The notes below the pieces were generated by a model. That model had not been told where the DNA came from, did no database searches, and saw only the letters and a program-made list of their open reading frames with translations. Below are positions 1-64,000 of a stretch of 64,000 bases of DNA, piece after piece. Location: positions 152,454-216,453 of the forward strand of contig CAZAUJ010000001.1 of assembly GCA_964488355.1 (NCBI GenBank), in the 5' to 3' direction. The position numbers and the translations under genes were made by a program. Source of the DNA: an uncultured Thermoanaerobaculia bacterium. GTDB taxonomy: Bacteria > Acidobacteriota > Thermoanaerobaculia > Thermoanaerobaculales > Thermoanaerobaculaceae. Position 1 is the first letter of the stretch; each line of letters starts with the position of its first letter.

Positions 1-773
1 CATGGCAGTCCGGCAGCGGCGTACTGGATGCAGCGGTACCCTCCTTTGCCCCGAGTCCAGAGGTCATCGGAAAGAGGCGCCAGGCCCAAGTGGCAGGTGG
101 CGAGCTGTTCCCCTTCCCGCGCGCTGTCCCAGGGCATCAACTCCATGGGTACCCCAGGAATGGATGGCAGGCGATCGGAGATGACGCGCAGGCAAAAGGC
201 GTGGTCTTGCGCCAGCTGGCGCAGCACAGGAGCCAGGTCCTCCAGGTAACGAAGGTTTTTTCCCAAGCCGATCCAAGCAAGCAAAAGTTTTCCTGTCCGC
301 TCCGGACGAGCCAGCGGAAACCGTCTTAGGTCCACCGGCGTGGGCCAAACCACCACTCGGCCACCAAAAGGCAGGATCATGTCCTTAAGCGCCTCCGAGC
401 CGGCCACCGTCAAGGCGCAGGAGCGCACCATGCGGGCAAACCGTCGTCGTCGCCAAAAGGCCTGGTCAGGGGGCTCGCCGTGGCGCCGCGGCTTGCCCAC
501 CATCACCGCGTCGTCCACATCCAGCACCCAAAGGGCGCACCAGCGGCGCACCAGCCAATCCTCCCCCAGCACCAGCTTCAGCTTGGAGAACACCAGAAAC
601 TTACAGGAACGAAAAGCCGAGGCCAACCGCCAAACCCGCAGCCACTCGGGTCTCCTGGGAAGCCGCACCGGCACCAGCTCTATGTCTGCCGCCTGGGCAA
701 AGGACTGCAAGGCGGCAAGGCGCAGGCGAAAGGAAGGGGCCTGGAAGTTGGCCGCAATCAGAGCGACGCGCAT
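1..773 (-). CDS. Glycosyltransferase, GT-B (GT1/GT4-like) fold; partial, C-terminal end lies outside the window
   Basis: Minus-strand frame opens at ATG 773-771 and runs off position 1, so it has no in-window stop and is absent from the ORF track. My translation reads MRVALIAANFQAPSFRLRLAALQ...GKLLLAWIGLGKNLRYLEDLAPVLRQL...GGYRCIQYAAAGLP. This is a typical GT-B layout. It overlaps the PBP 3' end by 16 nt. Confidence 0.6.
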   Translation of the reverse strand, partial: MRVALIAANFQAPSFRLRLAALQSFAQAADIELVPVRLPRRPEWLRVWRLASAFRSCKFLVFSKLKLVLGEDWLVRRWCALWVLDVDDAVMVGKPRRHGEPPDQAFWRRRRFARMVRSCALTVAGSEALKDMILPFGGRVVVWPTPVDLRRFPLARPERTGKLLLAWIGLGKNLRYLEDLAPVLRQLAQDHAFCLRVISDRLPSIPGVPMELMPWDSAREGEQLATCHLGLAPLSDDLWTRGKGGYRCIQYAAAGLP

Positions 774-2788
774 GAGGGCCACGACCCTTGCTTGTACACG
801 CCAGGCAGGCGAAGGTCAATCTCCTGCCAAATAACTCCGGCACCGCTGGCACCGTAAAGACCTGTTTCCCTATTCCGATCGGTACCTAACCACACCACGG
901 TCAAAAGCTTGGGGCGGAGGGCAACGAACCAGGAGTCGCGACGGTTGTCGGTGGTCCCGGTCTTGGCGGCCAAGGGCCTCCCACAGCGCGCGGCGAAGCC
1001 GGTGGCCGTCCCCCACTCTACCACCTCCTGCAGCGGCCGCAACACGGCTTGGGCCTTTCCCCAGGCGAACACCACCTGGCCCTGGCGCATGGGCCCCCAA
1101 GCCCGCGGCTCCACCAGAGCACCGCAGTTCAGGAATGGAGTGTAGGCCCGCGCCACCTGCCAAGGCGTGGCCTCCACCGCGCCCAAAAGCTCAGCCGGTG
1201 TGCCCGCCGGTGTTAGCTCCAGGCGCTTCAGCAGCTCCGTGACCTTTTCCAAGCCCAGCTCCAGGCCCAAGCGAACCATGGGCACGTTAATAGACAAAGC
1301 CAGAGCTTGCTCCAGGCTCACCACCCCTCGGAACCGTCCGTCGTGGTTTTGCGGCTGCCAAACTTGGCCCCCCACGGGAAGCGAAAGCGGTTCGTCCCGA
1401 ACCGTGTCCGAAAGCTGCCAGCCGTGCTCCAACGCGAGAGCTACCAGGTAAGGCTTAACCAGCGAGCCAATGGGTCTGCGGGCAGCCAAAGCGCGGTTCA
1501 GCTCCCCTGGTTTTCCATCCCGGCTGCCCAAAAGCCCCAAAACCCTTCCCTGGGCATCCAGCACCACCACCGCCACCTGCAAGGGGTCATCGCTGGCTCG
1601 CCAGGAGGGTCCAAGTTTTTTTTCCAGCTTCGCCAGGCCGGAGCGAACCCCTTCCCAAACCGCCAGCTGCACCACCGGGTCCAGGGTGCTGATCACCTCC
1701 CCGCGTTCCCTGGCGGGCAAGAGGTCAAGAAAATGGTGCGCTGCCGTCCAGCGCAGGGGCCAGGGCCTGGACGGCACGGGTTGCGTTTCAGCTTGCTTCA
1801 CCTGCGCTGCGCTTATGTGACCCTCCCGGGCCATCGCTTCCAGGGCTTGATCCCTCCGCTTCTGCGCCATGCGCGGCTGGGTGAAGGGGTTGAAGCGGTT
1901 GGGGGCGGCAATGATGCCAGCCAGCAGCGCTGCTTCTGCCAAGTCGAGGTACCGTGCGGGCTTGCCAAGGTAGTAACGGGAGGCAGCCTCCACCCCAACC
2001 AGGGAAACGCCGCCCTCCTGGCCAAAATAAACGTTGTTCAGGTAGGTCTCCAGGATCTCCCTTTTGCTGTAGCGGTACTCCACCAGGCTGGCCAAAAAGG
2101 CTTCCATAATTTTGCGGCTCAACCGTCTTTCCGGTTTGAAAAGCAGGAGCTTAACCAGCTGCTGGGTGATGGTGCTGCCTCCCTGCTTGACTCCACCGCT
2201 GGTCAAATTGACCACGCTTGCCCGCAGCAAACCACGAAACGACAAGCCTGGGTGGGAAAGAAAGCCGCGGTCTTCAAGGTCCACCACCGCGTTAACCACG
2301 TGGGGAGAAACCTGGTGGAGGGGAACGGGCCAGCGGATGCGGTCCTCCTGCGGAACAATGGCCAAAAGACGCGGCACCAAGACCAGCTCTCGCCGCTCCT
2401 GTCCTTCGTCGGTGGTGAGTCGCAGACCTTGGGTGTCTGCATCCACCCGCAGCGGTCGCTGCTCCCCCGCCACCAACCACGCTCCGATAAGAAAGCTGGA
2501 ACCCTGCTGACAAACCCCGTAAAGGGGCGGCTGCGCACAGGGCCGCGGCTCCAAGCCATGGGCGCGAAAAAAGCCCGCCAGCTCCTCCCCTCGCCAGAGC
2601 TCCCCCTCCCTCAGGATGCCCGGTGCGCAGAAGGCCCTCAGGCCAACGCTGGACCGTTCTTGGCGTTGCCAAGCGGCGACCAGCAAGCTGAAACCCCAGA
2701 GGTAAAGAAGGCCCAAGCTGGAAACGAGCAACAGGGCCAAGAGGGCAAGCCAACGAAGAACCCGCCGCAGCCGGTGCCTTTGCCTCAT
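758..2788 (-). CDS. Class A penicillin-binding protein (bifunctional transglycosylase/transpeptidase)
   Basis: 676-aa ORF with an N-terminal TM segment (LRWLALLALLLVSSLGLL). GT51 motifs EDRGFLSHPG and GGSTITQQLVK are present. Transpeptidase motifs are SLVKP (SxxK), SIN (SxN) and KTGTT (KTG). Confidence 0.93.
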   Translation of the reverse strand: MRQRHRLRRVLRWLALLALLLVSSLGLLYLWGFSLLVAAWQRQERSSVGLRAFCAPGILREGELWRGEELAGFFRAHGLEPRPCAQPPLYGVCQQGSSFLIGAWLVAGEQRPLRVDADTQGLRLTTDEGQERRELVLVPRLLAIVPQEDRIRWPVPLHQVSPHVVNAVVDLEDRGFLSHPGLSFRGLLRASVVNLTSGGVKQGGSTITQQLVKLLLFKPERRLSRKIMEAFLASLVEYRYSKREILETYLNNVYFGQEGGVSLVGVEAASRYYLGKPARYLDLAEAALLAGIIAAPNRFNPFTQPRMAQKRRDQALEAMAREGHISAAQVKQAETQPVPSRPWPLRWTAAHHFLDLLPARERGEVISTLDPVVQLAVWEGVRSGLAKLEKKLGPSWRASDDPLQVAVVVLDAQGRVLGLLGSRDGKPGELNRALAARRPIGSLVKPYLVALALEHGWQLSDTVRDEPLSLPVGGQVWQPQNHDGRFRGVVSLEQALALSINVPMVRLGLELGLEKVTELLKRLELTPAGTPAELLGAVEATPWQVARAYTPFLNCGALVEPRAWGPMRQGQVVFAWGKAQAVLRPLQEVVEWGTATGFAARCGRPLAAKTGTTDNRRDSWFVALRPKLLTVVWLGTDRNRETGLYGASGAGVIWQEIDLRLPGVYKQGSWPSCASL

Positions 2789-2854
2789 GCGAGCCTATTG
2801 TACGCGGCGAACCTGAGCTTCCCGCTGTGCGTTTGGAGGCTGTGGGGTGGTGCG

Positions 2855-3097
2855 ATGCTAGAAGCACTTGGAATTTTGCTGCTGGTTGTGCCCCTCTGGC
2901 TAATCTTGGCCATGGTGGCCCTGATCCTGCGCGTGCTGCTTTTTCCGCTGAAGATCTTCTTCCTCTTGCTGCAAATCCTTCTGCCCGCCGTCGGGCTGGT
3001 GTTGCTTTTGGCGCTCGGTGTGCCGTTCTTACTGCTTGCCTTGCCCTTGCTGCTGGTTGGCCTGGTCTTCGCCGGCTTGATCAACCTGCTGGGTTAA
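2855..3097 (+). CDS. Small Leu-rich hydrophobic membrane protein (hypothetical, 80 aa)
   Basis: ATG at 2855 lies inside the spurious 1307..3097 ORF. Translation is MLEALGILLLVVPLWLILAMVALILRVLLFPLKIFF...GLINLLG, with 2-3 predicted TM helices. Third-position GC bias looks coding. It overlaps the convergent gene 3029..4318 by 69 nt. Confidence 0.4.
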   Translation: MLEALGILLLVVPLWLILAMVALILRVLLFPLKIFFLLLQILLPAVGLVLLLALGVPFLLLALPLLLVGLVFAGLINLLG

Positions 3098-4318
3098 GGG
3101 CTCTTCCAGCACAGGGGTGGCAAACAGCAGCGCCAAAAGCCCGGGCTTGGTCAGCGCATAAACCCGTACCTGCGTCGGCTCCCTCTGTGGTTCGCAGCTC
3201 CACAGCAACTGAGCTGGCCCCCCTTCGGTGGTAGGCAGCAGCTCCCGCTGGCGAAGCACCGGGCCCTTGGCGTCCGTGCCCCACAGCTCCACCAGGTAGG
3301 CGTCCACGCTGGCCTGCTCTTCCACGCTCCAGGCCAGCTGCCAAACCCCATCCTCATGTGCCACCTCTACGCTTCCGAGCCGAACAGGCCAGTCACGCAG
3401 GTTACGCCAGGCCAAGCTGGCCACACCCTCCCCAGGCAGGCTCAGCAAGCCCAGCAGCACCTGCCGCACCCCCCACCTGGGCACCGCGAGCTCTTGACCC
3501 GCTTCCAAGGTCGCCACGTCGAAGCGACCGTCTTGGTAAAGCACCACAACCCGCGCTGAGGCTTGACGCAGCCGGCTGGCATAAATGGCGACAGCGTCGC
3601 TGTCAGACACCAACTCCAACCAGCGCAGCTGCGGCCGGACAAAGCGAAACAGGGCGTCGTCGTTGAGGGTTTCCCCTTTGCTCCAGGTTGCCGGTGGCAC
3701 GGTGAAGCCGAGCTTGTTTGGGGCCAGCAGGCCGGCCAAAACCACCTCCCACAAGCTGGCTTCCAAGGCCTCAGGTGGCCAGAGCTTTGCTGCCAGTGCC
3801 CAAGGGTCGGATTCTTCCGCCAGCTCCCGCAGGCCGTCGTCGCCGCGAGTTCGCCACACCAGCTCCATGAGCGCGGTGCCTTCCACCTCACCGGCCACAA
3901 GACGGCGTTGCCACCCAGCCTCCCATTGCCGGCGCAGTGCCGATCCTGGCGGCGCCAGGTGAGCTGCAACCAAGCTAGCTGCCGCCTCGCTGGCGGCTGT
4001 CCGTCCCAAGGCCTTGCGCACCACCCCCTGCACCAAAACGAACACCTGGTCCTCCGCTCCCAGGGAGGTGGGCAAGAGCACGTCCGCGTTGGGGAGGGTG
4101 GCGTCCCAAGGGTTGGCTGTCAGCCGCACCCGCAGGTGGTTGACGGGCCAACCCCTCTGGCGAAGGGTGGCCAAAGTTTGCTCGGCGGTGGCGACGGCAG
4201 CCGCACCCCCTGGCACCGGCTCCACCTCCAGCACAGCACCCGATGGGCTGGTTCGTGGGGTGGCCATGGCTACCTGGGCGGCAGTAAGCAGGGCTACGCT
4301 ACAGAGCAATTGCTTCAT
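3029..4318 (-). CDS. Hypothetical secreted protein
   Basis: 429-aa ORF with a signal-peptide-like N-terminus, MKQLLCSVALLTAAQVAMA. I recognise no family motif. It is the last gene of the co-directional array 8440->3029. Confidence 0.75.
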   Translation of the reverse strand: MKQLLCSVALLTAAQVAMATPRTSPSGAVLEVEPVPGGAAAVATAEQTLATLRQRGWPVNHLRVRLTANPWDATLPNADVLLPTSLGAEDQVFVLVQGVVRKALGRTAASEAAASLVAAHLAPPGSALRRQWEAGWQRRLVAGEVEGTALMELVWRTRGDDGLRELAEESDPWALAAKLWPPEALEASLWEVVLAGLLAPNKLGFTVPPATWSKGETLNDDALFRFVRPQLRWLELVSDSDAVAIYASRLRQASARVVVLYQDGRFDVATLEAGQELAVPRWGVRQVLLGLLSLPGEGVASLAWRNLRDWPVRLGSVEVAHEDGVWQLAWSVEEQASVDAYLVELWGTDAKGPVLRQRELLPTTEGGPAQLLWSCEPQREPTQVRVYALTKPGLLALLFATPVLEEPLTQQVDQAGEDQANQQQGQGKQ

Positions 4319-4363
4319 GATGTTATGCTAGGGCCTCTGGCCGCCACCGTCAAGCTGCCCCTA

Positions 4364-5191
4364 TCAATCCCCAGCGGTTGTTAACGCCTCGGTCTCGTAC
4401 TGTGCCCGCTCCCCCAGCCGGTCATCGAGGCTCACGCGCACCAGCACAACGGTGACGTTATCTATGCCACCATGGCCGTTGGCGGCAGCGACCAAGCGAT
4501 GGGCCGCCAACCCCAAACCGGGAGAGCTGACCACAATCTCTTCGATCTCTGTGTCCTCCACCATGGTGTTGAGCCCGTCAGAGCACAGCAGCACCAGGTC
4601 ACCATCGGCCAACTCCAGCTCCAGGAAATCCACCGAGGGCTCCTGTGCTCCGCCGATGGCCCGGGTGACCACGTTCTTGAGGGGATGGTGGCGCGCGGCT
4701 TCCTCTGTAAGCAAGCCGGCCACAACCTGTTCGTGCACCCAAGAGTGGTCCGACGTGAGCAGCTGCAATCGCCCATCCCTCAGAAGGTATGCCCGGCTGT
4801 CGCCCACATGGGCCACGGTGAGCACAGCCCGCTTTTCGTCAATCAGGGCCGCCACCACCGTTGCTCCCATGCCCTTCAGCTCGACCGACTGCTCCACCGC
4901 CGCCATAACCCGGTGATGGGCGGCTGCGATAGCCTGGGCCAAGCGGTTGGCATTAAGGGACAGCCTCACCTGCCAGTGTTCTGGCCAGGTTTTGTCTTCG
5001 TGTTCGCGGGTGGCTTCCACCAGGCTTTCAATTTCCTTCACCGCAAGGTCTGAGGCCACCTCGCCGGCGGCATGGCCACCCATACCGTCAGCCACCACGA
5101 ACAAGCCCAAATCTTCCCGGATGAGGAACGCGTCCTCGTTTTGTTGCCTTTTTAGCCCGCGGTCGGTAATGCCAAAAGATTCAACGCGCAA
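4364..5191 (-). CDS. PP2C-family Ser/Thr protein phosphatase
   Basis: Motifs RQQNEDAF, ADGMGGHAAGEVAS, SDGL and GGIDNVTVVLV are the canonical PPM/PP2C metal-binding set. TTG start. Confidence 0.9.
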   Translation of the reverse strand: MRVESFGITDRGLKRQQNEDAFLIREDLGLFVVADGMGGHAAGEVASDLAVKEIESLVEATREHEDKTWPEHWQVRLSLNANRLAQAIAAAHHRVMAAVEQSVELKGMGATVVAALIDEKRAVLTVAHVGDSRAYLLRDGRLQLLTSDHSWVHEQVVAGLLTEEAARHHPLKNVVTRAIGGAQEPSVDFLELELADGDLVLLCSDGLNTMVEDTEIEEIVVSSPGLGLAAHRLVAAANGHGGIDNVTVVLVRVSLDDRLGERAQYETEALTTAGD

Positions 5192-5205
5192 GAGCCTTCA
5201 CCCCC

Positions 5206-5826
5206 CTAGCGCTTCCCGGCCAGCTTTTGCACTTCGGCCAAAAGCAATTGTATATCTGGGTCGTCAGGATTCAGTTGCGCCGCTTGTTCGGCAAACCGCT
5301 TGGCCCGGAGAACCATGCCCGCCTGCAGGAAGAGCTTGGCGGAGTCGGCAAAATACGTGGGATTGAGCGGGTCCAAAGCGGTGGCGCGCTCCAACCTTCG
5401 CAGACCTTGCTCGAGCTGCCCGATCTGCGCCAAGAACAGGCCAAATTGGTGCTGAATTTTTGCGTTGCTCGGGTCGTGTCCTTCCGCTTGCACGAAGTAC
5501 TCGTGGGCCTCACCCATCTGGCCCTGCTTGGCGAGGCCCACAGCTTTGGCCAACAAAGCCTTGGCCAGCTCCTTTGGATCGAGGCTGGCCGACGGGGTGC
5601 GCATGACCAAGCTCTGATCATAACGGGAACGCGTCTCGGGGTTGGCGAGTACGTTGTACGCTTGCGTGATTTGTTGGAAGCGCCGCTCAGCTTGCGCCTT
5701 CTCCTCTGGAGGAAAGCGGTCAGGGTGCAGTTCCCTCGCCAGCCGGCGAAAGGCGCTGCGAATTTCCTCCGCGCTGGCCTCAGAGCTCACACCCAGGATC
5801 TGATAGAAATTAGGTTCTCGTGCCAT
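5206..5826 (-). CDS. J-domain (DnaJ-like) protein with C-terminal TPR repeats
   Basis: The N-terminus NFYQILGVSSEASAEEIRSAFRRLARELHPDR carries the HPD tripeptide. The C-terminal half has TPR-like A/L/Y periodicity (EAHEYFVQAEGHDPSNAKIQHQFGLFLAQIGQLEQG...). Confidence 0.88.
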   Translation of the reverse strand: MAREPNFYQILGVSSEASAEEIRSAFRRLARELHPDRFPPEEKAQAERRFQQITQAYNVLANPETRSRYDQSLVMRTPSASLDPKELAKALLAKAVGLAKQGQMGEAHEYFVQAEGHDPSNAKIQHQFGLFLAQIGQLEQGLRRLERATALDPLNPTYFADSAKLFLQAGMVLRAKRFAEQAAQLNPDDPDIQLLLAEVQKLAGKR

Positions 5827-5851
5827 CGCCTCCCCTCAAAGCGAGCCCATA

Positions 5852-6928
5852 TTACCCCATCACCGCCACCCGCTCCCGCGCTACCCGCCGCACGGGCTCG
5901 GGTACGTTGCGATCGCGCGTCAGCTGGCGCAAGTCACGCTCCGACAGGCGGGAAAGCAGCTGGATAGCAATTGCGGGCGGTGTCCTGGGGTTGAAGACCA
6001 AGTTGCGTACCACCCCGTAGCGCCGCAAAAAGCGCTGGCGGCTGGCAATGATGCGCAGGGCTTCCTCGTTGACCGAGCGCATACCAGCAATTTGCTCCAC
6101 CTCTCCTTCCGAAAGCTTGGGGCTGGCCATCACTGCCCTCACTACCAAGGAGGAGCGGTCTCGCACCAGGATCAGCCGTTCCTCCCTGGTGCCTTTCAAG
6201 GCCTGCATGATGCGCTGGTAGGTGTTCATAAGGGCCAGCCGCACGAAGGCGTCCTGAATTTCCCTTGCCGCTCCCGGTTCGGGCTCGGGCGGTTTCACCG
6301 GCTCCACCTCGGGTCCAGGGGGATTGATACCCACTTCCTTCAGCTGCTCCAAGGCCTCACCGATGGAAGGACCCGGTTCCGGTTGGGGAACCGCCGCTTC
6401 ATCGGTGGCCGAGGCCCACACGGTGGCTTTCTGCAAGAACTCTTCTTCGAACTCCCGCAGACGCCGAAGCACGTCGGGCGTCACTTGGGGGTTGGCGCGC
6501 AGGTCCTCAACGATTTCCAGACAACCCAAGAGCCTTACCTGGTTGGTCACCAGGGCGTCCTGAGTCATGGGCGGCGCCACGCGTGCCAACCAGCGCAGCG
6601 TTTCGTCCGCGACCCTGGAGTCGCGAATAATTTGTTGCCATAAGCCCTCATCGCGAAACCATTTGGCCAACAAGTCAATTTCCACCGAGTCCAAATCGGG
6701 TAAGGCCAAGGCGTCGCGCGCATGTTCGGGGGTGAAACCAGAAAGCGTTTCCTGTGCTGCCTGGGCAATTTCGGGGTCACTGTCGCTGGCAAGAAAAACC
6801 AAAATGCGCAACAGCTCTTCCCGCGGCACCGGCAAGAAGCCCTGGGCGGCAAACACGCGCACCGCTCGGCTCACCATGCCCTGGCGAATTCCCTGAAGGA
6901 GCTCCTGTGGGGTGGCCAGGCTGCTCAT
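5852..6928 (-). CDS. Hypothetical alpha-helical repeat protein (HEAT/LRV-like), paralog of 7727..8440
   Basis: 358-aa ORF. Its ATGA overlaps the upstream gene's stop at 6925-6928. A central P/E-rich linker (PQPEPGPS...PPEPEPG) is present. The C-terminal block VRNLVFNPRTPPAIAIQLLSRLSERDLRQLTRDRNVPEPVRRVA resembles leucine-rich-repeat-variant/HEAT repeats. Confidence 0.8.
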   Translation of the reverse strand: MSSLATPQELLQGIRQGMVSRAVRVFAAQGFLPVPREELLRILVFLASDSDPEIAQAAQETLSGFTPEHARDALALPDLDSVEIDLLAKWFRDEGLWQQIIRDSRVADETLRWLARVAPPMTQDALVTNQVRLLGCLEIVEDLRANPQVTPDVLRRLREFEEEFLQKATVWASATDEAAVPQPEPGPSIGEALEQLKEVGINPPGPEVEPVKPPEPEPGAAREIQDAFVRLALMNTYQRIMQALKGTREERLILVRDRSSLVVRAVMASPKLSEGEVEQIAGMRSVNEEALRIIASRQRFLRRYGVVRNLVFNPRTPPAIAIQLLSRLSERDLRQLTRDRNVPEPVRRVARERVAVMG

Positions 6929-7707
6929 GGCCGCTCCTTGGAGCTCCTCGCGGGCCTGCGAAAGTGCAGCCGCACGACCTGCCCGTCCCCGCCGGCGGGG
7001 GTAAAAGTTTTTTCGCCGAAGCGCACGTTTACCGCCCCGGCGTCACCTAGAAGCAGCTCGCCTTCCTCACCACGCAACTCGAGCTGCCAGCTGGCGCCCG
7101 CCGGTAGCAAGCGGCGCACCGGCGCCTGAGCCTCTTCCCGCCACTCCACCCAGCAAGGCCGTCCGCGGCTTTCCACCACCAGTGCTGGGGTGCTGGGCTG
7201 CTCCACAGAACGCTCCGCGGCAGCTTCAGCGGTGGGTACCGGCGTTGGCGCCAACGTGGCTAACAGCGCCCGGGGGGTGGGATGAGCCAGCGAGCTATTC
7301 GCCTTTTCCCGCCGTTGTGTCCATAAAAGCACCGCCAGAGCCATGGCCGCCAGCAGCGCACCCCAAAGCCAGCGCCGCCACGCTTTGGGTTTGACCGCCC
7401 CCACCAACACCAGCGGATGGGGTTGGCTGGCTTGCTCCCACTTCTTCCACAGAACGTCAAAGGTGGTCAGGTAGGGAGTCGGGTCCTCCTGCACCAGGCC
7501 CAGGTACTGGCGCAGAAACATGCGGGTGAACACGGGTGGTGGAAGCTGAGCGAAGGCGCCCGTCTCGAGGGCGTGCAGCGTGTGGGGGGAGATCTTGGTC
7601 TTTTGCACAATCGCCTCCAAGCTCACACCCCGAGCGTCACGCAGTTCCCTCAGGACCCTCCCCAGCTCCTCCGGCGTTGCCGCCACCAGGCTTGCCATAG
7701 CAGGCAA
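6925..7707 (-). CDS. rodZ: RodZ-like cytoskeleton protein (XRE-type HTH, TM segment, DUF4115-like C-terminal domain)
   Basis: N-terminal HTH LRELRDARGVSLEAIVQKTKISPHTLHALETGAF. Single TM segment WLWGALLAAMALAVLLW. C-terminal beta-rich segment CWVEWREEAQ...LLLGDAGAVNVRFGEKTF is typical of RodZ. Confidence 0.75.
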   Translation of the reverse strand: MPAMASLVAATPEELGRVLRELRDARGVSLEAIVQKTKISPHTLHALETGAFAQLPPPVFTRMFLRQYLGLVQEDPTPYLTTFDVLWKKWEQASQPHPLVLVGAVKPKAWRRWLWGALLAAMALAVLLWTQRREKANSSLAHPTPRALLATLAPTPVPTAEAAAERSVEQPSTPALVVESRGRPCWVEWREEAQAPVRRLLPAGASWQLELRGEEGELLLGDAGAVNVRFGEKTFTPAGGDGQVVRLHFRRPARSSKERP

Positions 7708-7726
7708 AGTTTACGGTGATTTGTGC

Positions 7727-8440
7727 CTAGTGCAAGTAGCCCGGCTCCTGGGCTGAGCGTAACCGCCGTACCCACAGCACCTGATGGGCCAAGTTGCGCA
7801 CCTGCGACAGCACGTCCGGGTTGTGGGCCAGCTGCTCCAGCTCGCCATCGCCAAGGCTCACCAGCAGCGAAAGGGCTAAAGGCACGGGCAACGCCGGGTT
7901 GGCCAGGGCCGCCTGCCGCACGGGAACCATGTCCCCCCACTGGCGGTGGCGAAGCACCAGGCCGAAAACCGCGGGCGAGTTTGTTTCGGCTACCAAGCGA
8001 ATACAGTGCCCCAAGGCGAACTTGGGGTTTTCCAGCAGCGCGGAAACCACCCTCGGCTCTTCCTCTCGGAGGAGTTGGGCGATGACCAAGGGGGTGCCGC
8101 TTCGAGCCAACGTGACTTTTTCTCCCAGGCTCAAAAAGGGGAGCCGCTCCAAAAGCTTGTTTTCCGCCTGACGACGCACGGGAGCCGGTGCCCTCGGGTC
8201 CGTGGCCACCTCCAAGAGGTCATGCCAGCCCAACTGGGGAAGCGCGCGCCATACGAAATTGCGGGGACAGAAAGGGTGCCGCACAAGAGCTGCCAGAAGG
8301 CGGTGGCGACTGGTGACCCAGGGACAAGCGGCCACAGCTTCCACAAAGGCAGCACTGCACGAAGGCGAGCGCAGGGCGCGAACGATTTGCAGCTCATCAT
8401 TCACTTCGCCCCGGCTCAGCGCTGCCAGCAGCTCGCGCAT
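7727..8440 (-). CDS. Hypothetical alpha-helical repeat protein (HEAT/LRV-like), paralog of 5852..6928
   Basis: The ORF track gives 7727..8512. I prefer the internal ATG at 8440 (MRELLAALSRGEV), which is preceded by GAGGGGAA. Repeat block: VRQAALANPALPVPLALSLLVSLGDGELEQLAHNPDVLSQVRNLA. Confidence 0.75.
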   Translation of the reverse strand: MRELLAALSRGEVNDELQIVRALRSPSCSAAFVEAVAACPWVTSRHRLLAALVRHPFCPRNFVWRALPQLGWHDLLEVATDPRAPAPVRRQAENKLLERLPFLSLGEKVTLARSGTPLVIAQLLREEEPRVVSALLENPKFALGHCIRLVAETNSPAVFGLVLRHRQWGDMVPVRQAALANPALPVPLALSLLVSLGDGELEQLAHNPDVLSQVRNLAHQVLWVRRLRSAQEPGYLH

Positions 8441-8537
8441 GGTTTCCCCTCGCTTCCATGTTAGTGCCAGGGAAGCTGGTTGGCTAGGGGAAGCAGACGG
8501 GGAAGCTTCCACCTGCTAAACTGAAAGAGAGGCAGGC

Positions 8538-9740
8538 ATGGGAGAGCAGCAGAGGGTGGGTCTCGTGAGGCGTTTTCCCCGTGGAGCGAGGTTGGGCCTA
8601 CTTTTCGCCCTCTGCGGGTGCCAGGACCAGGGCGCCGAGCCAGGTCTTGTCCTGCTCACCTCGCTGCCCGCTAACGGAGTCGAAGCCTTGTACCGCGAGG
8701 TGGTAGATGCCTCCGAGCCGCTGGCGCCCGTGCCTGTGGAGGTTCGCTCGGTCCCTCCTCGGGTGCTGCAGGAAATGGTGGTGGCCTTCAATCCCCAGCA
8801 GGGTCCCAGCCAGTGGGACCTGGCCTTGGTCCCCAGCACCTGGCTGGAACAGCTGGAGCGGCAGCAGGCCATTCGTGAGGTGCCCCTCCACCACTGGCAC
8901 AACCTGCAAGGCAGCCTCTCGCCATTGGCTTTGCTCGCGGTGAGCCGCGCTGGTAAGGCGCTCGCCTACCCGTTGACGGCCGAGGTGCCCATCTTTTTTT
9001 ACAATCCCCGTTTTTTCCCCCACTTGCCCACCTCGCTGGCCGCGGTGGCGCGCCAGGATCTGCCGCCCGGAACCTTACCTTTGGCTTTGGACCTTAATGA
9101 TCTGGGCTTGACCATCTCTTTGCTGGCATCGGCCCTCAAAACCGAGGGCCTTGTCGACCCAGGGGACGTGGCGCGGGCGTGGGAGCACTTCGCCGCCGTG
9201 GTGGGCACCGCTTTCGTTGAGGCGGAGGCGTGGAGCCTGTGGGTAGCCCCGGGGAATCTCTCACCGCAGGTCCAGCTATTTGCCGAAGGCAAGCTCGCTG
9301 CCTTTGCTGGGGAGCTTTGGGCCCTGGCGATGCTGCAAAAGCTGCAGGTGCCCTTCGCCACCGCTTCCTTGCCGCCTGTGTGCGAAGACTGCCCGTCCCC
9401 CCGGCCATGGGCAAAGGTGAGCAGCTTGGTGGTAAGCGCTTCCTGCCCCTATCCCGACCTGGCTCAGGCCCTGGCCTTGGAGCTGGCCAGCTCGCCGCGC
9501 AATGTCACGCTGAACCGCCTATTGGGCACGTTGCCGGTTCTGGGCGGCGAAGCAACGGCAAGCACGCTGGCCGAAAACCCGGAACTGCTGGGTCCGCTGC
9601 AGGCCCTCGCCGGGGCGCGGCTGGCGCCGGAGGAGCGGGAGGGAAGAGCCTTGAGCGAAGCATGGGAACGTCAGCTGCTGGCGCTGGCGGGGAGTACCGC
9701 TCTCATGGGAGGCGCGCCCATTCGGAGGGCCAGGCCGTGA
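8538..9740 (+). CDS. Lipoprotein with periplasmic solute-binding-protein (MalE-like, type 1 SBP) fold
   Basis: Lipobox LLFALCGCQ after a basic N-terminus. The 400-aa length and segments such as YPLTAEVPIFFYNPRFF and WSLWVAPGN resemble extracellular solute-binding proteins. The family call is from pattern memory, not a search. Confidence 0.65.
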   Translation: MGEQQRVGLVRRFPRGARLGLLFALCGCQDQGAEPGLVLLTSLPANGVEALYREVVDASEPLAPVPVEVRSVPPRVLQEMVVAFNPQQGPSQWDLALVPSTWLEQLERQQAIREVPLHHWHNLQGSLSPLALLAVSRAGKALAYPLTAEVPIFFYNPRFFPHLPTSLAAVARQDLPPGTLPLALDLNDLGLTISLLASALKTEGLVDPGDVARAWEHFAAVVGTAFVEAEAWSLWVAPGNLSPQVQLFAEGKLAAFAGELWALAMLQKLQVPFATASLPPVCEDCPSPRPWAKVSSLVVSASCPYPDLAQALALELASSPRNVTLNRLLGTLPVLGGEATASTLAENPELLGPLQALAGARLAPEEREGRALSEAWERQLLALAGSTALMGGAPIRRARP

Positions 9741-11392
9741 GAGCTTTTTGGCGAACCTCCCTCCGTCACCAGCTCACCCTCTCTCACGTGTTCATGGCTT
9801 TCTTCCTGTCGTTGGCGTTGGGGGCCGTGTCGGTGGTGGTGGTTTGGCGACAAAGTAGGGCGCGAGAGCAGGAACTGCTCCAGCGCGCCGGGGAGTTAGC
9901 CAGCGAGCACTTTCTGGCACAGATGCGCCGCCTGGAAGAGACCCGGGACGGCCTGTACCGGGAGTTGGCCCGGCGACCGCTGCGAGGTTACCTGCCTGAG
10001 GTGGTTTTCCTGCACGGCGTTCTCAGCTACACGGATATGGACCGCCTCGAGGTCTTCTCCGGCTTGCAACCGGTCGTCCATGCCTTTGCTTCAACGCTGG
10101 GGGCCGATCCGTCGCTGGCCACTCGCTGGTATCCCGAAAGCCCCCAGGTGGCGGCTTTCCTGCAGGACGGGCGGCCCGTAACCTGGTCTCAACGAGGCCA
10201 AGGCGATTTGGTAGCGCTCAAAACCGCGCGAAAGCTTCCCGGCCGGCGGGGCGGTGAGGAGCTGGTCCTGGTGGTCACCCTGGCCTTCCGACCTTCCTGG
10301 TTGGCCGGCGTTTTGCCACGAGGGGTGACGGCTCGCATGCTCCTGGACGGCGAACCGGTGGCTTTTTGGCCTCCTTCCAACGAAAGCTCCAACCCACCCT
10401 GGCCCGTTTCGCGGCACCGCCAAAGCTTGGCCCGACTGGACGATGACCGCACGCTCGCACTGGAGTTGGCCGCCAGCCCCCAGTCCCTTCTCCGAGCCCT
10501 CGGCCCTGCCCTGCGCGGCGGCGTGCTGGTTTCCCTCGTTGCCCTGGCCCTCGCCCTCCTCCTGGGCCGGGGCCTGGCCGCCCGCATCTTGGCGCCTTTG
10601 GACGACTTGCTGGAGGGTACGGCCGCCATGGCCCGAGGACACCTTTCCGTGCGGCTGCCGGTGCGGCGCGAAGACGAGCTGGGTCAGCTCACCCGGGAGT
10701 TCAACCGCATGGCCGACGAGGTACGCACCACCTACCTGGGGGTCATCGCCACGCTGGCCGAGGTGGTGGAAGCCAAATCCCAGTACACCCGAGAGCACAT
10801 TGAACGGGTGGAGCGCCTGGCCATGGCGACCGCCCAGGTACTGGCGGAGCGGGGGTGGGCCAAATGGTCTTCCCACCAAAAGTTCATTCTTTCCGTGGCC
10901 GCCATTCTCCACGACGTGGGCAAGATCGCCATCGGCAACGACATCCTCAACAAGCCCGGCCCTCTCGACACGTGGGAACGTCACGAGATCCTTTCCCACC
11001 CGGAGGTGGGTGCGACCATCGTCCAGCGCATGGGCAAGCTGGACCGGGCGGCCGAGATCATCCGTGCGTGCCACGAGCATTACGATGGCAGCGGGTATCC
11101 CCGCGGCCTTAAGGGGGAAGAAATTCCTCTGGAGGCGAGGATCATTTTGGCGGTGGACGCCTACGATGCCATGACCCAGGTGCGGCCCTATTCCAAGGCG
11201 CGCCCGGTGGAGGAAGCACTGGCCGAGCTGCGCGCCGAGGCGGGCAAGCAGTTTGACCCGGTGGTAGTGGAAGCGCTTATCGAGGCAGTTTCCCGGCTGG
11301 AACGCGGACAGGCACCACCGACCGATAGCTCCTCAGGTCTCTATCAAGCGCTGGCCACCGACTCGGGTGAAACCTCCCGCCTATCGTTCTAA
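9737..11392 (+). CDS. Membrane-bound HAMP-domain HD-GYP phosphodiesterase (c-di-GMP signalling)
   Basis: The track ORF 9230..11392 is over-extended. GTG at 9737 overlaps the upstream TGA (GTGA). N-terminal TM segment, about 250-aa extracytoplasmic region, second TM segment, then HAMP (ILAPLDDLLEGTAAMARGHLSVRLP..EDELGQLTREFNRMADEV). HD-GYP motifs are HDVGKIAI and HEHYDGSGYPRGL. Confidence 0.88.
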   Translation: MRAFWRTSLRHQLTLSHVFMAFFLSLALGAVSVVVVWRQSRAREQELLQRAGELASEHFLAQMRRLEETRDGLYRELARRPLRGYLPEVVFLHGVLSYTDMDRLEVFSGLQPVVHAFASTLGADPSLATRWYPESPQVAAFLQDGRPVTWSQRGQGDLVALKTARKLPGRRGGEELVLVVTLAFRPSWLAGVLPRGVTARMLLDGEPVAFWPPSNESSNPPWPVSRHRQSLARLDDDRTLALELAASPQSLLRALGPALRGGVLVSLVALALALLLGRGLAARILAPLDDLLEGTAAMARGHLSVRLPVRREDELGQLTREFNRMADEVRTTYLGVIATLAEVVEAKSQYTREHIERVERLAMATAQVLAERGWAKWSSHQKFILSVAAILHDVGKIAIGNDILNKPGPLDTWERHEILSHPEVGATIVQRMGKLDRAAEIIRACHEHYDGSGYPRGLKGEEIPLEARIILAVDAYDAMTQVRPYSKARPVEEALAELRAEAGKQFDPVVVEALIEAVSRLERGQAPPTDSSSGLYQALATDSGETSRLSF

Positions 11393-12747
11393 CTTTCTTT
11401 GGCCACACGGCCGATGACCGCCAAGACTTGCCTTCTACCTTCCACCAGCATGGCCTCGTCCCTCGCCTCCAACACCAGGCGAAGAAGGGGCTCGGTATTA
11501 GAGGGCCGCACGTTGAACCACCAGTCGGAAAACTCCACCGTGATGCCGTCCAAAAAATCCACTCGGCCGGAGGCGAACTGGTTGGCGAGGGCCTCGATCA
11601 CCTCCTGTTTGTTGACCAGGTGGAAGTTAATCTCGCCGGTGCGGGCATAACGGCGAAAGGGAGCAACCAGCTGCGAGAGAGGTTGTCCCTCCGCCCGCAG
11701 CAGGTTGAGCAGCTCCACCAGCGTGATGATGGCCGAATCGGCGTAAAAGTTTTCCCGGTAGTAAAAGTGGCCGGCTAGCTCCCCACCGAAGGGACTCTGC
11801 AGCTTACGCATGGTGGCTTTGATGAACGAGTGGCCTACCCGCTCGCGCACCGGAACCCCGCCCGCAGCCAAAATGGCCTCCCGCGTTGCCCAGGAGGAGC
11901 GCACATCGTACACGATGCTCGCGCCGGGAAAGCGTTGGAGCATGGGTTTGGCCAACAGAGCCGTTAGCAAATCGGCACCGATGGTTCTCCCCTGCTCGTC
12001 CACGAAAATGGCACGGTCCGCGTCGCCGTCGAAGGCCACCCCAAAGGCACACCCTGCCTCCACCACCGCCCGCTGCAGGTCGTGCAGGTTTTCCTCTTTG
12101 AGGGGGTTGGCCTCGTGGTTGGGAAAAGTGCCGTCCAAGCCAAAGAACAACGGCACCAACTCGATATTGAGCTCGTGAAGGAGGGGTTCGTAGAGCGTGG
12201 CCATGCCGTTGGCCACGTCCACGGCAACCTTCAACCGGCCCTCGGACGAGCGCAAAAAGCCCAGCACGTGCTGGCGGTAGGCCGGCCAGATCTCGCGCCT
12301 TTCCAAGCCCCCCAGGGGTTGAGCAGGTGGGGCTTGCTCAAGGCGCACCAGGCTCTCCAGACGGCCAATGCCCGTTTCCCAGCTCACCGGAATCGCGTGT
12401 CGGCGGGAAAACTTGAAGCCGTTGTATTTGGCTGGGTTGTGGGAAGCCGTGACTTGTACCCCCGCACTGGCTTGCAGGTACCCCACCGCAAAGTAGTTCA
12501 TGGGCGTGGTGGCCAGCCCCAGGTCCCAGACGGCAAAGCCGGCAGTGCGTAAGCCCGCGGCACAGGCTTCCGCGAGGCTAGGGGAGCTGGCGCGCATATC
12601 TCGGCTCAAAACCACCGCCCGCACCGAAGCGGTATCCTCTGGCTCAAGAATGCGCGGGAAAAAATACCCGATGGAAAAAGCCAGCTGCTCGTTCAGCTCC
12701 TCGGGAACAACGCCACGAACGTCGTAGGCCTTGAAAATTCCAGCCAT
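11389..12747 (-). CDS. Phosphomannomutase/phosphoglucomutase
   Basis: Catalytic-Ser loop TASHNPAKYNGFK and Mg-binding FDGDADR. The preferred start MAGIFKAYDVRG at 12747 is preceded by GGAGGG; the track start is 12765. Confidence 0.92.
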   Translation of the reverse strand: MAGIFKAYDVRGVVPEELNEQLAFSIGYFFPRILEPEDTASVRAVVLSRDMRASSPSLAEACAAGLRTAGFAVWDLGLATTPMNYFAVGYLQASAGVQVTASHNPAKYNGFKFSRRHAIPVSWETGIGRLESLVRLEQAPPAQPLGGLERREIWPAYRQHVLGFLRSSEGRLKVAVDVANGMATLYEPLLHELNIELVPLFFGLDGTFPNHEANPLKEENLHDLQRAVVEAGCAFGVAFDGDADRAIFVDEQGRTIGADLLTALLAKPMLQRFPGASIVYDVRSSWATREAILAAGGVPVRERVGHSFIKATMRKLQSPFGGELAGHFYYRENFYADSAIITLVELLNLLRAEGQPLSQLVAPFRRYARTGEINFHLVNKQEVIEALANQFASGRVDFLDGITVEFSDWWFNVRPSNTEPLLRLVLEARDEAMLVEGRRQVLAVIGRVAKES

Positions 12748-12800
12748 TATGCCCTCCGCTGGCAAGTTTACCCGCAGGTGCAGCAGAGGACCAATGGCTA

Positions 12801-13757
12801 GTGATGTCCACCGCCGGCTTGGGGGACAACCCTCTGTCGGCCCAGGCCTATAATCCGGGCATGGAGCTGGCCTCCCCTTGGCCGAAATGGGCCTTCGTCA
12901 ATGGGCAGCTGCTCCCTTACGAGCAGGCTCGCCTCCCCTTGGAAGAGCGCGGTCTGCAGTTTGGCGAAAGCCTTTACGAGGTGGTGGCCGTGGTGCAAGG
13001 TCAGCCCTTCCGCCTGGCGGACCACGTGGAACGCATGCAGCGGGGCGCTTGCGAGCTGGGCTTGTCTTCCGGGGTACCGCCCCTGACCCACTGGGAGCAC
13101 ATGGTGCGTGAGCTCTGGAAGCGGGAGGAGCTTGCCGAGGCCATCCTCTACGCCCAGCTCACCGGTGGCACTGCCCCGCGGGAGCACCTGCCCACCGGCC
13201 TCACCAACCCCACTTTCTTCGCTTACCTTAGGAGCTTTTCCTTTCCCACTCCCAGCCAATGCGCCCAGGGGGTGGCGGCTATTACCGTTCCCGAAACCCG
13301 CTGGGCACGTCGCGACATTAAGACTACCATGCTGCTGCCAGCGGTGCTGGCGAAAAGGCAAGCCCAGAAAGAAAACGCTGCTGAAGCCATTTTTGTCGGC
13401 CAAGACGGCTACGTGAACGAGGGTGCCTCCAGCAACGTGTGCGTCATCCGCCAGGGAGAGGTGGCAAGCCCCCCACCAGGCGAGCGCCTGCTGGAAGGGG
13501 TCACGTTGAACGTGGTGGTGGAGCTTTGCCGGGAGCTGGGGATACCCTTCTCTCGACGCTGGGTCTCCCTTTCCGACCTGAAGGGCGCCGACGAGGTGCT
13601 GATCGGCTCCACCACCACCCTGCTCATGCCCGTGGTGTCCCTGGATGGTCGGCCCGTGGGCAGCGGGCAGCCTGGCCCCATTGGTCTGCGCCTGGCCTAC
13701 CACTTCCAGCGCCTCTTTCGCCCAGCCCTGGGCCCGGAGGAACCTCAGCCCTTTTAG
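12801..13757 (+). CDS. Class IV (fold type IV) aminotransferase, branched-chain or D-amino-acid type
   Basis: Motifs [30 protein letters not shown] and NEGASSNV, plus the GITL-like LEGVTLNVV. The start is uncertain: GTG 12801 or ATG 12861. Confidence 0.85.
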
Positions 13758-14494
13758 CTGACCAGACCGCCGTCCACCCGGATCACGGCGCCGGTGATGT
13801 AGCTGGCCTGCGGGGAAAGCAGGAAACGCACCAGACTGGCCACCTCCTCCGGCTCGCCAAAGCGGCCTAAAGGAACGGCCGCCATAGCCTGCTGGCGCCG
13901 CTTGGGTGACAAGGAGCTGGTCAAATCGGTGCGTATCCAGCCAGGGACCACTGCGTTGACCGTGATGCCGTACCGCCCCACTTCTCGGGCCAAAGCCTTG
14001 GTGAAGGCAATAAGCCCTCCCTTGGCCGCCGAGTAGTTCGTTTGCCCGTGCTGGCCCAGAAGGCCGGATAAGGAAGCGATGTTGACGATGCGGCCCTGGC
14101 CCAAATGGAGCATCGGGCGAAGGCAACCCCGGGTGAGGCGGTAGGCGCCGGTCAGTACCGTGTCCACAACCTTCTGCCAGCGCTCCTCGTCCATCAGCAA
14201 CAGGTGCCCGTCCGCCAGCACCGCCGCGTTGTTGACCACCGCGTAAAGGCGTGGGGGCAGCTGGCCGAGGAACGCTTCCACGGCGTTGCGGTCGGCGAGG
14301 TCGCATTGGTGGGCGGTGACCAGCCAGCCCTGTTGGTGGGCTTGGGCCATCACCTCCTCCGCCTTCTCGCGGTTCTGTCGGTAAAGAAAGGCCACCCCGT
14401 AGCCTGCCCGCGCCAGCTCCAGCACGATGGCTCGACCGATGCCCCGAGAGCCACCGGAAACCACAACCCATCGCGTCGAGTCCGACTCGGACAC
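13754..14494 (-). CDS. fabG: Short-chain dehydrogenase/reductase, FabG-like 3-oxoacyl-ACP reductase
   Basis: Cofactor motif [15 protein letters not shown], catalytic YSAAK and PGWIRTD. 246 aa. The specific substrate cannot be inferred. Confidence 0.85.
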
Positions 14495-14543
14495 GGATGG
14501 CTATGGTACACGAGCCACTTCACTTTCCCAAGCGGCTGGCCAG

Positions 14544-15287
14544 CTACGCAAGAGGCGGCAAGACCTGGAGGCCGTCCGCGTGGGATCGGAAAAAGGCTGG
14601 CCCCGGGTCCCTACGTCGCAACCGCTCGTCGACCTTGAAGGGTACGGCGGAAAAGACGATGTGCACGGTATCAGCCACCGGCCGGAAGTGGGAGGTCTGC
14701 CCGTTGTAAATTACCCGCACGGGCACGTGGGCAAAGCGCGCGCGTAGGCGACCGGCACGCACCAGGATTTCCGTGTCCACCGAGTAGCGGCGGCCCACCA
14801 GCTCCATTTGGCGCAGCAGCGAGCTCCGCACCAGGCGAAAGCCACATTGGGAGTCCTCCAGGGGAAAGCCGGTCATCAAGCTGAGCGCTCGTGTGCCTAT
14901 GTAGTTGGTCCAGAACCGCTTGGCCGGTATGGACGCGGGCTGGTGAAGGCGGTTGCCCACCACCAGCTCGTGCTCCTCCGCCAAGGCCAAAAAACCGGGG
15001 ATATCCGCGGGGTCGTGTTGCCCGTCCGCGTCAAGCATGAGGATGTGGCTCCACTCGCCGGCCAAAAGCCAAGGCAGCCCAGCCCTCACTGCCCCACCCT
15101 TGCCCCGGTTATCCTCCAGCCGCAGCACGAAAGCTCCAGCCTGGCGCGCCTTAAGGGTGGTCTCGTCGTTGGAGCCATCGTCCACCACAAGTACCTGAGC
15201 CACATGTTGCAGGGTGCCCACCACCACTGCCCCAACCGAACGAGCACAGTTGTACGCGGGAATCAGCGCGGCGATTTTGACGATCAC
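14544..15287 (-). CDS. Family 2 glycosyltransferase (polyprenol-phosphate sugar transferase-like)
   Basis: IPAYNCARSVGAVV, VVDDGSND and LDADGQHD (DxD) motifs. Confidence 0.88.
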   Translation of the reverse strand: MIVKIAALIPAYNCARSVGAVVVGTLQHVAQVLVVDDGSNDETTLKARQAGAFVLRLEDNRGKGGAVRAGLPWLLAGEWSHILMLDADGQHDPADIPGFLALAEEHELVVGNRLHQPASIPAKRFWTNYIGTRALSLMTGFPLEDSQCGFRLVRSSLLRQMELVGRRYSVDTEILVRAGRLRARFAHVPVRVIYNGQTSHFRPVADTVHIVFSAVPFKVDERLRRRDPGPAFFRSHADGLQVLPPLA

Positions 15288-16456
15288 CCTGATAGCTTAG
15301 CAGGGACCGCCCCTTGATTCTTCAGCCGATAAGGGCCCTCAACGATGGGGTAGAGGCAAAACTGGCAGCGCAACGGACCGTTGTACAGGGTGTGCTTGCG
15401 CCTAGGTTTCAAGCCTATTTCCCTTGCCAGCTCGCGGTTGCCCAGGAGCAGCCACACCTCGCAACCCCAGGCTTTGGCTTTGAGCTGGTCCCCAAAAGCC
15501 CGATACAGCGCCCGCAGCTGTCCCTCCTGGCCTAGGCGAACCCCGTACGGGGGGTTTGAAATGATGAGCGTGCCCGCGGCTTGCGGGGGAAGACGACGGA
15601 TATCCATGTGCTGTAGGGTTACCGCCTCGGACACCCGCGCCGCCCGCAGGGCGCCACGGGCGGCCGCCAAGGCGCGCGCATCCACGTCGAAGCCCACCAC
15701 TTGGCTCCTCAAGGGCTTTGTGGCGCCTTCAGCCTCCTGTAACAGGCGCTCAAGGTGGGAGCGGTCAACAAAGGGCCACCGCTGAAAGGCAAAGCGGTGG
15801 CGCGCGCTGGGGGGCCGGCCACAGGCTATTAACACCGCCTCGACAAGGATAGTGGCCGAGCCACACATGGGGTCCAAGAGGGGCCGGTTGCCGTCGTAGC
15901 CGGCGAGCAGCAACAGGCCGGCGGCAAGGGTTTCCGAAAGGGGGGCCGGTGCCTCCTTTTGGCGGTAGCCGCGGTGCGCCAAGGTCTCCCCCGAGGTGTC
16001 CAAGCACAAGGAGGCTGTCCCGGACTCCAAGTGAAGCATCACCCGCAGGTAAGGGTCATCCAAGTCCACCGATGGGCGCGAGCCGCGACGGGCGCGCAGC
16101 CGGTCGACGATCGCGTCCTTGACCACCAGTTCGGCAAAGTGGGTGTTGGCAAAGGCCGGGTGCCGGCCCGAAGCCTTGACCGCCAGCGTGCCTTCCACCG
16201 GAAGGATGTCTTCCCACGGTTGGGAAAAGGCCAGCTGGTAGAGGTCCTGACGGTTGCCACAGGTGCCCCGGGCCAGCTCCACCAACACCCGGTGGGCGGT
16301 TCGCAGCCAGAGGTTGGCCCGTGCCACATCCTCCCAGCTGCCGGAAAAGGCCACAGCCCCCCTTTGCGGGGTAGGCGGCAAACCCAAAGCGGCAAGCTCC
16401 TGGGCGAGCACCGCTTCCAGCCCTTTGGAACAGGTGGCCAGGCACGCCAAGGTCAC
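15284..16456 (-). CDS. THUMP-domain class I SAM-dependent RNA methyltransferase (RlmL/UPF0020-like)
   Basis: 390 aa. N-terminal THUMP-like region, DPMCGSATILVEA (SAM binding) and ISNPPYG (NPPY catalytic motif). GTG start. Confidence 0.85.
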   Translation of the reverse strand: MTLACLATCSKGLEAVLAQELAALGLPPTPQRGAVAFSGSWEDVARANLWLRTAHRVLVELARGTCGNRQDLYQLAFSQPWEDILPVEGTLAVKASGRHPAFANTHFAELVVKDAIVDRLRARRGSRPSVDLDDPYLRVMLHLESGTASLCLDTSGETLAHRGYRQKEAPAPLSETLAAGLLLLAGYDGNRPLLDPMCGSATILVEAVLIACGRPPSARHRFAFQRWPFVDRSHLERLLQEAEGATKPLRSQVVGFDVDARALAAARGALRAARVSEAVTLQHMDIRRLPPQAAGTLIISNPPYGVRLGQEGQLRALYRAFGDQLKAKAWGCEVWLLLGNRELAREIGLKPRRKHTLYNGPLRCQFCLYPIVEGPYRLKNQGAVPAKLSG

Positions 16457-16608
16457 GGTGACATTGTGCCATTTCGAGCCACCGTCCCTTCAAAGTTGCG
16501 ACCAGGTTTCCGGATGACGAAACCATGGCATTTTGTACACGTAATTTTTACCACAAGCTCTTTACACTTCGCCTTGGGGAACCGATTATGGCCGCAAGAG
16601 GAGGTGGC

Positions 16609-17862
16609 ATGAATACCCTCTTCGCCCTGGGCACCACCCACCGCACCGGCAACTTGGAAGAGGTCGCTCACGCGAGGATACCCGATGGCTTAGTCCCCCA
16701 GGTCCTTCCCATTTTGCTGGAAAAGCTTCATCTTTCCGAGCTGGTTTACCTCGCCACCTGTCACCGCACGGAGTTTTACCTGGTTTACGAGGGGGACCTC
16801 TGTCCTGGGCGTCTCGCCCGCGCCTTGGGCCAAGCCCTGGTGGAGCTCACGGATGGGAAAACGAGCCTTCCCGACCCCACCCATTGCCTGCTCTTGCAGG
16901 GCGCGCCGGTGGCCGAACACCTCTTTCGCGTGAGCGCCGCCTTGGACTCGCTGATGCTGGGCGAGAGCCAAATCCTTGGCCAGGTGAAGCAAGCTTTCCG
17001 GCAGGCAGCGGACCTGGGAACGGCCAAAGCCAAGCTGCACACACTTTTTAACCAGGCTTTCCGTGCGGCCAAACGCGTGCGCAGCGAAACCAAGCTGGCC
17101 GAGCGACCCACGTCCCTGGTGAGCTTGGCCGAGCGCCTGCTCCGCGCCCGCCTGGCCGCCGACCCCCGGCCAGTGGCGGTGGTGGGCGCGGGCGAAATGG
17201 CGGCCGCAGCCACCAGCCTCCTGCGCAAGGCGGACAAGGAGCGGCTGTTGGTGGTGTTCAACCGCTCGCAGCAGCGGGGACAGGCCCTTGCGCAGCAGGT
17301 GGGTGGGCACTGGCGGCCTTTGGAACTTTTGGCCCAGGCCGGGCCCGAGTTTTCCGTAGTGGTGCTGGCCACCAGCGCGGATGTGCCCATTCTCACCCCC
17401 GAGCAAGCGCAGGCCCTCGCGCCGGTCTTCGTGCTGGACTTGGGCTTGCCCGCCAATGCGAACCCCGCCTGTGGTCGCGTGGCCCAGGTAGAGCTGGTTG
17501 GCCAGGAGGACCTCCAGGCCGAGTCCCTGGCCAACCGGAAAGCGCGCGCGGCGGAAGTGGCACGGGCGGAAGCGATCCTCCGCGAGCAGTTGGAGGAGCT
17601 TTCGGTGGAGCTTTTGGAGCACACCCTTTCCCCCGTTGCCCGCTCGTTACGCCTGACCTTTTACCAGCTAGCGCGCCAGGAGCTGGCGGAGGCGTTCACC
17701 AACGGCCACGGCAGCCTGCCCCCTGAGTTTTTGCATCAGGTGGCTGAGCGCTTGGCCCAGCGCTTGCTGCGAGCCCCAATGAAGGGCTTGCGCCAGGTGG
17801 CCTTCCAGCACTCTCCGGAAATCCTCCGCACCTTCTGCGCGGCCTTGGAGCCAAAGCCGTGA
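16609..17862 (+). CDS. hemA: Glutamyl-tRNA reductase
   Basis: The start MNTLFALGTTHRT at 16609 is preceded by AGAGGAGG; the track start 16525 is over-extended. Active-site TCHRTEFY (TCNRxE variant) and NAD-binding VAVVGAGEMA. Confidence 0.92.
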   Translation: MNTLFALGTTHRTGNLEEVAHARIPDGLVPQVLPILLEKLHLSELVYLATCHRTEFYLVYEGDLCPGRLARALGQALVELTDGKTSLPDPTHCLLLQGAPVAEHLFRVSAALDSLMLGESQILGQVKQAFRQAADLGTAKAKLHTLFNQAFRAAKRVRSETKLAERPTSLVSLAERLLRARLAADPRPVAVVGAGEMAAAATSLLRKADKERLLVVFNRSQQRGQALAQQVGGHWRPLELLAQAGPEFSVVVLATSADVPILTPEQAQALAPVFVLDLGLPANANPACGRVAQVELVGQEDLQAESLANRKARAAEVARAEAILREQLEELSVELLEHTLSPVARSLRLTFYQLARQELAEAFTNGHGSLPPEFLHQVAERLAQRLLRAPMKGLRQVAFQHSPEILRTFCAALEPKP

Positions 17863-18764
17863 CTGGCGTGGTTCGCGTCGGAACTCGCGGATCAGAGCTC
17901 GCCCTCTGGCAAGCAAGAAAGGTGGCGGAAAGCCTCCAGCAGCGGCTGGGTCTCGCCTGCCAGCTGGTGACCATCCACACCACAGGGGACCGGGATCGGA
18001 GCCGCGCCCTCCACCAGGTGGGTGGCAGCGGTCTGTTTACCAAAGAGCTGCAAGCCGCCCTGCTGGCCGGCCAGGTGGACCTGGTGGTTCATTCCCTCAA
18101 GGACCTACCCACGGAGGAGCCACCCGGTGCGGCCCTGGCTGCGGTTTGTTTCCGCGAGGACCCCAGTGAGCTGCTGGTGGCCAGGCCCGAGGCGGTGGGC
18201 CCAGGCGGTTTAGGCCTCAAAGCCAACGCCGTGCTGGGCACCTCCTCCCTACGCCGGCGAGCCCAAGCGCTGGCGTTGCAGCCGGACCTGCAGGTGCGGG
18301 ATCTGCGCGGCAACGTACCCACCAGGGTGCGCAAGGTGTTGGCAGGAAAGTACGACGCCATCCTCCTGGCCTACGCGGGTGTGCACCGGCTTCAGCTAGA
18401 CCTGGGCGGATTGGTGGTCCGCCGGTTGCCCCTGGACCTGATGCTCCCCGCCCCCGCCCAGGGGGCTTTGGGCGTGGAGGTGCGAGCCGATGATCAGCTG
18501 ACCCGCAGCTTGGTATCCCATCTCCACGACCCGGAGCTGGCCAAGGAGGTTCAAGCGGAGCGGACCGTGCTGCTGGGTTTGGGTGGTGGCTGTCACCTGC
18601 CTTTGGCCGCTTACTGCCAAAGGAAAAACGGGGCCTATCACCTGCGGGCGGCCCTGGGTCTTTTAGACGAGCACCTTGGGCTGGTGCGTCTGCTCAAGGC
18701 CAAGGCCACCGCCTCATCCCCGCAGGAAGCCGCGGGGCAGGTCCTTAGGGAGCTCGGCTCATGA
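17859..18764 (+). CDS. hemC: Hydroxymethylbilane synthase (porphobilinogen deaminase)
   Basis: VRVGTRGSELALWQA, TTGD and GGCHLPLAAY (cofactor Cys). GTGA overlap with hemA. Confidence 0.95.
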   Translation: MTGVVRVGTRGSELALWQARKVAESLQQRLGLACQLVTIHTTGDRDRSRALHQVGGSGLFTKELQAALLAGQVDLVVHSLKDLPTEEPPGAALAAVCFREDPSELLVARPEAVGPGGLGLKANAVLGTSSLRRRAQALALQPDLQVRDLRGNVPTRVRKVLAGKYDAILLAYAGVHRLQLDLGGLVVRRLPLDLMLPAPAQGALGVEVRADDQLTRSLVSHLHDPELAKEVQAERTVLLGLGGGCHLPLAAYCQRKNGAYHLRAALGLLDEHLGLVRLLKAKATASSPQEAAGQVLRELGS

Positions 18765-19477
18765 GCGCCTGGGTGCTGGTCACCCGTGGCGAGGATGAGC
18801 TGGCTGGCCTGCGTGCCACTGCGCCGCCGCAGGTGACAGTGGTGGCCTACCCTGTCCTGCGCCTCGTCCCATGGGAAGAGCCCGCCACTTGGGAGGCGGT
18901 GACCCCTCACCTTGCGCGCATCAATCTTCTGGTCTTCACCAGCCGGCACGCTCCCCCGCCCTTCCTCCAGCAGGCCACCAGCCGGGGTTTGACCGAGCTG
19001 CTGCAACGCTTGCCGGCGGCGGCTATCGGCCAGGCCACCGCCGCGGCGTGCCGGCACGTGGGCTTTCAACCCGTTCTCGTTGGGGAGGGTGGCGCGCAGC
19101 AGCTGGCGGAGCAGTTAGTGGAGCGCGTTCACAGCCCCTGGGTGCTCTATCCTTGCGGGCGCGAGCATCGCCAAGAGCTGAAACACGCGCTGGAGCCTGC
19201 CGGCGGAACGGTTTTTCCCCTGCCCGTTTACGCCATGGACGAGGTTCCCACAGCGGAGCTGCCAGCCCTCCCGCCGAGACAACCCCTGGCGGTGCTGGCT
19301 ACCTCCCCACGAGCAGCGCGAGCCTATTGGCGGGCGACCTCCGCCCGCTACGCCCTTTGCCCCCACTTTGCCCTGGGCTCTACCACCGCCCGGGAGCTGG
19401 CCCAGCTGGGCCTCAAGCCGCAAATCCTGGAAAAACCAAGCATCGAAAGCTTGTGGGAGGAGCTATGCCGGAAATGA
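18761..19477 (+). CDS. hemD: Uroporphyrinogen-III synthase
   Basis: 238 aa at the conserved position between hemC and hemB. ATGA overlaps on both sides. The weakly conserved HemD-like pattern includes FTSRHA and ATSPRAA. Confidence 0.8.
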   Translation: MSAWVLVTRGEDELAGLRATAPPQVTVVAYPVLRLVPWEEPATWEAVTPHLARINLLVFTSRHAPPPFLQQATSRGLTELLQRLPAAAIGQATAAACRHVGFQPVLVGEGGAQQLAEQLVERVHSPWVLYPCGREHRQELKHALEPAGGTVFPLPVYAMDEVPTAELPALPPRQPLAVLATSPRAARAYWRATSARYALCPHFALGSTTARELAQLGLKPQILEKPSIESLWEELCRK

Positions 19478-20451
19478 CCCATCGTCCCCGTCGCCTGCGC
19501 TTCCATCCCCTAGTGCGGGACCTGGTGGCGGAAGCGCGCCTGGCACCCACCCTTTTTGTCATGCCACACTTCGTCCTACCCGATGCCAAACGGGAGGAAG
19601 AAATTGGCGCCATGCCGGGTATCAAGCGCCAAGGCATTGAGGCCCTTCTGCGCACGGTGGAGGCGGACTTGGCCCTGGGCATTCGTTCCGTGCTGCTTTT
19701 CGGCGTGCCCGGCGACGACCAGCCCAAGTTTCCCGATGGCCGTGGCGCGTACGCAGACGATGCCCTCATTCCCAAGGCGGTCAGGGCCTTGAAGGAGCAC
19801 TTTGGCCAAGAGCTGGTGGTGATGACGGATGTTTGCCTGTGCGCCTATACCGACCATGGACACTGCGGGGTGATCGAGGGCGGGCGCGTGGCCAACGACC
19901 CTACCCTCGAGCACCTGGCCCGCATGGCTTTGGCCCACGCCCGCGCCGGTGCGGATGTGGTGGCACCCTCGGACATGATGGACGGAAGGGTGGCAGCCAT
20001 TCGCGAGTTTTTGGACGAGGAAGGCTTCGTCGACACGCCGATCATGAGCTATTCGGTGAAGTACGCTTCTGCTTACTACGGGCCCTTCCGCGAGGCCGCC
20101 CATTCGGCCCCCCAATTCGGTGATCGCAAGTCCTACCAGATGGATCCGCGTAACCGGCGGGAGGCCCTGCTGGAAGCCGAGCTGGACGTCAGCGAAGGGG
20201 CCGACATCCTCATGGTCAAGCCGGCGCTGGCCTACCTGGATGTGGTGCGCGAGCTGAAGGAGCACTTTCCTCAGCCGTTGGCGGTGTACAACGTTTCCGG
20301 TGAGTACTCCATGGTCAAAGCTGCAGCGCAGAAAGGCTGGATTGATGAGCGGGCCGTGGTCATGGAAAACCTGCTCGCCTTTCGCCGTGCAGGGGCGGAC
20401 ATCATTATAACTTACCACGCGCGTGACGTGTTGGTCAATGGCTGGCTGTGA
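19474..20451 (+). CDS. hemB: Porphobilinogen synthase (ALA dehydratase), Zn-type
   Basis: RPRRLRFHPLVRDLV. The Cys-rich Zn site is DVCLCAYTDHGHCG, with active-site lysines in MVKPA and YNVSGEY. The track ORF 18871.. is over-extended. ATG 19474 overlaps the hemD stop; ATG 19465 is an alternative. Confidence 0.95.
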   Translation: MTHRPRRLRFHPLVRDLVAEARLAPTLFVMPHFVLPDAKREEEIGAMPGIKRQGIEALLRTVEADLALGIRSVLLFGVPGDDQPKFPDGRGAYADDALIPKAVRALKEHFGQELVVMTDVCLCAYTDHGHCGVIEGGRVANDPTLEHLARMALAHARAGADVVAPSDMMDGRVAAIREFLDEEGFVDTPIMSYSVKYASAYYGPFREAAHSAPQFGDRKSYQMDPRNRREALLEAELDVSEGADILMVKPALAYLDVVRELKEHFPQPLAVYNVSGEYSMVKAAAQKGWIDERAVVMENLLAFRRAGADIIITYHARDVLVNGWL

Positions 20452-20458
20452 GGTGCTC

Positions 20459-21742
20459 ATGGAGCGCATCCAGTCTTCCCGCTTGTACCAGCGCGCCTGT
20501 CAGCTGATGCCAGGGGGGGTCAGCTCCCCTGTGCGTGCCTTTCGCGCCGTGGGCGGCACTCCCATTTTTTACCATTGCGCCCAAGGGAGCCGCTTCACCG
20601 ACGCGGACGGGCACGAGTACCTGGACTTCGTCATGTCCTGGGGCCCTCTCATCCTTGGTCATGCTCATCCGCGGGTGGTGGAGGCGGTGCAGCGAGCAGC
20701 GGAAGCCGGCCTTTCCTACGGTGCCCCCTGCGAGGCCGAGGTGGAACTGGCTGCCAAGGTAGCGAATCTCTACCCGGGTTGCGAGATGGTGCGCTTTACC
20801 TCTTCGGGAACCGAGGCGGTGATGTCCGCCATCCGCTTAGCCCGCGGTGCTACCGGTCGCGAGCGCATCCTGAAGTTCGAGGGCTGCTACCACGGCCACG
20901 CAGACTCCCTTCTGGTCAAGGCTGGTTCGGGGTTGGCCACCTTCGGCACTCCTTCCTCCGCTGGCGTGCCTGCTGTGCTGGCCGAACTTACGGTGGTGGT
21001 GCCTTTGGATGACGAGGCCGCGCTGGAGGAGGCCTTCGCGCGCTACGGCAAGCAGCTCGCCTGCGCCATCATTGAGCCCGTCCCAGCCAACGCCGGCTTG
21101 CTCGTACAGCGGCGCGAGTTTCTCTTGAGGCTGCACGAGCTTTGCCGAGCTAACCAGGTGCTGCTGATTTTCGACGAGGTGATCACGGGCTTTCGCCTTG
21201 GCCCGGGGGGTGCGGCCCAGTGGCTAGGCATCACTCCGGACCTGGCCACCTTCGGCAAGGTCATCGGCGGGGGCATGCCGGTGGGCGCCTACGGCGGCCG
21301 TCGCGAGCTCATGGACAAGGTGGCCCCGCTGGGCCCGGTGTACCAGGCGGGGACGTTATCGGGCAACCCCGTGGCCATGGCCGCTGGCCTGGCCACCTTG
21401 CAGGTCCTGGAAGAGGAAGACGGCTGGCAACGCCTGGAGCAGTTGGGGAGCGCCTTCGAGCAGGCGGTAACACCGGCTTTGCGTGGTCGCGGAAGCATGG
21501 TGCGGCTTGGCTCGCTCTTTTGGTTTTATTTGGCGCCCGGGCCAGCCCCACGACGGTTCGATGCCATCCACGCGCACGCCGCGGAGCGCTACCGCCTTTT
21601 CCACCGTGTCCTGCTGGACCGAGGTGTTTACCTGGCACCCTCCGCCTACGAGGTGGGTTTCCTGGCCACGGCCCACAGCCAGGACGACCTACAACTGGCG
21701 GCTCAAGCGGTGGCCGAAGCCTTGGAGGAGGTGGCTTGGTGA
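20459..21742 (+). CDS. hemL: Glutamate-1-semialdehyde 2,1-aminomutase
   Basis: MPGGVSSPVRAF, ILGHAHP and the PLP-Lys context TFGKVIGGGMPVGAYGG. Confidence 0.95.
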   Translation: MERIQSSRLYQRACQLMPGGVSSPVRAFRAVGGTPIFYHCAQGSRFTDADGHEYLDFVMSWGPLILGHAHPRVVEAVQRAAEAGLSYGAPCEAEVELAAKVANLYPGCEMVRFTSSGTEAVMSAIRLARGATGRERILKFEGCYHGHADSLLVKAGSGLATFGTPSSAGVPAVLAELTVVVPLDDEAALEEAFARYGKQLACAIIEPVPANAGLLVQRREFLLRLHELCRANQVLLIFDEVITGFRLGPGGAAQWLGITPDLATFGKVIGGGMPVGAYGGRRELMDKVAPLGPVYQAGTLSGNPVAMAAGLATLQVLEEEDGWQRLEQLGSAFEQAVTPALRGRGSMVRLGSLFWFYLAPGPAPRRFDAIHAHAAERYRLFHRVLLDRGVYLAPSAYEVGFLATAHSQDDLQLAAQAVAEALEEVAW

Positions 21743-22749
21743 ACCGCTTTCTCGCCGCGTGCCATGGCGAAGAGGTGGATCGGCCACCGGTTTGGCTCAT
21801 GCGACAGGCAGGCCGCTACCTTCCCGAGTACCGTGCCCTGCGCCAACAGGCGGGGAGCTTTTTGGCCTTGTGCACTACCCCCCAGCTGGCGGCCGAAGCC
21901 ACGCTGCAGCCCCTTCGCCGGTTTCCCCTGGATGCGGCCATCATCTTTTCCGACATTCTCTTGCCTCTGCAGGCTTTGGGCGTGGCGTTCTCCTTTTCCG
22001 ACGATGGTGGCCCCAAGCTCACCCAGCCCCTTGCCTCCCCCAGCGACTGGGCTCAGCTTTCCCTCCCGGACGGTTGGCACGCCCTAGAGCCGGTGGCCGA
22101 AGCTATTCGTCTGGTGAGGTCCCAGTTGCCCACAGAGGCCGCCTTGATCGGTTTTTGTGGCGCCCCTTGGACCCTTGCTTGCTATCTTATCGAGGGTCAA
22201 AACAGCCGCGATTGGGCCCGAGCGCGCCAGCAGGCTTACGCCCGGCCGGAGGAGCTGGCCGGGTTCTTGTCCCTCCTGGGCCGCGCTATGGGCGACTACC
22301 TGGCCTGGCAAGTGGAGGCAGGGGCACAGGCGGTGCAGGTGTTCGACTCCTGGGCCGGGGTTCTGCCGCTAGAGCTTTACCAAGCCCTGGCTGTGCCGGC
22401 GCTACGAATTTTGAGCGAGCGCGTGGAGCCGACCGGCGTGCCTCGCATCCTTTACCTGGGTCAGGGCAGCCACCTGTTGCCAGCGGTGAGGCTGCTGCCC
22501 TTCGAGGTGGTGAGCGTGGATTGGCGAACAGACTTGGCGGCAGCGGGGGCTACCGGCAAGGCGGTGCAAGGCAACCTGGACCCGGCGGTTCTTTTTGCCG
22601 ACAGCCGAACGGTCCGGGCAGCCACCCGTCGCATGCTCCAGGCGGCGCCGAGGCGGGGCTACATTGCCAACCTGGGCCACGGCCTGTGGCCGCAAACGCC
22701 GGTGAGCTCGGTGGAAGCCTTCGTTGCGGCGGTGGCGGAGGGCATATGA
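21739..22749 (+). CDS. hemE: Uroporphyrinogen decarboxylase
   Basis: A GTG start overlaps the hemL TGA. Signature PPVWLMRQAGRYLPEYR, with C-terminal IANLGHG. The track ORF 21220.. is over-extended. Confidence 0.95.
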   Translation: MNRFLAACHGEEVDRPPVWLMRQAGRYLPEYRALRQQAGSFLALCTTPQLAAEATLQPLRRFPLDAAIIFSDILLPLQALGVAFSFSDDGGPKLTQPLASPSDWAQLSLPDGWHALEPVAEAIRLVRSQLPTEAALIGFCGAPWTLACYLIEGQNSRDWARARQQAYARPEELAGFLSLLGRAMGDYLAWQVEAGAQAVQVFDSWAGVLPLELYQALAVPALRILSERVEPTGVPRILYLGQGSHLLPAVRLLPFEVVSVDWRTDLAAAGATGKAVQGNLDPAVLFADSRTVRAATRRMLQAAPRRGYIANLGHGLWPQTPVSSVEAFVAAVAEGI

Positions 22750-24182
22750 GCACGGCAAGGGCGACACCTGAATTTTCGCGAGTTCCTTTTGTTACCGAAG
22801 TGGACTTCTCCCTAGTGACGGCCGAGCTCATTGCCAAGTACGACCGCCCGGGCCCCCGGTACACCTCCTACCCCACAGCACCGCAGTTTTCCACCAGCTT
22901 CACCGCCGCCGACTACCGACGCGCCTTGGAGATGGCCTCCCGGCGCCCAACCGAGCCCCTTTCCCTTTACGTTCATATCCCCTTTTGTGAAGCGCGCTGC
23001 ACCTACTGCGGCTGCAACATCGTCATCTCCCCCCACCGCGGACCAGAAGAGGCCTATTTGCATGCGGTGGAGAGAGAACTGGGCCTCTTGGCGGAGGCGC
23101 TGGGCCACCGGCGTACCCTCTCGCAAATGCACTGGGGCGGTGGAACCCCCACCTACCTCACCCCGTCCCAGTGTGCCCGCTTGGCGGAGGCCATTGCTCG
23201 GCACTTCACCTTCACCCCCGATGCGGAGGTGGCCATCGAGGTGGACCCGTGCGTCACCTCCCAGGAGCATCTACGGGTGCTGCGAGGGCTAGGATTCAAC
23301 CGCATTTCCATGGGCCTGCAAGACCTTGACCCGCAAGTGCAACAGGCCGTTCGCCGGATCCAAAGCCTTGAGACCACCAAGGCTTTGGTGGAAAAAGCGC
23401 GGGAGCTGGGCTTCGCTTCGGTCAACGTGGACCTCATGTATGGCCTGCCCTACCAAACGCCGGAATCCTTCGCCAAGACAGCGGAGACAGTGGTTCGGGA
23501 GCTGTCCCCCGATCGGTTGGCGGTTTTCTCCTATGCCCACGTACCTTGGATCAAGCCGCATCAGCGAGCCCTGGAGTCCATGCCCTTGCCGCGGGGTTTC
23601 GCCAAGTTCCAAATCTTCGCCGCTGCAGCCCAGGTTTTCGTGCAAGCCGGTTACCGCTTCATCGGCATGGACCACTTTGCCAAGCCGGAAGACGAGCTGT
23701 CCCGAGCCCTGGAGCGGGGGAGCTTACATCGAAACTTCATGGGCTATACGGTGCTGCCGGCCACCGACCTGGTGGGCGTGGGGGTGACAGCCATTGGCGA
23801 CGTGGCTGGGGCTTACGTGCAAAACGAGAAGAACTTGGCCCGTTACCAAAGAGCCCTGGCAGGCGGGCAATTTCCCGTTGAGAGAGGCATCTGGCGCAGC
23901 GAGGAAGACGAGCTTCGTGGCGCGGTGATTCGCAAGCTCATCTGCACCTTCACCTTGGCCTTTTCCTGGGTGCGGGAGCGGTTCCGTGTGGACCCGCACG
24001 AGTACTTCGCGCAAGAGCTTGCGGAGCTGGCACCCTTCATTGAGGACGGACTGGTGCACCTGGATGACCAGGGCATCACCGTTCTGCCCCAGGGCCGTGT
24101 GTTCATTCGCAACATCTGCATGCCCTTTGACGCCTACCTGCGCCGGGAAACCGGCCGCCCAGTTTACTCGCGAACCGTATGA
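22746..24182 (+). CDS. hemN: Oxygen-independent coproporphyrinogen-III oxidase (radical SAM)
   Basis: ATGA overlap with hemE. HemN-specific N-terminus YDRPGPRYTSYPTAPQF and radical-SAM CEARCTYCGC (Cx3Cx2C). The track ORF 21483.. is over-extended. Confidence 0.93.
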   Translation: MSTARATPEFSRVPFVTEVDFSLVTAELIAKYDRPGPRYTSYPTAPQFSTSFTAADYRRALEMASRRPTEPLSLYVHIPFCEARCTYCGCNIVISPHRGPEEAYLHAVERELGLLAEALGHRRTLSQMHWGGGTPTYLTPSQCARLAEAIARHFTFTPDAEVAIEVDPCVTSQEHLRVLRGLGFNRISMGLQDLDPQVQQAVRRIQSLETTKALVEKARELGFASVNVDLMYGLPYQTPESFAKTAETVVRELSPDRLAVFSYAHVPWIKPHQRALESMPLPRGFAKFQIFAAAAQVFVQAGYRFIGMDHFAKPEDELSRALERGSLHRNFMGYTVLPATDLVGVGVTAIGDVAGAYVQNEKNLARYQRALAGGQFPVERGIWRSEEDELRGAVIRKLICTFTLAFSWVRERFRVDPHEYFAQELAELAPFIEDGLVHLDDQGITVLPQGRVFIRNICMPFDAYLRRETGRPVYSRTV

Positions 24183-25585
24183 CGAACGGCGAACCGTTTG
24201 ATGTGATCGTCGTGGGTGGAGGCATCGCCGGTCTTACCTGTGCGTTTTTCTCCAGACAACAGGGCCTTTCGCTGCTGCTGTTGGAAGAAAGCGAGCGGCC
24301 CGGGGGCAAGATACGCAGCCAATGGGAGGACGGCTTTTGCTGCGAGTGGGGGCCCCAGGGTTTTCTCGACAACGTGCCCGAGACGCTCGAGCTGGTACGG
24401 GCTTTGGGGCTCGAGACTCGCTTGGTGCGGGCCAGTGATCAGGCCGCTGCCCGCTTTATCTTGCGGCAGGGCAGGCTCCGGCGCATTCCCCTATCGCCCC
24501 CCGCCTTCCTGGCTTCCGATGTGCTCTCCTGGCGTGGAAAGCTGCGCCTTCTAGCCGAGCCTTTTATGCCCCGGGGAAAAGGCGAGGACGAATCGGTGCT
24601 GGCCTTTGCCCGTCGGCGCATCGGACGCGAGGCGGCAGAGGTGCTGGTGGACGCCATGGTCACTGGCCTGTACGCCGGCAGGGCGGAGGAGCTTTCCCTG
24701 GCCGCTACATTTCCCAAGATGGCAGCCATGGAGCGCACCTACGGTTCCCTCACCCGTGCTCTTCTTGCCCTGCGCCGAAAGGGCGGGCGGGGCGGACCGG
24801 CAGGGCCTGGTGGCATCCTCACCACCTTCGTGAGCGGCATGCAGGAGCTTCCCGACGCCCTGGCTCGGGCGCTGTCCAGCCAGCTGCGCCTTCAGGCGTC
24901 GGTGCTGCGCCTGCACCGCGAGCCTGATCAGAAGGCCACCTGGGTGGTGGAGCTAGCCTCGGGCGAGCGCCTCCAAACCCGTGCCCTGGTGCTTACGGTC
25001 CCGCCACAGCAGGCCGCCTGCCTGCTGGCGAACCTCTTCCCCCAGCCAGCTCTGGAGGCGCTCCGAGCCATACCTACCCCGCCGGTGGTGGTGGTGATGA
25101 CCGCGTATCGCCGCTCCCAGCCCTTTGCCCACGCGTTGGGTGGCTTTGGATTCTTGGTACCCTCCGGGGAGCCGCGTCGCATCCTCGGAACGCTCTTCTG
25201 CCACTCTATCTTCCCTGGCCAGGCGCCGCCTGGGACGGTCCTCTTGCGCACCATCCTGGGCGGCGCGCGCGCCCCCGAGGTCATCGACTACACCGACGAG
25301 GAGTTGCTGGCGTTGGTGCGGCGAGAGCTTCATGCCGTCTTGGGCGGCGACCCTGATCCGGCGCTGGTGCGCATCTTCCGCCACCCCGAGGGGATACCGC
25401 AATACACCCTAGGCCACCCTCACCGGCTTGCCGCCATCGAAGGCGCAGCAGCTTCCCTGCCTGGTTTGTACCTGACCGGCAACGCCTACCGGGGTGTGGC
25501 GGTGAACGCCTGCATTGCCGAGGCCAAGCGGGTGGCCCACAGCCTGGCCCGGTTTGTAAGGGGCGGACCGCCCACGGATGGCTAG
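24179..25585 (+). CDS. hemY: FAD-dependent protoporphyrinogen (or coproporphyrinogen) oxidase, HemY type
   Basis: ATGA overlap with hemN. Dinucleotide fold VIVVGGGIAGLTCAF, C-terminal GLYLTGNAYRGVAVNACI, 468 aa. Confidence 0.9.
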   Translation: MTNGEPFDVIVVGGGIAGLTCAFFSRQQGLSLLLLEESERPGGKIRSQWEDGFCCEWGPQGFLDNVPETLELVRALGLETRLVRASDQAAARFILRQGRLRRIPLSPPAFLASDVLSWRGKLRLLAEPFMPRGKGEDESVLAFARRRIGREAAEVLVDAMVTGLYAGRAEELSLAATFPKMAAMERTYGSLTRALLALRRKGGRGGPAGPGGILTTFVSGMQELPDALARALSSQLRLQASVLRLHREPDQKATWVVELASGERLQTRALVLTVPPQQAACLLANLFPQPALEALRAIPTPPVVVVMTAYRRSQPFAHALGGFGFLVPSGEPRRILGTLFCHSIFPGQAPPGTVLLRTILGGARAPEVIDYTDEELLALVRRELHAVLGGDPDPALVRIFRHPEGIPQYTLGHPHRLAAIEGAAASLPGLYLTGNAYRGVAVNACIAEAKRVAHSLARFVRGGPPTDG

Positions 25586-26080
25586 TTAGGCTGCCGGCAG
25601 CCGTCGCCGGGGACCAGAGCGGTGGCGGAAACCACGCCGCCTGCCCTCCACCCCTTGGCAGGCGGGGCACAGCCCTTCCAGGACCAGCTCCGCACCGGTG
25701 ATGCGGAACCCCGTTTCCTCTTCCAGGTGCGGTGCCAGCTGGATGTGCACACCTTCTTCCACGTCCACCACTTTCCCGCATTGGCTGCAAAACAAGTGAT
25801 GGTGCGGGACCATGGGCACATCGAAGCGGGCACGGCCATCGGGAGTGGCTACCGCACGGACCATGCCAATGCTCTCGAACAGGTGGAGGTTCTTGTACAC
25901 CGTCGCCAACGAAAGATCCGGCGCTTGTTGGCGCGAGAGCTCGGCGTGCAGTTGCTCAGCGGTTGGGTGGTCTCGCCTGCACGCTAAGGCGCGAAAAATC
26001 ATGATCCGCTGCGAGGTGACGGAATGCCCGTATGCGCGCAGCGCCGACACCAGCTTTTGAATGAGTAGGTCTTCGCTCAT
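25586..26080 (-). CDS. Fur-family metalloregulator (Fur/Zur/PerR; specificity unknown)
   Basis: The true start MSEDLLIQKL is at 26080; the track ORF extends to 26479. Winged-helix TSQRIMIFRAL...LSLATVYKNLHLFESIGMV, HHHLFCSQCGKV and a second CPAC pair. It ends tail-to-tail with hemY with no spacer. Confidence 0.85.
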   Translation of the reverse strand: MSEDLLIQKLVSALRAYGHSVTSQRIMIFRALACRRDHPTAEQLHAELSRQQAPDLSLATVYKNLHLFESIGMVRAVATPDGRARFDVPMVPHHHLFCSQCGKVVDVEEGVHIQLAPHLEEETGFRITGAELVLEGLCPACQGVEGRRRGFRHRSGPRRRLPAA

Positions 26081-26226
26081 GGGCACGCCTCCGTCCTCGC
26101 CCACGCCCGATAGACTAAAACAAAAAATTACCGGTCGCCATTCCGGGCCGCCTCCCGGCAAAGCAGCAAAATGGCTCAGGCCACACCCTGGGGCAAACGC
26201 TGTCGCAGCAACGCCGCCAACTCGTC

Positions 26227-27369
26227 CTATTTGGGCGGCCCAAAGGAAACCGCCACGTAAAGCGCGAGAACAGGCCAGCGGAAAACGCCGGAAAGCATGG
26301 CCATGCAGGGGAGTAACAGCCCCGGTCCGCCCAACAAGTATGCCAGGGTTGCCCCCGGGCCCATCCCCTTGTGCATCAGGGCCAGGGCTGTGGGGACCTC
26401 CACGTAAGTGCATACGTAGGCCAGCAAAGCCACCGCGCTGGCCACAAGCACGCTGTCGAGGGCTTTCCCACCAACCCATTCCGTAATCAAACTTGTGGGA
26501 ATGAGAACCTTGATCGCCCGGGCAATGAGCACCGCCAGAAGCAGGTAGCCGTTCAGCTGGAGAAAGGGTTTCCAGGCCAGTCGACCCGTCTCCAGTAAGC
26601 GCTGGGTCAGGTTTGCCGGCAAGGCATCGGCCGTGAGGAGGACGGCACAGGCGCCTACGTCACGTAACTCAACGTCGTGCATCGCGGCCAACCGCCGCCT
26701 TCCCTTACCATCTTGCTCGACCAATCCCGCCTCTTCCAAAAGGTGGAGTTTCTCTAACGTGCCCGGTTCCAGCTCCGAAGGTGCAATGGCCTCCGGCTTC
26801 GCTACGGCTTTTAGAACGAACTCGAAGGCAGACTTCTGCAGCTCGGGAGAAAGCCGCGGAGTAACCCGGATCTTGAGAAACTTTCTCAGGCCGCGATCGC
26901 GCGCCTGCCAACGGGTAAGCACCTGGCCCAGGGTACGCGCAATGGCGAATGTAGCTACCACCCTGGCCAAGGCCATGGGCCAGCCCAAGATGCCCGCCGT
27001 CATAAAGACGGTGGGCACGTTGAGCATGGGAGCCGCCACAAGGAAGGCCCTGGTGGGTCCCAGGGGGATGCCGGCCTCCACCATTCCCGCCAGTACAGGC
27101 ACGATGCCACAGGAACAAATGGGTATGACGGCGCCGGCCGCGGCGGCCATGAAGTTGGCGAGAAAGCCACCATAGCCCATTTTCACTTTCACTTTTTCCC
27201 ACGAAACAAAGATTACAAGGGCCGCAGCAATCAGCATGCCGACGACCCAATCCTGGAACAACTCGACCAGCACCGCTGGGGCCTTGATGTAAACGAACCA
27301 CGCAACCTTAGCCAGGTTGCAGGAAAGAGGGGCGGCAATTTCAACCAGCCGAGCCTCGTCCTCAGGCAC
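26227..27369 (-). CDS. Predicted permease of the DUF318/ArsP type (two-half 8-10 TM transporter with CSC motif)
   Basis: 380 aa, GTG start. Family-typical N-terminus APAVLVELFQDWVVGMLIAAALVIF and motif AVIPICSCGIVPVLAGM, with a second-half repeat. A roughly 100-aa soluble central loop separates the halves. Confidence 0.85.
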   Translation of the reverse strand: MPEDEARLVEIAAPLSCNLAKVAWFVYIKAPAVLVELFQDWVVGMLIAAALVIFVSWEKVKVKMGYGGFLANFMAAAAGAVIPICSCGIVPVLAGMVEAGIPLGPTRAFLVAAPMLNVPTVFMTAGILGWPMALARVVATFAIARTLGQVLTRWQARDRGLRKFLKIRVTPRLSPELQKSAFEFVLKAVAKPEAIAPSELEPGTLEKLHLLEEAGLVEQDGKGRRRLAAMHDVELRDVGACAVLLTADALPANLTQRLLETGRLAWKPFLQLNGYLLLAVLIARAIKVLIPTSLITEWVGGKALDSVLVASAVALLAYVCTYVEVPTALALMHKGMGPGATLAYLLGGPGLLLPCMAMLSGVFRWPVLALYVAVSFGPPK

Positions 27370-27378
27370 GCCAGGGGG

Positions 27379-27576
27379 CTATACCAGGCCGTACATAAAG
27401 AGGGCACGGAATGATAGCCCCTGCTTCGCCACATAAGCCAGGGTGGAGAGGTCCATGACCAGCACAAGCGCCAAAAACCCCCAGGGGCGAGAGGTAATGG
27501 CCGCAAGGGCCGAGGATGTGGCTCTGCGATCCGCGGCCTTGTCAACCGACAACAACTGGTGCTCAACTGCGTTCAT
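27379..27576 (-). CDS. 65-aa ORF in the same frame as the downstream permease, separated from it by one TAG codon (possible N-terminal extension or split gene)
   Basis: ATG 27576 is preceded by GAGAGGGGAAGAGG. One hydrophobic segment, WGFLALVLVMDLSTLAYV. The stop TAG at 27381-27379 is followed by 3 codons and then the permease GTG, all in one frame. Confidence 0.35.
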   Translation of the reverse strand: MNAVEHQLLSVDKAADRRATSSALAAITSRPWGFLALVLVMDLSTLAYVAKQGLSFRALFMYGLV

Positions 27577-27787
27577 GCCTCTTCCCCTCTCGAGTCCGGC
27601 GATTTCTCAACGATGGTGCGCCGGCTTGATTCTTCCAACCCTAGGCCCTCGCTGTGAGCCTTGTTTGATGCCAGCTTGCGGACAAACCCTGGTAAGCTGC
27701 TTGCCTCTGGAGAAAACTAACGCGTACCCGTAGCCACCGCGCCTTCCCGTTCCGGTCCTGGCAGTTGCCATCCACCATGAGTCAGGC

Positions 27788-28006
27788 TCAGGTGCAACCG
27801 CAGGATCCACCGCAGCAAGAAGCCTTCGGCGCCTCACCGCCTTTGGACGACACAACAGCAAGCGGCGAGAAAACCCTCACAACCCTTTCGCCTCCGCAGC
27901 GCGGACAAGAAGTTTTTAGGCCGGAAGCGTAGTCCTCAACGGAGGCACGAATCTCGAAGCGCTCTTGGCACGCGGGACACAGGTACTCGTACACAGGCAT
28001 AGGCAA
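27788..28006 (-). CDS. FmdB-family zinc-ribbon protein
   Basis: MPVYEYLCPACQERFE...CPRCGGE is the canonical FmdB/CxxC-CxxC signature. Cys-rich tail CCGGSCGCT. Confidence 0.85.
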   Translation of the reverse strand: MPMPVYEYLCPACQERFEIRASVEDYASGLKTSCPRCGGERVVRVFSPLAVVSSKGGEAPKASCCGGSCGCT

Positions 28007-28043
28007 CCCCTCCCCTTGCGCATTCTATACGCCCCCCGGTCTG

Positions 28044-28703
28044 CTAAGAGCCAGCACCGGCGCTTGGCTCCTCTGCCCGCCGCGGGCTCCAGGAATACAC
28101 GCCAGCGGCCACGGCAGCCACGATGGTCTCCGGAGGATGACCCATGGCTGCAAGAAGAGCGTCCTCAAGAGCCTCTGCATCAATCACCACCTTCGCCCGG
28201 CTTATTGCTTCCTCGCTGGCACCGGAAAAGTTGAGCGGACAAGGAGGCAACTCCTCCTCCCCGATGTGGCATGGCAAACCGAAGCTGCGGCAGGAAAGGG
28301 GGCGGAACTGGTAAAGGAGGCAGGAACCGGTATTCGGTTCCAGCAACGGGCACGGAAGATAGGCAAACCGGCGGCAAAAAGCCTCACGCGCCTGGTCCTC
28401 TTCCGCCAAAGCCCCCGTACCCGTAGTGCCAGGAAACTCCTTCTGCAGCAAGGCCCATTGCGCCTGCGCCCGGGCGCGGATGCCCTCGGCCACCTCGGGG
28501 TGCTGGCGTGCCAGCTCCGCCAAACCACGGGCAAGGCGCCAGGCGTCCAACGCCGTGATCTCAAACACACCGATGCAACACGAAGAGCACCCCTGACTAC
28601 ACCTAAGCCAATGCCCGGCCCTTTGGGCACCCTCCTGCCAACTGCGGGCGTAGCTGGCACGCAGCTGGTGATCCCAAGCGATGAGCTGCTCCTCACCGAT
28701 CAT
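28044..28703 (-). CDS. YkgJ-family cysteine-cluster protein (CxxCxxCC, putative Fe-S/Zn-binding)
   Basis: N-terminal cluster CSQGCSSCC, with downstream Cys residues CPLL, CLLY and LSCRSFGLPC. 219 aa. Confidence 0.75.
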   Translation of the reverse strand: MIGEEQLIAWDHQLRASYARSWQEGAQRAGHWLRCSQGCSSCCIGVFEITALDAWRLARGLAELARQHPEVAEGIRARAQAQWALLQKEFPGTTGTGALAEEDQAREAFCRRFAYLPCPLLEPNTGSCLLYQFRPLSCRSFGLPCHIGEEELPPCPLNFSGASEEAISRAKVVIDAEALEDALLAAMGHPPETIVAAVAAGVYSWSPRRAEEPSAGAGS

Positions 28704-30027
28704 CAGCTCCTCCTGGGTGCTTTTTCCGGCGCCGGAAGAGCTCTTGCAGACGCTCCCGAATGCGCTTTTCCAAGCCTTCCTCGGTTGGACGGTAGAAGCG
28801 AAGGTCGGCGAGCTCAGGCGGAAGGCAGGGCATATCCGCCACCTTCTCCGGAGTATCGTGGGCGTACACGTAACCGGACCCGTAGCCCAGACGAGCCATG
28901 AGGCCGGTTACCGGGTTTCGCAGGTGCAAAGGCACGGGGTAAGGCGGCTTTTCCTGCACTACCTGGCGAGCTTGGCCGTAGCCCACGTACAGCGCGTTGG
29001 ACTTGGGCGCCAACGCCAAGTAAACCACCGCTTGCGCCAGCGCCACATCGCACTCGGGCATACCCACATGCTCCACTGCCGCGGCTGCGGCAACCGCCTG
29101 TTCCAGCGCGCGCGGGTCCGCCAGGCCCACGTCCTCGCTGGCCACCCGTATCAGCCTGCGCGCAATGAAGCGCGGGTCCGCGCCTCCCTCTAACATACGC
29201 GCCAGCCAGTACATGGCGGCGTCGGGGTCAGAGTTGCGAATGGACTTGTGTAAAGCCGAAATCAGGTTGTAGTGCTCTTCCCCTTCCTTGTCGTAAAGGG
29301 CCAGCCGCTTTTGCGCCACCTTCTCCACCAGCTGCGGGCTGATGACCCATTCGGGAGCGGCCAGTTCCGCCGCCATTTCCAACAGCGTGTAGGCCACCCG
29401 CGCGTCCCCCGCCGCCAATGACACGATCCTGGCCATTGCCGCCTTTTCCAAGGTCAAGCCGCGACCTCCCAAACCGCGCTCCTCGTCAGCCAGAGCCGCC
29501 GAAAGCAGCTGCCGCAGCACCGCGTCCTCCAGGGGCTTGAGCACGTAAACCTTGACCCGAGAGAGCAAGGCACGGTTGAGCTCGAAGGAGGGGTTTTCCG
29601 TGGTGGCACCGATGAGGATTATGTCACCCGTTTCCAGGTAGGGCAGGAAGGCGTCCTGCTGGGCCTTGTTGAAGCGGTGCACCTCATCCACAAAGAGCAC
29701 CGTTTTTCTGCCCGTACTGCGACGCAGGGAAGCTGCCTGTTCCATGACCGCCTTGGCCTCCCGGACGCCCGAGGTGACAGCAGAAAAGCTCACGAACTCG
29801 GCATTGACCTGCGTGGCCAAAACGCGAGCAATCGTAGTCTTGCCACACCCAGGGGGTCCCCACAAAATCAAGGAGGGCAACTCGCCTTTGGCCACCAAAC
29901 CCGAGAGAACACCCACCACCTCCTCTTGGCCCAAAACCTCCTGCAAGCTGCGCGGGCGCATGCGCTCCGCCAACGGCGTTCCCGGCGAAAAGCCAGGCTC
30001 CGGACCAAAGAGCTCGGAGGGGGTCAT
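28693..30027 (-). CDS. rarA: Replication-associated recombination protein A (AAA+ ATPase RarA/MgsA)
   Basis: Walker A GPPGCGKTT, Walker B LFVDEVHRFNK, and the conserved C-terminal MgsA block YNLISALHKSIRNSDPDAAMYWLARML. Confidence 0.95.
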   Translation of the reverse strand: MTPSELFGPEPGFSPGTPLAERMRPRSLQEVLGQEEVVGVLSGLVAKGELPSLILWGPPGCGKTTIARVLATQVNAEFVSFSAVTSGVREAKAVMEQAASLRRSTGRKTVLFVDEVHRFNKAQQDAFLPYLETGDIILIGATTENPSFELNRALLSRVKVYVLKPLEDAVLRQLLSAALADEERGLGGRGLTLEKAAMARIVSLAAGDARVAYTLLEMAAELAAPEWVISPQLVEKVAQKRLALYDKEGEEHYNLISALHKSIRNSDPDAAMYWLARMLEGGADPRFIARRLIRVASEDVGLADPRALEQAVAAAAAVEHVGMPECDVALAQAVVYLALAPKSNALYVGYGQARQVVQEKPPYPVPLHLRNPVTGLMARLGYGSGYVYAHDTPEKVADMPCLPPELADLRFYRPTEEGLEKRIRERLQELFRRRKKHPGGADDR

Positions 30028-30593
30028 GGCCAGCCTGCAAGGGTGAGCTGGGCCGCCAGCTCCAGAACCTCGAGCAGCTCCACCGCTTCTCTCGCTGACG
30101 CCGCCACCACCACCGCACCGTGACGCGGAAGAAGCACGGCGTTAGCCTGGCTCACCGCCTGGGCCACCGCTTCGGCCAAGGCCGCCGAGCCGGGTGGCAA
30201 ATCCGGCAGCAACACCCAACGCAACGCTGCCTCTGCCTCGCGCAGGCACCCCACCTCCGGTCCCCGGCGGCGAAGCAGCAGCTGGAGCGTGGCTGGGGGG
30301 TGCGCATGGACCACCGCACCCACCTGAGGGTGCTGACGCAGGACCCCCTGGTGCAGGAGTCCCTCGGAAGAGGATTCCGCCGGCAAGGGGCCGTCCAGGG
30401 GCGCTCGCACCAGCTCCCAGGGCAAAAGCGTGCCTTTGTCCCGTCCGCGTGGAGTGAGCAGAAAGGAGGACGCGTCCAAGCGCGCCGACAGGTTACCCTC
30501 CCTTGCCCGAACAAGGCGCAGCTGTGCCAGGCGGGCGCCGGCCGCCACCAGCTCAGCCCGCAGGCGCTGTTCCGTGAGACCCTGAGCGCTCAC
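30024..30593 (-). CDS. Class II aldolase/adducin-domain protein
   Basis: 189 aa. REGNLSARL near the N-terminus and the His-containing VVHAHPP motif are typical of the class II aldolase fold. Overlaps the rarA start by 4 nt. Confidence 0.75.
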   Translation of the reverse strand: MSAQGLTEQRLRAELVAAGARLAQLRLVRAREGNLSARLDASSFLLTPRGRDKGTLLPWELVRAPLDGPLPAESSSEGLLHQGVLRQHPQVGAVVHAHPPATLQLLLRRRGPEVGCLREAEAALRWVLLPDLPPGSAALAEAVAQAVSQANAVLLPRHGAVVVAASAREAVELLEVLELAAQLTLAGWP

Positions 30594-30797
30594 CGGAGCA
30601 TCCCTCGCGACAGCGGAGCCGCTGGAAGGGCCCCCAGCCGGCGGGCTCCAGCTCCGCCATCGGACGTACCCGCCCGCAACGCTGGCATACGCCCTTTTCG
30701 TGAAAAAGCCGTTGGCGCACGTGGTTGTTTTCCCGCTGCCGGTGGCGCCCAGCCAAGCTCGCCAGCCGCCAGCAAAGGTAAAGCGCCAAAAGAAGCC

Positions 30798-31418
30798 CTA
30801 GCTCGAGCTGGACCTGAGACGTCGTGCGATCTCCTCCTCCAGACCTGACAAATCGGGCATGCGCGGGCTGTTGATCTTCTTGAGCTTGGCTAGCTCAGCT
30901 TGTGCTCCGGCGGCATCGTTCAGGTCGAAAAGGCGCACCACCACGGCGTTGTAACGGGACTGCCAATGCTCCGGGTTCTTGTCGGCAGCTTTGTCGAAGA
31001 GCTCCAGAGCCTTTTCCGGGTTTCCCGTCTCGCGGTAGCACACCCCCAAGTCGGTGAGCACATCGGGCGAGTCGTCGCGAATTGCAATAGCGCGCTCGTA
31101 ATACTCCCTCGCTCGAAGGAAGTTGTTGAGGTCGTAAAGAATGTTCCCTGCATGGATCAGGTGTTCGTAGTTGTTAGGGTCCTTTTGTAAGAGCTGTTCC
31201 ACCGCTCGCAGCTGCTCCACCAGCTGCGGGTTGCCGGTGGCGGCAGTTCGACCTCCCTCCGGTGGCGAAGCAGGTTGCCCAGACAACGGAGGTGCCCCGG
31301 GGACGCCCGCATGGGGATCGGAAAGGCCGGGCTTGGCCTGTCGTTCGCCTACCACGTAGCCCACAAAAAAACCCAGGAGCAAGCCGGCGACCGCTCCCTT
31401 GACCCAATCCCCGCTCAT
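30798..31418 (-). CDS. Membrane-anchored TPR-repeat protein
   Basis: N-terminal TM segment AVAGLLLGFFVGYVVG, a Pro/Gly linker, then TPR repeats (YEHLIHAGNILYDLNNFLRAREYYERAIAIRDDSPDVLTDLGVCYRETGNPEKALELFDKA...). Confidence 0.85.
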   Translation of the reverse strand: MSGDWVKGAVAGLLLGFFVGYVVGERQAKPGLSDPHAGVPGAPPLSGQPASPPEGGRTAATGNPQLVEQLRAVEQLLQKDPNNYEHLIHAGNILYDLNNFLRAREYYERAIAIRDDSPDVLTDLGVCYRETGNPEKALELFDKAADKNPEHWQSRYNAVVVRLFDLNDAAGAQAELAKLKKINSPRMPDLSGLEEEIARRLRSSSS

Positions 31419-31444
31419 GACACCCCCTCTTTTTAGCTAGCCGC

Positions 31445-32176
31445 TCACTTCCGCCCCTCACGCTGAGCCAACCACGTGCCGGCGGCCGGTAAACCCGCCG
31501 CCAGGTTGGTGGCCTGCCAGGACCCTTCGATCCGGCGCTCCTGGCCCCGGACCGCCAGGCGGCCAGTATATACCGCCACGAAACCAAGCTGTGCGTCGAT
31601 GCGCTCCAAGCGCACCGTGTTCCCCACCAGCGTGCCACGCAGGGAGCCGCGCCAGCCCCCGGCGAGCTCATAAACTCCGGAAACCAGGGTGCCAAAGAGG
31701 CGCAGGTCGAACGTCCCGCGCAAACCACCCGGTTCGATCGTCACCTGCCAACGGCCGGAAAGGTCGTCACCACCGGCGGCAAGGGCCTCTTCCAAACGCT
31801 TCACCTCGGCCGCCAGCTGCTCGATCACCGCTCGCCTCGCCGCGACCGTGCTCCGCAGCTGCTGTGCGCCGGCAATAAGAGCGGCCACTTCGGCTTCAGC
31901 GCGGCGCAGGTCGGCGAAGCGCGCATGGAGAGTCGCCACGTCCTCCCCGTCCCGCTGCGAGCGCAGCAAGTCGTCCCCCAGGCGCAGCATGCGGTCGCAC
32001 GCTTGCCGCAAATCTTCCTGGCTGCGCTCCAGCTGACCTAACTCGCTGCCGAGAAGTTTCCTTTCCAGCTCCAGCTGGCTACGAAACACCTCAACCACCA
32101 CAGGATCGGGAGTCTGGGCGGGCGCAGGCAAGCTGGTCAGCAGGCTCAGGCCAAGCAACCACCCCACGTTCTTCAT
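31445..32176 (-). CDS. Hypothetical secreted coiled-coil protein
   Basis: The preferred start MKNVGWLLGLSLLTSLPAPAQ (signal peptide) at 32176 is preceded by AGGGGGA. It has a long heptad-like Q/E/L/R region and a Gly/Arg-rich beta C-terminal domain. Confidence 0.75.
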   Translation of the reverse strand: MKNVGWLLGLSLLTSLPAPAQTPDPVVVEVFRSQLELERKLLGSELGQLERSQEDLRQACDRMLRLGDDLLRSQRDGEDVATLHARFADLRRAEAEVAALIAGAQQLRSTVAARRAVIEQLAAEVKRLEEALAAGGDDLSGRWQVTIEPGGLRGTFDLRLFGTLVSGVYELAGGWRGSLRGTLVGNTVRLERIDAQLGFVAVYTGRLAVRGQERRIEGSWQATNLAAGLPAAGTWLAQREGRK

Positions 32177-32241
32177 AGGTCCCCCTGTCACCATTTCTAC
32201 GCTACCACAGGGGAGCTTCGTTGCTGCTAAAGTTTTCGCCT

Positions 32242-32649
32242 ATGGGCGAACGGGAACCAGCTATTCGCGTGACGCTCCTCCCCCGAGATACCAACCCCAA
32301 TGGGACCATTTTTGGCGGCGTAATCTTGGCTTACATTGACCAGGCTGGGGCCGTGGTCGCACACCAACACGGTGCCACCCGGGTCGTGACCGTGGCCATG
32401 GAGAAGGTGGTCTTTCATGCCCCGGTCTACGTGGGGGACCTGGTTTCCTTTTACGGGGAGCTGGTGCGCATCGGCAGAACCTCGATTACCGTCAAGGTGA
32501 CGGTGGAGGCGGCGCCGCCCGCGGCAAAAGGAAATGGCAGGAGGGTTACAGAGGCCGTGATTACCTATGTGAACGTGGACCGCTACGGTGTGCCTACCCC
32601 CATTCGCAGCGAGCCGCCGCAGGAGGAGGCGGAGGGTGTCAAGGAGTGA
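32242..32649 (+). CDS. Acyl-CoA thioesterase (hotdog fold, YciA-like)
   Basis: LLPRDTNPNGTIFGGVILAYIDQAG and VVTVAMEKVVFHAPVYVGDLV are typical of hotdog thioesterases. The start is ATG 32242 or TTG 32221. Confidence 0.85.
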   Translation: MGEREPAIRVTLLPRDTNPNGTIFGGVILAYIDQAGAVVAHQHGATRVVTVAMEKVVFHAPVYVGDLVSFYGELVRIGRTSITVKVTVEAAPPAAKGNGRRVTEAVITYVNVDRYGVPTPIRSEPPQEEAEGVKE

Positions 32650-32668
32650 GCCGCACCTCTGGTAGACT

Positions 32669-33181
32669 GTGCCCGTGACATGGGCTTTCTTTTACCTAGC
32701 CCTGTTGCTGGTTGGGGCCGTGCTGGCAGTGGTTTTCGGCAGCCTCGAGGGCTTTCCGCTGCACCAGCGTTTGGCCCTTCCGCGTCCGGAGCTGGCGCGG
32801 CACCGGCGCCAGGTGCATGTCGCCCACCTGGGGGCGGCCCTTTCCGGCTGTGGCGGTGTGGGCTTGGCCCTGGTTTCTTGGACCCGGTGGCCACACCTTT
32901 CCGTGTTGGCAGCAAGCTTAGGGGGTGGCCTGTTGTCTTGGCTTCTGGCTCGCCTCCTCTTGCGCCTGCCCTGTCAGGCCATCTTGGCCCAGCAAAAAGC
33001 GGTGGTTGTCCGAGATATCCCACCGGGCGGGTACGGGCAGGTCAGAATAGCCACCTCCGGTGCCGCTACCATTTTGGCAGCCCAAAGCGAGGAAGAGGAA
33101 ACCCTCACGGCTGGCAGCGAGGTGGAAGTGGTGGACTGCCACCGCTCGGTGGTGGTGGTACGGAAGCTTAGGAGCGAGTGA
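32669..33181 (+). CDS. NfeD-like membrane protein (TM region plus C-terminal OB-fold)
   Basis: Three or four hydrophobic helices, then GGYGQVRIATSGAATILAAQSEEEETLTAGSEVEVVDCHRSVVVV, which is an NfeD C-terminal-domain pattern. GTG start. Confidence 0.65.
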   Translation: MPVTWAFFYLALLLVGAVLAVVFGSLEGFPLHQRLALPRPELARHRRQVHVAHLGAALSGCGGVGLALVSWTRWPHLSVLAASLGGGLLSWLLARLLLRLPCQAILAQQKAVVVRDIPPGGYGQVRIATSGAATILAAQSEEEETLTAGSEVEVVDCHRSVVVVRKLRSE

Positions 33182-33819
33182 AGACCGAACTGCCTTTGGT
33201 GCTGGCTTCAGCCTCGCCGCGAAGGCTGGAGTTGTTGCGCCGCCTGGGGCTTTCCGTGAGGCTTTCGCCCGTGGAGGTGGATGAGTCGCCTTTGCCCGGG
33301 GAGGTGCCATTGGCCGTGCCGCGGAGGCTGGCTCGGGCCAAGGCGGCCAAGGCCCAGGAGGCCTTCTCTGACCTGCCTGCTCTCGCCGGTGACACGGTGG
33401 TCATCCTCGGTGACAGGGTCCTGGGAAAGCCCACGAATGCTGCCGAAGCCGAGGCCATGTTGCTGGCCCTGCGTGGCCGCACGCACCTGGTGGCCACGGC
33501 CCTCGCGCTGAGGTTCGGCTCGCGCGAGGCAGAAGCGGTGGAGGTGGCGCGCGTGAGCTTTGCGCCCTTTCCCCTCTCGTTGCTGCATTGGTACCTAGCG
33601 GGTGACGAGTGGCGGGACAAGGCGGGGGCTTACGCTCTGCAAGGGCAAGCAGCTGTTTTCGTTGCCGCGGTGGAGGGAAACGTGCAAGCCGTGGTGGGCT
33701 TGCCCTTGGCGCGCTTGCCCGAGCTCTTCGCCCGTGTGGGTTTGGAGTTGACGCCTGCGGGCCAGCGCCTCACGCTGGTTCCTCGAAGTGGACTGCCTCT
33801 CCCAGCTCCCGCAGGCTAA
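33178..33819 (+). CDS. maf: Maf-family nucleoside triphosphate pyrophosphatase (septum formation protein)
   Basis: LVLASASPRRLELL, AGDTVVILGDRVLGKP and KAGAYALQG motifs. GTGA overlap with the upstream gene. Confidence 0.92.
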   Translation: MKTELPLVLASASPRRLELLRRLGLSVRLSPVEVDESPLPGEVPLAVPRRLARAKAAKAQEAFSDLPALAGDTVVILGDRVLGKPTNAAEAEAMLLALRGRTHLVATALALRFGSREAEAVEVARVSFAPFPLSLLHWYLAGDEWRDKAGAYALQGQAAVFVAAVEGNVQAVVGLPLARLPELFARVGLELTPAGQRLTLVPRSGLPLPAPAG

Positions 33820-34069
33820 AGTTGGCGAAGATGTGGTGGCCGTTGAAGTCCAGCACGCGCACGTCTTCCCTACCCACCAGATCGGCAGCTACCACCTCGA
33901 ACGGAGCCCCGTAAAGCTCCCGCGTGCGTTCCAGGGGCACCTCGTAGGCGACGAACTTGCCGATGCCCTTGGCCTTGAGCTTTTCCACCAGGCGCGGGTC
34001 AGTCACCGATGAGTAGGTGGTGAGGATGAGAATAGGACCCGAGCCGGTAAAAACCAGGTAGGCACGCAT
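33770..34069 (-). CDS. Small cytosolic hypothetical protein (99 aa)
   Basis: The internal start MRAYLVFTGSGPILILTTY at 34069 is preceded by GCAGGAGG; the track ORF extends to 34201. Amino-acid composition and third-position GC look coding. Its 3' end overlaps the maf 3' end by 50 nt. Confidence 0.6.
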   Translation of the reverse strand: MRAYLVFTGSGPILILTTYSSVTDPRLVEKLKAKGIGKFVAYEVPLERTRELYGAPFEVVAADLVGREDVRVLDFNGHHIFANFSLRELGEAVHFEEPA

Positions 34070-34148
34070 GGGCACCTCCTGCGAACTCCCTCTTAGGTTC
34101 CGCCCTTTCTCTTCCCCTGTCAAGGGGAGTCTCACCCCTCTGGCCCCC

Positions 34149-35921
34149 TCATTTGGGACTCTCAAGAGGCCAGAGCTGGGGGATGGCCAGGAGGGACACA
34201 AGGGTTACCAGCAAAAGTAGCGGCAGACCCACCCGAAGGTAATCGCCCAAGCGATAGTTTCCTGGCCCCTGCACCAAAAGATTGGTTTGGTAGCCCCAAG
34301 GCGTGAGGAAGGCGCAGGAAGCCGCCACCATGACCGCCATGGCAAAAGGCATGAGGCTGGCACCGGTTTTCTGCGCCACTGCGGCGGCAACGGGGAAGAC
34401 TAAAGCTGCTGCCGCGTTGTTGCTGATAAGCTGCGTGAGAAGCACGGTGGCGAAAAACACGGCTGTCAAAGCCGTACCCGGTGATGTGGCCAGGGCGGTA
34501 ATGGCCTGCGCCAGTTTGCCAGCGGCGCCGCTCACCTCCAGGGCGTGTCCCACCCCCATGGCCGAACCCAAGGTGAGCAGCAAGGGCCAATCCACCTCCC
34601 GCCACAGGCGGCGCCAGGGCAGGCAGCGGGTGAGGAGCAAGAGTCCCACCGCGCCTAGCCCTCCCTCCAGCGGCGAGCACAGTCCGGCCCCGATGAGCAC
34701 CAGCATCGCAGCCACCACCGCTAGTGCGGTCCAAGCCCTGTCGCGTTGGGGCAGGACTGAGCCCGGAAGCCGGCTGACAAGGAAAAACTCCCGCGAGGCG
34801 CGGTACCGCTCGGCAAATCCAGGCGGCGCTTCCAGCAGCAGTGTATCGCCTGCCTCCAGACGGATGTCGCCCACTTTCCCGGGCAAGCGCCGCCCGCCAC
34901 GAGAAACCGCCAGGACCACGGCGTTGTAAACCGTTCTGAACCGCGCCCCTCGCACCGTCTCGCCCAAATGCGAAAAGCTGCCCGAGAGCACTACTTCCAC
35001 CACCTGGCGCTCGTGTCGCGGCGTGTCCAGCTTGAAAAGCTGGTCGGTGGCAGGCAAGAGCCCGGGAATGCGCTGCAAGTCCACGATGGTTTCCACCGCC
35101 CCTACGAACACAAGGCGATCGCCCGCCGCCAGCACTTCGGTGGGAGGTACAGCGGGCAGCACCCGCCCGCCCCGTTGCACCTCAGCCAGGTACACCCCCA
35201 CCAGGTGGCGCAAGCCTGCCTCCTCCACGCTCTTGCCCACCAGCGAGCAGTTGCTGGCCACCTGCATTTCCACCGCGTATTCCCTCGAGTTTTCCAAGAT
35301 CCGCGCGGTATCGGCGCGCTCCGGCAGGAGGCGCGGGGCGACGAACACCAAAAAGCCAAGCCCAAGCAGCGTCACGGGCACCCCCAAAGGCGCCGGTGTC
35401 CAAAAGGAAACCTCCACCCCCAGGGGCGCTGCCAGGAACGCCACTACCAAGTTGGTGCTGGTACCCACCAGCGTGCACAAGCCTCCCAGACTTGTGGCAA
35501 AGACCAATGGCAGCAGCAGCTTGGCTGCCGAATAGCCGAACCAGCGCGCCCACCCTGCCACAAGCGGCACAAACACGGCCACGATGGCCGTGTTGTTCAC
35601 CCAAGCGGAAAGCGCGGCAGCCAACGGCAGCACCTTACGCGCGGCTTGCAGCGGTGTGCGAGGCGCCCCCAGCAGCCCAAAGGACAACAGCTCCATGGCT
35701 CCCGTCTGGCGCAAAGCCTCCACCACCAAAAGCAGCGCGGCAATGGTGACGAGTGCCGGGTTGGCAAAGCCCGCCAGTGCTTCCCCCGGCGGGACCACAC
35801 GAGCCAGCATGAGAGCCGCCAAGGCGCCGGTGAAGGCGACATCCGCCGGCGCGCGCAGGGCAAGGGCCACGAGGATTCCGGCCAGCACCAGCAGCGAAAA
35901 CAACCAGGCCATGGCCGGCAT
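34149..35921 (-). CDS. SLC13/DASS-type anion permease with two central TrkA-C (RCK C-terminal) domains
   Basis: About 590 aa and polytopic. The central soluble region has two TrkA-C-like repeats (VGKSVEEAGLRHLVGVYLAEVQRGGRVLPAVP...GDRLVFVG and GETVRGARFRTVYNAVVLAVSRGGRRLPGKV...GDTLLLEA). The preferred start MPAMAWLF at 35921 is preceded by GAGGAGGG. Confidence 0.85.
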   Translation of the reverse strand: MPAMAWLFSLLVLAGILVALALRAPADVAFTGALAALMLARVVPPGEALAGFANPALVTIAALLLVVEALRQTGAMELLSFGLLGAPRTPLQAARKVLPLAAALSAWVNNTAIVAVFVPLVAGWARWFGYSAAKLLLPLVFATSLGGLCTLVGTSTNLVVAFLAAPLGVEVSFWTPAPLGVPVTLLGLGFLVFVAPRLLPERADTARILENSREYAVEMQVASNCSLVGKSVEEAGLRHLVGVYLAEVQRGGRVLPAVPPTEVLAAGDRLVFVGAVETIVDLQRIPGLLPATDQLFKLDTPRHERQVVEVVLSGSFSHLGETVRGARFRTVYNAVVLAVSRGGRRLPGKVGDIRLEAGDTLLLEAPPGFAERYRASREFFLVSRLPGSVLPQRDRAWTALAVVAAMLVLIGAGLCSPLEGGLGAVGLLLLTRCLPWRRLWREVDWPLLLTLGSAMGVGHALEVSGAAGKLAQAITALATSPGTALTAVFFATVLLTQLISNNAAAALVFPVAAAVAQKTGASLMPFAMAVMVAASCAFLTPWGYQTNLLVQGPGNYRLGDYLRVGLPLLLLVTLVSLLAIPQLWPLESPK

Positions 35922-36000
35922 TGTAATGCCCTCCTCGCGCAGGCCAGCTCCCGTTGCTATCAGCGAAGCTTGTAACCCCAACACCTTGCCGAGCAAAATA

Positions 36001-36318
36001 ATGGGCGTGCGGGTAGTGACGGGTCTCCTGCTGTTGGCCTTGCTGGTGCCGGCCCCGTTGGTCGGGGCGAAGAAACGCTGCCAAGGCTACCGGTGCTGCT
36101 GCCAGCCCCAGCAGTGCCCCTGCACCACCGGCCCGGCGGTTCCTGATCCACCCGCCCCCAAGGTTGTTGCTTTGGAGCCCCCTCCGAGCCTTCACCTAGC
36201 AGTTACCGAGGCTATTCAGCCTAGGCCTCTGGGGGACGCGCCGGTTGCTGCCGCGAGCGGCCCGCCAGCTGGCAGGTCTGCACCCGGCTACCTCATAGCC
36301 TGCACCTTCCGCTGCTAG
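36001..36318 (+). CDS. Candidate small secreted Cys-rich protein (105 aa) upstream of the efflux operon
   Basis: ATG 36001 lies in the track ORF 35584..36318. Signal-peptide-like MGVRVVTGLLLLALLVPAPLVGA is followed by KKRCQGYRCCCQPQQCPC. The Shine-Dalgarno is weak and third-position GC drops in the second half, so it is tentative. Confidence 0.35.
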   Translation: MGVRVVTGLLLLALLVPAPLVGAKKRCQGYRCCCQPQQCPCTTGPAVPDPPAPKVVALEPPPSLHLAVTEAIQPRPLGDAPVAAASGPPAGRSAPGYLIACTFRC

Positions 36319-36387
36319 CCTTCCAACCTCCCCGCCCAACCGGTTTTTTGCCCTAACAACGCGCTGTAACCAAACGAGGGAGGTCCT

Positions 36388-37620
36388 ATGCGGAAAGCGT
36401 TTTTGCTCCTGGCAAGCCTTCTTGCTGCCAATAGCCTCACAGCGGCCCAGGCGCCGCCGGTGGAGACCTTGGTCGCAGAGGCACTCAGCGCCAACCCGCG
36501 CGTCCGAGAGCTGGAACTCTTGATCAAGGAGTCGGGAACCCTGGAACAACCGGCTGCTACCCTGCCCGACCCAATGGTGGACGTGATGGTGGCCAACCTG
36601 GGGTTCCCCCGGCCGAAGCTGGGGAGCGAGGTCATGGCCAGTGTTTCCCTGCGCCAAGCTCTTTCTTACCCGGGAAAGCTGCGCCTGCGCCGGCAGCTGG
36701 TGGAAGCGGAAACTTTGGTCCGGCGATCCGAGCTCGAAGCATTGAAAGCATGGCTCACCGTGGAGGTGCGGAAAACCTACGCTCAAGTGTTTGCCATCGA
36801 CAGCGAGCTGGCCACCCTGGCGGAGGCGGAGAAAACGCTGGATGTGCTGCAAGAAACAGCGACTCAGCGCTACCGTGCCGGCATGGCCAGTCAAGAAGCG
36901 GTGGTCAAAGTGGTTTTGCAACGGGCCCGGTTGCAAGAAAGGGAAACAGACCTTTTCCGGCAACGAGTCGAGGCGGTAGCCCAGCTCAATCGGCTCCTTA
37001 ACCGACCTTTGGACACGCCTCTTGGACGCGTGACGCAAATCCCGGAGGAGCTGGTGTTGCCTTCAGACTGGCCGTTGCAGGCTCTCCAACACGCGCCGGC
37101 CCTGGCGGTGGCGCACGCGGCGGTAGCGGCGGCGGGAAGCGCCGTGGCGGTGGCGGAGCGGGACCTCAAACCCAACCTGTTCGCCAGCACAAGCGTCGCC
37201 ACCGGCGGCGTTCGGGGTGGGGAGGCGACCTTGGGTGTGGGATTGGAATGGCCCTTCTGGAAAAAAACCAAGCAGCTACCCCTGTTGACGGCCACCCGCC
37301 TTCGCCTGGAAGCCACACGCGCCCGCCGGGATGAGGTGGCGGCGGAGATCCGAGAAGCCGTGGAAAAAACCCAAGCCGCTTGGCAAACCGCAGAAGAGCA
37401 GCTTCGCCGATACCGCGAGGAGCTGCTCCCTTTTAGCCGGGCAGCACTTGAAGCGGCACGGGCCGCTTTTCTCACAGGCCAGGGTGATTTTTCCACCGTC
37501 ATCGAGGATTTCAACCTTTGGCTCGCGGCGCAGGTAGGCTTGGCCCAGCGCCAAGCCCAGCGCTTCATCGCCTGGGCGGAAGCTCAGGCCATGTTGGCCC
37601 AACCGGGAGGTGACCTGTGA
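36388..37620 (+). CDS. cusC: TolC-family outer-membrane efflux factor (CusC-like by context)
   Basis: Signal peptide MRKAFLLLASLLAANSLTA and two OEP-type coiled-coil repeats. Strong GGGAGG Shine-Dalgarno. It is the first gene of the OMF-MFP-RND set. Confidence 0.85.
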   Translation: MRKAFLLLASLLAANSLTAAQAPPVETLVAEALSANPRVRELELLIKESGTLEQPAATLPDPMVDVMVANLGFPRPKLGSEVMASVSLRQALSYPGKLRLRRQLVEAETLVRRSELEALKAWLTVEVRKTYAQVFAIDSELATLAEAEKTLDVLQETATQRYRAGMASQEAVVKVVLQRARLQERETDLFRQRVEAVAQLNRLLNRPLDTPLGRVTQIPEELVLPSDWPLQALQHAPALAVAHAAVAAAGSAVAVAERDLKPNLFASTSVATGGVRGGEATLGVGLEWPFWKKTKQLPLLTATRLRLEATRARRDEVAAEIREAVEKTQAAWQTAEEQLRRYREELLPFSRAALEAARAAFLTGQGDFSTVIEDFNLWLAAQVGLAQRQAQRFIAWAEAQAMLAQPGGDL

Positions 37621-39002
37621 AACACCTTGCCCGAATCGTCGTTGCGCTCGTTATCGCAGCGCTGGTTGTGCTGGTGCCGGTCGCATGCAAGAATGGCCGC
37701 ACCGGACAGCAGCTTTACCATTGCCCCATGCATCCAACCTACACCTCGGACAAACCGGGCGATTGCCCCATTTGCGGCATGCGCCTGGTACCGGTGGAAA
37801 AGACCACCCCTACCCCAGCGTCGGTGGCGAAAACCACGGGGAAGAAAATCCTCTTTTACCGCAACCCCATGGACCCGAGCGTGACCTCGCCAGTGCCGAT
37901 GAAGGACAGCATGGGCATGGATTACGTTCCCGTTTATGAGGAGGAGCCTTCCTCTTCTTCTTCTGTTGCCGGGTACGCGCCCGTGATGCTGGAGCCGGCT
38001 GGCATTTCCCGGTCGGGGATCCAGACGGTCGAGGCCCGGCGGGGCCAGCTGGGAGAAGCCGTACGGGCGGTGGGAACCGTTGTGCCCGACGAGCGCCGCG
38101 TAACCCAGGTTTTCGCCAAGGTTTCCGGCTGGGTGGAGCAGCTGTTCGTCACCTTCACAGGGCAATGGGTGGAAAAAGGGCAGCCTCTGTTGAGCATGTA
38201 CTCGCCCGAGCTGTTGGCCAGCCAAGAGGAGTACCTGCGCTCGCTCCAGCTGGTGAAGGAGCTGGCCCAGGCTTCGCCCTCCGCCCAACAGGCGGCGCGG
38301 CAACTGCAGCAGGCAGCTCGCCAGCGCTTGCTCCTGTTCGACGTTCCAGAATCGTTCATTGCTCACCTTGAAGATGCGGGACAGCCCTCGCGTACGGTCA
38401 CGCTTACGGCCCCTCACCCGGGCTACGTGCTCGCTAAGGAAACCTTCGCTGGGCGACGAATCGAACCCGGTACGGAACTGTACCGCCTGGCCGACCTGCG
38501 CAGGGTCTGGGTGCTGGCGGATTTTTACGAGCAGGAGGCTTCGTGGCTTTCTCTCAACATGCCCGCTCGTGTCACACTGCCCTACCAGCCAGGAGAAGCC
38601 CTCGATGGGGTCATCAGCTACATCTACCCTACCGTGGAGCCGGAAAGCCGCACGGTGCGGGTGCGGGTGGAGCTGGCCAACCGCGAAGGGCGGTTAAAAC
38701 CGGACATGTACGCCCACGTGGAGGTGGAGCTCCGCACGACCGAAGGGCTGGTAGTCCCCGATTCGGCAGTCATGGATACCGGTACGAGAAACATCGTGTT
38801 CGTCGAGGAAAAGCCAGGGTTTTTCGTTCCCCGGGAGGTCACGGTGCTCCACCGAAGCGGCGGGAAGGCGTTGGTGAGTAAGGGGCTGGCCGAAGGCGAA
38901 CGGGTGGTGGTGAAGGGTACCTTCCTGCTGGATTCCGAATCGCGCTTACGAGCCGCCTTGGCAGCTCCGAAAGGAGGGGACCGTGGTCCAGCGCATCATT
39001 AA
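37617..39002 (+). CDS. cusB: RND efflux periplasmic adaptor (CusB-like) with N-terminal CPMHP/CPICGM heavy-metal-binding module
   Basis: GTGA overlap with the OMF gene. YHCPMHPTYTSDKPGDCPICGMRLVP precedes the HlyD/MFP barrel-sandwich and beta-barrel regions (VSGWVEQLFV..GQWVEKGQPLL). Confidence 0.88.
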   Translation: MKHLARIVVALVIAALVVLVPVACKNGRTGQQLYHCPMHPTYTSDKPGDCPICGMRLVPVEKTTPTPASVAKTTGKKILFYRNPMDPSVTSPVPMKDSMGMDYVPVYEEEPSSSSSVAGYAPVMLEPAGISRSGIQTVEARRGQLGEAVRAVGTVVPDERRVTQVFAKVSGWVEQLFVTFTGQWVEKGQPLLSMYSPELLASQEEYLRSLQLVKELAQASPSAQQAARQLQQAARQRLLLFDVPESFIAHLEDAGQPSRTVTLTAPHPGYVLAKETFAGRRIEPGTELYRLADLRRVWVLADFYEQEASWLSLNMPARVTLPYQPGEALDGVISYIYPTVEPESRTVRVRVELANREGRLKPDMYAHVEVELRTTEGLVVPDSAVMDTGTRNIVFVEEKPGFFVPREVTVLHRSGGKALVSKGLAEGERVVVKGTFLLDSESRLRAALAAPKGGDRGPAHH

Positions 39003-42000
39003 GTTCTCGGCGGAAAACCGGGTCCTTGTATTGCTGGGCGCGGCCGCCCTGTGCCTCTTCGCCTGGCAATCCCTTCAGCGTATCCGTTTGGACGCCCTCC
39101 CGGACCTTTCCGATACCCAGGTCATCGTGTTTTCCCGCTGGGACCGCTCGCCGGATATCATCGAGGACCAGGTCACCTACCCGATCATCACCGCCCTATT
39201 GGGGGCGCCCAAGGTCAAGGCCATACGCGGCTTTTCTGATTTCGGCTTTTCCTACGTGTACGTCATCTTCCAAGACGGCACCGATCTCTACTGGGCGCGC
39301 TCCCGGGTTTTGGAGTACCTTTCCAAAATCCAACCGCAGCTGCCGCCTGGTGTGCGTACCGAGCTGGGCCCCGATGCCACCGGAGTGGGCTGGGTATTTC
39401 AGTACGCCCTGGTGGACACCTTAGGCACGCACAGCTTGGAGGAACTGCGCACCTTTCAGGACTGGACCCTGCGCTACGCCCTGCAAGCTGTACCGGGGGT
39501 CGCGGAGGTGGCCTCCATTGGCGGCTTCGTCAAGCAATACCAAATCACGGTGGACCCCAACCGCTTAGCTGCCTTCGGGTTGTCCTTGGCTGAGGTGGCC
39601 GAGGCGGTGCGCAGGAGCAACAACGAGGTGGGTGGCCGGCTGCTCGAGTTTGCCGGAACCGAGTTCATGGTGCGGGGGCGAGGCTACGCCCGAAGCCTGC
39701 CCGACTTTGAAAACATCGTGCTTAAGACCACCGCCCAAGGCGTACCCGTGCGCGTTCGGGATGTGGCTCGGGTAGCGACCGGTCCCGAGATCCGCCGGGG
39801 TGTGGCAGACCTGGACGGGGTTGGGGACCACGTGGGTGGCATCGTGGTCATGCGCCACGGGGAGAATGCCCTCAACGTAATCAAGCGGGTCAAGGCCAAG
39901 CTGGCGGAGTTGGAACCCTCCCTGCCCGAAGGCGTGAAAATCGTGACCACCTACGACCGCAGTGATCTCATCCAGCGCGCCATCGACACCCTGCGCCATG
40001 AGCTGACTATTGAGATGATGATCGTCGCTTTGGTCATCCTGATCTTTCTCTGGCATATCCCCTCAGCGCTAGTTCCCATTTTGACCATCCCTATATCCGT
40101 GCTCTTGGCCTTCATTCCCCTTTACTGGATGGGCGTGACGGTCAACATCATGTCCCTGGCTGGCATCGCCATTTCCATCGGGGTTCTCGTGGACGGCGCC
40201 ATCGTGGAGGTGGAAAACGCCTACAACAAGATCCATCGCTGGCTGGAAGAGGGGCGTCCGGGCGACTTCCACCAGGTTCGCCTGCAGGCGTTGCAGGAGG
40301 TGGGGCCCGCAGTTTTCTTTTCGCTGCTCGTCATTGCCGTGTCCTTCATTCCCATTTTTGCCTTGGTGGAGCAGGAGGGGCGCCTTTTTAAGCCCTTGGC
40401 CTACTCCAAGAATTTGGCCATGGCCCTCGCCTCCCTCCTGGCCATTACCCTCGATCCGGCCCTACGTATGCTTTTCGCCCGCATCGATCCCTTCCTATTT
40501 CGCCCTCGCCGGCTGGCCAGCCTAGCGACTCGTGTTTTCGTCGGCACCTACTACGCGGAGGAAAAACACCCCGTAAGCCGCGTGCTGCTTCGCCTGTACG
40601 AACCCGTGTGCCGCTTCGTTCTGCGTTTTCCCAAAAGCGTGGTCCTGGCTTCGCTGGCGTTGGTGGCGGCAAGCCTTCCTGTTTACTTTCATTTGGGCAG
40701 GGAATTCATGCCGCCCTTGGCCGAGGGCAGCATCCTCTACATGCCCACCACCCTCCCCGGCATTTCGGTGACCGAGGCCCAGCGGCTGTTGAAGGAACAG
40801 GACCGGATTCTCAAGAGCTTCCCTGAGGTGGAGCGCGTGTTCGGCAAGGCCGGTCGGGCCGAGACCTCCACCGACCCAGCGCCTTTTTCCATGATGGAAA
40901 CCACCGTCATCTTGAAACCGGAAAGCCAGTGGCGAAAAAAGCCTCGCTGGTACACCTCCTGGGCCCCTGCCTGGCTCGCCTCACTCTTGCGACCTTTCTG
41001 GCCAGACCATATAAGCTACGAGGAGCTCATTGACGAGATGGACCGCGCCATGCGCTTTGCCGGGGTGACCAATGCCTGGACCATGCCCATCAAAGCGCGC
41101 ATCGACATGCTTTCCACCGGCGTCCGCACGCCCATTGGCATCAAGATCTTCGGCGCGGACCTGAAAGAAATCGAGCGCGTCGGCACCGAGCTCGAAACTC
41201 TGCTGCGCCAAATTCCCGGAACCCGCTCGGTCTACGCCGAGCGAGTCACCGGCGGGTACTTTGTGGATTTTGTGCCCGACCGAGAGCTTCTCGCCCGCTA
41301 CGGCCTGACCATCGAGGACCTGCACATGGTCATCATGTCGGCCATCGGCGGTGAAAACATCACTACCACCATCGAGGGACGTGAGCGCTATCCGGTGAAC
41401 CTCCGTTACCCCCGGGAGCTACGCGACGACTTAGAACGGTTGAGGCGGGTGCTGGTAGCCACCCCCTCAGGTGCGCAGATACCTATCGGCCAGCTGGCCA
41501 AAATTGAGCTAGTCCAGGGGCCAGCAATGATCCGTGACGAAAACGGCTTCCTGGCCGGCTACGTGTACGTGGACATTGCCGGTCGAGATGTGGGCAGCTA
41601 CGTGGAGGAAGCAAAGGCTCGTGTTAGCCAAAACCTGCAGCTGCAGCCAGGGTACGTGCTGCAATGGTCCGGGCAGTACGAAAACATGCTGCGGGTAAAG
41701 GAAAGGCTCAAGCTGGTGGTGCCGGTGACCCTAACCCTCATCTTCGTGCTGCTGTACGCCAACACCCGCTCCGCATTTAAGGCAGGCCTGGTGATGCTGG
41801 CGGTGCCCTTCTCCGCTGTGGGTGCCATTTGGCTTTTCTATCTTTTAGACTACAACGTGTCGATTGCCGCTTGGGTGGGCATGATTGCCCTTTTGGGCTT
41901 GGATGCGGAAACCGGCGTGTTCATGCTGCTTTTCCTGGACCTCTCGTGGCAAGAATTTAAGGAAAAAGGGTTATTGGTGGATGCGCGCGCGCGCGACGAG

Positions 42001-42237
42001 GCCATCGTCCACGGCGCAGTAAAGCGCTTGCGGCCCAAGCTCATGACCGTGGTGGCGGCCTTCTCTGGCCTTTTGCCCATCATGTGGTCTACCTCCGCGG
42101 GAGCTGACGTGATGAAGCGCATTGCCGCGCCCATGATTGGCGGCCTGGTTACCTCCTTTGTCTTGGAGCTGTTGGTTTATCCGGCCATCTACAAGCTTTG
42201 GAAGCTGCGCACTGAGCTGCGGCCGGCAAACCCATGA
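38983..42237 (+). CDS. cusA: Heavy-metal efflux RND transporter (CusA/CzcA family)
   Basis: 1084 aa. The N-terminus MVQRIIKFSAENRVLVLL is typical of the CusA/HME-RND family, with 12 TM segments and two large periplasmic loops. Cu/Ag specificity is inferred from the neighbours. Confidence 0.9.
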   Translation: MVQRIIKFSAENRVLVLLGAAALCLFAWQSLQRIRLDALPDLSDTQVIVFSRWDRSPDIIEDQVTYPIITALLGAPKVKAIRGFSDFGFSYVYVIFQDGTDLYWARSRVLEYLSKIQPQLPPGVRTELGPDATGVGWVFQYALVDTLGTHSLEELRTFQDWTLRYALQAVPGVAEVASIGGFVKQYQITVDPNRLAAFGLSLAEVAEAVRRSNNEVGGRLLEFAGTEFMVRGRGYARSLPDFENIVLKTTAQGVPVRVRDVARVATGPEIRRGVADLDGVGDHVGGIVVMRHGENALNVIKRVKAKLAELEPSLPEGVKIVTTYDRSDLIQRAIDTLRHELTIEMMIVALVILIFLWHIPSALVPILTIPISVLLAFIPLYWMGVTVNIMSLAGIAISIGVLVDGAIVEVENAYNKIHRWLEEGRPGDFHQVRLQALQEVGPAVFFSLLVIAVSFIPIFALVEQEGRLFKPLAYSKNLAMALASLLAITLDPALRMLFARIDPFLFRPRRLASLATRVFVGTYYAEEKHPVSRVLLRLYEPVCRFVLRFPKSVVLASLALVAASLPVYFHLGREFMPPLAEGSILYMPTTLPGISVTEAQRLLKEQDRILKSFPEVERVFGKAGRAETSTDPAPFSMMETTVILKPESQWRKKPRWYTSWAPAWLASLLRPFWPDHISYEELIDEMDRAMRFAGVTNAWTMPIKARIDMLSTGVRTPIGIKIFGADLKEIERVGTELETLLRQIPGTRSVYAERVTGGYFVDFVPDRELLARYGLTIEDLHMVIMSAIGGENITTTIEGRERYPVNLRYPRELRDDLERLRRVLVATPSGAQIPIGQLAKIELVQGPAMIRDENGFLAGYVYVDIAGRDVGSYVEEAKARVSQNLQLQPGYVLQWSGQYENMLRVKERLKLVVPVTLTLIFVLLYANTRSAFKAGLVMLAVPFSAVGAIWLFYLLDYNVSIAAWVGMIALLGLDAETGVFMLLFLDLSWQEFKEKGLLVDARARDEAIVHGAVKRLRPKLMTVVAAFSGLLPIMWSTSAGADVMKRIAAPMIGGLVTSFVLELLVYPAIYKLWKLRTELRPANP

Positions 42238-42288
42238 GCGCCACCTCGCTTGGGTGCCATCCTTCTTGCAACGGAAGGGAGACGGACG

Positions 42289-44646
42289 ATGAAACCCCAT
42301 ACGCACCAGCATCAGGGTGAGGGCCCACAGGCGCGTGACCCGGTCTGCGGCATGGCCGTTACCGCGGGGCCGGCAACGCCTCGGATCAGCTTCAAGGGCC
42401 AAACCTACTACTTTTGTTGCCACCACTGCCGGGAGAAATTTAAAGCCCAGCCGGAGGCCTACCTGCGCCCGACGCCGGCGGCAGCTATACGCTTGCCGTC
42501 CTTGGCCAAAGAGCCGCCGCCAGCCCCTGAGGTCGCCAGCACCTACACCTGCCCCATGCACCCGGAAGTGCAGCAAGACCACCCCGGAACCTGTCCCCTT
42601 TGCGGCATGGCTTTGGAACCGCTCCAGCCCAGCCTCTCGGAGGAGGAGAACCCCGAGCTGCTCCATATGCGTCGGCGGTTCTGGTGTGCCGCTTTGCTTT
42701 CCGCCCCGGTGGTGCTTCTGACCATGCTGGAAGGCACGTCAGCACTAGCCGGCCTGTCGCCCGCTCTACTGCACTGGCTGCAGCTGCCCTTGGCCGCCCT
42801 GGTGGTGTTTTGGGCCGGGTGGCCACTTCTGCACCGTGCCTGGCAGTCGGTGGTCCACAGGAACGCCAACATGTTCACCCTCATCGGCATGGGAGTCATT
42901 GCCGCCTTCGGCTTCAGCCTGCTGGCGACCGTTGCTCCTGGAATTTTTCCCGCCTCCTTCAGAGGCGCGGAGGGCCAGGTAGGGGTTTATTTCGAGGCCG
43001 CGGCGGTGATTACCGCGTTGGTGCTTTTGGGCCAGATGCTGGAGCTTGCGGCCCGAAGCCGCACCTCCGCCGCTATCAAGGCGCTGTTGCGCTTGGCGCC
43101 AAAAACCGCGCGGCGGGTAAATCCCGACGCAACGGAGGAGGACGTACCGCTAGCACACGTGCGGGTGGGCGACCGTCTGCGCGTGCGTCCCGGGGAAAAA
43201 ATCCCAGCCGACGGCGTGGTGGTGGAAGGGGCCAGCAGCGTGGACGAATCCATGCTCACCGGCGAGCCCATACCGGTGGAGAAAAAGCCGGGAGATCCGG
43301 TGGTCGGCGCCACCCTCAACGGCACTGGAACCCTGATCATCGAAGCCAAAAAGGTGGGCAGCGACACGCTCTTGGCGCAAATTGTGCGCCTGGTGAGCGA
43401 AGCACAACGAAGCCGTGCTCCCATCCAGCGCGCCGCGGATCGTCTCGCGGCGGTGTTTGTGCCGGCGGTGCTGGTGGTGGCGGCGGTAACGTTCTTGGTG
43501 TGGGCTTTCTGGGGCCCGCCACCGGCCCTCACCCATGCGTTGATTAATGCGGTGGCGGTGCTGATCATTGCCTGCCCCTGCGCTTTGGGCTTGGCCACGC
43601 CCATGTCTATCATGGTGGCTTCGGGTCTGGGAGCCACCAAGGGGGTGCTGTTCCGTCACGCCGAGGCCATTGAAACCATGGGCAAGGTGGACACCTTGGT
43701 TTTGGACAAGACCGGCACCCTCACCGAGGGCAAGCCCCGCCTGGAGCGCGTGGAAACGGCTCACGGCTTCCCGTCGGAGGAACTTCTGCGCCTGGCCGCC
43801 AGCCTGGAAGCGGCAAGCGAGCACCCCTTGGCTACCGCCATCCTCAGCGCTGCGCGTGAACAAGGGCTGGGCCTGTTGCCCTGCGAAGATTTCCAGGCCT
43901 TCCCCGGTAAGGGGTTGCGCGGCCGGGTGGCGGACCGCACGGTGGAGCTGGGCAACGCCGCCTATTTCCAGGAGCGCGGCCTGGCTCTCGATGCTTTGCG
44001 AGGAATGGCGGAGACCATACACGCGGAAGGCCAGACGGTGGTTTTCGTCGCGGTGGATGGTCAGCTGGCCGGCCTGCTGAGCGTGGCCGATCCGGTTAAG
44101 CCCAACGCCGCCGAAGCCATCCGGCAACTCAAGGGGCTTGGTGTGCGGGTAGTCATGCTCACCGGCGACAACCGGGTCACCGCCGAAGCCGTGGGCAAAC
44201 GGCTCGGCATTGAGGAGGTCATCGCCCAGGTCTTGCCTGAGCAGAAGGCCGAGCTGGTGGGACGCTTGCAGCAGCAGGGGCGTCTGGTGGCCATGGCGGG
44301 GGACGGGATCAATGACGCGCCGGCTCTGGCGCGTGCCCACGTGGGCATCGCCATGGGCAGCGGCACAGACGTGGCCATGGAATCGGCATCGGTGACGCTG
44401 GTGAAGGGCGACCTTATGGGTCTGGTGCGCGCTCGTCTCCTCTCCCAGGCTACCCTTCGCAACATCAAGCAAAACCTGTTTTGGGCCTTTGCCTACAACC
44501 TGCTGGGCGTACCCATTGCCGCCGGCGTCCTTTACCCCTTTTTCGGCGTGTTGCTCTCGCCCGTACTTGCCGCCGCCGCCATGAGCTTCTCGTCGCTGAC
44601 GGTGGTGGGCAACGCGTTGCGCCTCTACCGGCTCAAGTGGCCTTGA
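42289..44646 (+). CDS. copA: Copper-translocating P1B-type ATPase with TRASH/YHS-like and CPMHP-type N-terminal metal-binding modules
   Basis: ATG 42289 is preceded by GGAAGGGAG. Motifs are TGEP, the CPC transmembrane motif ([12 protein letters not shown]), [15 protein letters not shown] and the SEHPLA P1B signature HP. N-terminus: DPVCGMAV...[12 protein letters not shown] and [22 protein letters not shown]. Confidence 0.93.
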
Positions 44647-44755
44647 TGATCGGGAACATTCTGGCAAGCCCCGCGAGTGTTTCGCATAGGGGCGGCGGTT
44701 CGCCTGTAACTCATCGGTTGGCAGCGGCATAAAAAAAACGAAGGGAGGTACTTAG

Positions 44756-45181
44756 ATGAAAAAGGTCGTAGGTGTTTCATGTGTGGTTTTGGCGTTGTCT
44801 TTAGGCTTGGCTGGGGCAGCGGAGAAAAAGCCCCAGGCTACCTGCCCGGTTTCGGGCAAGCCGGTGGACAAGTCCGTTTACGTGGACTACCAAGGCCAAC
44901 GCATTTACTTCTGCTGCGCCAACTGTCCGAAGGAGTTCCGCAAGAACCCGGAAAAGTACTTTGCCAAGTTTGAAGCGGAGGGGATCGAGCTGGAGAACAT
45001 CCAAACCGCCTGCCCGGTTTCCGGAGAAAAACTGGGTGAGCACGGCGAAGCCGCCTCGATCCGCTACAAGGGCCGCACGGTCAAGTTTTGCTGCCCTGCC
45101 TGCGAAAAGCCCTTCCGCGCCGAGCCGGAAAAGTACCTGAACCAGCTCCCTGGCGAGCAGCAAGCCAAGCCAAAGTCCTAG
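44756..45181 (+). CDS. Secreted protein with two tandem YHS/TRASH-type metal-binding domains
   Basis: Signal peptide MKKVVGVSCVVLALSLGLAGAA. Two repeats: CPVSGKPVDKSVYVDYQGQRIYFCCANCPKEFRKNPEKYF and CPVSGEKLGEHGEAASIRYKGRTVKFCCPACEKPFRAEPEKYL. GGGAGG Shine-Dalgarno. Confidence 0.85.
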   Translation: MKKVVGVSCVVLALSLGLAGAAEKKPQATCPVSGKPVDKSVYVDYQGQRIYFCCANCPKEFRKNPEKYFAKFEAEGIELENIQTACPVSGEKLGEHGEAASIRYKGRTVKFCCPACEKPFRAEPEKYLNQLPGEQQAKPKS

Positions 45182-45199
45182 CCTGACGCGCGCCAGCAC

Positions 45200-45232
45200 A
45201 AAGGCCTCGCCCTCGCGAGGCCTTTTTCTTTT
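45200..45232 (+). terminator. Rho-independent terminator closing the copper cluster
   Basis: AAAGGCCTCGC-cctc-GCGAGGCCTTT is a perfect 11-bp stem followed by TTTCTTTT. It starts 19 nt after the YHS-protein stop. Confidence 0.85.
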
Positions 45233-45277
45233 GCCCCTGTCAGCTTGCTTGATGTGCAAGCCTGATAGCATGCCCGC

Positions 45278-46756
45278 GTGCGTCGCCTTTGGCGCCTGGG
45301 GGGTATGGCCGCGTTTCTAGCGTACGGCGGGCTGCTGGCTCGCTTTGCCAGCGGCATTGCTTCCGGCGCGGACAACAGTGGCTACCTCAACGCTGCGCGG
45401 CTGCTGCGCGCGGGAAAGCTGCGGGAACTTGTGCGGGTGCCCCCGCCGCTGGCCGATAGTCACCTGCGGCCTTGGCTCTTTACCCCGCTGGGCTTCCAGC
45501 CGGCGGCCGACGGCCGGACCCTCCTCCCTACGTATCCCCCGGGCTTACCCCTGCAGCAGGCGGCCACTGCTGCCCTTTCCGTTTCGCTGGAACAGGCCGC
45601 CGTTCTGGTCAACCTCATCTCCGGCATTGGGTTTGCCTTGCTAGCTTACCGCTTGGGGCGGGCGTGGCGCCTCTCGCGGACGGCAGCCTCTGTTGCCACG
45701 CTCCTTCTGGCTGCCAACCCCCTTGCCCTGCGCTTTTTTACTTGGAACATGAGCGACGGCCCCGCGGCCTTTTGCGCGGTGGCGGCAGTGTACTTTGCCG
45801 TCAAGGCTGGCCGCCGTTGGCCCTACGCCGCAGCCGCCGGCTTTGCCTGGGCCTTGGGAATCGCCACCCGCCCCACCCAGCTGCTCTTGCTCCCGGCCCT
45901 GCTGCGTGCCCTTCCTCTGAGGGGGAGCATGCTGGCAGCCTTTGCCATTGGCGCCGCACCGCTGGCTAGCTGGCTGGGCTGGTACAACAGCCAGCAGTTT
46001 GGCGCCTGGCACCGCACCGGTTATGCCAACCTGGCGCGGGAGTTCAAAGTGCGCTACTTCTGGCCCACGCTGCAACACTACGCCGCTTGGTTGGCGCGCT
46101 TTTACTCCCCCTTCGCTTTCTTTCCTTGGCTTGCGCACCTGCGCGGCGCTTTGGCAGGAAAACGACCCCAACTCGTGTGCCTCGCCTGGTGGTTGCCGTT
46201 TTTTGCCTTTTACGGCTTTTACAAGTACACCAACGACACCTGGTGGTACCTGCGCTTTGTCCTCCCGGCCATGCCCGGCTTGGTGCTGGGCGGGGTGCTG
46301 GCAGCTCAGCAGCGCTGGCAACAGGCCAGAAGCTGGGTCAAGCCGGCGTTGGCAGCCCTGGCTTTTTTAGCCGCAGGTTGCAGCGTGTTTTGGGCTCAGC
46401 ACCTCCAAGCTTTGCGGCTTGCCAGGGACGAGGCGGTCTATCCCCAAGGTGTGACCTGGGCGGAGGAGGTGGCGGGCCGGGAGGGCATGGTATTTTGCGG
46501 CCAGCTTTCCGGTTCGGTCTACTTTTACAGCCCCCTGGCGGTGTTCCGCGTGGATCTGGCCAGCAAAGAAGAGCTCAAACAGGTGCTGACCGTGCTCCAG
46601 CAACGCGGCCTGCATGCCTACGCGGTGCTGTTCGACTTTGAGGCACGCGTGTATCCGCGGGTGTTTCCAGGTATGTTCAAAAAGGTGGGTGAGCGCGGGC
46701 GTCTGTCCCTTTGGCGGCTGTCCGGGACGGAGGCAGCGGGAGCGCAGAATCCGTGA
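45278..46756 (+). CDS. Polytopic GT-C-fold membrane glycosyltransferase-like protein (ArnT/PMT/GT39-like)
   Basis: 492 aa with about 10-12 TM helices. The first-loop acidic motif GADNSGYLNAARLL and TYPPGLPL resemble GT-C/GT39 signatures. The C-terminal soluble domain has no recognised motif. The function call is from pattern memory. Confidence 0.6.
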   Translation: MRRLWRLGGMAAFLAYGGLLARFASGIASGADNSGYLNAARLLRAGKLRELVRVPPPLADSHLRPWLFTPLGFQPAADGRTLLPTYPPGLPLQQAATAALSVSLEQAAVLVNLISGIGFALLAYRLGRAWRLSRTAASVATLLLAANPLALRFFTWNMSDGPAAFCAVAAVYFAVKAGRRWPYAAAAGFAWALGIATRPTQLLLLPALLRALPLRGSMLAAFAIGAAPLASWLGWYNSQQFGAWHRTGYANLAREFKVRYFWPTLQHYAAWLARFYSPFAFFPWLAHLRGALAGKRPQLVCLAWWLPFFAFYGFYKYTNDTWWYLRFVLPAMPGLVLGGVLAAQQRWQQARSWVKPALAALAFLAAGCSVFWAQHLQALRLARDEAVYPQGVTWAEEVAGREGMVFCGQLSGSVYFYSPLAVFRVDLASKEELKQVLTVLQQRGLHAYAVLFDFEARVYPRVFPGMFKKVGERGRLSLWRLSGTEAAGAQNP

Positions 46757-46763
46757 GCTGGCC

Positions 46764-47987
46764 TTACACCATCTTCAACACGTGACCCAGCTTCTTCTTC
46801 TTTGCCTCCAGGTAGCGGCGGGAGTGAACAGTGGGGGGCACCTCCAAGGGAACCCGCTCGGTTATTTCCAAGCCGTAACCGGCTAAAGCCACATACTTGG
46901 CGGGGTTGTTGGTCAACAGGCGCATTCTGCGCACGCCCAGGGCGCGCAAGATTTGCGCTCCCACCCCGTAGTCTCGCTGGTCGGCGCCGAAACCCAGACG
47001 GTGGTTGGCCTCCACCGTGTCAAGCCCTTGGTCCTGCAGCTGGTAGGCCTTGAGCTTGTTGAACAGACCGATGCCCCGTCCTTCCTGCAGGAGATAAAGC
47101 AGCACGCCCTTGCCTTCGGCGGCAATCTTGCCCAAGGCCGCCTCCAGCTGGCCGCCGCAATCGCAGCGCGCCGAGCGGAACACATCCCCCGTCAGGCATT
47201 GAGAGTGCACCCGCACCAACACCGGCTCCTCAGGGCTGATTTCCCCCATCACCAAGGCCACGTGCTCCTCCTGGGTGACCGTGCTGCGGAAGGCAAACAC
47301 GCGGAAGTCACCGAACTGGGTGGGAAGCCGCGGCGAGGCCACCAGCTCCACCAGCTGCTCCGAACGCAAACGGTAGGCAATGAGGTCACGAACGGTGAGG
47401 ATCTTCAAGCCGTGACGTCGCGCCAGCTGCCTCAGGCGAGGCAAGCGCGCCATGCTGCCATCCTCGTCCATGGTCTCGCAAATGACCGCCGCGGGGTACA
47501 AGCCGGCGATGCGGGCAAGGTCCACTGAGGCCTCCGTGTGGCCTGCGCGCTTGAGCACACCTCCCGGCTGCGCCCGAAGGGGGAACGTGTGACCCGGGCG
47601 CATCAGGTCGTCGGGTCGCGTGGCCGGATCGATAAGCGCTCGCACGGTGGCTGCTCGGTCGGCGGCGGAAATGCCCGTGGTCACCTTCCCCTTGGCCTCA
47701 ACGGAAACGCAAAAGGCGGTGCCGTGGGGGGAGGTGTTTTCCGCTACCATCAGCGGTAACTGTAGCTGGTCGCAACGCTCAGCGGTGAGGCTCACGCAAA
47801 TCAGCCCCCTGGCGTGCGTGGCCATGAAGTTGATGGCTTCGGGGGTGATCTTCTCCGCTGGCAGGGCCAAATCCCCCTCGTTTTCCCTGGCCTCGTCGTC
47901 GACGATGATGACGAAGCGGCCGCGGCGAAACTCCTCCGCGGCCTCTTCCACCGTGGCGAATACGCGTTCTTCCCTCTTGCGGCTCAC
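46764..47987 (-). CDS. ribBA: Bifunctional 3,4-dihydroxy-2-butanone-4-phosphate synthase / GTP cyclohydrolase II
   Basis: The DHBPS half has FVIIVDDEARENEGDL and HGTAF. The GCHII half has the zinc-binding Cys in VRVHSQCLTGDVFRSARCDCG and GRGIGL. Confidence 0.95.
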   Translation of the reverse strand: MSRKREERVFATVEEAAEEFRRGRFVIIVDDEARENEGDLALPAEKITPEAINFMATHARGLICVSLTAERCDQLQLPLMVAENTSPHGTAFCVSVEAKGKVTTGISAADRAATVRALIDPATRPDDLMRPGHTFPLRAQPGGVLKRAGHTEASVDLARIAGLYPAAVICETMDEDGSMARLPRLRQLARRHGLKILTVRDLIAYRLRSEQLVELVASPRLPTQFGDFRVFAFRSTVTQEEHVALVMGEISPEEPVLVRVHSQCLTGDVFRSARCDCGGQLEAALGKIAAEGKGVLLYLLQEGRGIGLFNKLKAYQLQDQGLDTVEANHRLGFGADQRDYGVGAQILRALGVRRMRLLTNNPAKYVALAGYGLEITERVPLEVPPTVHSRRYLEAKKKKLGHVLKMV

Positions 47988-49435
47988 GGCACCGCAACCA
48001 CCAGCGGGATACGCGTCTTTTGCTCCGCGTTGCTGCGCGCATCCCGCAGCGTGACCTCCAGCACGTACTCACCGCTCTTGCGGAAAACGGAAAGGGGCAG
48101 GCCGTTGCCGAACATCCACAGGTCTTGCGACACCTGCGAGAGATTAACCGGCTGGTCCTTGTTCTCTGTGAGCTTGCGGTCGTCCTTATAGGCCGCCAGG
48201 CTCACACGAAAATCGGGCTTGCCCGCCTCATCCAGCTGCGGATGAAGCACGTAGCAAAAGTAAGCCAGGTTTTCGGCGCTGGTGTACGAATTGGAAGGCC
48301 GCGGGATCACGTGCCAGCCGCCAATGTTAAAGGGGTCACCCAAATGGGCTGAAGCCTCCTGGCGCACGTCCACGCCCCAGTAAAAGGGCGAGATGACCGT
48401 GCCCTCCTGGGTAACAGAAGCCAGCTCCACCGGAAACTGCTTTACCACCAACGCCTGCTTGTTAGCATCGGCTAAGGCCACCTGAAGGGTGTACTTCCCC
48501 GGCTCCAAGGGAAAGGCAAACTCGTAGCCTCGGCCACCGGTGACCGACAGGGGCGCGATTTCCTTGGCGAAGGTACCCACCTCTGCGCCGCTTTCTGCCA
48601 ACACCCGGCCCACCACAAATGAGGCCGGCGGGACCGCGTCGGGAAGCTGAATGTAGAGCCACCACGGGTGGAAGTTGGCGGACACCAAACCCAAAGCCGC
48701 GAAGCTGGCAGCACCCTCCGGCCATACCTCGCCCTTGTCCAACAAGGCCATCTCCTCCGCCTTAGCCGCTTTGGAACCGGGAAGAAGACCCACTTTTGGC
48801 ACCTCGGTAAGCTTAGGGTGCTTGACCAACCGCTCCGGCAACTCGGCCAGGAGCTTCATGATGTGCGCGTTGCGGCGATCGGTGCGGTCCAACAGGTAAT
48901 CGTTGGCACCCACCCGCGACTCAATGAAAACCGCCCACACCTCCTCCGCTTTGACCAGGCCCTCGGGCAAGCGGTCCTTGGTGTACACCCAAATTTCCGT
49001 CGCGCCCTGGTCCTCGTAGGGCCGCCGGCCCTGCTCGCCCCCCATCGCACCTTGCACCGCGCTCCCGGGAGGCAAGTTGGAGGCCCGGCTGGGCTTGCCT
49101 AAAAGGATCAAAACCTTGCCCCGGTCGCTCAGGCTGCCGGGCACCTCTTTGAATGAAAACATCTTGTCTGCCGCCTTAACCCGCGCGTCGAAGTCCACCT
49201 TGAACTCGTTCACTTGCGTGGTGAGGTCGGGGTCGCGCTTGGCCCAAAACAGCTCCAAAAAACTGGCCAGCTCCTTCTCCGAACTGAGCTTCTCAAGGGC
49301 CTTGCGCTCGTCCTTGGTGAGGAGGTAGCCCATCGGGCTTTTGAAAAGCTCTTTGACAGCCGGAAGCGTCTCGCCCATCAAAGGGCTCGTAGCCGAGCCC
49401 ACGAGGGCCAGCAAGAGGAAAAGCTTTTTGTTCAT
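47984..49435 (-). CDS. GWxTD-domain protein (secreted)
   Basis: The preferred start MNKKLFLLLALVGSATSPLMG (signal peptide) is at 49435. FLELFWAKRDPDLTTQVNEFKVDFDARV followed by PGSLSDRGKVLILLGKP matches the GWxTD domain pattern as I recall it. Confidence 0.75.
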   Translation of the reverse strand: MNKKLFLLLALVGSATSPLMGETLPAVKELFKSPMGYLLTKDERKALEKLSSEKELASFLELFWAKRDPDLTTQVNEFKVDFDARVKAADKMFSFKEVPGSLSDRGKVLILLGKPSRASNLPPGSAVQGAMGGEQGRRPYEDQGATEIWVYTKDRLPEGLVKAEEVWAVFIESRVGANDYLLDRTDRRNAHIMKLLAELPERLVKHPKLTEVPKVGLLPGSKAAKAEEMALLDKGEVWPEGAASFAALGLVSANFHPWWLYIQLPDAVPPASFVVGRVLAESGAEVGTFAKEIAPLSVTGGRGYEFAFPLEPGKYTLQVALADANKQALVVKQFPVELASVTQEGTVISPFYWGVDVRQEASAHLGDPFNIGGWHVIPRPSNSYTSAENLAYFCYVLHPQLDEAGKPDFRVSLAAYKDDRKLTENKDQPVNLSQVSQDLWMFGNGLPLSVFRKSGEYVLEVTLRDARSNAEQKTRIPLVVAVP

Positions 49436-49512
49436 CCGAACGTTTCTCCCGTCTACCCCGCGCTGCCGGCGGGGCATGGGGATGATACACCTCTTTTGCC
49501 CGAGGAGGGCAG

Positions 49513-52227
49513 TCAGAAGGGGTTGCCAAAGGCCAGGTACAGCTCGCCCTTGGACTCTCCGGGCTCCCGATCCAGTTTCCAACCGTACTCCAGGCGCAAC
49601 GGGCCGACGGGGGTTTCAAAGCGCAAGCCCAGGCCAGCCCCCCAGCGGAGGTCAGCCTCCCTCACCTTGGCCAGCGAGGCCCAGGTGTTGCCGCTGTCAA
49701 CGAAAATGGTTCCGCCAAGGGACCCGGCAATCGGCACCCGCCACTCGGCGCTGACCAAAAGCAGGGCGGCTCCTCCCACGGGGCGCAACTCATCAACCGT
49801 ACAGCTGGGCTTCCCCTCGGGACAGAGCAGCGTTTGTCCCGGCACCCCCAACCGGTCCGTGGGAAAGGCCCGGTGCGACACGCGCCCACCGGCGAAAAAG
49901 CGTGCGGCAATGGGAACGCGCAAGTTGTCGGGTGTCTGCCTGCTTCCCTGAAAAGGCCTGATCACGCCGCCGCGCACGCCCAAGGCCACCACCGAGGAAC
50001 CCACGGGCTTACGCCAGGCCAGCGATCCCTGAAACTTGGCAAACGAGGCGTCCGCCAAGAACAACGGGAAGGCCCGCTGCAGCTGCAGCGAGGCGTAAAG
50101 CCCTCGGGAAGGAGAAAAGAGGTCGTCGCGCGTATCCCATTCCAACACAGGGGTGAGCGAGGCCACCCGCAAATGCTGCCGGCTGCGCTCCAAGCTGGAG
50201 AGCACCTCCTCGGGCGCCTCGGGAGCAATGATTTGGTAGTCGTAGCGCACGAGCCAACGCTTAGGCCTTTGCCAGTGATCGCCCAGCTCCACCCACATGC
50301 CACGCCGAAGCAGAGAGTAGGTGGGGAACGTCTCCTCCGTGCGATAAATGGCCACCCACGTGGGCAAGCCCAAAAAGCCCAAACGGGCGGGCTCGCGGTA
50401 GTTCACTTGCAGGCGGCGTTGGCGTGACGAGAAGCGCCCCTCAAAAGAAAGGGTGCGGGCCTTGCCCCAAAGGTTCAGCTCCGTCCAGCTAGCGGAAAGG
50501 CGCAGCTTCTCCTCCGTGTCCCAACCCAAGCCGCCGCTCACCGAGCGCGAGGGACCTTCCTGCACCTGGAGCAGCACCCCTCTCTGGCTGCCTGCCTCTT
50601 GCCCCGGAACCGGCCCCAAGCTCACCCGCGAAAAAATTCCCAAGGCCAACAAGCGGCGTTGAGCAGCGAGCAGCGCATCGGGGGCGTAAAGGTCCCCCGC
50701 GTTCACCCCGGCTACCAGATTCACCACCTCCGGCTTGGTGCTGGCCAAGCCGGCAATCACCACCTGTTTCACCGTTGTTCGTAAGCCAGGAGCCACCCGC
50801 ACCACCGGCTGACACCGCCACTCCCGGCACTGCCCCTGCACCTCCACCTGAGCATCGGGAAAACCGGCGTTGGCCAGCGTTTCCAGCAGGAGTCGTCTCG
50901 TTTCCTCCTCCGCCCACAGGCTCCAGGGCTTGCCCGCCGCCAGCGGCAGCGGCGGCAAGGGCACGTCGGACGGCCAACCTTGAAGCTCCAACCCTTCCAC
51001 CGTCCAGCGCTCCCCCAGGACCACAGGAAACTCAACCACCCAACCCTGACCCTCCCGCACCAGCCGCGCGGGAGCCACCTGCGCCTGCGGGTAACCCTCC
51101 GCCTTGAGCGTGGCTTCCACTGCCTCGCGGTCTGCGGCCAGGCTTGCGTCATCCACCGTTTGCCCCGCAAGTCTGCCCAACGTCCCAGCCCTCACCGCCA
51201 CCCGCCGGCGGGCCAGCTCGGTGAGGGTCTTCTCCTGTAGGCCAGGGAAGCGCACACCCACGATGGGCAGCTTGGGACCCCGCGCCACCCTCACCACCAG
51301 GGTGGGCGGTTCCGCCTCCCTCGCCTGCAGTTGCACATCCACCACGGGTTGCAGGTGGCCTTGCCGTTGCAGGGCCTCCCGCAGGCGAGTGGCAAGCCAC
51401 CCCTCGGCTCCGGCGAAGAAGCCGTCCTCCCCTGAGAGGAACGGGAAGCTTTCTCTCAACCGGCTCCAGCTCACCGGGTCACCTTCCGTGCGCAGGCGGA
51501 AGCGAGGCCCGGCTTTCACCACAAAGCGCGCCTTGGTGCCGCAGGGAAGGTGGGAAAGCTGCGGCCCCTCCACCTCCGCTTGCCAGTACCCTTGCCGGCG
51601 GAGGCGGGCCAACAACCGCCGCCGCATTCCCTCCACCGCTCCGGCTGTGAGCCGCCGATTGGGCCTTACCTCGCATGCCTGCCACAGCTCCTGCTGCTGG
51701 CCGGGGAAGCCGTCCGCTTCCAGCTGGCAGAGCACCTGCGGCGGTCCCAACCAGCCCCTCAGGAGCACGTCTACCGTGCCCTGCTGCACATGAAACTCCA
51801 GCTCTGGCTCCAGACGGGCTTGGGGAAAGCCATCGGCACGCAGCTTTCCTTGGACACCCACCAGGGCCTGCTCGAAGGGGGCCAAGCGCAGGGGCAATCC
51901 AGGCTTTAGGCCCAGCTCCTGAGCAACCAAGGCGCGTTGCCGACCTGGCAGGCCCTGCAAGCGCACGGTACCCACCCGCGTAGCCACCTGCGCATGGAGG
52001 AAAAGGGCAAACCCATCGCCTCGCGGCTCCACGTCCACGCGCACGTCCTCCACCTCGCCGCTCGCCACCAGAGCTTGGACACCTCTGCGGATGGCTTCTC
52101 GATCCAGCTTATCACCTACCTGCACACCGAAGACCTGCCGCAGGCGCTGCGGCTCGTAAGCTCCAGGGGCGGTAAGTTCCACCGCCACCACCTGGCCCTG
52201 GCCCCAGGGAAGGGCGGCCAAAAACAT
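49513..52227 (-). CDS. Omp85-family outer-membrane protein (TamA/BamA-like) with multiple POTRA domains
   Basis: At least 904 aa. The N-terminal two-thirds consists of repeated POTRA-like units. The C-terminal beta-barrel ends LRLEYGWKLD...LYLAFGNPF with a terminal aromatic residue. It lies directly downstream of tamB. The start is uncertain between 52227 (overlaps the tamB stop by 1 nt) and 52377. Confidence 0.85.
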   Translation of the reverse strand: MFLAALPWGQGQVVAVELTAPGAYEPQRLRQVFGVQVGDKLDREAIRRGVQALVASGEVEDVRVDVEPRGDGFALFLHAQVATRVGTVRLQGLPGRQRALVAQELGLKPGLPLRLAPFEQALVGVQGKLRADGFPQARLEPELEFHVQQGTVDVLLRGWLGPPQVLCQLEADGFPGQQQELWQACEVRPNRRLTAGAVEGMRRRLLARLRRQGYWQAEVEGPQLSHLPCGTKARFVVKAGPRFRLRTEGDPVSWSRLRESFPFLSGEDGFFAGAEGWLATRLREALQRQGHLQPVVDVQLQAREAEPPTLVVRVARGPKLPIVGVRFPGLQEKTLTELARRRVAVRAGTLGRLAGQTVDDASLAADREAVEATLKAEGYPQAQVAPARLVREGQGWVVEFPVVLGERWTVEGLELQGWPSDVPLPPLPLAAGKPWSLWAEEETRRLLLETLANAGFPDAQVEVQGQCREWRCQPVVRVAPGLRTTVKQVVIAGLASTKPEVVNLVAGVNAGDLYAPDALLAAQRRLLALGIFSRVSLGPVPGQEAGSQRGVLLQVQEGPSRSVSGGLGWDTEEKLRLSASWTELNLWGKARTLSFEGRFSSRQRRLQVNYREPARLGFLGLPTWVAIYRTEETFPTYSLLRRGMWVELGDHWQRPKRWLVRYDYQIIAPEAPEEVLSSLERSRQHLRVASLTPVLEWDTRDDLFSPSRGLYASLQLQRAFPLFLADASFAKFQGSLAWRKPVGSSVVALGVRGGVIRPFQGSRQTPDNLRVPIAARFFAGGRVSHRAFPTDRLGVPGQTLLCPEGKPSCTVDELRPVGGAALLLVSAEWRVPIAGSLGGTIFVDSGNTWASLAKVREADLRWGAGLGLRFETPVGPLRLEYGWKLDREPGESKGELYLAFGNPF

Positions 52228-55200
52228 CAGTAACGCCGCCGCCACCGCACCTCCAGGGAATAGGAGCCGTCGCTGTCGCGCGTGGCCTCCACGAATACGT
52301 CTTTGCCTACGCGCCAACGGCTGACGAGCACCTCTTCGCGGTTCGACGAGAGGTTGGTGGAAACGGTCACCGACCAATCGGGCGAAAGCTGCTTTACCAT
52401 CGTGACCCGGGCCGTGGGCGTGCCGGTTTCAGCCGTCAGCACAGGGTCAATGCGCAGCTGGTCCAGCGCCAGCAGGTTGCGCGTGCGCTGGCTGACGGCA
52501 CCGGCCAACTGCTCGGCAAGAAAGGAGGAAGCCATGGTCGAGGCGGAGGCGGTTGCCCCCACTGAAGCTGGGCTGACCCCCAAGGCAATGAGGGCCAAAA
52601 TGTCCGCCTCCGGCAGGGGGGGATCGGAGCTCAGGCTGGGCACGAGCCGGTCCAGCGTGCCGGAAAGGCCAAGGCTGACAGCGAAGTTTTGCACCAAGCC
52701 GCGTGCCTGCACATCCAGAATGGGCCGAAGGCCGTTGGGATCGGTAAAGGTCACCGAGGCCCGCTCCAGCTCGTAGGTGACTCCGGAAAGCTCCAACTCG
52801 CCACCGGGCAAGGCCTCCAGCCGCCCCAACACACCCGGCTGACCTGAGTGGCCCAAAAGGCGCAGCTCCCCTTGGGCCGCCAGCCGAGCCATGGGGGTGC
52901 GCACCTCCAGGGTCCCAGGCACGTGGATGTGCACGTCGAAGGCAACGAGGCCCTTGCCTGTCGGTACTAGCCGCTCGGGGCTCGTGAGCTCCTCCAGCAC
53001 CAGCCTTTGCAGGTTCACATCCCGCTGGTAGAAGGACCGCCTGAGCGTCACCTCACCTGCCAGCTGGAGGGCGTTGAGATCACCGCTCAAACGCACTTGC
53101 CCATCCAAGCTGGGCTCGAAGCCGACGGCCAGCGGCCAGCGGCTCGCCGACAAGCGCAAGTCCAAGTCCAGCTCCACCCTCGGCCAAAAACGGATTTGTC
53201 CGCTGCACAACCCCGAACCACCGTAAAAGGCAAAGCGCACATCGCGCATGGTGAGCACTTCGCCCACCAACTGCACCACCCCTTCGATGGCTGTCAGCGG
53301 CGAGGGGAGGCCCGGAACCTGTAAAGCCCCCTCCGCCACACGCAGCTCCCCCTCCACGCGCGGCGCCCGTTCTGAGCCGGAAAGCTCGGCCAAAACCTCC
53401 ACCCTGCCCCGTGGCGCCGCCTCCCGCCAGACCAAACGCAGAAGCGACCCGGGAACCACGCCCGACACGATGCCGTGAACTTCCCCATCCCGGCGCCGGC
53501 TGGCTTGCAGCTGCAGCTGAGCACTGTCCCCCTCCATATCCAAACCTACCAGCTCCACCTCGCTGCCGCGCAAGCGCAAACGGGCTGGGGCCCGCAGCCG
53601 CAATTCTTGCCCTTCGGCCCGCAGCACCGCTTCGGTCACCTCGCCGACTAGCTGCGGCTCACCTCGGGAGGGGACGGCCACCTGCAACGCAGCCGAAACC
53701 GACCCATCAACCCCTGCATCTTGCCCGAGCACATCCCGCAGCAGCTGGGCAATGCTCTCGATGGTTAGCTGAGCCTGCCCGGAAATAGCGCTTTGCCCTT
53801 GTCCTAGCTCAGCGGAAAGCCGCCAATGCCCCTGCCTGGCCAGTTGGGCGCGCAGCCCGCCGTGGTCAAGAAGGATGGTTCCCCTGGCCCCCTGGGCAGT
53901 TTGCAACGTCAACCGGCCGGCGGGCGCCTCCCAGGGGAACTGGCCGTCCAGCTGGGCTTCCAAATTCCCTCCGAGGAGTTGGGCAAGGGGCGGCGAAAGG
54001 GGTTCCAATCCCAAGCCCCGCAGGCGCGCGTGCACCTCCGCGTAGCGATGAGGAAAATCAACCGTCAGCTCGCCAGCCAGGCTGCCCAGCTGCAGATCCC
54101 GAATGCGCAAAATGCCCTCTGCCGCTTCCAGGCTGCCTTCGCCGTCACCTAAACTTAAGCCCACCACCTGCACGTGCGATAGGCTCATCTTCGCCGCCAG
54201 CAGCGGCTCGTCCATGCTGCCGCTGAGGTGGCCCTGCACAGCCGCCGTTCCTTGCAGGGGAAAGCGCAGCCCTGCCCAGGAGGCCATGCGCGCCAGGGGA
54301 AGGGCTCGGCTGGCGAAACGCAGCTCCACCTGGGGAGAAGCCCCACCAAGGCGCAGCTGGGCGGAAAAATCCGCCTGCCCTTTCCCCAGGACCAACCTGC
54401 CCCCGGCGACCTGAAACACTCCCCGGGCAAAACTGATCTCGCCCTCCAGGCCGTCGGCTTCCACCGGGCCGAAACAGACCGGCGAAAGCGCTACCGTGCC
54501 CGTGAGCACCGGATCGTGGAAGGAGCCAGCCAGCTGGAGGTCGAAAACCGCCGCACCTGAAAGCTCCGGTGGCAAGACCGGGGTACCGATCCACCCGGCC
54601 AAAAGCTTGGCCACCGCCTCCACCGCCACCCCCTCGCTGGCCAGCGCCCACTGGGGCCGCCAGGTGCCCAAGCTCAAGCGGCCTTGCCAGTCCACAGAGC
54701 CGCCAGCAAGCTGCAAAGAACGACCCTGGAAGCGAAGGGCACCATCGCCTTGGAGAGCAATCACCACCTGGCCCTCCACCCCCAACCCCTCTCCGGCCGG
54801 TGTCAGGTGCACCACCGCCAAACCTTGTCCCTGGCCAATGGCTTGCCCCTCAAAGGCCAGCTCAGCGCTGACCCGCGCCTGACTGGCCAAACCAGCGGGT
54901 GGGATGCCCAGCAGGGCAAGGAACGTCTCCACCTCCAGCCCGTCGCCGCGAACGACAATCCTGTGTGCAAAGGTGGGGCCGAAATCGGCCAGGCGGTAGG
55001 ACCCTTCCACCTGCCCGCCGGCAAACAGCCCTTCCTCCAGCGAGGCCTCGATCCCTTCAGGGGAAAGGTGGATTGACCCCGCAACCTTCTCTACCGGAAA
55101 GCCGACCACCTCCACGCGCTCGCTGAGCACGCGGGCATCCACCAACCAGCTCCCGTGGGCAACCCGCAGCTCACCCTCTGCCCTAACCGTCCCGGTAAGG

Positions 55201-55973
55201 CCTAAGCCCAGCGAAAAGAAACGATCCACCGTCGCGAGCTCGCCCACCACGCGGCCCGAAAGCTCCAGCTCCAGCTGCTCTTGCCAGCGCACCTGGCCCG
55301 CCAGGTCCGCCTCCAAACCCTGGCCTGCCAGCGCCAGGCGTCGGATCTGGCACTCCCCAGGAAGCAAGCTGCCCCAAAAGGCCACTCTAGTTTCAACCGA
55401 CTGCACGCCTTCTCCTGCCCACCGCAGGCTCCCCACCCGACCCCAAAGGGTGGCCATGCCCGCACGGGCGGCGCTCATCAGCTCCACGTTGCCCAGGTGC
55501 AGGGTCAAATCCGGCGCTAACGTCAGGCCATCTAAGCTGGCCTCCCGTACCTCCAACTGGCGCACGCTCACCGCAAAACCTCCCTGGCCGTGAGAGCCCT
55601 GGCCGCCCAACGCGAGCGCGCGGGAGCTCAGCTCCAAACCGCGGAGATACACGTAGTTGAGTTGGAGATGGCGCCGGGACAGTTTGAGCGCTCCCAGGTT
55701 TACCTGGGCACGGGCCGCCTTCAACCAAGGGGAGGAGTCGGGGCCCAAGCGCACGTCCACCAGGGTCAGCTGCAGGGGGTACAAACGCAGCTGGGCGACA
55801 CCCACCTGGCACGGCACGCCCAGCTTCCCCTCCAGCTGTCGCGACAGCCACTGGGCCAAGCGGCGCTGGTTGTCTGGCCGGGCCAACCACCAGGCAAGCC
55901 CTTGCCCGAAAAGCGTGGCCACTGCGGCGACGGCTAAGAACACCACCAGCCGACACTTCCACCTCTTCACCAC
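52227..55973 (-). CDS. tamB: Translocation and assembly module protein TamB (DUF490 family)
   Basis: 1248 aa. N-terminal anchor CRLVVFLAVAAVATLF, a long beta-rich repetitive body, and a C-terminal DUF490-like tail (LDQLRIDPVL...VTMVKQLSPDWSVTVSTNLS...VEATRDSDGSYSLEVRWRRRY). Confidence 0.88.
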   Translation of the reverse strand: MVKRWKCRLVVFLAVAAVATLFGQGLAWWLARPDNQRRLAQWLSRQLEGKLGVPCQVGVAQLRLYPLQLTLVDVRLGPDSSPWLKAARAQVNLGALKLSRRHLQLNYVYLRGLELSSRALALGGQGSHGQGGFAVSVRQLEVREASLDGLTLAPDLTLHLGNVELMSAARAGMATLWGRVGSLRWAGEGVQSVETRVAFWGSLLPGECQIRRLALAGQGLEADLAGQVRWQEQLELELSGRVVGELATVDRFFSLGLGLTGTVRAEGELRVAHGSWLVDARVLSERVEVVGFPVEKVAGSIHLSPEGIEASLEEGLFAGGQVEGSYRLADFGPTFAHRIVVRGDGLEVETFLALLGIPPAGLASQARVSAELAFEGQAIGQGQGLAVVHLTPAGEGLGVEGQVVIALQGDGALRFQGRSLQLAGGSVDWQGRLSLGTWRPQWALASEGVAVEAVAKLLAGWIGTPVLPPELSGAAVFDLQLAGSFHDPVLTGTVALSPVCFGPVEADGLEGEISFARGVFQVAGGRLVLGKGQADFSAQLRLGGASPQVELRFASRALPLARMASWAGLRFPLQGTAAVQGHLSGSMDEPLLAAKMSLSHVQVVGLSLGDGEGSLEAAEGILRIRDLQLGSLAGELTVDFPHRYAEVHARLRGLGLEPLSPPLAQLLGGNLEAQLDGQFPWEAPAGRLTLQTAQGARGTILLDHGGLRAQLARQGHWRLSAELGQGQSAISGQAQLTIESIAQLLRDVLGQDAGVDGSVSAALQVAVPSRGEPQLVGEVTEAVLRAEGQELRLRAPARLRLRGSEVELVGLDMEGDSAQLQLQASRRRDGEVHGIVSGVVPGSLLRLVWREAAPRGRVEVLAELSGSERAPRVEGELRVAEGALQVPGLPSPLTAIEGVVQLVGEVLTMRDVRFAFYGGSGLCSGQIRFWPRVELDLDLRLSASRWPLAVGFEPSLDGQVRLSGDLNALQLAGEVTLRRSFYQRDVNLQRLVLEELTSPERLVPTGKGLVAFDVHIHVPGTLEVRTPMARLAAQGELRLLGHSGQPGVLGRLEALPGGELELSGVTYELERASVTFTDPNGLRPILDVQARGLVQNFAVSLGLSGTLDRLVPSLSSDPPLPEADILALIALGVSPASVGATASASTMASSFLAEQLAGAVSQRTRNLLALDQLRIDPVLTAETGTPTARVTMVKQLSPDWSVTVSTNLSSNREEVLVSRWRVGKDVFVEATRDSDGSYSLEVRWRRRY

Positions 55974-56855
55974 CTACCCCTCCCGGTCGCCCCAGTGAAG
56001 CTTGTTGTGCAGAATGGCAAAAAAGCTCAAGCCCGGAGGCCGCACCACCGTTAAGGGTTCCCCCTCGGGCAAGACGCGCACCACGTGCTGATGGTTCAAG
56101 GGATGGCCGTACTGCCCGTCCAGGGTGAGGAAGGCATCCTCGTCGCCTGGGTGAACCCGCACGGTGACGGCGGATGCCAGCGGCACCACCAGGGGTCGGT
56201 TGGAAAGGGTGTGCGGACAGATGGGGGTGATGATTAAGGCGGGCAAGGCCGGGTAAACGATGGGGCCGCCAGCAGAAAGGTTATACGCAGTGGAGCCGGT
56301 GGGCGTGGCCAGGATGAGGCCATCGGCCCGATAGTGCGAGAGGAGCTCACCGTCGATTTCCACGCGAATGGTCAAGATCCTAGCCAATGCCCCCTTGGAA
56401 ATGACCACGTCGTTGAGCACCAAGAACTCCTCCCGGCCTGCCTCGTGATCCAGCTGGCAGCGGAGCCGGGCGCGTTGCTCGCATTGAAACTGACCTGAAA
56501 GAAGCGCCTCCACCAGCGTCCCAAGCTGATCCACCGAGTGCTCGGTGAGGAAACCCAACGTGCCCATGTTCACGCCAGCCACCGGCGTGGAGGCGGGACA
56601 ACCACGGGTCACCGAGAGAAACGTGCCGTCCCCGCCCAAAACCAGCACCGCGTCCACCTCCCGACCCAGCTCGGCACGCGGTGGACCGGCCGGCACGTTC
56701 AAGGCCACGGCGCTTTGCTGGTCTACCACCACGTCCACCGCCCGTGCCAGAAGGCGCGTGCGGACCTCAAGTCCCAATGCCAGAGCTTCTGGGCTGGAGG
56801 TTTTGACCACCAGCCCCAGTTTTCTCACCGGCCTGGGAAGGTGCGGCGCAGTCAC
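55974..56855 (-). CDS. nadK: NAD(+) kinase
   Basis: GGDGTFL, NDVVISKG and TPTGSTAYNLSAGGPIV motifs. GTG start. Confidence 0.93.
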   Translation of the reverse strand: MTAPHLPRPVRKLGLVVKTSSPEALALGLEVRTRLLARAVDVVVDQQSAVALNVPAGPPRAELGREVDAVLVLGGDGTFLSVTRGCPASTPVAGVNMGTLGFLTEHSVDQLGTLVEALLSGQFQCEQRARLRCQLDHEAGREEFLVLNDVVISKGALARILTIRVEIDGELLSHYRADGLILATPTGSTAYNLSAGGPIVYPALPALIITPICPHTLSNRPLVVPLASAVTVRVHPGDEDAFLTLDGQYGHPLNHQHVVRVLPEGEPLTVVRPPGLSFFAILHNKLHWGDREG

Positions 56856-56927
56856 CAGACAATTCTAACTGGGGCACGCCCCCTAAGTTTCGCGCCCCTT
56901 ACCTTTAGAGCTGGGCTGCGCGTGGTC

Positions 56928-57146
56928 TTAAACGCCCAACTGCTGAAGAATTTCCTCCGTTTCCGGAAACCGGCCCTCATGATGCTTGGAAAAGACCCGC
57001 CGACCATCCACCTCCACGTCGAACACCCCCCCAGAACCCTTGACCAGCTCCACCTCCGCACCCAAGCGCTCCTGTAGCTCAGCTGCCAACCTGGCAGCTC
57101 GTGGGTAGTAGTTTCAAACCACACAGTAGGTAATTCGCACCTTCAT
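56928..57146 (-). CDS. selW: SelW-like Rdx-family selenoprotein; in-frame TGA (57116-57114) read as selenocysteine in a CxxU motif
   Basis: My translation is MKVRITYCVV-U-NYYPRAARLAAELQERLGAEVELVKGSGGVFDVEVDGRRVFSKHHEGRFPETEEILQQLGV*. It matches the Rdx pattern (I.YC..U/C....RA..L..EL ... GSGGVFEV.VDG..I.S....GRFPE..E). GAGGGAGAAG Shine-Dalgarno lies upstream of the ATG. A SECIS-like hairpin lies 14 nt after the TGA. It is not in the ORF track because the TGA splits it. Confidence 0.85.
57081..57099 (-). promoter_or_regulatory. Candidate bacterial SECIS hairpin inside the selW-like CDS
   Basis: The minus-strand RNA AGCUGCCA-GGU-UGGCAGCU forms a perfect 8-bp stem. Alternatively it forms a 7-bp stem with apical loop AGGUU. 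It starts 14 nt 3' of the UGA. Confidence 0.7.
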
Positions 57147-57164
57147 AGTCTTCTCCCTCGGCCG

Positions 57165-58370
57165 CTAGTGTAGCTTGCTGCGGTAGAGAAACGCGAACCA
57201 AGCCGCGCCGGCCAAGCAGACGGCCCCGCCGAAAAAGAGGGCTGTCGTCGTGCCCAGCTTCTGCGCCAGAAAGCCTGCCCAAAGGCCACCTAGGGGAGTC
57301 CCCCCGGAAAAAACCCAAATGTAGAGGGAAATAAGGCGGGCCCGCAGCTCCGCCGGCGAGCGCGTCTGCACGGTTCCGTTGGTGGTGGCCAGCTGAGACG
57401 CTACCGCCCATCCGGCAACCACCAGGCTAAGGCACGCGGCCCAAAGGAAGCGCGTCCAGGCTAAGCTCATAAGGCTGAGGCCGAGAAGGCAAAGGGCAAG
57501 GAAGACCCGCCGTCCACTGCCCCGCTCGTCTCGCCTCGCCGCCACCCACAGCGAGCCCACCATGGCCCCCAAGCCCGAGGCAGCCAGCAACAACCCGTAA
57601 CCACGCGCATCAGCGCCCAGGCGGGTTTTGGCCAAGGCGGGCAAAAGGGTACTGTAGGCCAGGCCAAAGGTGGCCGTGAGAAACACCGCTACCAGCAGGC
57701 GGCGAATTCGGCGGTCATTCCAAGCAAAGCGCACACCTTCTATCAACTGGGGCCACAGGGCGAATGGCGCCCGGGGAACGCTCGTTTGGCCCCTGACGGA
57801 AAGCACGGCGAAAAGAAAGGGAAAGAAACTGAGCGCGTTGATGAGAAAACACCACCCCTCGCCGTAGCGCGCCACCAGAACCCCGGCAATGGCCGGCCCT
57901 ACCAAACGGCCGCCATTGAACACCGCCGAATTAAGGGAAATGGCGCTTTGCAGGTCGGCGACCGGCACCAGCTCCACCTGAAAGCTCTGCCGGGCGGGCA
58001 TGTCTAGCGTGTCCACGAAACCCTGCACCAGCGCCAAAAGCAGCACATGCGCCAACAGCACGTTCCCCGAAAGGGTGAGCCAGGCCAGCAGAGTAGCCTG
58101 GAGAATGCTTACCGATTGGGTCAAGGCCAAGAGCCGGCGGCGGGAAACGTAGTCGGTCAGCACGCCGGCAAAAGGCAAGGCCACCAGCGTAGGCCCAAAA
58201 CGCAGGGCCGTGAGCAGGCCCAGGGCTTGCGCGGAGTTGGTGAGTCGGTAAACCAGCCAACCCTGCGCCACCGTTTGCATCCAGCTGCCCAACACCGAGA
58301 CAGCCCAGCCGGCCCAGTAACGGCGGAAGGCCGGGTAACGCAGGGCGCGAAACGCATGGGGCAAGGCCAT
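57165..58370 (-). CDS. MFS transporter (EntS/MFS_3-like)
   Basis: 401 aa with 12 predicted TM helices. N-terminus FRALRYPAFRRYWAGWAVSVLGSWMQTVAQGWLVY is typical of this MFS subfamily. Confidence 0.88.
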   Translation of the reverse strand: MALPHAFRALRYPAFRRYWAGWAVSVLGSWMQTVAQGWLVYRLTNSAQALGLLTALRFGPTLVALPFAGVLTDYVSRRRLLALTQSVSILQATLLAWLTLSGNVLLAHVLLLALVQGFVDTLDMPARQSFQVELVPVADLQSAISLNSAVFNGGRLVGPAIAGVLVARYGEGWCFLINALSFFPFLFAVLSVRGQTSVPRAPFALWPQLIEGVRFAWNDRRIRRLLVAVFLTATFGLAYSTLLPALAKTRLGADARGYGLLLAASGLGAMVGSLWVAARRDERGSGRRVFLALCLLGLSLMSLAWTRFLWAACLSLVVAGWAVASQLATTNGTVQTRSPAELRARLISLYIWVFSGGTPLGGLWAGFLAQKLGTTTALFFGGAVCLAGAAWFAFLYRSKLH

Positions 58371-58391
58371 GACCGCTGACGGGGAGCCTGC

Positions 58392-59597
58392 TCACGTGTC
58401 GCTGGGCGGCAACTTGGGCGCCTCCAACCCAGGTAGTTCGCCTGCTGCCGCCCGCTGCAGGCGGTCACCAAAGCGGTTGGCCAACTTGTCCGCCTCTTGA
58501 AACTTGTTCATCGCGTGAACCAAATGCTGCCCCAAAAGCCGCAGTACCTCCGCCAGCTGATCAAAATCGCCCTGCAGCCGAGATAGCTCCCGGAGTATCT
58601 CCTGCGCTTGCGCCTCCACCTGCATGCCCTTGAGGCCCAAGGCCACGGTCATGAGATAGGCGTAAAAGGAGTTGGGCGAGACGGGAACCACCTTGCGGGA
58701 GGTGGCATAGGCCAAAAGGGACTCTTCCCCCTCTCCCTCACCCCGGGTGAGGATCTCGTAGTACACCGCCTCCGAAGGCACGAACATCAGGGCAAAGTCG
58801 AAGGTCTTCTCGTCTTGCCGGATGTACTTGTCGGCAATTTCATCAACCCGAGCCCGCACCGTGCGGGCAAACTCCCGGCGTGCCTGGCGCTGGCCCTGCT
58901 CGTCCTCGGCTTTGAACAGGCGCTGGAAAGCCTCCAAGGGGAACTTGGCGTCCACCGGCACCAGGTGCCCGCTCAGGCGGATCACCGCGTCCACCACTTG
59001 GCCATTGCGAAAGCGGTACTGAGCCTGCCAAAACTTTTTCGGCAGGACCTGAGCCAAAAAGGCTTCCAACTGGGTTTCCCCCAGCTGCCCACGCAGCTTG
59101 GGAGCTCTGAGGATGTCCTGCAGCTCCTGGATTTCCCTTCCCAGCTGCCCCATGCGCTCTGCCATTTCCGCCACTTGGCCCAGCTGGCTCTTCAGCTCGC
59201 CGAAAACCCGCGTGGCCCCTTCGAACCGCTCCCCCAGCTGAGCTTGAGTCTGTGTCAGCTGGGTGTTGACCGCCGTGACGAGCTGCGAAAGCTGCAGGGA
59301 CAGCGTTTGTCGAGCCGCCTCCAGCTCCTGCTGCTGGCCCGCCTGCACCCTTTGCCCGAACTCGGTTAGCGCCTGGTGAAACCGGCCCACGGTCTCGCTC
59401 ACCTGTCCCAAGGCCTGCGTCAGGGCACTTTGCTGCGCCGTGGCTACCTGAATGCTCATCTGCGCCAGCTGCGCCTCCAGTCGACGACCTTGCCGGCTGA
59501 GCTGCCAGGCCACCAAAACCAACACCACCAAAGCCCCTGCTAAAACCAGCATCACCACCGCTTGCGCGCTCACGACTCGCCTCCCTGCGCGTCCCAT
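58392..59597 (-). CDS. rmuC: DNA recombination protein RmuC
   Basis: N-terminal TM segment, a long Q/L-rich coiled coil, and the C-terminal RmuC nuclease-like block KTFDFALMFVPSEAVYYE...VSPNSFYAYL. The start is uncertain (59597, 59552 or a nearby GTG). The track start 59741 would overlap plsC by 172 nt. Confidence 0.85.
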   Translation of the reverse strand: MGRAGRRVVSAQAVVMLVLAGALVVLVLVAWQLSRQGRRLEAQLAQMSIQVATAQQSALTQALGQVSETVGRFHQALTEFGQRVQAGQQQELEAARQTLSLQLSQLVTAVNTQLTQTQAQLGERFEGATRVFGELKSQLGQVAEMAERMGQLGREIQELQDILRAPKLRGQLGETQLEAFLAQVLPKKFWQAQYRFRNGQVVDAVIRLSGHLVPVDAKFPLEAFQRLFKAEDEQGQRQARREFARTVRARVDEIADKYIRQDEKTFDFALMFVPSEAVYYEILTRGEGEGEESLLAYATSRKVVPVSPNSFYAYLMTVALGLKGMQVEAQAQEILRELSRLQGDFDQLAEVLRLLGQHLVHAMNKFQEADKLANRFGDRLQRAAAGELPGLEAPKLPPSDT

Positions 59598-60388
59598 CCC
59601 GCCAGGCGCGGCCTCGCACCGGGCGGAAAGCCCGCCAGCTTTGCCACCTCTGCCTCCGCCTGCTGTGCCAGCGTGCGGCGATCGCCATGGGGTGGGAAAA
59701 GAGCTTCTCCCAGCCGCACTTCTGCCTCCACCTGCCGGCAACTCCCCAGGCTAACAAGATGCCGCAAGAAAGGCTCGCCGCGGTACCACCCCACTCGGTG
59801 CCGGTTACTTTCGTTCAACGGCTGGCCGTCGAGGGAAAGGTAGGCAATGGCCGCAGGCACCACCGGCACGCCGGCGTCCACCGCCGCTTGAAAAACCCCG
59901 GTACGAAAAGGTAGAAGGCCGCTGCCATCGCTGGAGGTGCCTTCGGGGAAGGCAATGACCGTGGCCCCAGCTCGCAGAGCTTCCCGCACCTGCGCCACTC
60001 CCCGCACGCCGGCGCGCTTGTTTTGCCGGTTGAGAAAGATCGTGGCCCCCGAGGCCGCCAGCTGACCAAAGAGGGGCCAGCCTCGCATGTCGTGGCGCGC
60101 AACAAAGATGCAGGGAAAAAGCGAACCTATGGTGACGATGTCCACGTAGCCCTGGTGGTTGGCCACCACCAACGAGCCAGGGGGAGGCAAGGGGCCTATT
60201 CGGCGAACCCGCACGCCCAGGCAAAAAGCGCCCAGGCGCGCCCAACGGGCAATGAAGGGTGCGGTTTTGCGCCATCGCCGGGGAAAGGGGGTGAGCACCG
60301 CATGCAGCCCGGAGGCCACCACCAGCCAGGAACCCACGGCAAAGAGCTGCAGCCGCAACAAAGCCCTTACGAGGCTCTGGTCACCCAT
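59570..60388 (-). CDS. plsC: 1-acyl-sn-glycerol-3-phosphate (lysophospholipid) acyltransferase
   Basis: The HX4D motif ANHQGYVD and FPEGTSS, with an N-terminal hydrophobic anchor. Confidence 0.88.
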   Translation of the reverse strand: MGDQSLVRALLRLQLFAVGSWLVVASGLHAVLTPFPRRWRKTAPFIARWARLGAFCLGVRVRRIGPLPPPGSLVVANHQGYVDIVTIGSLFPCIFVARHDMRGWPLFGQLAASGATIFLNRQNKRAGVRGVAQVREALRAGATVIAFPEGTSSDGSGLLPFRTGVFQAAVDAGVPVVPAAIAYLSLDGQPLNESNRHRVGWYRGEPFLRHLVSLGSCRQVEAEVRLGEALFPPHGDRRTLAQQAEAEVAKLAGFPPGARPRLAGWDAQGGES

Positions 60389-60424
60389 CGGCCGGTTTTT
60401 AGCACAGGAAGGCAGCGCGGGCTC

Positions 60425-61864
60425 CTATCCCTTGACCACGGCGATGGGCCGAAGTTTGCCCACCGCACGCGCGATGCCCGCCTGTTCCAAGGCCTCCACC
60501 ACCAGGCTTACGTCCTTGTAGGCCTCGGGCATCTCCTCCGCTAGGGTCTTGGGCGAGCGCGCCGCCACGATCACCCCTTGCTCCCCCATCTCCCGCACCA
60601 GGTTGCGGTGGCCAGCACTCCGGCGGGCGGCCGTGCGAGAAAGCATCCGTCCGGCACCGTGGGCTGAGGAGCCAAAGCACTCCTCCATCGCCTTGTCTGT
60701 GCCCACCAGCACGTAGGAAGCTCGACCCATGTCTCCAGGAATCAGCACCGGCTGACCCACGTCCCGGTAAGGGGCTGGCGTTTCCTCGTGCCCCGCGGGG
60801 AAGGCACGCGTGGCTCCCTTGCGGTGGACGATGACCTTTCGTTTGCGCCCATCCACCAGGTGCTCCTCCACCTTGGCGATGTTGTGGGCCACGTCGTAAA
60901 CCAAGCGAAAGCCCAGGCTCCGGCGCTCCCCGCCAAATACCCGCACCAATGCCCTTTCCACCAGCGCCATAATGACCTGGCGGTTGGCCCAAGCAAAGTT
61001 GGCAGCGGCACGCATGGCTCCAAGGTAACGTTCGCCTTCAGGGGAGCTCACCGGCACGGACACCAGCTGCGGGTCGGGCAGGGCAATGCCGTACTTTTTG
61101 GCCGCCACGCGCATAAGGTCCAAGAAGTCGTCACAGACCTGGTAACCCAGCCCGCGCGAGCCGCAATGAATCATGAAGGTGACCAAGCCCTTTTCCAAAC
61201 CGAACACCTTGGCGGCCTGCGGGTCAAAAACCTCCTCCACCACCTGCACCTCGCAGAAGTGGTTGCCCGAACCCAGGGTCCCCACCTGCGGCGCCCCCCG
61301 CTCGCGCGCCCGGGGGGAAACCACCTCTGGTTTAGCCCCCGGCAAAGACCCACCGGCCTCGGTAAAAAGAAGGTCCTCTTCGTGCCCGTAACCCTGGCCC
61401 ACCGCCCACCGTGCCCCCTGCACCATCACCTCGTTCAGCTGGCGGTTGTCCAGCGTGGCAATGGCCCCTTCGCTGCCCACGCCCGCGGGCACGTCGCGCT
61501 GCAGCTGGTGCACCAGCTGTTTGAGCTTGGGGGTCACCTCTTCCAGCGAGAGGGCGGTGCGCACCAGGCGGACACCGCAGTTGATGTCATAACCCACCCC
61601 CCCCGGAGAGATGACACCCTCCTTCAGGTCAAAGGCTGCCACCCCACCGATGGGGAAGCCGTAGCCCTCGTGCACATCGGGCATGACCAAGGAGGCCTTG
61701 ACGATCCCTGGCAAGTGAGCCACGTTGCAGGCCTGTTGCATCGATTGGTCCTTGCTTATGGCCTCCAGCAGTTTTTCCGTCGCAAAGATGCGGGCTGGCA
61801 CCCGCATCCCACCGCGGGGCGCCACCTGCCAAGTTCCCGGGCCCACTCGCTTCAGCTCACCCAC
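60425..61864 (-). CDS. rtcB: RNA-splicing ligase RtcB (3'-phosphate/5'-hydroxy RNA ligase)
   Basis: Motifs PDVHEGYGFPIGGV, GYDINCG, GSGNHFCEVQ, HCGSRGLGYQ and SSAHGAGR. 479 aa. Confidence 0.95.
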   Translation of the reverse strand: MGELKRVGPGTWQVAPRGGMRVPARIFATEKLLEAISKDQSMQQACNVAHLPGIVKASLVMPDVHEGYGFPIGGVAAFDLKEGVISPGGVGYDINCGVRLVRTALSLEEVTPKLKQLVHQLQRDVPAGVGSEGAIATLDNRQLNEVMVQGARWAVGQGYGHEEDLLFTEAGGSLPGAKPEVVSPRARERGAPQVGTLGSGNHFCEVQVVEEVFDPQAAKVFGLEKGLVTFMIHCGSRGLGYQVCDDFLDLMRVAAKKYGIALPDPQLVSVPVSSPEGERYLGAMRAAANFAWANRQVIMALVERALVRVFGGERRSLGFRLVYDVAHNIAKVEEHLVDGRKRKVIVHRKGATRAFPAGHEETPAPYRDVGQPVLIPGDMGRASYVLVGTDKAMEECFGSSAHGAGRMLSRTAARRSAGHRNLVREMGEQGVIVAARSPKTLAEEMPEAYKDVSLVVEALEQAGIARAVGKLRPIAVVKG

Positions 61865-61909
61865 GGTTTCAATATAACGCAGCCAAGGGGTTACTGACCG
61901 AGCCCGCCT

Positions 61910-64000
61910 TTACCACAACCGCAGGCGCTGCCCGGCCCAAAGGAACCAAAGCTCGAAGCTGGGCGGGGTGTGGGTCCCCAACGCGGCCGAAAGTGCGTGG
62001 CAGTACCGCTGGCCCTGCAGGCGGTAGGCCTCCACCCGTGCCGCCAGCTCTTCCCCCGTCACCCGGTCGGTCTTGAAATCCACCACCACCCACTCCTCTC
62101 CGCGCCGCAGCACCAAGTCTATGGAGCCCACAAAGGCGCCCACCGCCACCTCTCCGTCGCCAGCCAAAAGGAACGGCCACTCCCGCGCCACCACCAGCGG
62201 GCCCAACTGGCAAAACTGGGCAAAAAGCGGCGCGCGGACAAAGCGGTGCAAGGTCTCTGCCGCCGCTTCCACCGCTTGCTGGGCCAGCTTCTCATCCGTT
62301 TCAGGTGGCAGGAGACCACGCAGCGAGGCCAGCTGCCTTTCCTTTTCCTCCGCGGGCGGCCGGTCAAAATCCCATTGCTGCAGAACCCGGTGCACCACAC
62401 TGCCCGCCAGCGTGGCCACGCCCGCCGCCCGCTTTCCCTCCCCTTCCTCCTCCCACAGGGCTTTAAGCTCCTCGTGTGCCTCGGCGGATGCCGGCGCCAC
62501 CAAGGGCTTTTCCTGATACCTCCGCGCCCACTCCCGCCGCTGCCCCATCGCCTGGGCCTGGGCCAGTGCCTCCTGCACGGGGAAGGAGGAAAGGCCCACC
62601 CGCTTTTCCCCCTGCTCCCGCTGAGTTCGTTGCAGGAAAACCCAAAGGGCACCACCCGCCTCTACCCGGTCCCTATCTCGAGGCAAACTGGCCCACAAGC
62701 TGGGCAACTCTGGCCGCTCCAAGCGCTTGTGCAGGAGCTCGGCCAGGCTCCCGGCCCTCCCTTGGGCTCCCCATGCGCTGCAAATCACCAAACGGTCGCG
62801 GGCACGGGTGGCGGCCACGTACAGCAGCCGCACCAGCTCGGCTTGGGCTACCTTCGACTCCGCCTCCTCTAGGTCCGGAAAGTTGGGGCTTACAAGCCCT
62901 CCCACGCGGAAGGCCAGCACCCGGGCTTGACCTTGCCTCACCCAACCCACGCGCAACGCGCCTTTACTCTCGCGCCCGCGTCGGTGGGTGTCAGCAAGGA
63001 ACACATGGTCGAAATCCAGGCCCTTCGCCTGGTGGATGCTGGTGAAAAGCACCGCCTCCTCCGCCTCCGGCTGCACCGGCGGGGCACTTTCGAGCGTTTG
63101 CTCCGTCGCCCAATGGAGCAGCTGCCAGAGGGCTTGCCCGTGCCTGGCTTCCACCGGATGCGCTTCCAGCAGGCGGAAAAAGCGGGCGAGGTTTTCCAAC
63201 CTTACGCGCCCGGGAAAGCGCGCCGCCTCGCTGGCTTCCAGCAACAACCAGCGGCGGAGGTTGGCGAGAAAAACATCCCAGGGGTCCTGCCGCAGGCTCT
63301 CCCTCCCCTTGGCCAGCACCGCCAACCCCCACGCGGCCGATTCCTCCCAGCCGGCAATCCGATCTTTTCCAGGAAGGTCAGCTGGCAACTCCGCCGCCAC
63401 CTCCCGCAGGAGCCGGGCCAGGGCCTCAAGCTTCTCGGGGTCGGCGCGTTCCAAGCGTTGCACCTCGTCAAAGAAGCCACGCTTCTTCAAGGGAAGCCAT
63501 GCCGCATCCGGGACCCCCGCCCAAGGGGAGCGCAAAAAGCCCACCAACGCCAGCTGGTCGGCAGGTTCGGCCACCGCCCGCAGGAGGCAAACGGCGTCCA
63601 GCACTTCCCGCCGCTGAAAAAAGCTGCGGTCCCGAGGGGTGACCACTGGAATGCCGCGCCGACGGAAAGCCTCCAGATAGACCGCCACGTCCGAAAGGGC
63701 GCGGAACAGCACCGCCATCCTGCTGTAGGGAACCTGGTGGGCGCAGTGCAGCTCTTCTACGTGCGCCGCCAGCGCATCCGCCTCCCGTTGGCGCACCTCG
63801 CCGGCCCGCAGCCTCGGCCGCCCGTCTTCGCCCTCCTCCAGCCCACTCACCCAGTGCTCCACGGGCGCGTGCGGCCCGACACGGAACCCTCCCTCCTGGC
63901 GGTGGGGCACCAGCTCCTGGTACTCCGGCTGCACCCCGGGCTCGGCAACCATCACCGGTTGCAGCAGCCGGCGGACCTCCGCCAAAATGGGCGGTACCGA
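61910..64000 (-). CDS. UvrD/AddA-type helicase-nuclease with C-terminal PD-(D/E)XK nuclease; partial, N-terminus outside the window
   Basis: The frame stays open through position 64000 (..SVPPILAEVRRLLQ). Helicase motifs are FTSIHQAKGLDFDHVFL (V) and LLYVAATRARDRLVI (VI). C-terminal nuclease motif GSIDLVLRRGEEWVVVDFKTD. Confidence 0.85.
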   Translation of the reverse strand, partial: SVPPILAEVRRLLQPVMVAEPGVQPEYQELVPHRQEGGFRVGPHAPVEHWVSGLEEGEDGRPRLRAGEVRQREADALAAHVEELHCAHQVPYSRMAVLFRALSDVAVYLEAFRRRGIPVVTPRDRSFFQRREVLDAVCLLRAVAEPADQLALVGFLRSPWAGVPDAAWLPLKKRGFFDEVQRLERADPEKLEALARLLREVAAELPADLPGKDRIAGWEESAAWGLAVLAKGRESLRQDPWDVFLANLRRWLLLEASEAARFPGRVRLENLARFFRLLEAHPVEARHGQALWQLLHWATEQTLESAPPVQPEAEEAVLFTSIHQAKGLDFDHVFLADTHRRGRESKGALRVGWVRQGQARVLAFRVGGLVSPNFPDLEEAESKVAQAELVRLLYVAATRARDRLVICSAWGAQGRAGSLAELLHKRLERPELPSLWASLPRDRDRVEAGGALWVFLQRTQREQGEKRVGLSSFPVQEALAQAQAMGQRREWARRYQEKPLVAPASAEAHEELKALWEEEGEGKRAAGVATLAGSVVHRVLQQWDFDRPPAEEKERQLASLRGLLPPETDEKLAQQAVEAAAETLHRFVRAPLFAQFCQLGPLVVAREWPFLLAGDGEVAVGAFVGSIDLVLRRGEEWVVVDFKTDRVTGEELAARVEAYRLQGQRYCHALSAALGTHTPPSFELWFLWAGQRLRLW

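Follow-up and report, generated by a model that had tools for sequence, protein, structure and literature searches.

The segment 57146-56928 on the minus strand of the window (the whole stretch of DNA that was analysed, 64 kb in length) is very probably a genuine gene for a SelW-like selenoprotein of the CxxU type, in which an in-frame UGA would be recoded to selenocysteine (Sec) by means of a SECIS hairpin. The reading frame, the membership in the family, the coding conservation across the UGA and the conservation and covariation of the hairpin are direct observations, and from them we infer that selenium is incorporated at the UGA. The gene adds a member to the known bacterial SelW-like family; neither the mechanism nor the family is new. 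The features of the locus, all on the minus strand, are:

57165-58370, minus: MFS_3/MFS_1 transporter gene, the upstream neighbour (Pfam MFS_3, 208 bits)
57150-57159, minus: Shine-Dalgarno-like element GAGGGAGAAG, its 3' end 3 nt from the ATG (direct reading)
56928-57146, minus: putative SelW-like (Rdx family) selenoprotein coding sequence of 72 codons, Sec11 among them, followed by the TAA stop (translation)
57144-57146, minus: start codon ATG, with a start at the same spacing in homologs
57123-57125, minus: TGT codon of Cys8, the resolving Cys of the CxxU redox motif
57114-57116, minus: in-frame UGA, predicted to be read as Sec11
57081-57099, minus: candidate SECIS hairpin, an 8-bp stem AGCUGCCA/UGGCAGCU with loop GGU (fold, covariation, bSECIS criteria)
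56928-57089, minus: spurious truncated ORF of 53 aa with a TTG start, the form that gene callers report
56928-56930, minus: stop codon TAA (direct reading and translation)
55974-56855, minus: NAD kinase gene nadK, the downstream neighbour (Pfam NAD_kinase and NAD_kinase_C)

The frame proposed in an earlier note on this DNA proved exact throughout: ten codons (MKVRITYCVV) precede the TGA at 57116-57114, 61 sense codons follow it, and the TAA occupies 56930-56928. The Shine-Dalgarno that it had placed just before the ATG at 57146 is likewise present (57159-57150), with the core GGGAG at 57157-57153, 6 nt 5' of the ATG. With U standing for Sec, the predicted translation reads MKVRITYCVVUNYYPRAARLAAELQERLGAEVELVKGSGGVFDVEVDGRRVFSKHHEGRFPETEEILQQLGV and carries the redox motif Cys8-Val-Val-Sec11 in the context YC8-V-V-U11-NY. 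The gap between the MFS gene and nadK, first given as 290 nt, measures 309 nt (MFS stop at 57165, nadK start at 56855). Besides the real gene it holds a 90-aa Trp/Arg-rich frame at 56852-57124 and the 53-aa ORF, which is a truncation of the real gene. No paralog of the selenoprotein gene was found in the 64-kb window, and the four other candidates for TGA read-through genes in the window were rejected, since each proved to be the antisense shadow of a real gene.

With U read as C, the product matches the Pfam Rdx family (PF10262) at 78.2 bits (cutoff 22.6; E = 5.6e-22), residues 2-70 aligning to profile positions 1-72 of 74. The NCBIfam models NF041051, "SelT/SelW/SelH family (seleno)protein" (98.6 bits, equivalog cutoff 88), and TIGR02174 (65.1 bits, cutoff 34.2) agree, which bears out the original assignment to the Rdx family with a CxxU motif. 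Homology to the solved Rdx structures 2fa8, 2ojl, 2oka, 3dex, 2obk and 2p0g extends over the full length (E 2e-9 to 5e-7); in each of them the UGA codon aligns to the second Cys of CxxC, and in 2fa8 and 2ojl Cys8 aligns to the first. The fold was checked by proxy, on the AlphaFold model of a 62%-identical full-length Cys homolog, P0003, and not on the window protein itself. This model (pLDDT 88.5) has the order beta1, CxxC, alpha1, beta2-4, alpha2, with the motif C9..C12 between beta1 (residues 3-9) and alpha1 (residues 15-29), and it superposes on 2fa8, 2obk and 3dex with TM 0.83-0.87 and an rmsd of ~0.9 A; mouse SelW (2npb) was also matched. Judged by way of P0003, the window protein is predicted to share the thioredoxin-like beta-alpha-beta-beta-beta-alpha fold. 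The window protein resembles the Cys-type Rdx proteins (2fa8, which is Atu0228, and the other five structures) in whole-length homology, in the position of the motif and, as seen in the P0003 model, in fold; they differ from it in carrying CxxC, in a length of about 100 aa and in needing no SECIS.

We fetched 95 homologous loci from Acidobacteriota, Planctomycetota, Burkholderiales, Myxococcota and other phyla, comprising 87 distinct sequences of 49-86% amino-acid identity. All 95 have TGA at the Sec codon, and no copy contains a frameshift or a further stop. The ten codons before the TGA show 31 synonymous versus 3 non-synonymous changes among seven close relatives; their variation follows a third-position periodicity, with Y and C invariant. 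Cys8 is the same in 88/88 sequences, only its third codon position varying, and 82 of 88 distinct homologs have a start exactly 10 codons 5' of the TGA (ATG in 67, GTG in 14, TTG in 1). A purine-rich patch is kept in orthologs at codons -14 to -12 from the TGA, and sequence farther upstream is unconserved. On the 3' side of the TGA, alignment A1 contains 21 invariant columns. Frame and amino acids are in this way kept on both sides of the TGA, as the earlier note had proposed to check by aligning orthologs, and the Cys form whose existence it had raised is represented by the close homolog P0003 (locus L096), in which TGC aligns to the TGA of the window.

The same comparison bears on the idea of a pseudogene, in which a Cys-form Rdx gene was killed by a TGY-to-TGA nonsense mutation. 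Such a change from TGT or TGC takes one base, and P0003 provides a close homolog of the Cys form; against this stand the presence of TGA in every locus over several phyla, the purifying selection on the 61 codons downstream, the covariation of a dedicated hairpin behind the TGA and the intactness of every copy. Since the orthologs are not copies of one sequence, the pseudogene is effectively refuted, and we give it a vanishingly small probability.

If the TGA were instead an ordinary stop, the real gene would be the 53-aa ORF from TTG 57089, an Rdx-like fragment without the redox motif, and the ten codons upstream would be untranslated or would yield a meaningless peptide. Database annotation speaks for this, as 18 of 19 database homologs are called in truncated form, as fragments of 40-69 aa that start after the TGA, and so does the frequency of TGA as a stop in the genome: in the window it is the commonest stop, ending 22 of 44 long ORFs. 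Yet the starts of the truncated calls fall at differing places, on L, M or V, and without a Shine-Dalgarno, and the TTG of the window lies inside the hairpin, its first base being the loop base U57089 and its other two the start of the 3' arm. The ten upstream codons look coding by their substitution pattern, their invariant Tyr-Cys and the regular start at -10, the Pfam and NCBIfam models span the TGA, beginning at residue 2 or 3, and the truncated product would have neither beta1 nor the fold's active site. We consider an ordinary stop extremely unlikely. The expectation that automatic annotation would miss the gene is partly right: generic callers return fragments, but NCBI has a dedicated model in NF041051.

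The hairpin had been described as AGCUGCCA-GGU-UGGCAGCU at 57099-57081, beginning 14 nt after the UGA, and so it is, with its loop at 57091-57089, a UGA-to-loop spacing of 22 nt and an MFE of -13.3 kcal/mol; it sits in codons 16-22 (R-A-A-R-L-A-A). Published bSECIS criteria specify a loop of 3-9 nt, an upper stem of 4-16 bp, G and then G or U at the first two loop positions, a UGA-loop distance of 16-37 nt and an MFE <= -7.5 kcal/mol (PMC13188914). With a 3-nt loop (GGU), 8-bp stem, 22-nt spacing and the MFE given above, the hairpin agrees with this consensus in full. The two strands contain 1,211 TGA trinucleotides, and just two of them have, 16-37 nt further on, an uninterrupted stem of 7 bp or more capped by a G[G/U] loop; the second, at 27343 on the minus strand, is out of frame. 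Rfam searches of the whole window at gathering thresholds and of 56850-57250 at E up to 10 matched no SECIS family and returned only noise; such searches are uninformative for short bacterial SECIS elements.

Homologs place the hairpin in the same register across the 87 distinct sequences, in which 91.7% of cells are paired versus 18-55% when the register is slid, and RNAalifold selects the same hairpin from the homolog alignment. Double-sided changes in the stem number 35, compared with 6.1 in shuffles, and 0 of 500 shuffles match the observed count. At pair 21-33, where the wobble bases of two Ala codons meet, the combinations are CG68/UA7/GC4/GU3/AU1/UG1; pair 22-32 is maintained by coupled amino-acid swaps, from Ala/Ala to Thr/Val or Ser/Lys. 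The first base of the loop is an invariant G among homologs. Codon choice at the hairpin departs from that elsewhere in the same genes, the loop Ser codon being AGU in 31/31 cases (22/312 elsewhere), the Gly codon GGU in 44/44 (78/623), the Ala codon GCC in 63/64 (110/295) and the Leu codon NUG in 81/81 (211/371), comparisons whose P values disregard phylogenetic relatedness.

A hairpin at this place might also be a mere by-product of the peptide Ala-Ala-x-Leu-Ala-Ala, in which the GCN codons complement one another, and have no role in recoding. Four of the eight stem pairs (19-35, 20-34, 22-32 and 23-31) are indeed largely fixed by the Ala codons, so some pairing is expected from the peptide AAxLAA alone, and the stability of the single sequence is unremarkable for DNA of 64% GC (z = -0.8, with 40 of 200 shuffles folding as well). 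The free wobble positions of 21-33 are nonetheless paired too, in 72 of 75 sequences where about 52 would be expected (shuffling P <= 5e-5); the loop and the closing pair use rare codons exclusively; and stem residues change jointly in ways that preserve pairing (A/A to T/V or S/K). Cys forms, for their part, have either another peptide, RAGWMAQE or RAAWMAQE, or this one encoded by codons that do not pair. In place of those segments the window protein has RAARLAAE after the motif, a difference which implies that in Sec forms the hairpin has shaped the peptide. P0003, a single and hence anecdotal Cys form, has its hairpin degraded to 4/8 pairs; that of the window is intact. On these grounds a by-product has a probability of next to nothing. 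It is the comparison across homologs that decisively places the locus beyond chance.

Searches for the selenocysteine machinery gave no hits for selA, selB, selD or tRNA-Sec in the 64-kb window or in about 1.3-1.37 Mb of related loci, in line with what had been noted for the window. ARAGORN reports 0 tRNAs in the window and 104 tRNAs, none of them for Sec, in the window together with the 95 loci, and Rfam gives no such hit in the window either; Pfam and NCBIfam scans of 53 long ORFs of the window contain no SelA, SelB or SelD domains; and tblastn searches of the window and of 1.37 Mb of loci, with the E. coli proteins SelD, SelA and SelB as queries, found nothing even at E = 1, a weak test that the domain scans supersede for the window ORFs. 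Sec use is documented for other Acidobacteria possessing SelD, SelA and SelB (2016 survey), and the gene suggests that the source organism, a Thermoanaerobaculia-type acidobacterium, decodes selenocysteine.

The lack of machinery hits in the sequence searched speaks for a rival reading in which the UGA is recoded to something other than Sec, as Cys, Trp or Gly (by near-cognate decoding or by SelB-mediated use of Cys-tRNA(Sec)), or is inefficiently read through after loss of the Sec machinery; Cys would be chemically workable at position 11, where Cys forms exist. Reassignment of TGA across the genome (genetic code 4 or 25) is ruled out by stop-codon usage in the window, and the element downstream of the UGA shows the marks of a SECIS recognised by SelB, among them the invariant loop G with G or U next to it. 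Surveys (PMC1794560; 2016 survey) treat Sec machinery and selenoprotein genes as a single trait and record sister lineages in which selenoproteins are lost or have Cys for Sec; the window hairpin is intact where the Cys form retains 4/8 pairs. We regard insertion of an amino acid other than Sec as very unlikely.

Decoding as Sec would proceed as follows. The ribosome would initiate at ATG 57146 and, on reaching the UGA at 57116-57114, would meet downstream mRNA folded into the SECIS with its 8-bp stem and GGU loop (57099-57081). SelB carrying Sec-tRNA(Sec) would bind the hairpin, so that Sec is inserted in place of termination, a step that we can only infer because genes for the machinery were not seen in the sequence searched. 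Translation would then run on to TAA 56928. The product would most likely be a small thiol/selenol oxidoreductase working through a Cys8-Sec11 selenenylsulfide cycle.

The SECIS of E. coli fdhF and fdnG is the prototype bound by SelB. The window hairpin resembles it as a stem-loop within the ORF directly 3' of the UGA, with G and then G or U at the start of the loop and a spacing of 16-37 nt (PMC13188914), and differs in its perfect 8-bp stem, 3-nt loop and lack of a bulged U; the two have no sequence similarity, as is normal when bSECIS elements from different families are compared (PMC13188914). Mammalian SelW (2npb) and MIEN1 (2ljk) share the Rdx fold and the position of the CxxU/CxxC motif, but the SECIS of eukaryotic SelW lies in the 3'-UTR, has another architecture and is bound by SBP2 (PMC1088965), whereas that of the window lies in the coding region. 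Catalogues have listed SelW-like selenoproteins with CxxU, together with their SECIS elements, since 2004-2005; in the Sargasso Sea data the SelW-like family outnumbered every other selenoprotein family, at 48 genes (PMC1088965), and a 2022 review counts it among the established ones (PMC9312934). Sec is thought to be ancestral in the family (PMC1794560), and the 95/95 TGA forms found here fit that view. The window gene is like other bacterial SelW-like selenoproteins in its family assignment by HMM cutoffs, its CxxU motif, its small size, its in-frame UGA and, shortly 3' of that codon, a SECIS whose small apical loop contains a G. It differs in nothing of kind; what sets this copy apart is its host, a Thermoanaerobaculia-type acidobacterium, from a lineage absent from the selenoproteome surveys consulted, and its gene neighbourhood. 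The genus Thermoanaerobaculum is not in the tables of the 2016 survey, and a literature search on selenium use in Thermoanaerobaculum or Thermoanaerobaculia found nothing relevant.

The MFS stop and the selenoprotein ATG downstream of it are 18 nt apart, with no terminator-like site between the two genes, which are probably co-transcribed; nadK starts 72 nt past the selenoprotein stop. The MFS-selenoprotein synteny is kept in Acidobacteriota loci, nadK follows in the same orientation in 21 loci, and the gene order MFS - selW - nadK - tamB - bamA is lineage-specific. The bamA frame is open from 52299 to 49516. Neighbour clustering for a functional partner across phyla found only the synteny specific to Acidobacteriota; the largest neighbour cluster was discarded, as it was an antisense shadow ORF of the selenoprotein gene itself. 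That the order MFS_3, SelW-like gene, NAD kinase in Thermoanaerobaculia and other Acidobacteriota marks a functional module beyond synteny seems to us improbable, if worth naming. The selenoprotein might, for example, be a redox partner linked to NADP(H) supply or to transport of thiol or selenium compounds by the MFS protein, and such a module, if real, would offer a first physiological clue to what bacterial SelW-like proteins do.

The value of the finding is chiefly for annotation, in a family that already has its own NCBI model: a 72-residue putative redox protein is recovered that ordinary gene callers otherwise miss or truncate, as they did in 18 of 19 homologs. The gene further implies Sec decoding by a Thermoanaerobaculia-type acidobacterium, a trait that we did not find reported for the lineage. 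Beyond this, the comparison of 87 sequences offers a quantitative case of an in-ORF SECIS limiting the choice of codons, and even of amino acids, 3' of the UGA. With its palindromic AAxLAA and the coupled changes of A/A to T/V or S/K, the clade is an unusually clean case of a SECIS dictating protein sequence.

On the minus strand, an ATG at 57146-57144 preceded by GAGGGAGAAG-ACT opens ten codons (MKVRITYCVV), which are followed by a TGA (57116-57114), 61 sense codons and a TAA at 56930-56928, all as read in the earlier note. This selW-like gene lies between an MFS transporter gene and nadK, in a gap that measures 309 nt and not the 290 nt first reported. A mechanical ORF list holds only two other minus-strand frames there.

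57165-58370, minus strand: MFS_3 transporter gene, adjoining the selW-like gene upstream
57146-56928, minus strand: selW-like gene, 72 codons including the UGA
55974-56855, minus strand: nadK, adjoining the selW-like gene downstream
MFS_3-nadK gap, minus strand: 90-aa frame rich in Trp and Arg
MFS_3-nadK gap, minus strand: 53-aa frame with a TTG start, a piece of the selW-like gene

When U is entered as C, residues 2-70 of the 72-residue protein match Pfam Rdx (PF10262) with 78.2 bits (E = 5.6e-22), in line with the proposed family membership. The protein also scores 98.6 bits against NCBIfam NF041051, 'SelT/SelW/SelH family (seleno)protein' (equivalog cutoff 88), and 65.1 bits against TIGR02174. 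Matches in the PDB are Cys-containing bacterial Rdx proteins (2fa8, 2ojl, 2oka, 3dex, 2obk and 2p0g) and human MIEN1, the CxxC of which aligns to the CxxU. The fold was assessed on a proxy, the full-length Cys homologue P0003, which is 62% identical to the window protein. Its predicted structure (pLDDT 88.5) has the order beta1, CxxC, alpha1, beta2-4, alpha2 and superimposes on solved SelW-related proteins with TM 0.83-0.87 and an rmsd of ~0.9 A; the next structural matches are mouse SelW, MIEN1 and thioredoxins.

The upstream DNA was read in 15 metagenomic loci and 80 genome loci (GTDB representatives). All 95 carry TGA at the aligned codon, and in each M-K-(V/I)-x-I-(T/K/E)-Y-C-x-x directly precedes it. 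Among 88 distinct sequences, DNA further upstream of the start is unconserved (~1.9 bits per column), codons -14 to -12 relative to the TGA form a purine-rich Shine-Dalgarno patch, and 82 have a start codon at exactly -10. The ten codons before the TGA show third-position periodicity and invariant Tyr and Cys; comparison of the window with seven close relatives over these codons gives 31 synonymous codon changes and 3 that are non-synonymous. The fixed start, the periodicity, the invariant residues and the synonymous excess together indicate that translation runs into the UGA in the selW-like frame. Genome-wide reassignment of TGA is ruled out because, of the window's 44 long ORFs, 22 end in TGA. 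The expectation that automatic annotation would miss such a gene holds in part: 18 of 19 database homologues are annotated as 40-69 aa fragments that start after the TGA position, but the family is covered by an NCBI (seleno)protein HMM of its own (NF041051). A 179-aa antisense 'shadow' ORF (56538-57077, plus strand) overlaps the selW-like gene and the start of nadK. Equivalent antisense ORFs in 26 related loci cluster together simply through conservation of the sense gene in GC-rich DNA; such a shadow is a trap for gene callers where the UGA breaks the true gene.

Fourteen nucleotides past the UGA lies the hairpin AGCUGCCA-GGU-UGGCAGCU (57099-57081, minus strand), with an 8-bp stem, a 3-nt loop and a folding energy of -13.3 kcal/mol. 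The bacterial SECIS consensus calls for a loop of 3-9 nt, a stem of 4-16 bp, G[G|U] at the loop start, 16-37 nt from the UGA and an MFE <= -7.5 kcal/mol (PMC13188914); the hairpin agrees with it throughout (3 nt, 8 bp, GGU, 22 nt, -13.3 kcal/mol). Taken alone, it is unremarkable in this 64% GC DNA (z = -0.8; 40 of 200 shuffled sequences match it in folding). Among the 1,211 TGA trinucleotides on the two strands, just 2 have a perfect stem of 7 bp or longer with a G[G/U] loop at a distance of 16-37 nt downstream. The second, at 27343 (minus strand), lies in the 5' end of an ArsP_1 permease ORF (26227-27369), 27 nt upstream of the perfect 7-bp hairpin GCAACCU-GGCUA-AGGUUGC, and is probably a chance occurrence, since this TGA does not lie in the reading frame of that ORF. 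An Rfam search returned no model matching the selW-like hairpin, a null that carries no weight either way.

The case for selection on the hairpin comes from 87 distinct sequences that were aligned without gaps from the UGA up to +51 nt. In all 87 the register is identical: columns 18-25 pair with 29-36 around a loop at 26-28. Standard pairs fill 91.7% of cells, versus 18-55% with the partner slid by 1-3 columns, and RNAalifold independently predicts the same helix. Double-sided changes number 35 cells versus 6.1 expected, a count reached by none of 500 shuffles, and further pair types number 18 versus 10.6 expected. Both bases of pair 21-33 are wobble positions in Ala codons, which leaves the pair free of protein constraint; its composition is CG68/UA7/GC4/GU3/AU1/UG1, and it is paired in 72 of 75 cases versus ~52 expected (P <= 5e-5 by shuffling). 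Pair 22-32 is kept through coupled replacements, Ala/Ala becoming Thr/Val (A-U) or Ser/Lys (U-A). All 87 sequences open the loop with G, and the base after it is U in 78 and G in 9. By this covariation, selection acts on an RNA hairpin that is placed and shaped like a SelB-binding SECIS, which bears out the SECIS reading of the earlier note.

Codon use at the hairpin points the same way.

Codons at the hairpin, and the same codons for these residues elsewhere in the same genes
Loop Ser, AGU: 31 of 31; elsewhere 22 of 312
Loop Gly, GGU: 44 of 44; elsewhere 78 of 623
Stem Ala, GCC: 63 of 64; elsewhere 110 of 295
Stem Leu, NUG: 81 of 81; elsewhere 211 of 371

The P values for codon choice ignore relatedness; the effect itself is nearly absolute and indicates that RNA dictates codon choice at the loop and closing pairs. 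The peptide, too, seems marked: the palindromic AAxLAA looks like a SECIS imprint because Cys-form PDB homologues carry RAGWMAQE or RAAWMAQE where the window protein has RAARLAAE. Whether some homologues carry TGC or TGT had been raised earlier; P0003 (locus L096, 124-375, on a farmland soil contig) has TGC (Cys) at the UGA site and is the only close relative found in Cys form. Its peptide AARLAE is almost unchanged, yet only 4 of the 8 hairpin pairs remain, with CGU instead of AGG for the loop Arg and G at the Ala wobble position. This single case points in the direction expected if the SECIS comes under weaker constraint after a change from Sec to Cys.

By what is established for Sec insertion in bacteria, SelB with GTP and Sec-tRNA(Sec) would bind the upper stem and its apical GGU loop with the UGA in the A site, and would there deliver Sec. 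Where beta1 meets alpha1, Cys8 and Sec11 would form a selenenylsulfide redox couple; a survey holds that the CxxU motif of SelW-like proteins suggests redox function, no more (PMC1088965).

The gene order rmuC - MFS_3 - selW-like - nadK - tamB - bamA is kept in loci of Thermoanaerobaculia and of other Acidobacteriota but not in other phyla; no partner gene common to all phyla emerges from the neighbourhood comparison. The MFS stop and the selW-like start are 18 nt apart with no terminator between them, which points to a shared transcript for the two genes. The 72-nt selW-nadK spacer contains a GC-rich stem-loop on the minus strand (GGGGCGCG, 56898-56891, paired with CGUGCCCC, 56878-56871) without a T-run behind it, then a TTAGAAT box (56869-56863, minus strand). 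As TA(C/G)AAT boxes shortly precede nadK in four orthologous spacers (loci L001, L007, L011 and L015) and in L001 a canonical terminator directly follows the selenoprotein gene, nadK may be transcribed from a promoter of its own.

Elsewhere in the window the following were noted, six ORFs of 219-557 aa having no Pfam or NCBIfam match.

~16525-25585: haem-biosynthesis cluster with GlutR (hemA), porphobilinogen deaminase, ALAD, a HemN-like radical SAM protein and a protoporphyrinogen-oxidase-like flavoprotein
18871-20451, plus strand: ORF with ALAD at residues 204-521 of 526 only
21483-24182, plus strand: ORF with Radical_SAM and HemN_C at residues 496-874 of 899 only
36388-44646, plus strand: heavy-metal efflux cluster with an OEP outer-membrane factor, an HlyD/CusB-like adaptor with a heavy-metal-binding domain, an AcrB/CusA-type RND pump and a P-type ATPase with YHS and HMBD domains
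3029-4318, minus strand: unmatched ORF
5852-6928, minus strand: unmatched ORF
7727-8512, minus strand: unmatched ORF
12798-14471, minus strand: unmatched ORF
28044-28703, minus strand: unmatched ORF
31445-32194, minus strand: unmatched ORF

Both long haem ORFs, with a lower GC3 (0.66-0.67), may have over-extended starts or unrecognised N-terminal parts. Given its atypically low GC3 (0.60), the reading frame of ORF 12798-14471 may not correspond to a genuine gene.

The 64-kb window holds no tRNA genes, and SelA, SelB and SelD domains are absent from the 53 long ORFs scanned, as the earlier note had said of selA, selB, selD and tRNA-Sec; nor were tRNA-Sec or sel genes found in the 95 related loci, for which the sel-gene tblastn queries were approximate. 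The nearest relatives are Thermoanaerobaculum MAGs, with selW-like proteins 83-86% identical and a collinear block of 10-17 kb. Over that block, nucleotide identity to them is only ~70%, which indicates that the host is a Thermoanaerobaculia-type acidobacterium distinct from those species. SelD+/SelA+/SelB+ is recorded for other Acidobacteria, including Chloracidobacterium, Koribacter and Solibacter (PMC5029168, Table S1), and a literature search found no report on selenium use in Thermoanaerobaculia. The conserved UGA and SECIS argue strongly that the host decodes Sec. One selW-like copy is present in the window. Acidobacteria MAG WY1.bin89 has two distinct Sec-form copies, L031 (JAKAFI010000082) and L048 (JAKAFI010000086), which differ, for example, in AAGLAAEL versus AAGLVAEL; paralogous SelW-like selenoproteins thus appear to exist in some genomes.

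SelW-like proteins are the most abundant selenoprotein family in the Sargasso Sea selenoproteome (PMC1088965), are included in a 2006 bacterial survey that suggested Sec as the original form (PMC1794560), and are tabulated in a 2022 review as 'Selenoprotein W-like protein, pfam10262, CxxU' (PMC9312934). They are an established bacterial selenoprotein family, of which the window gene is a further member: every testable defining feature of a SelW-like selenoprotein gene is present in it, and the selenoprotein interpretation first proposed is supported. Genes of this kind are overlooked or shortened by generic gene callers, and the window gene points to the Sec trait in the host lineage.
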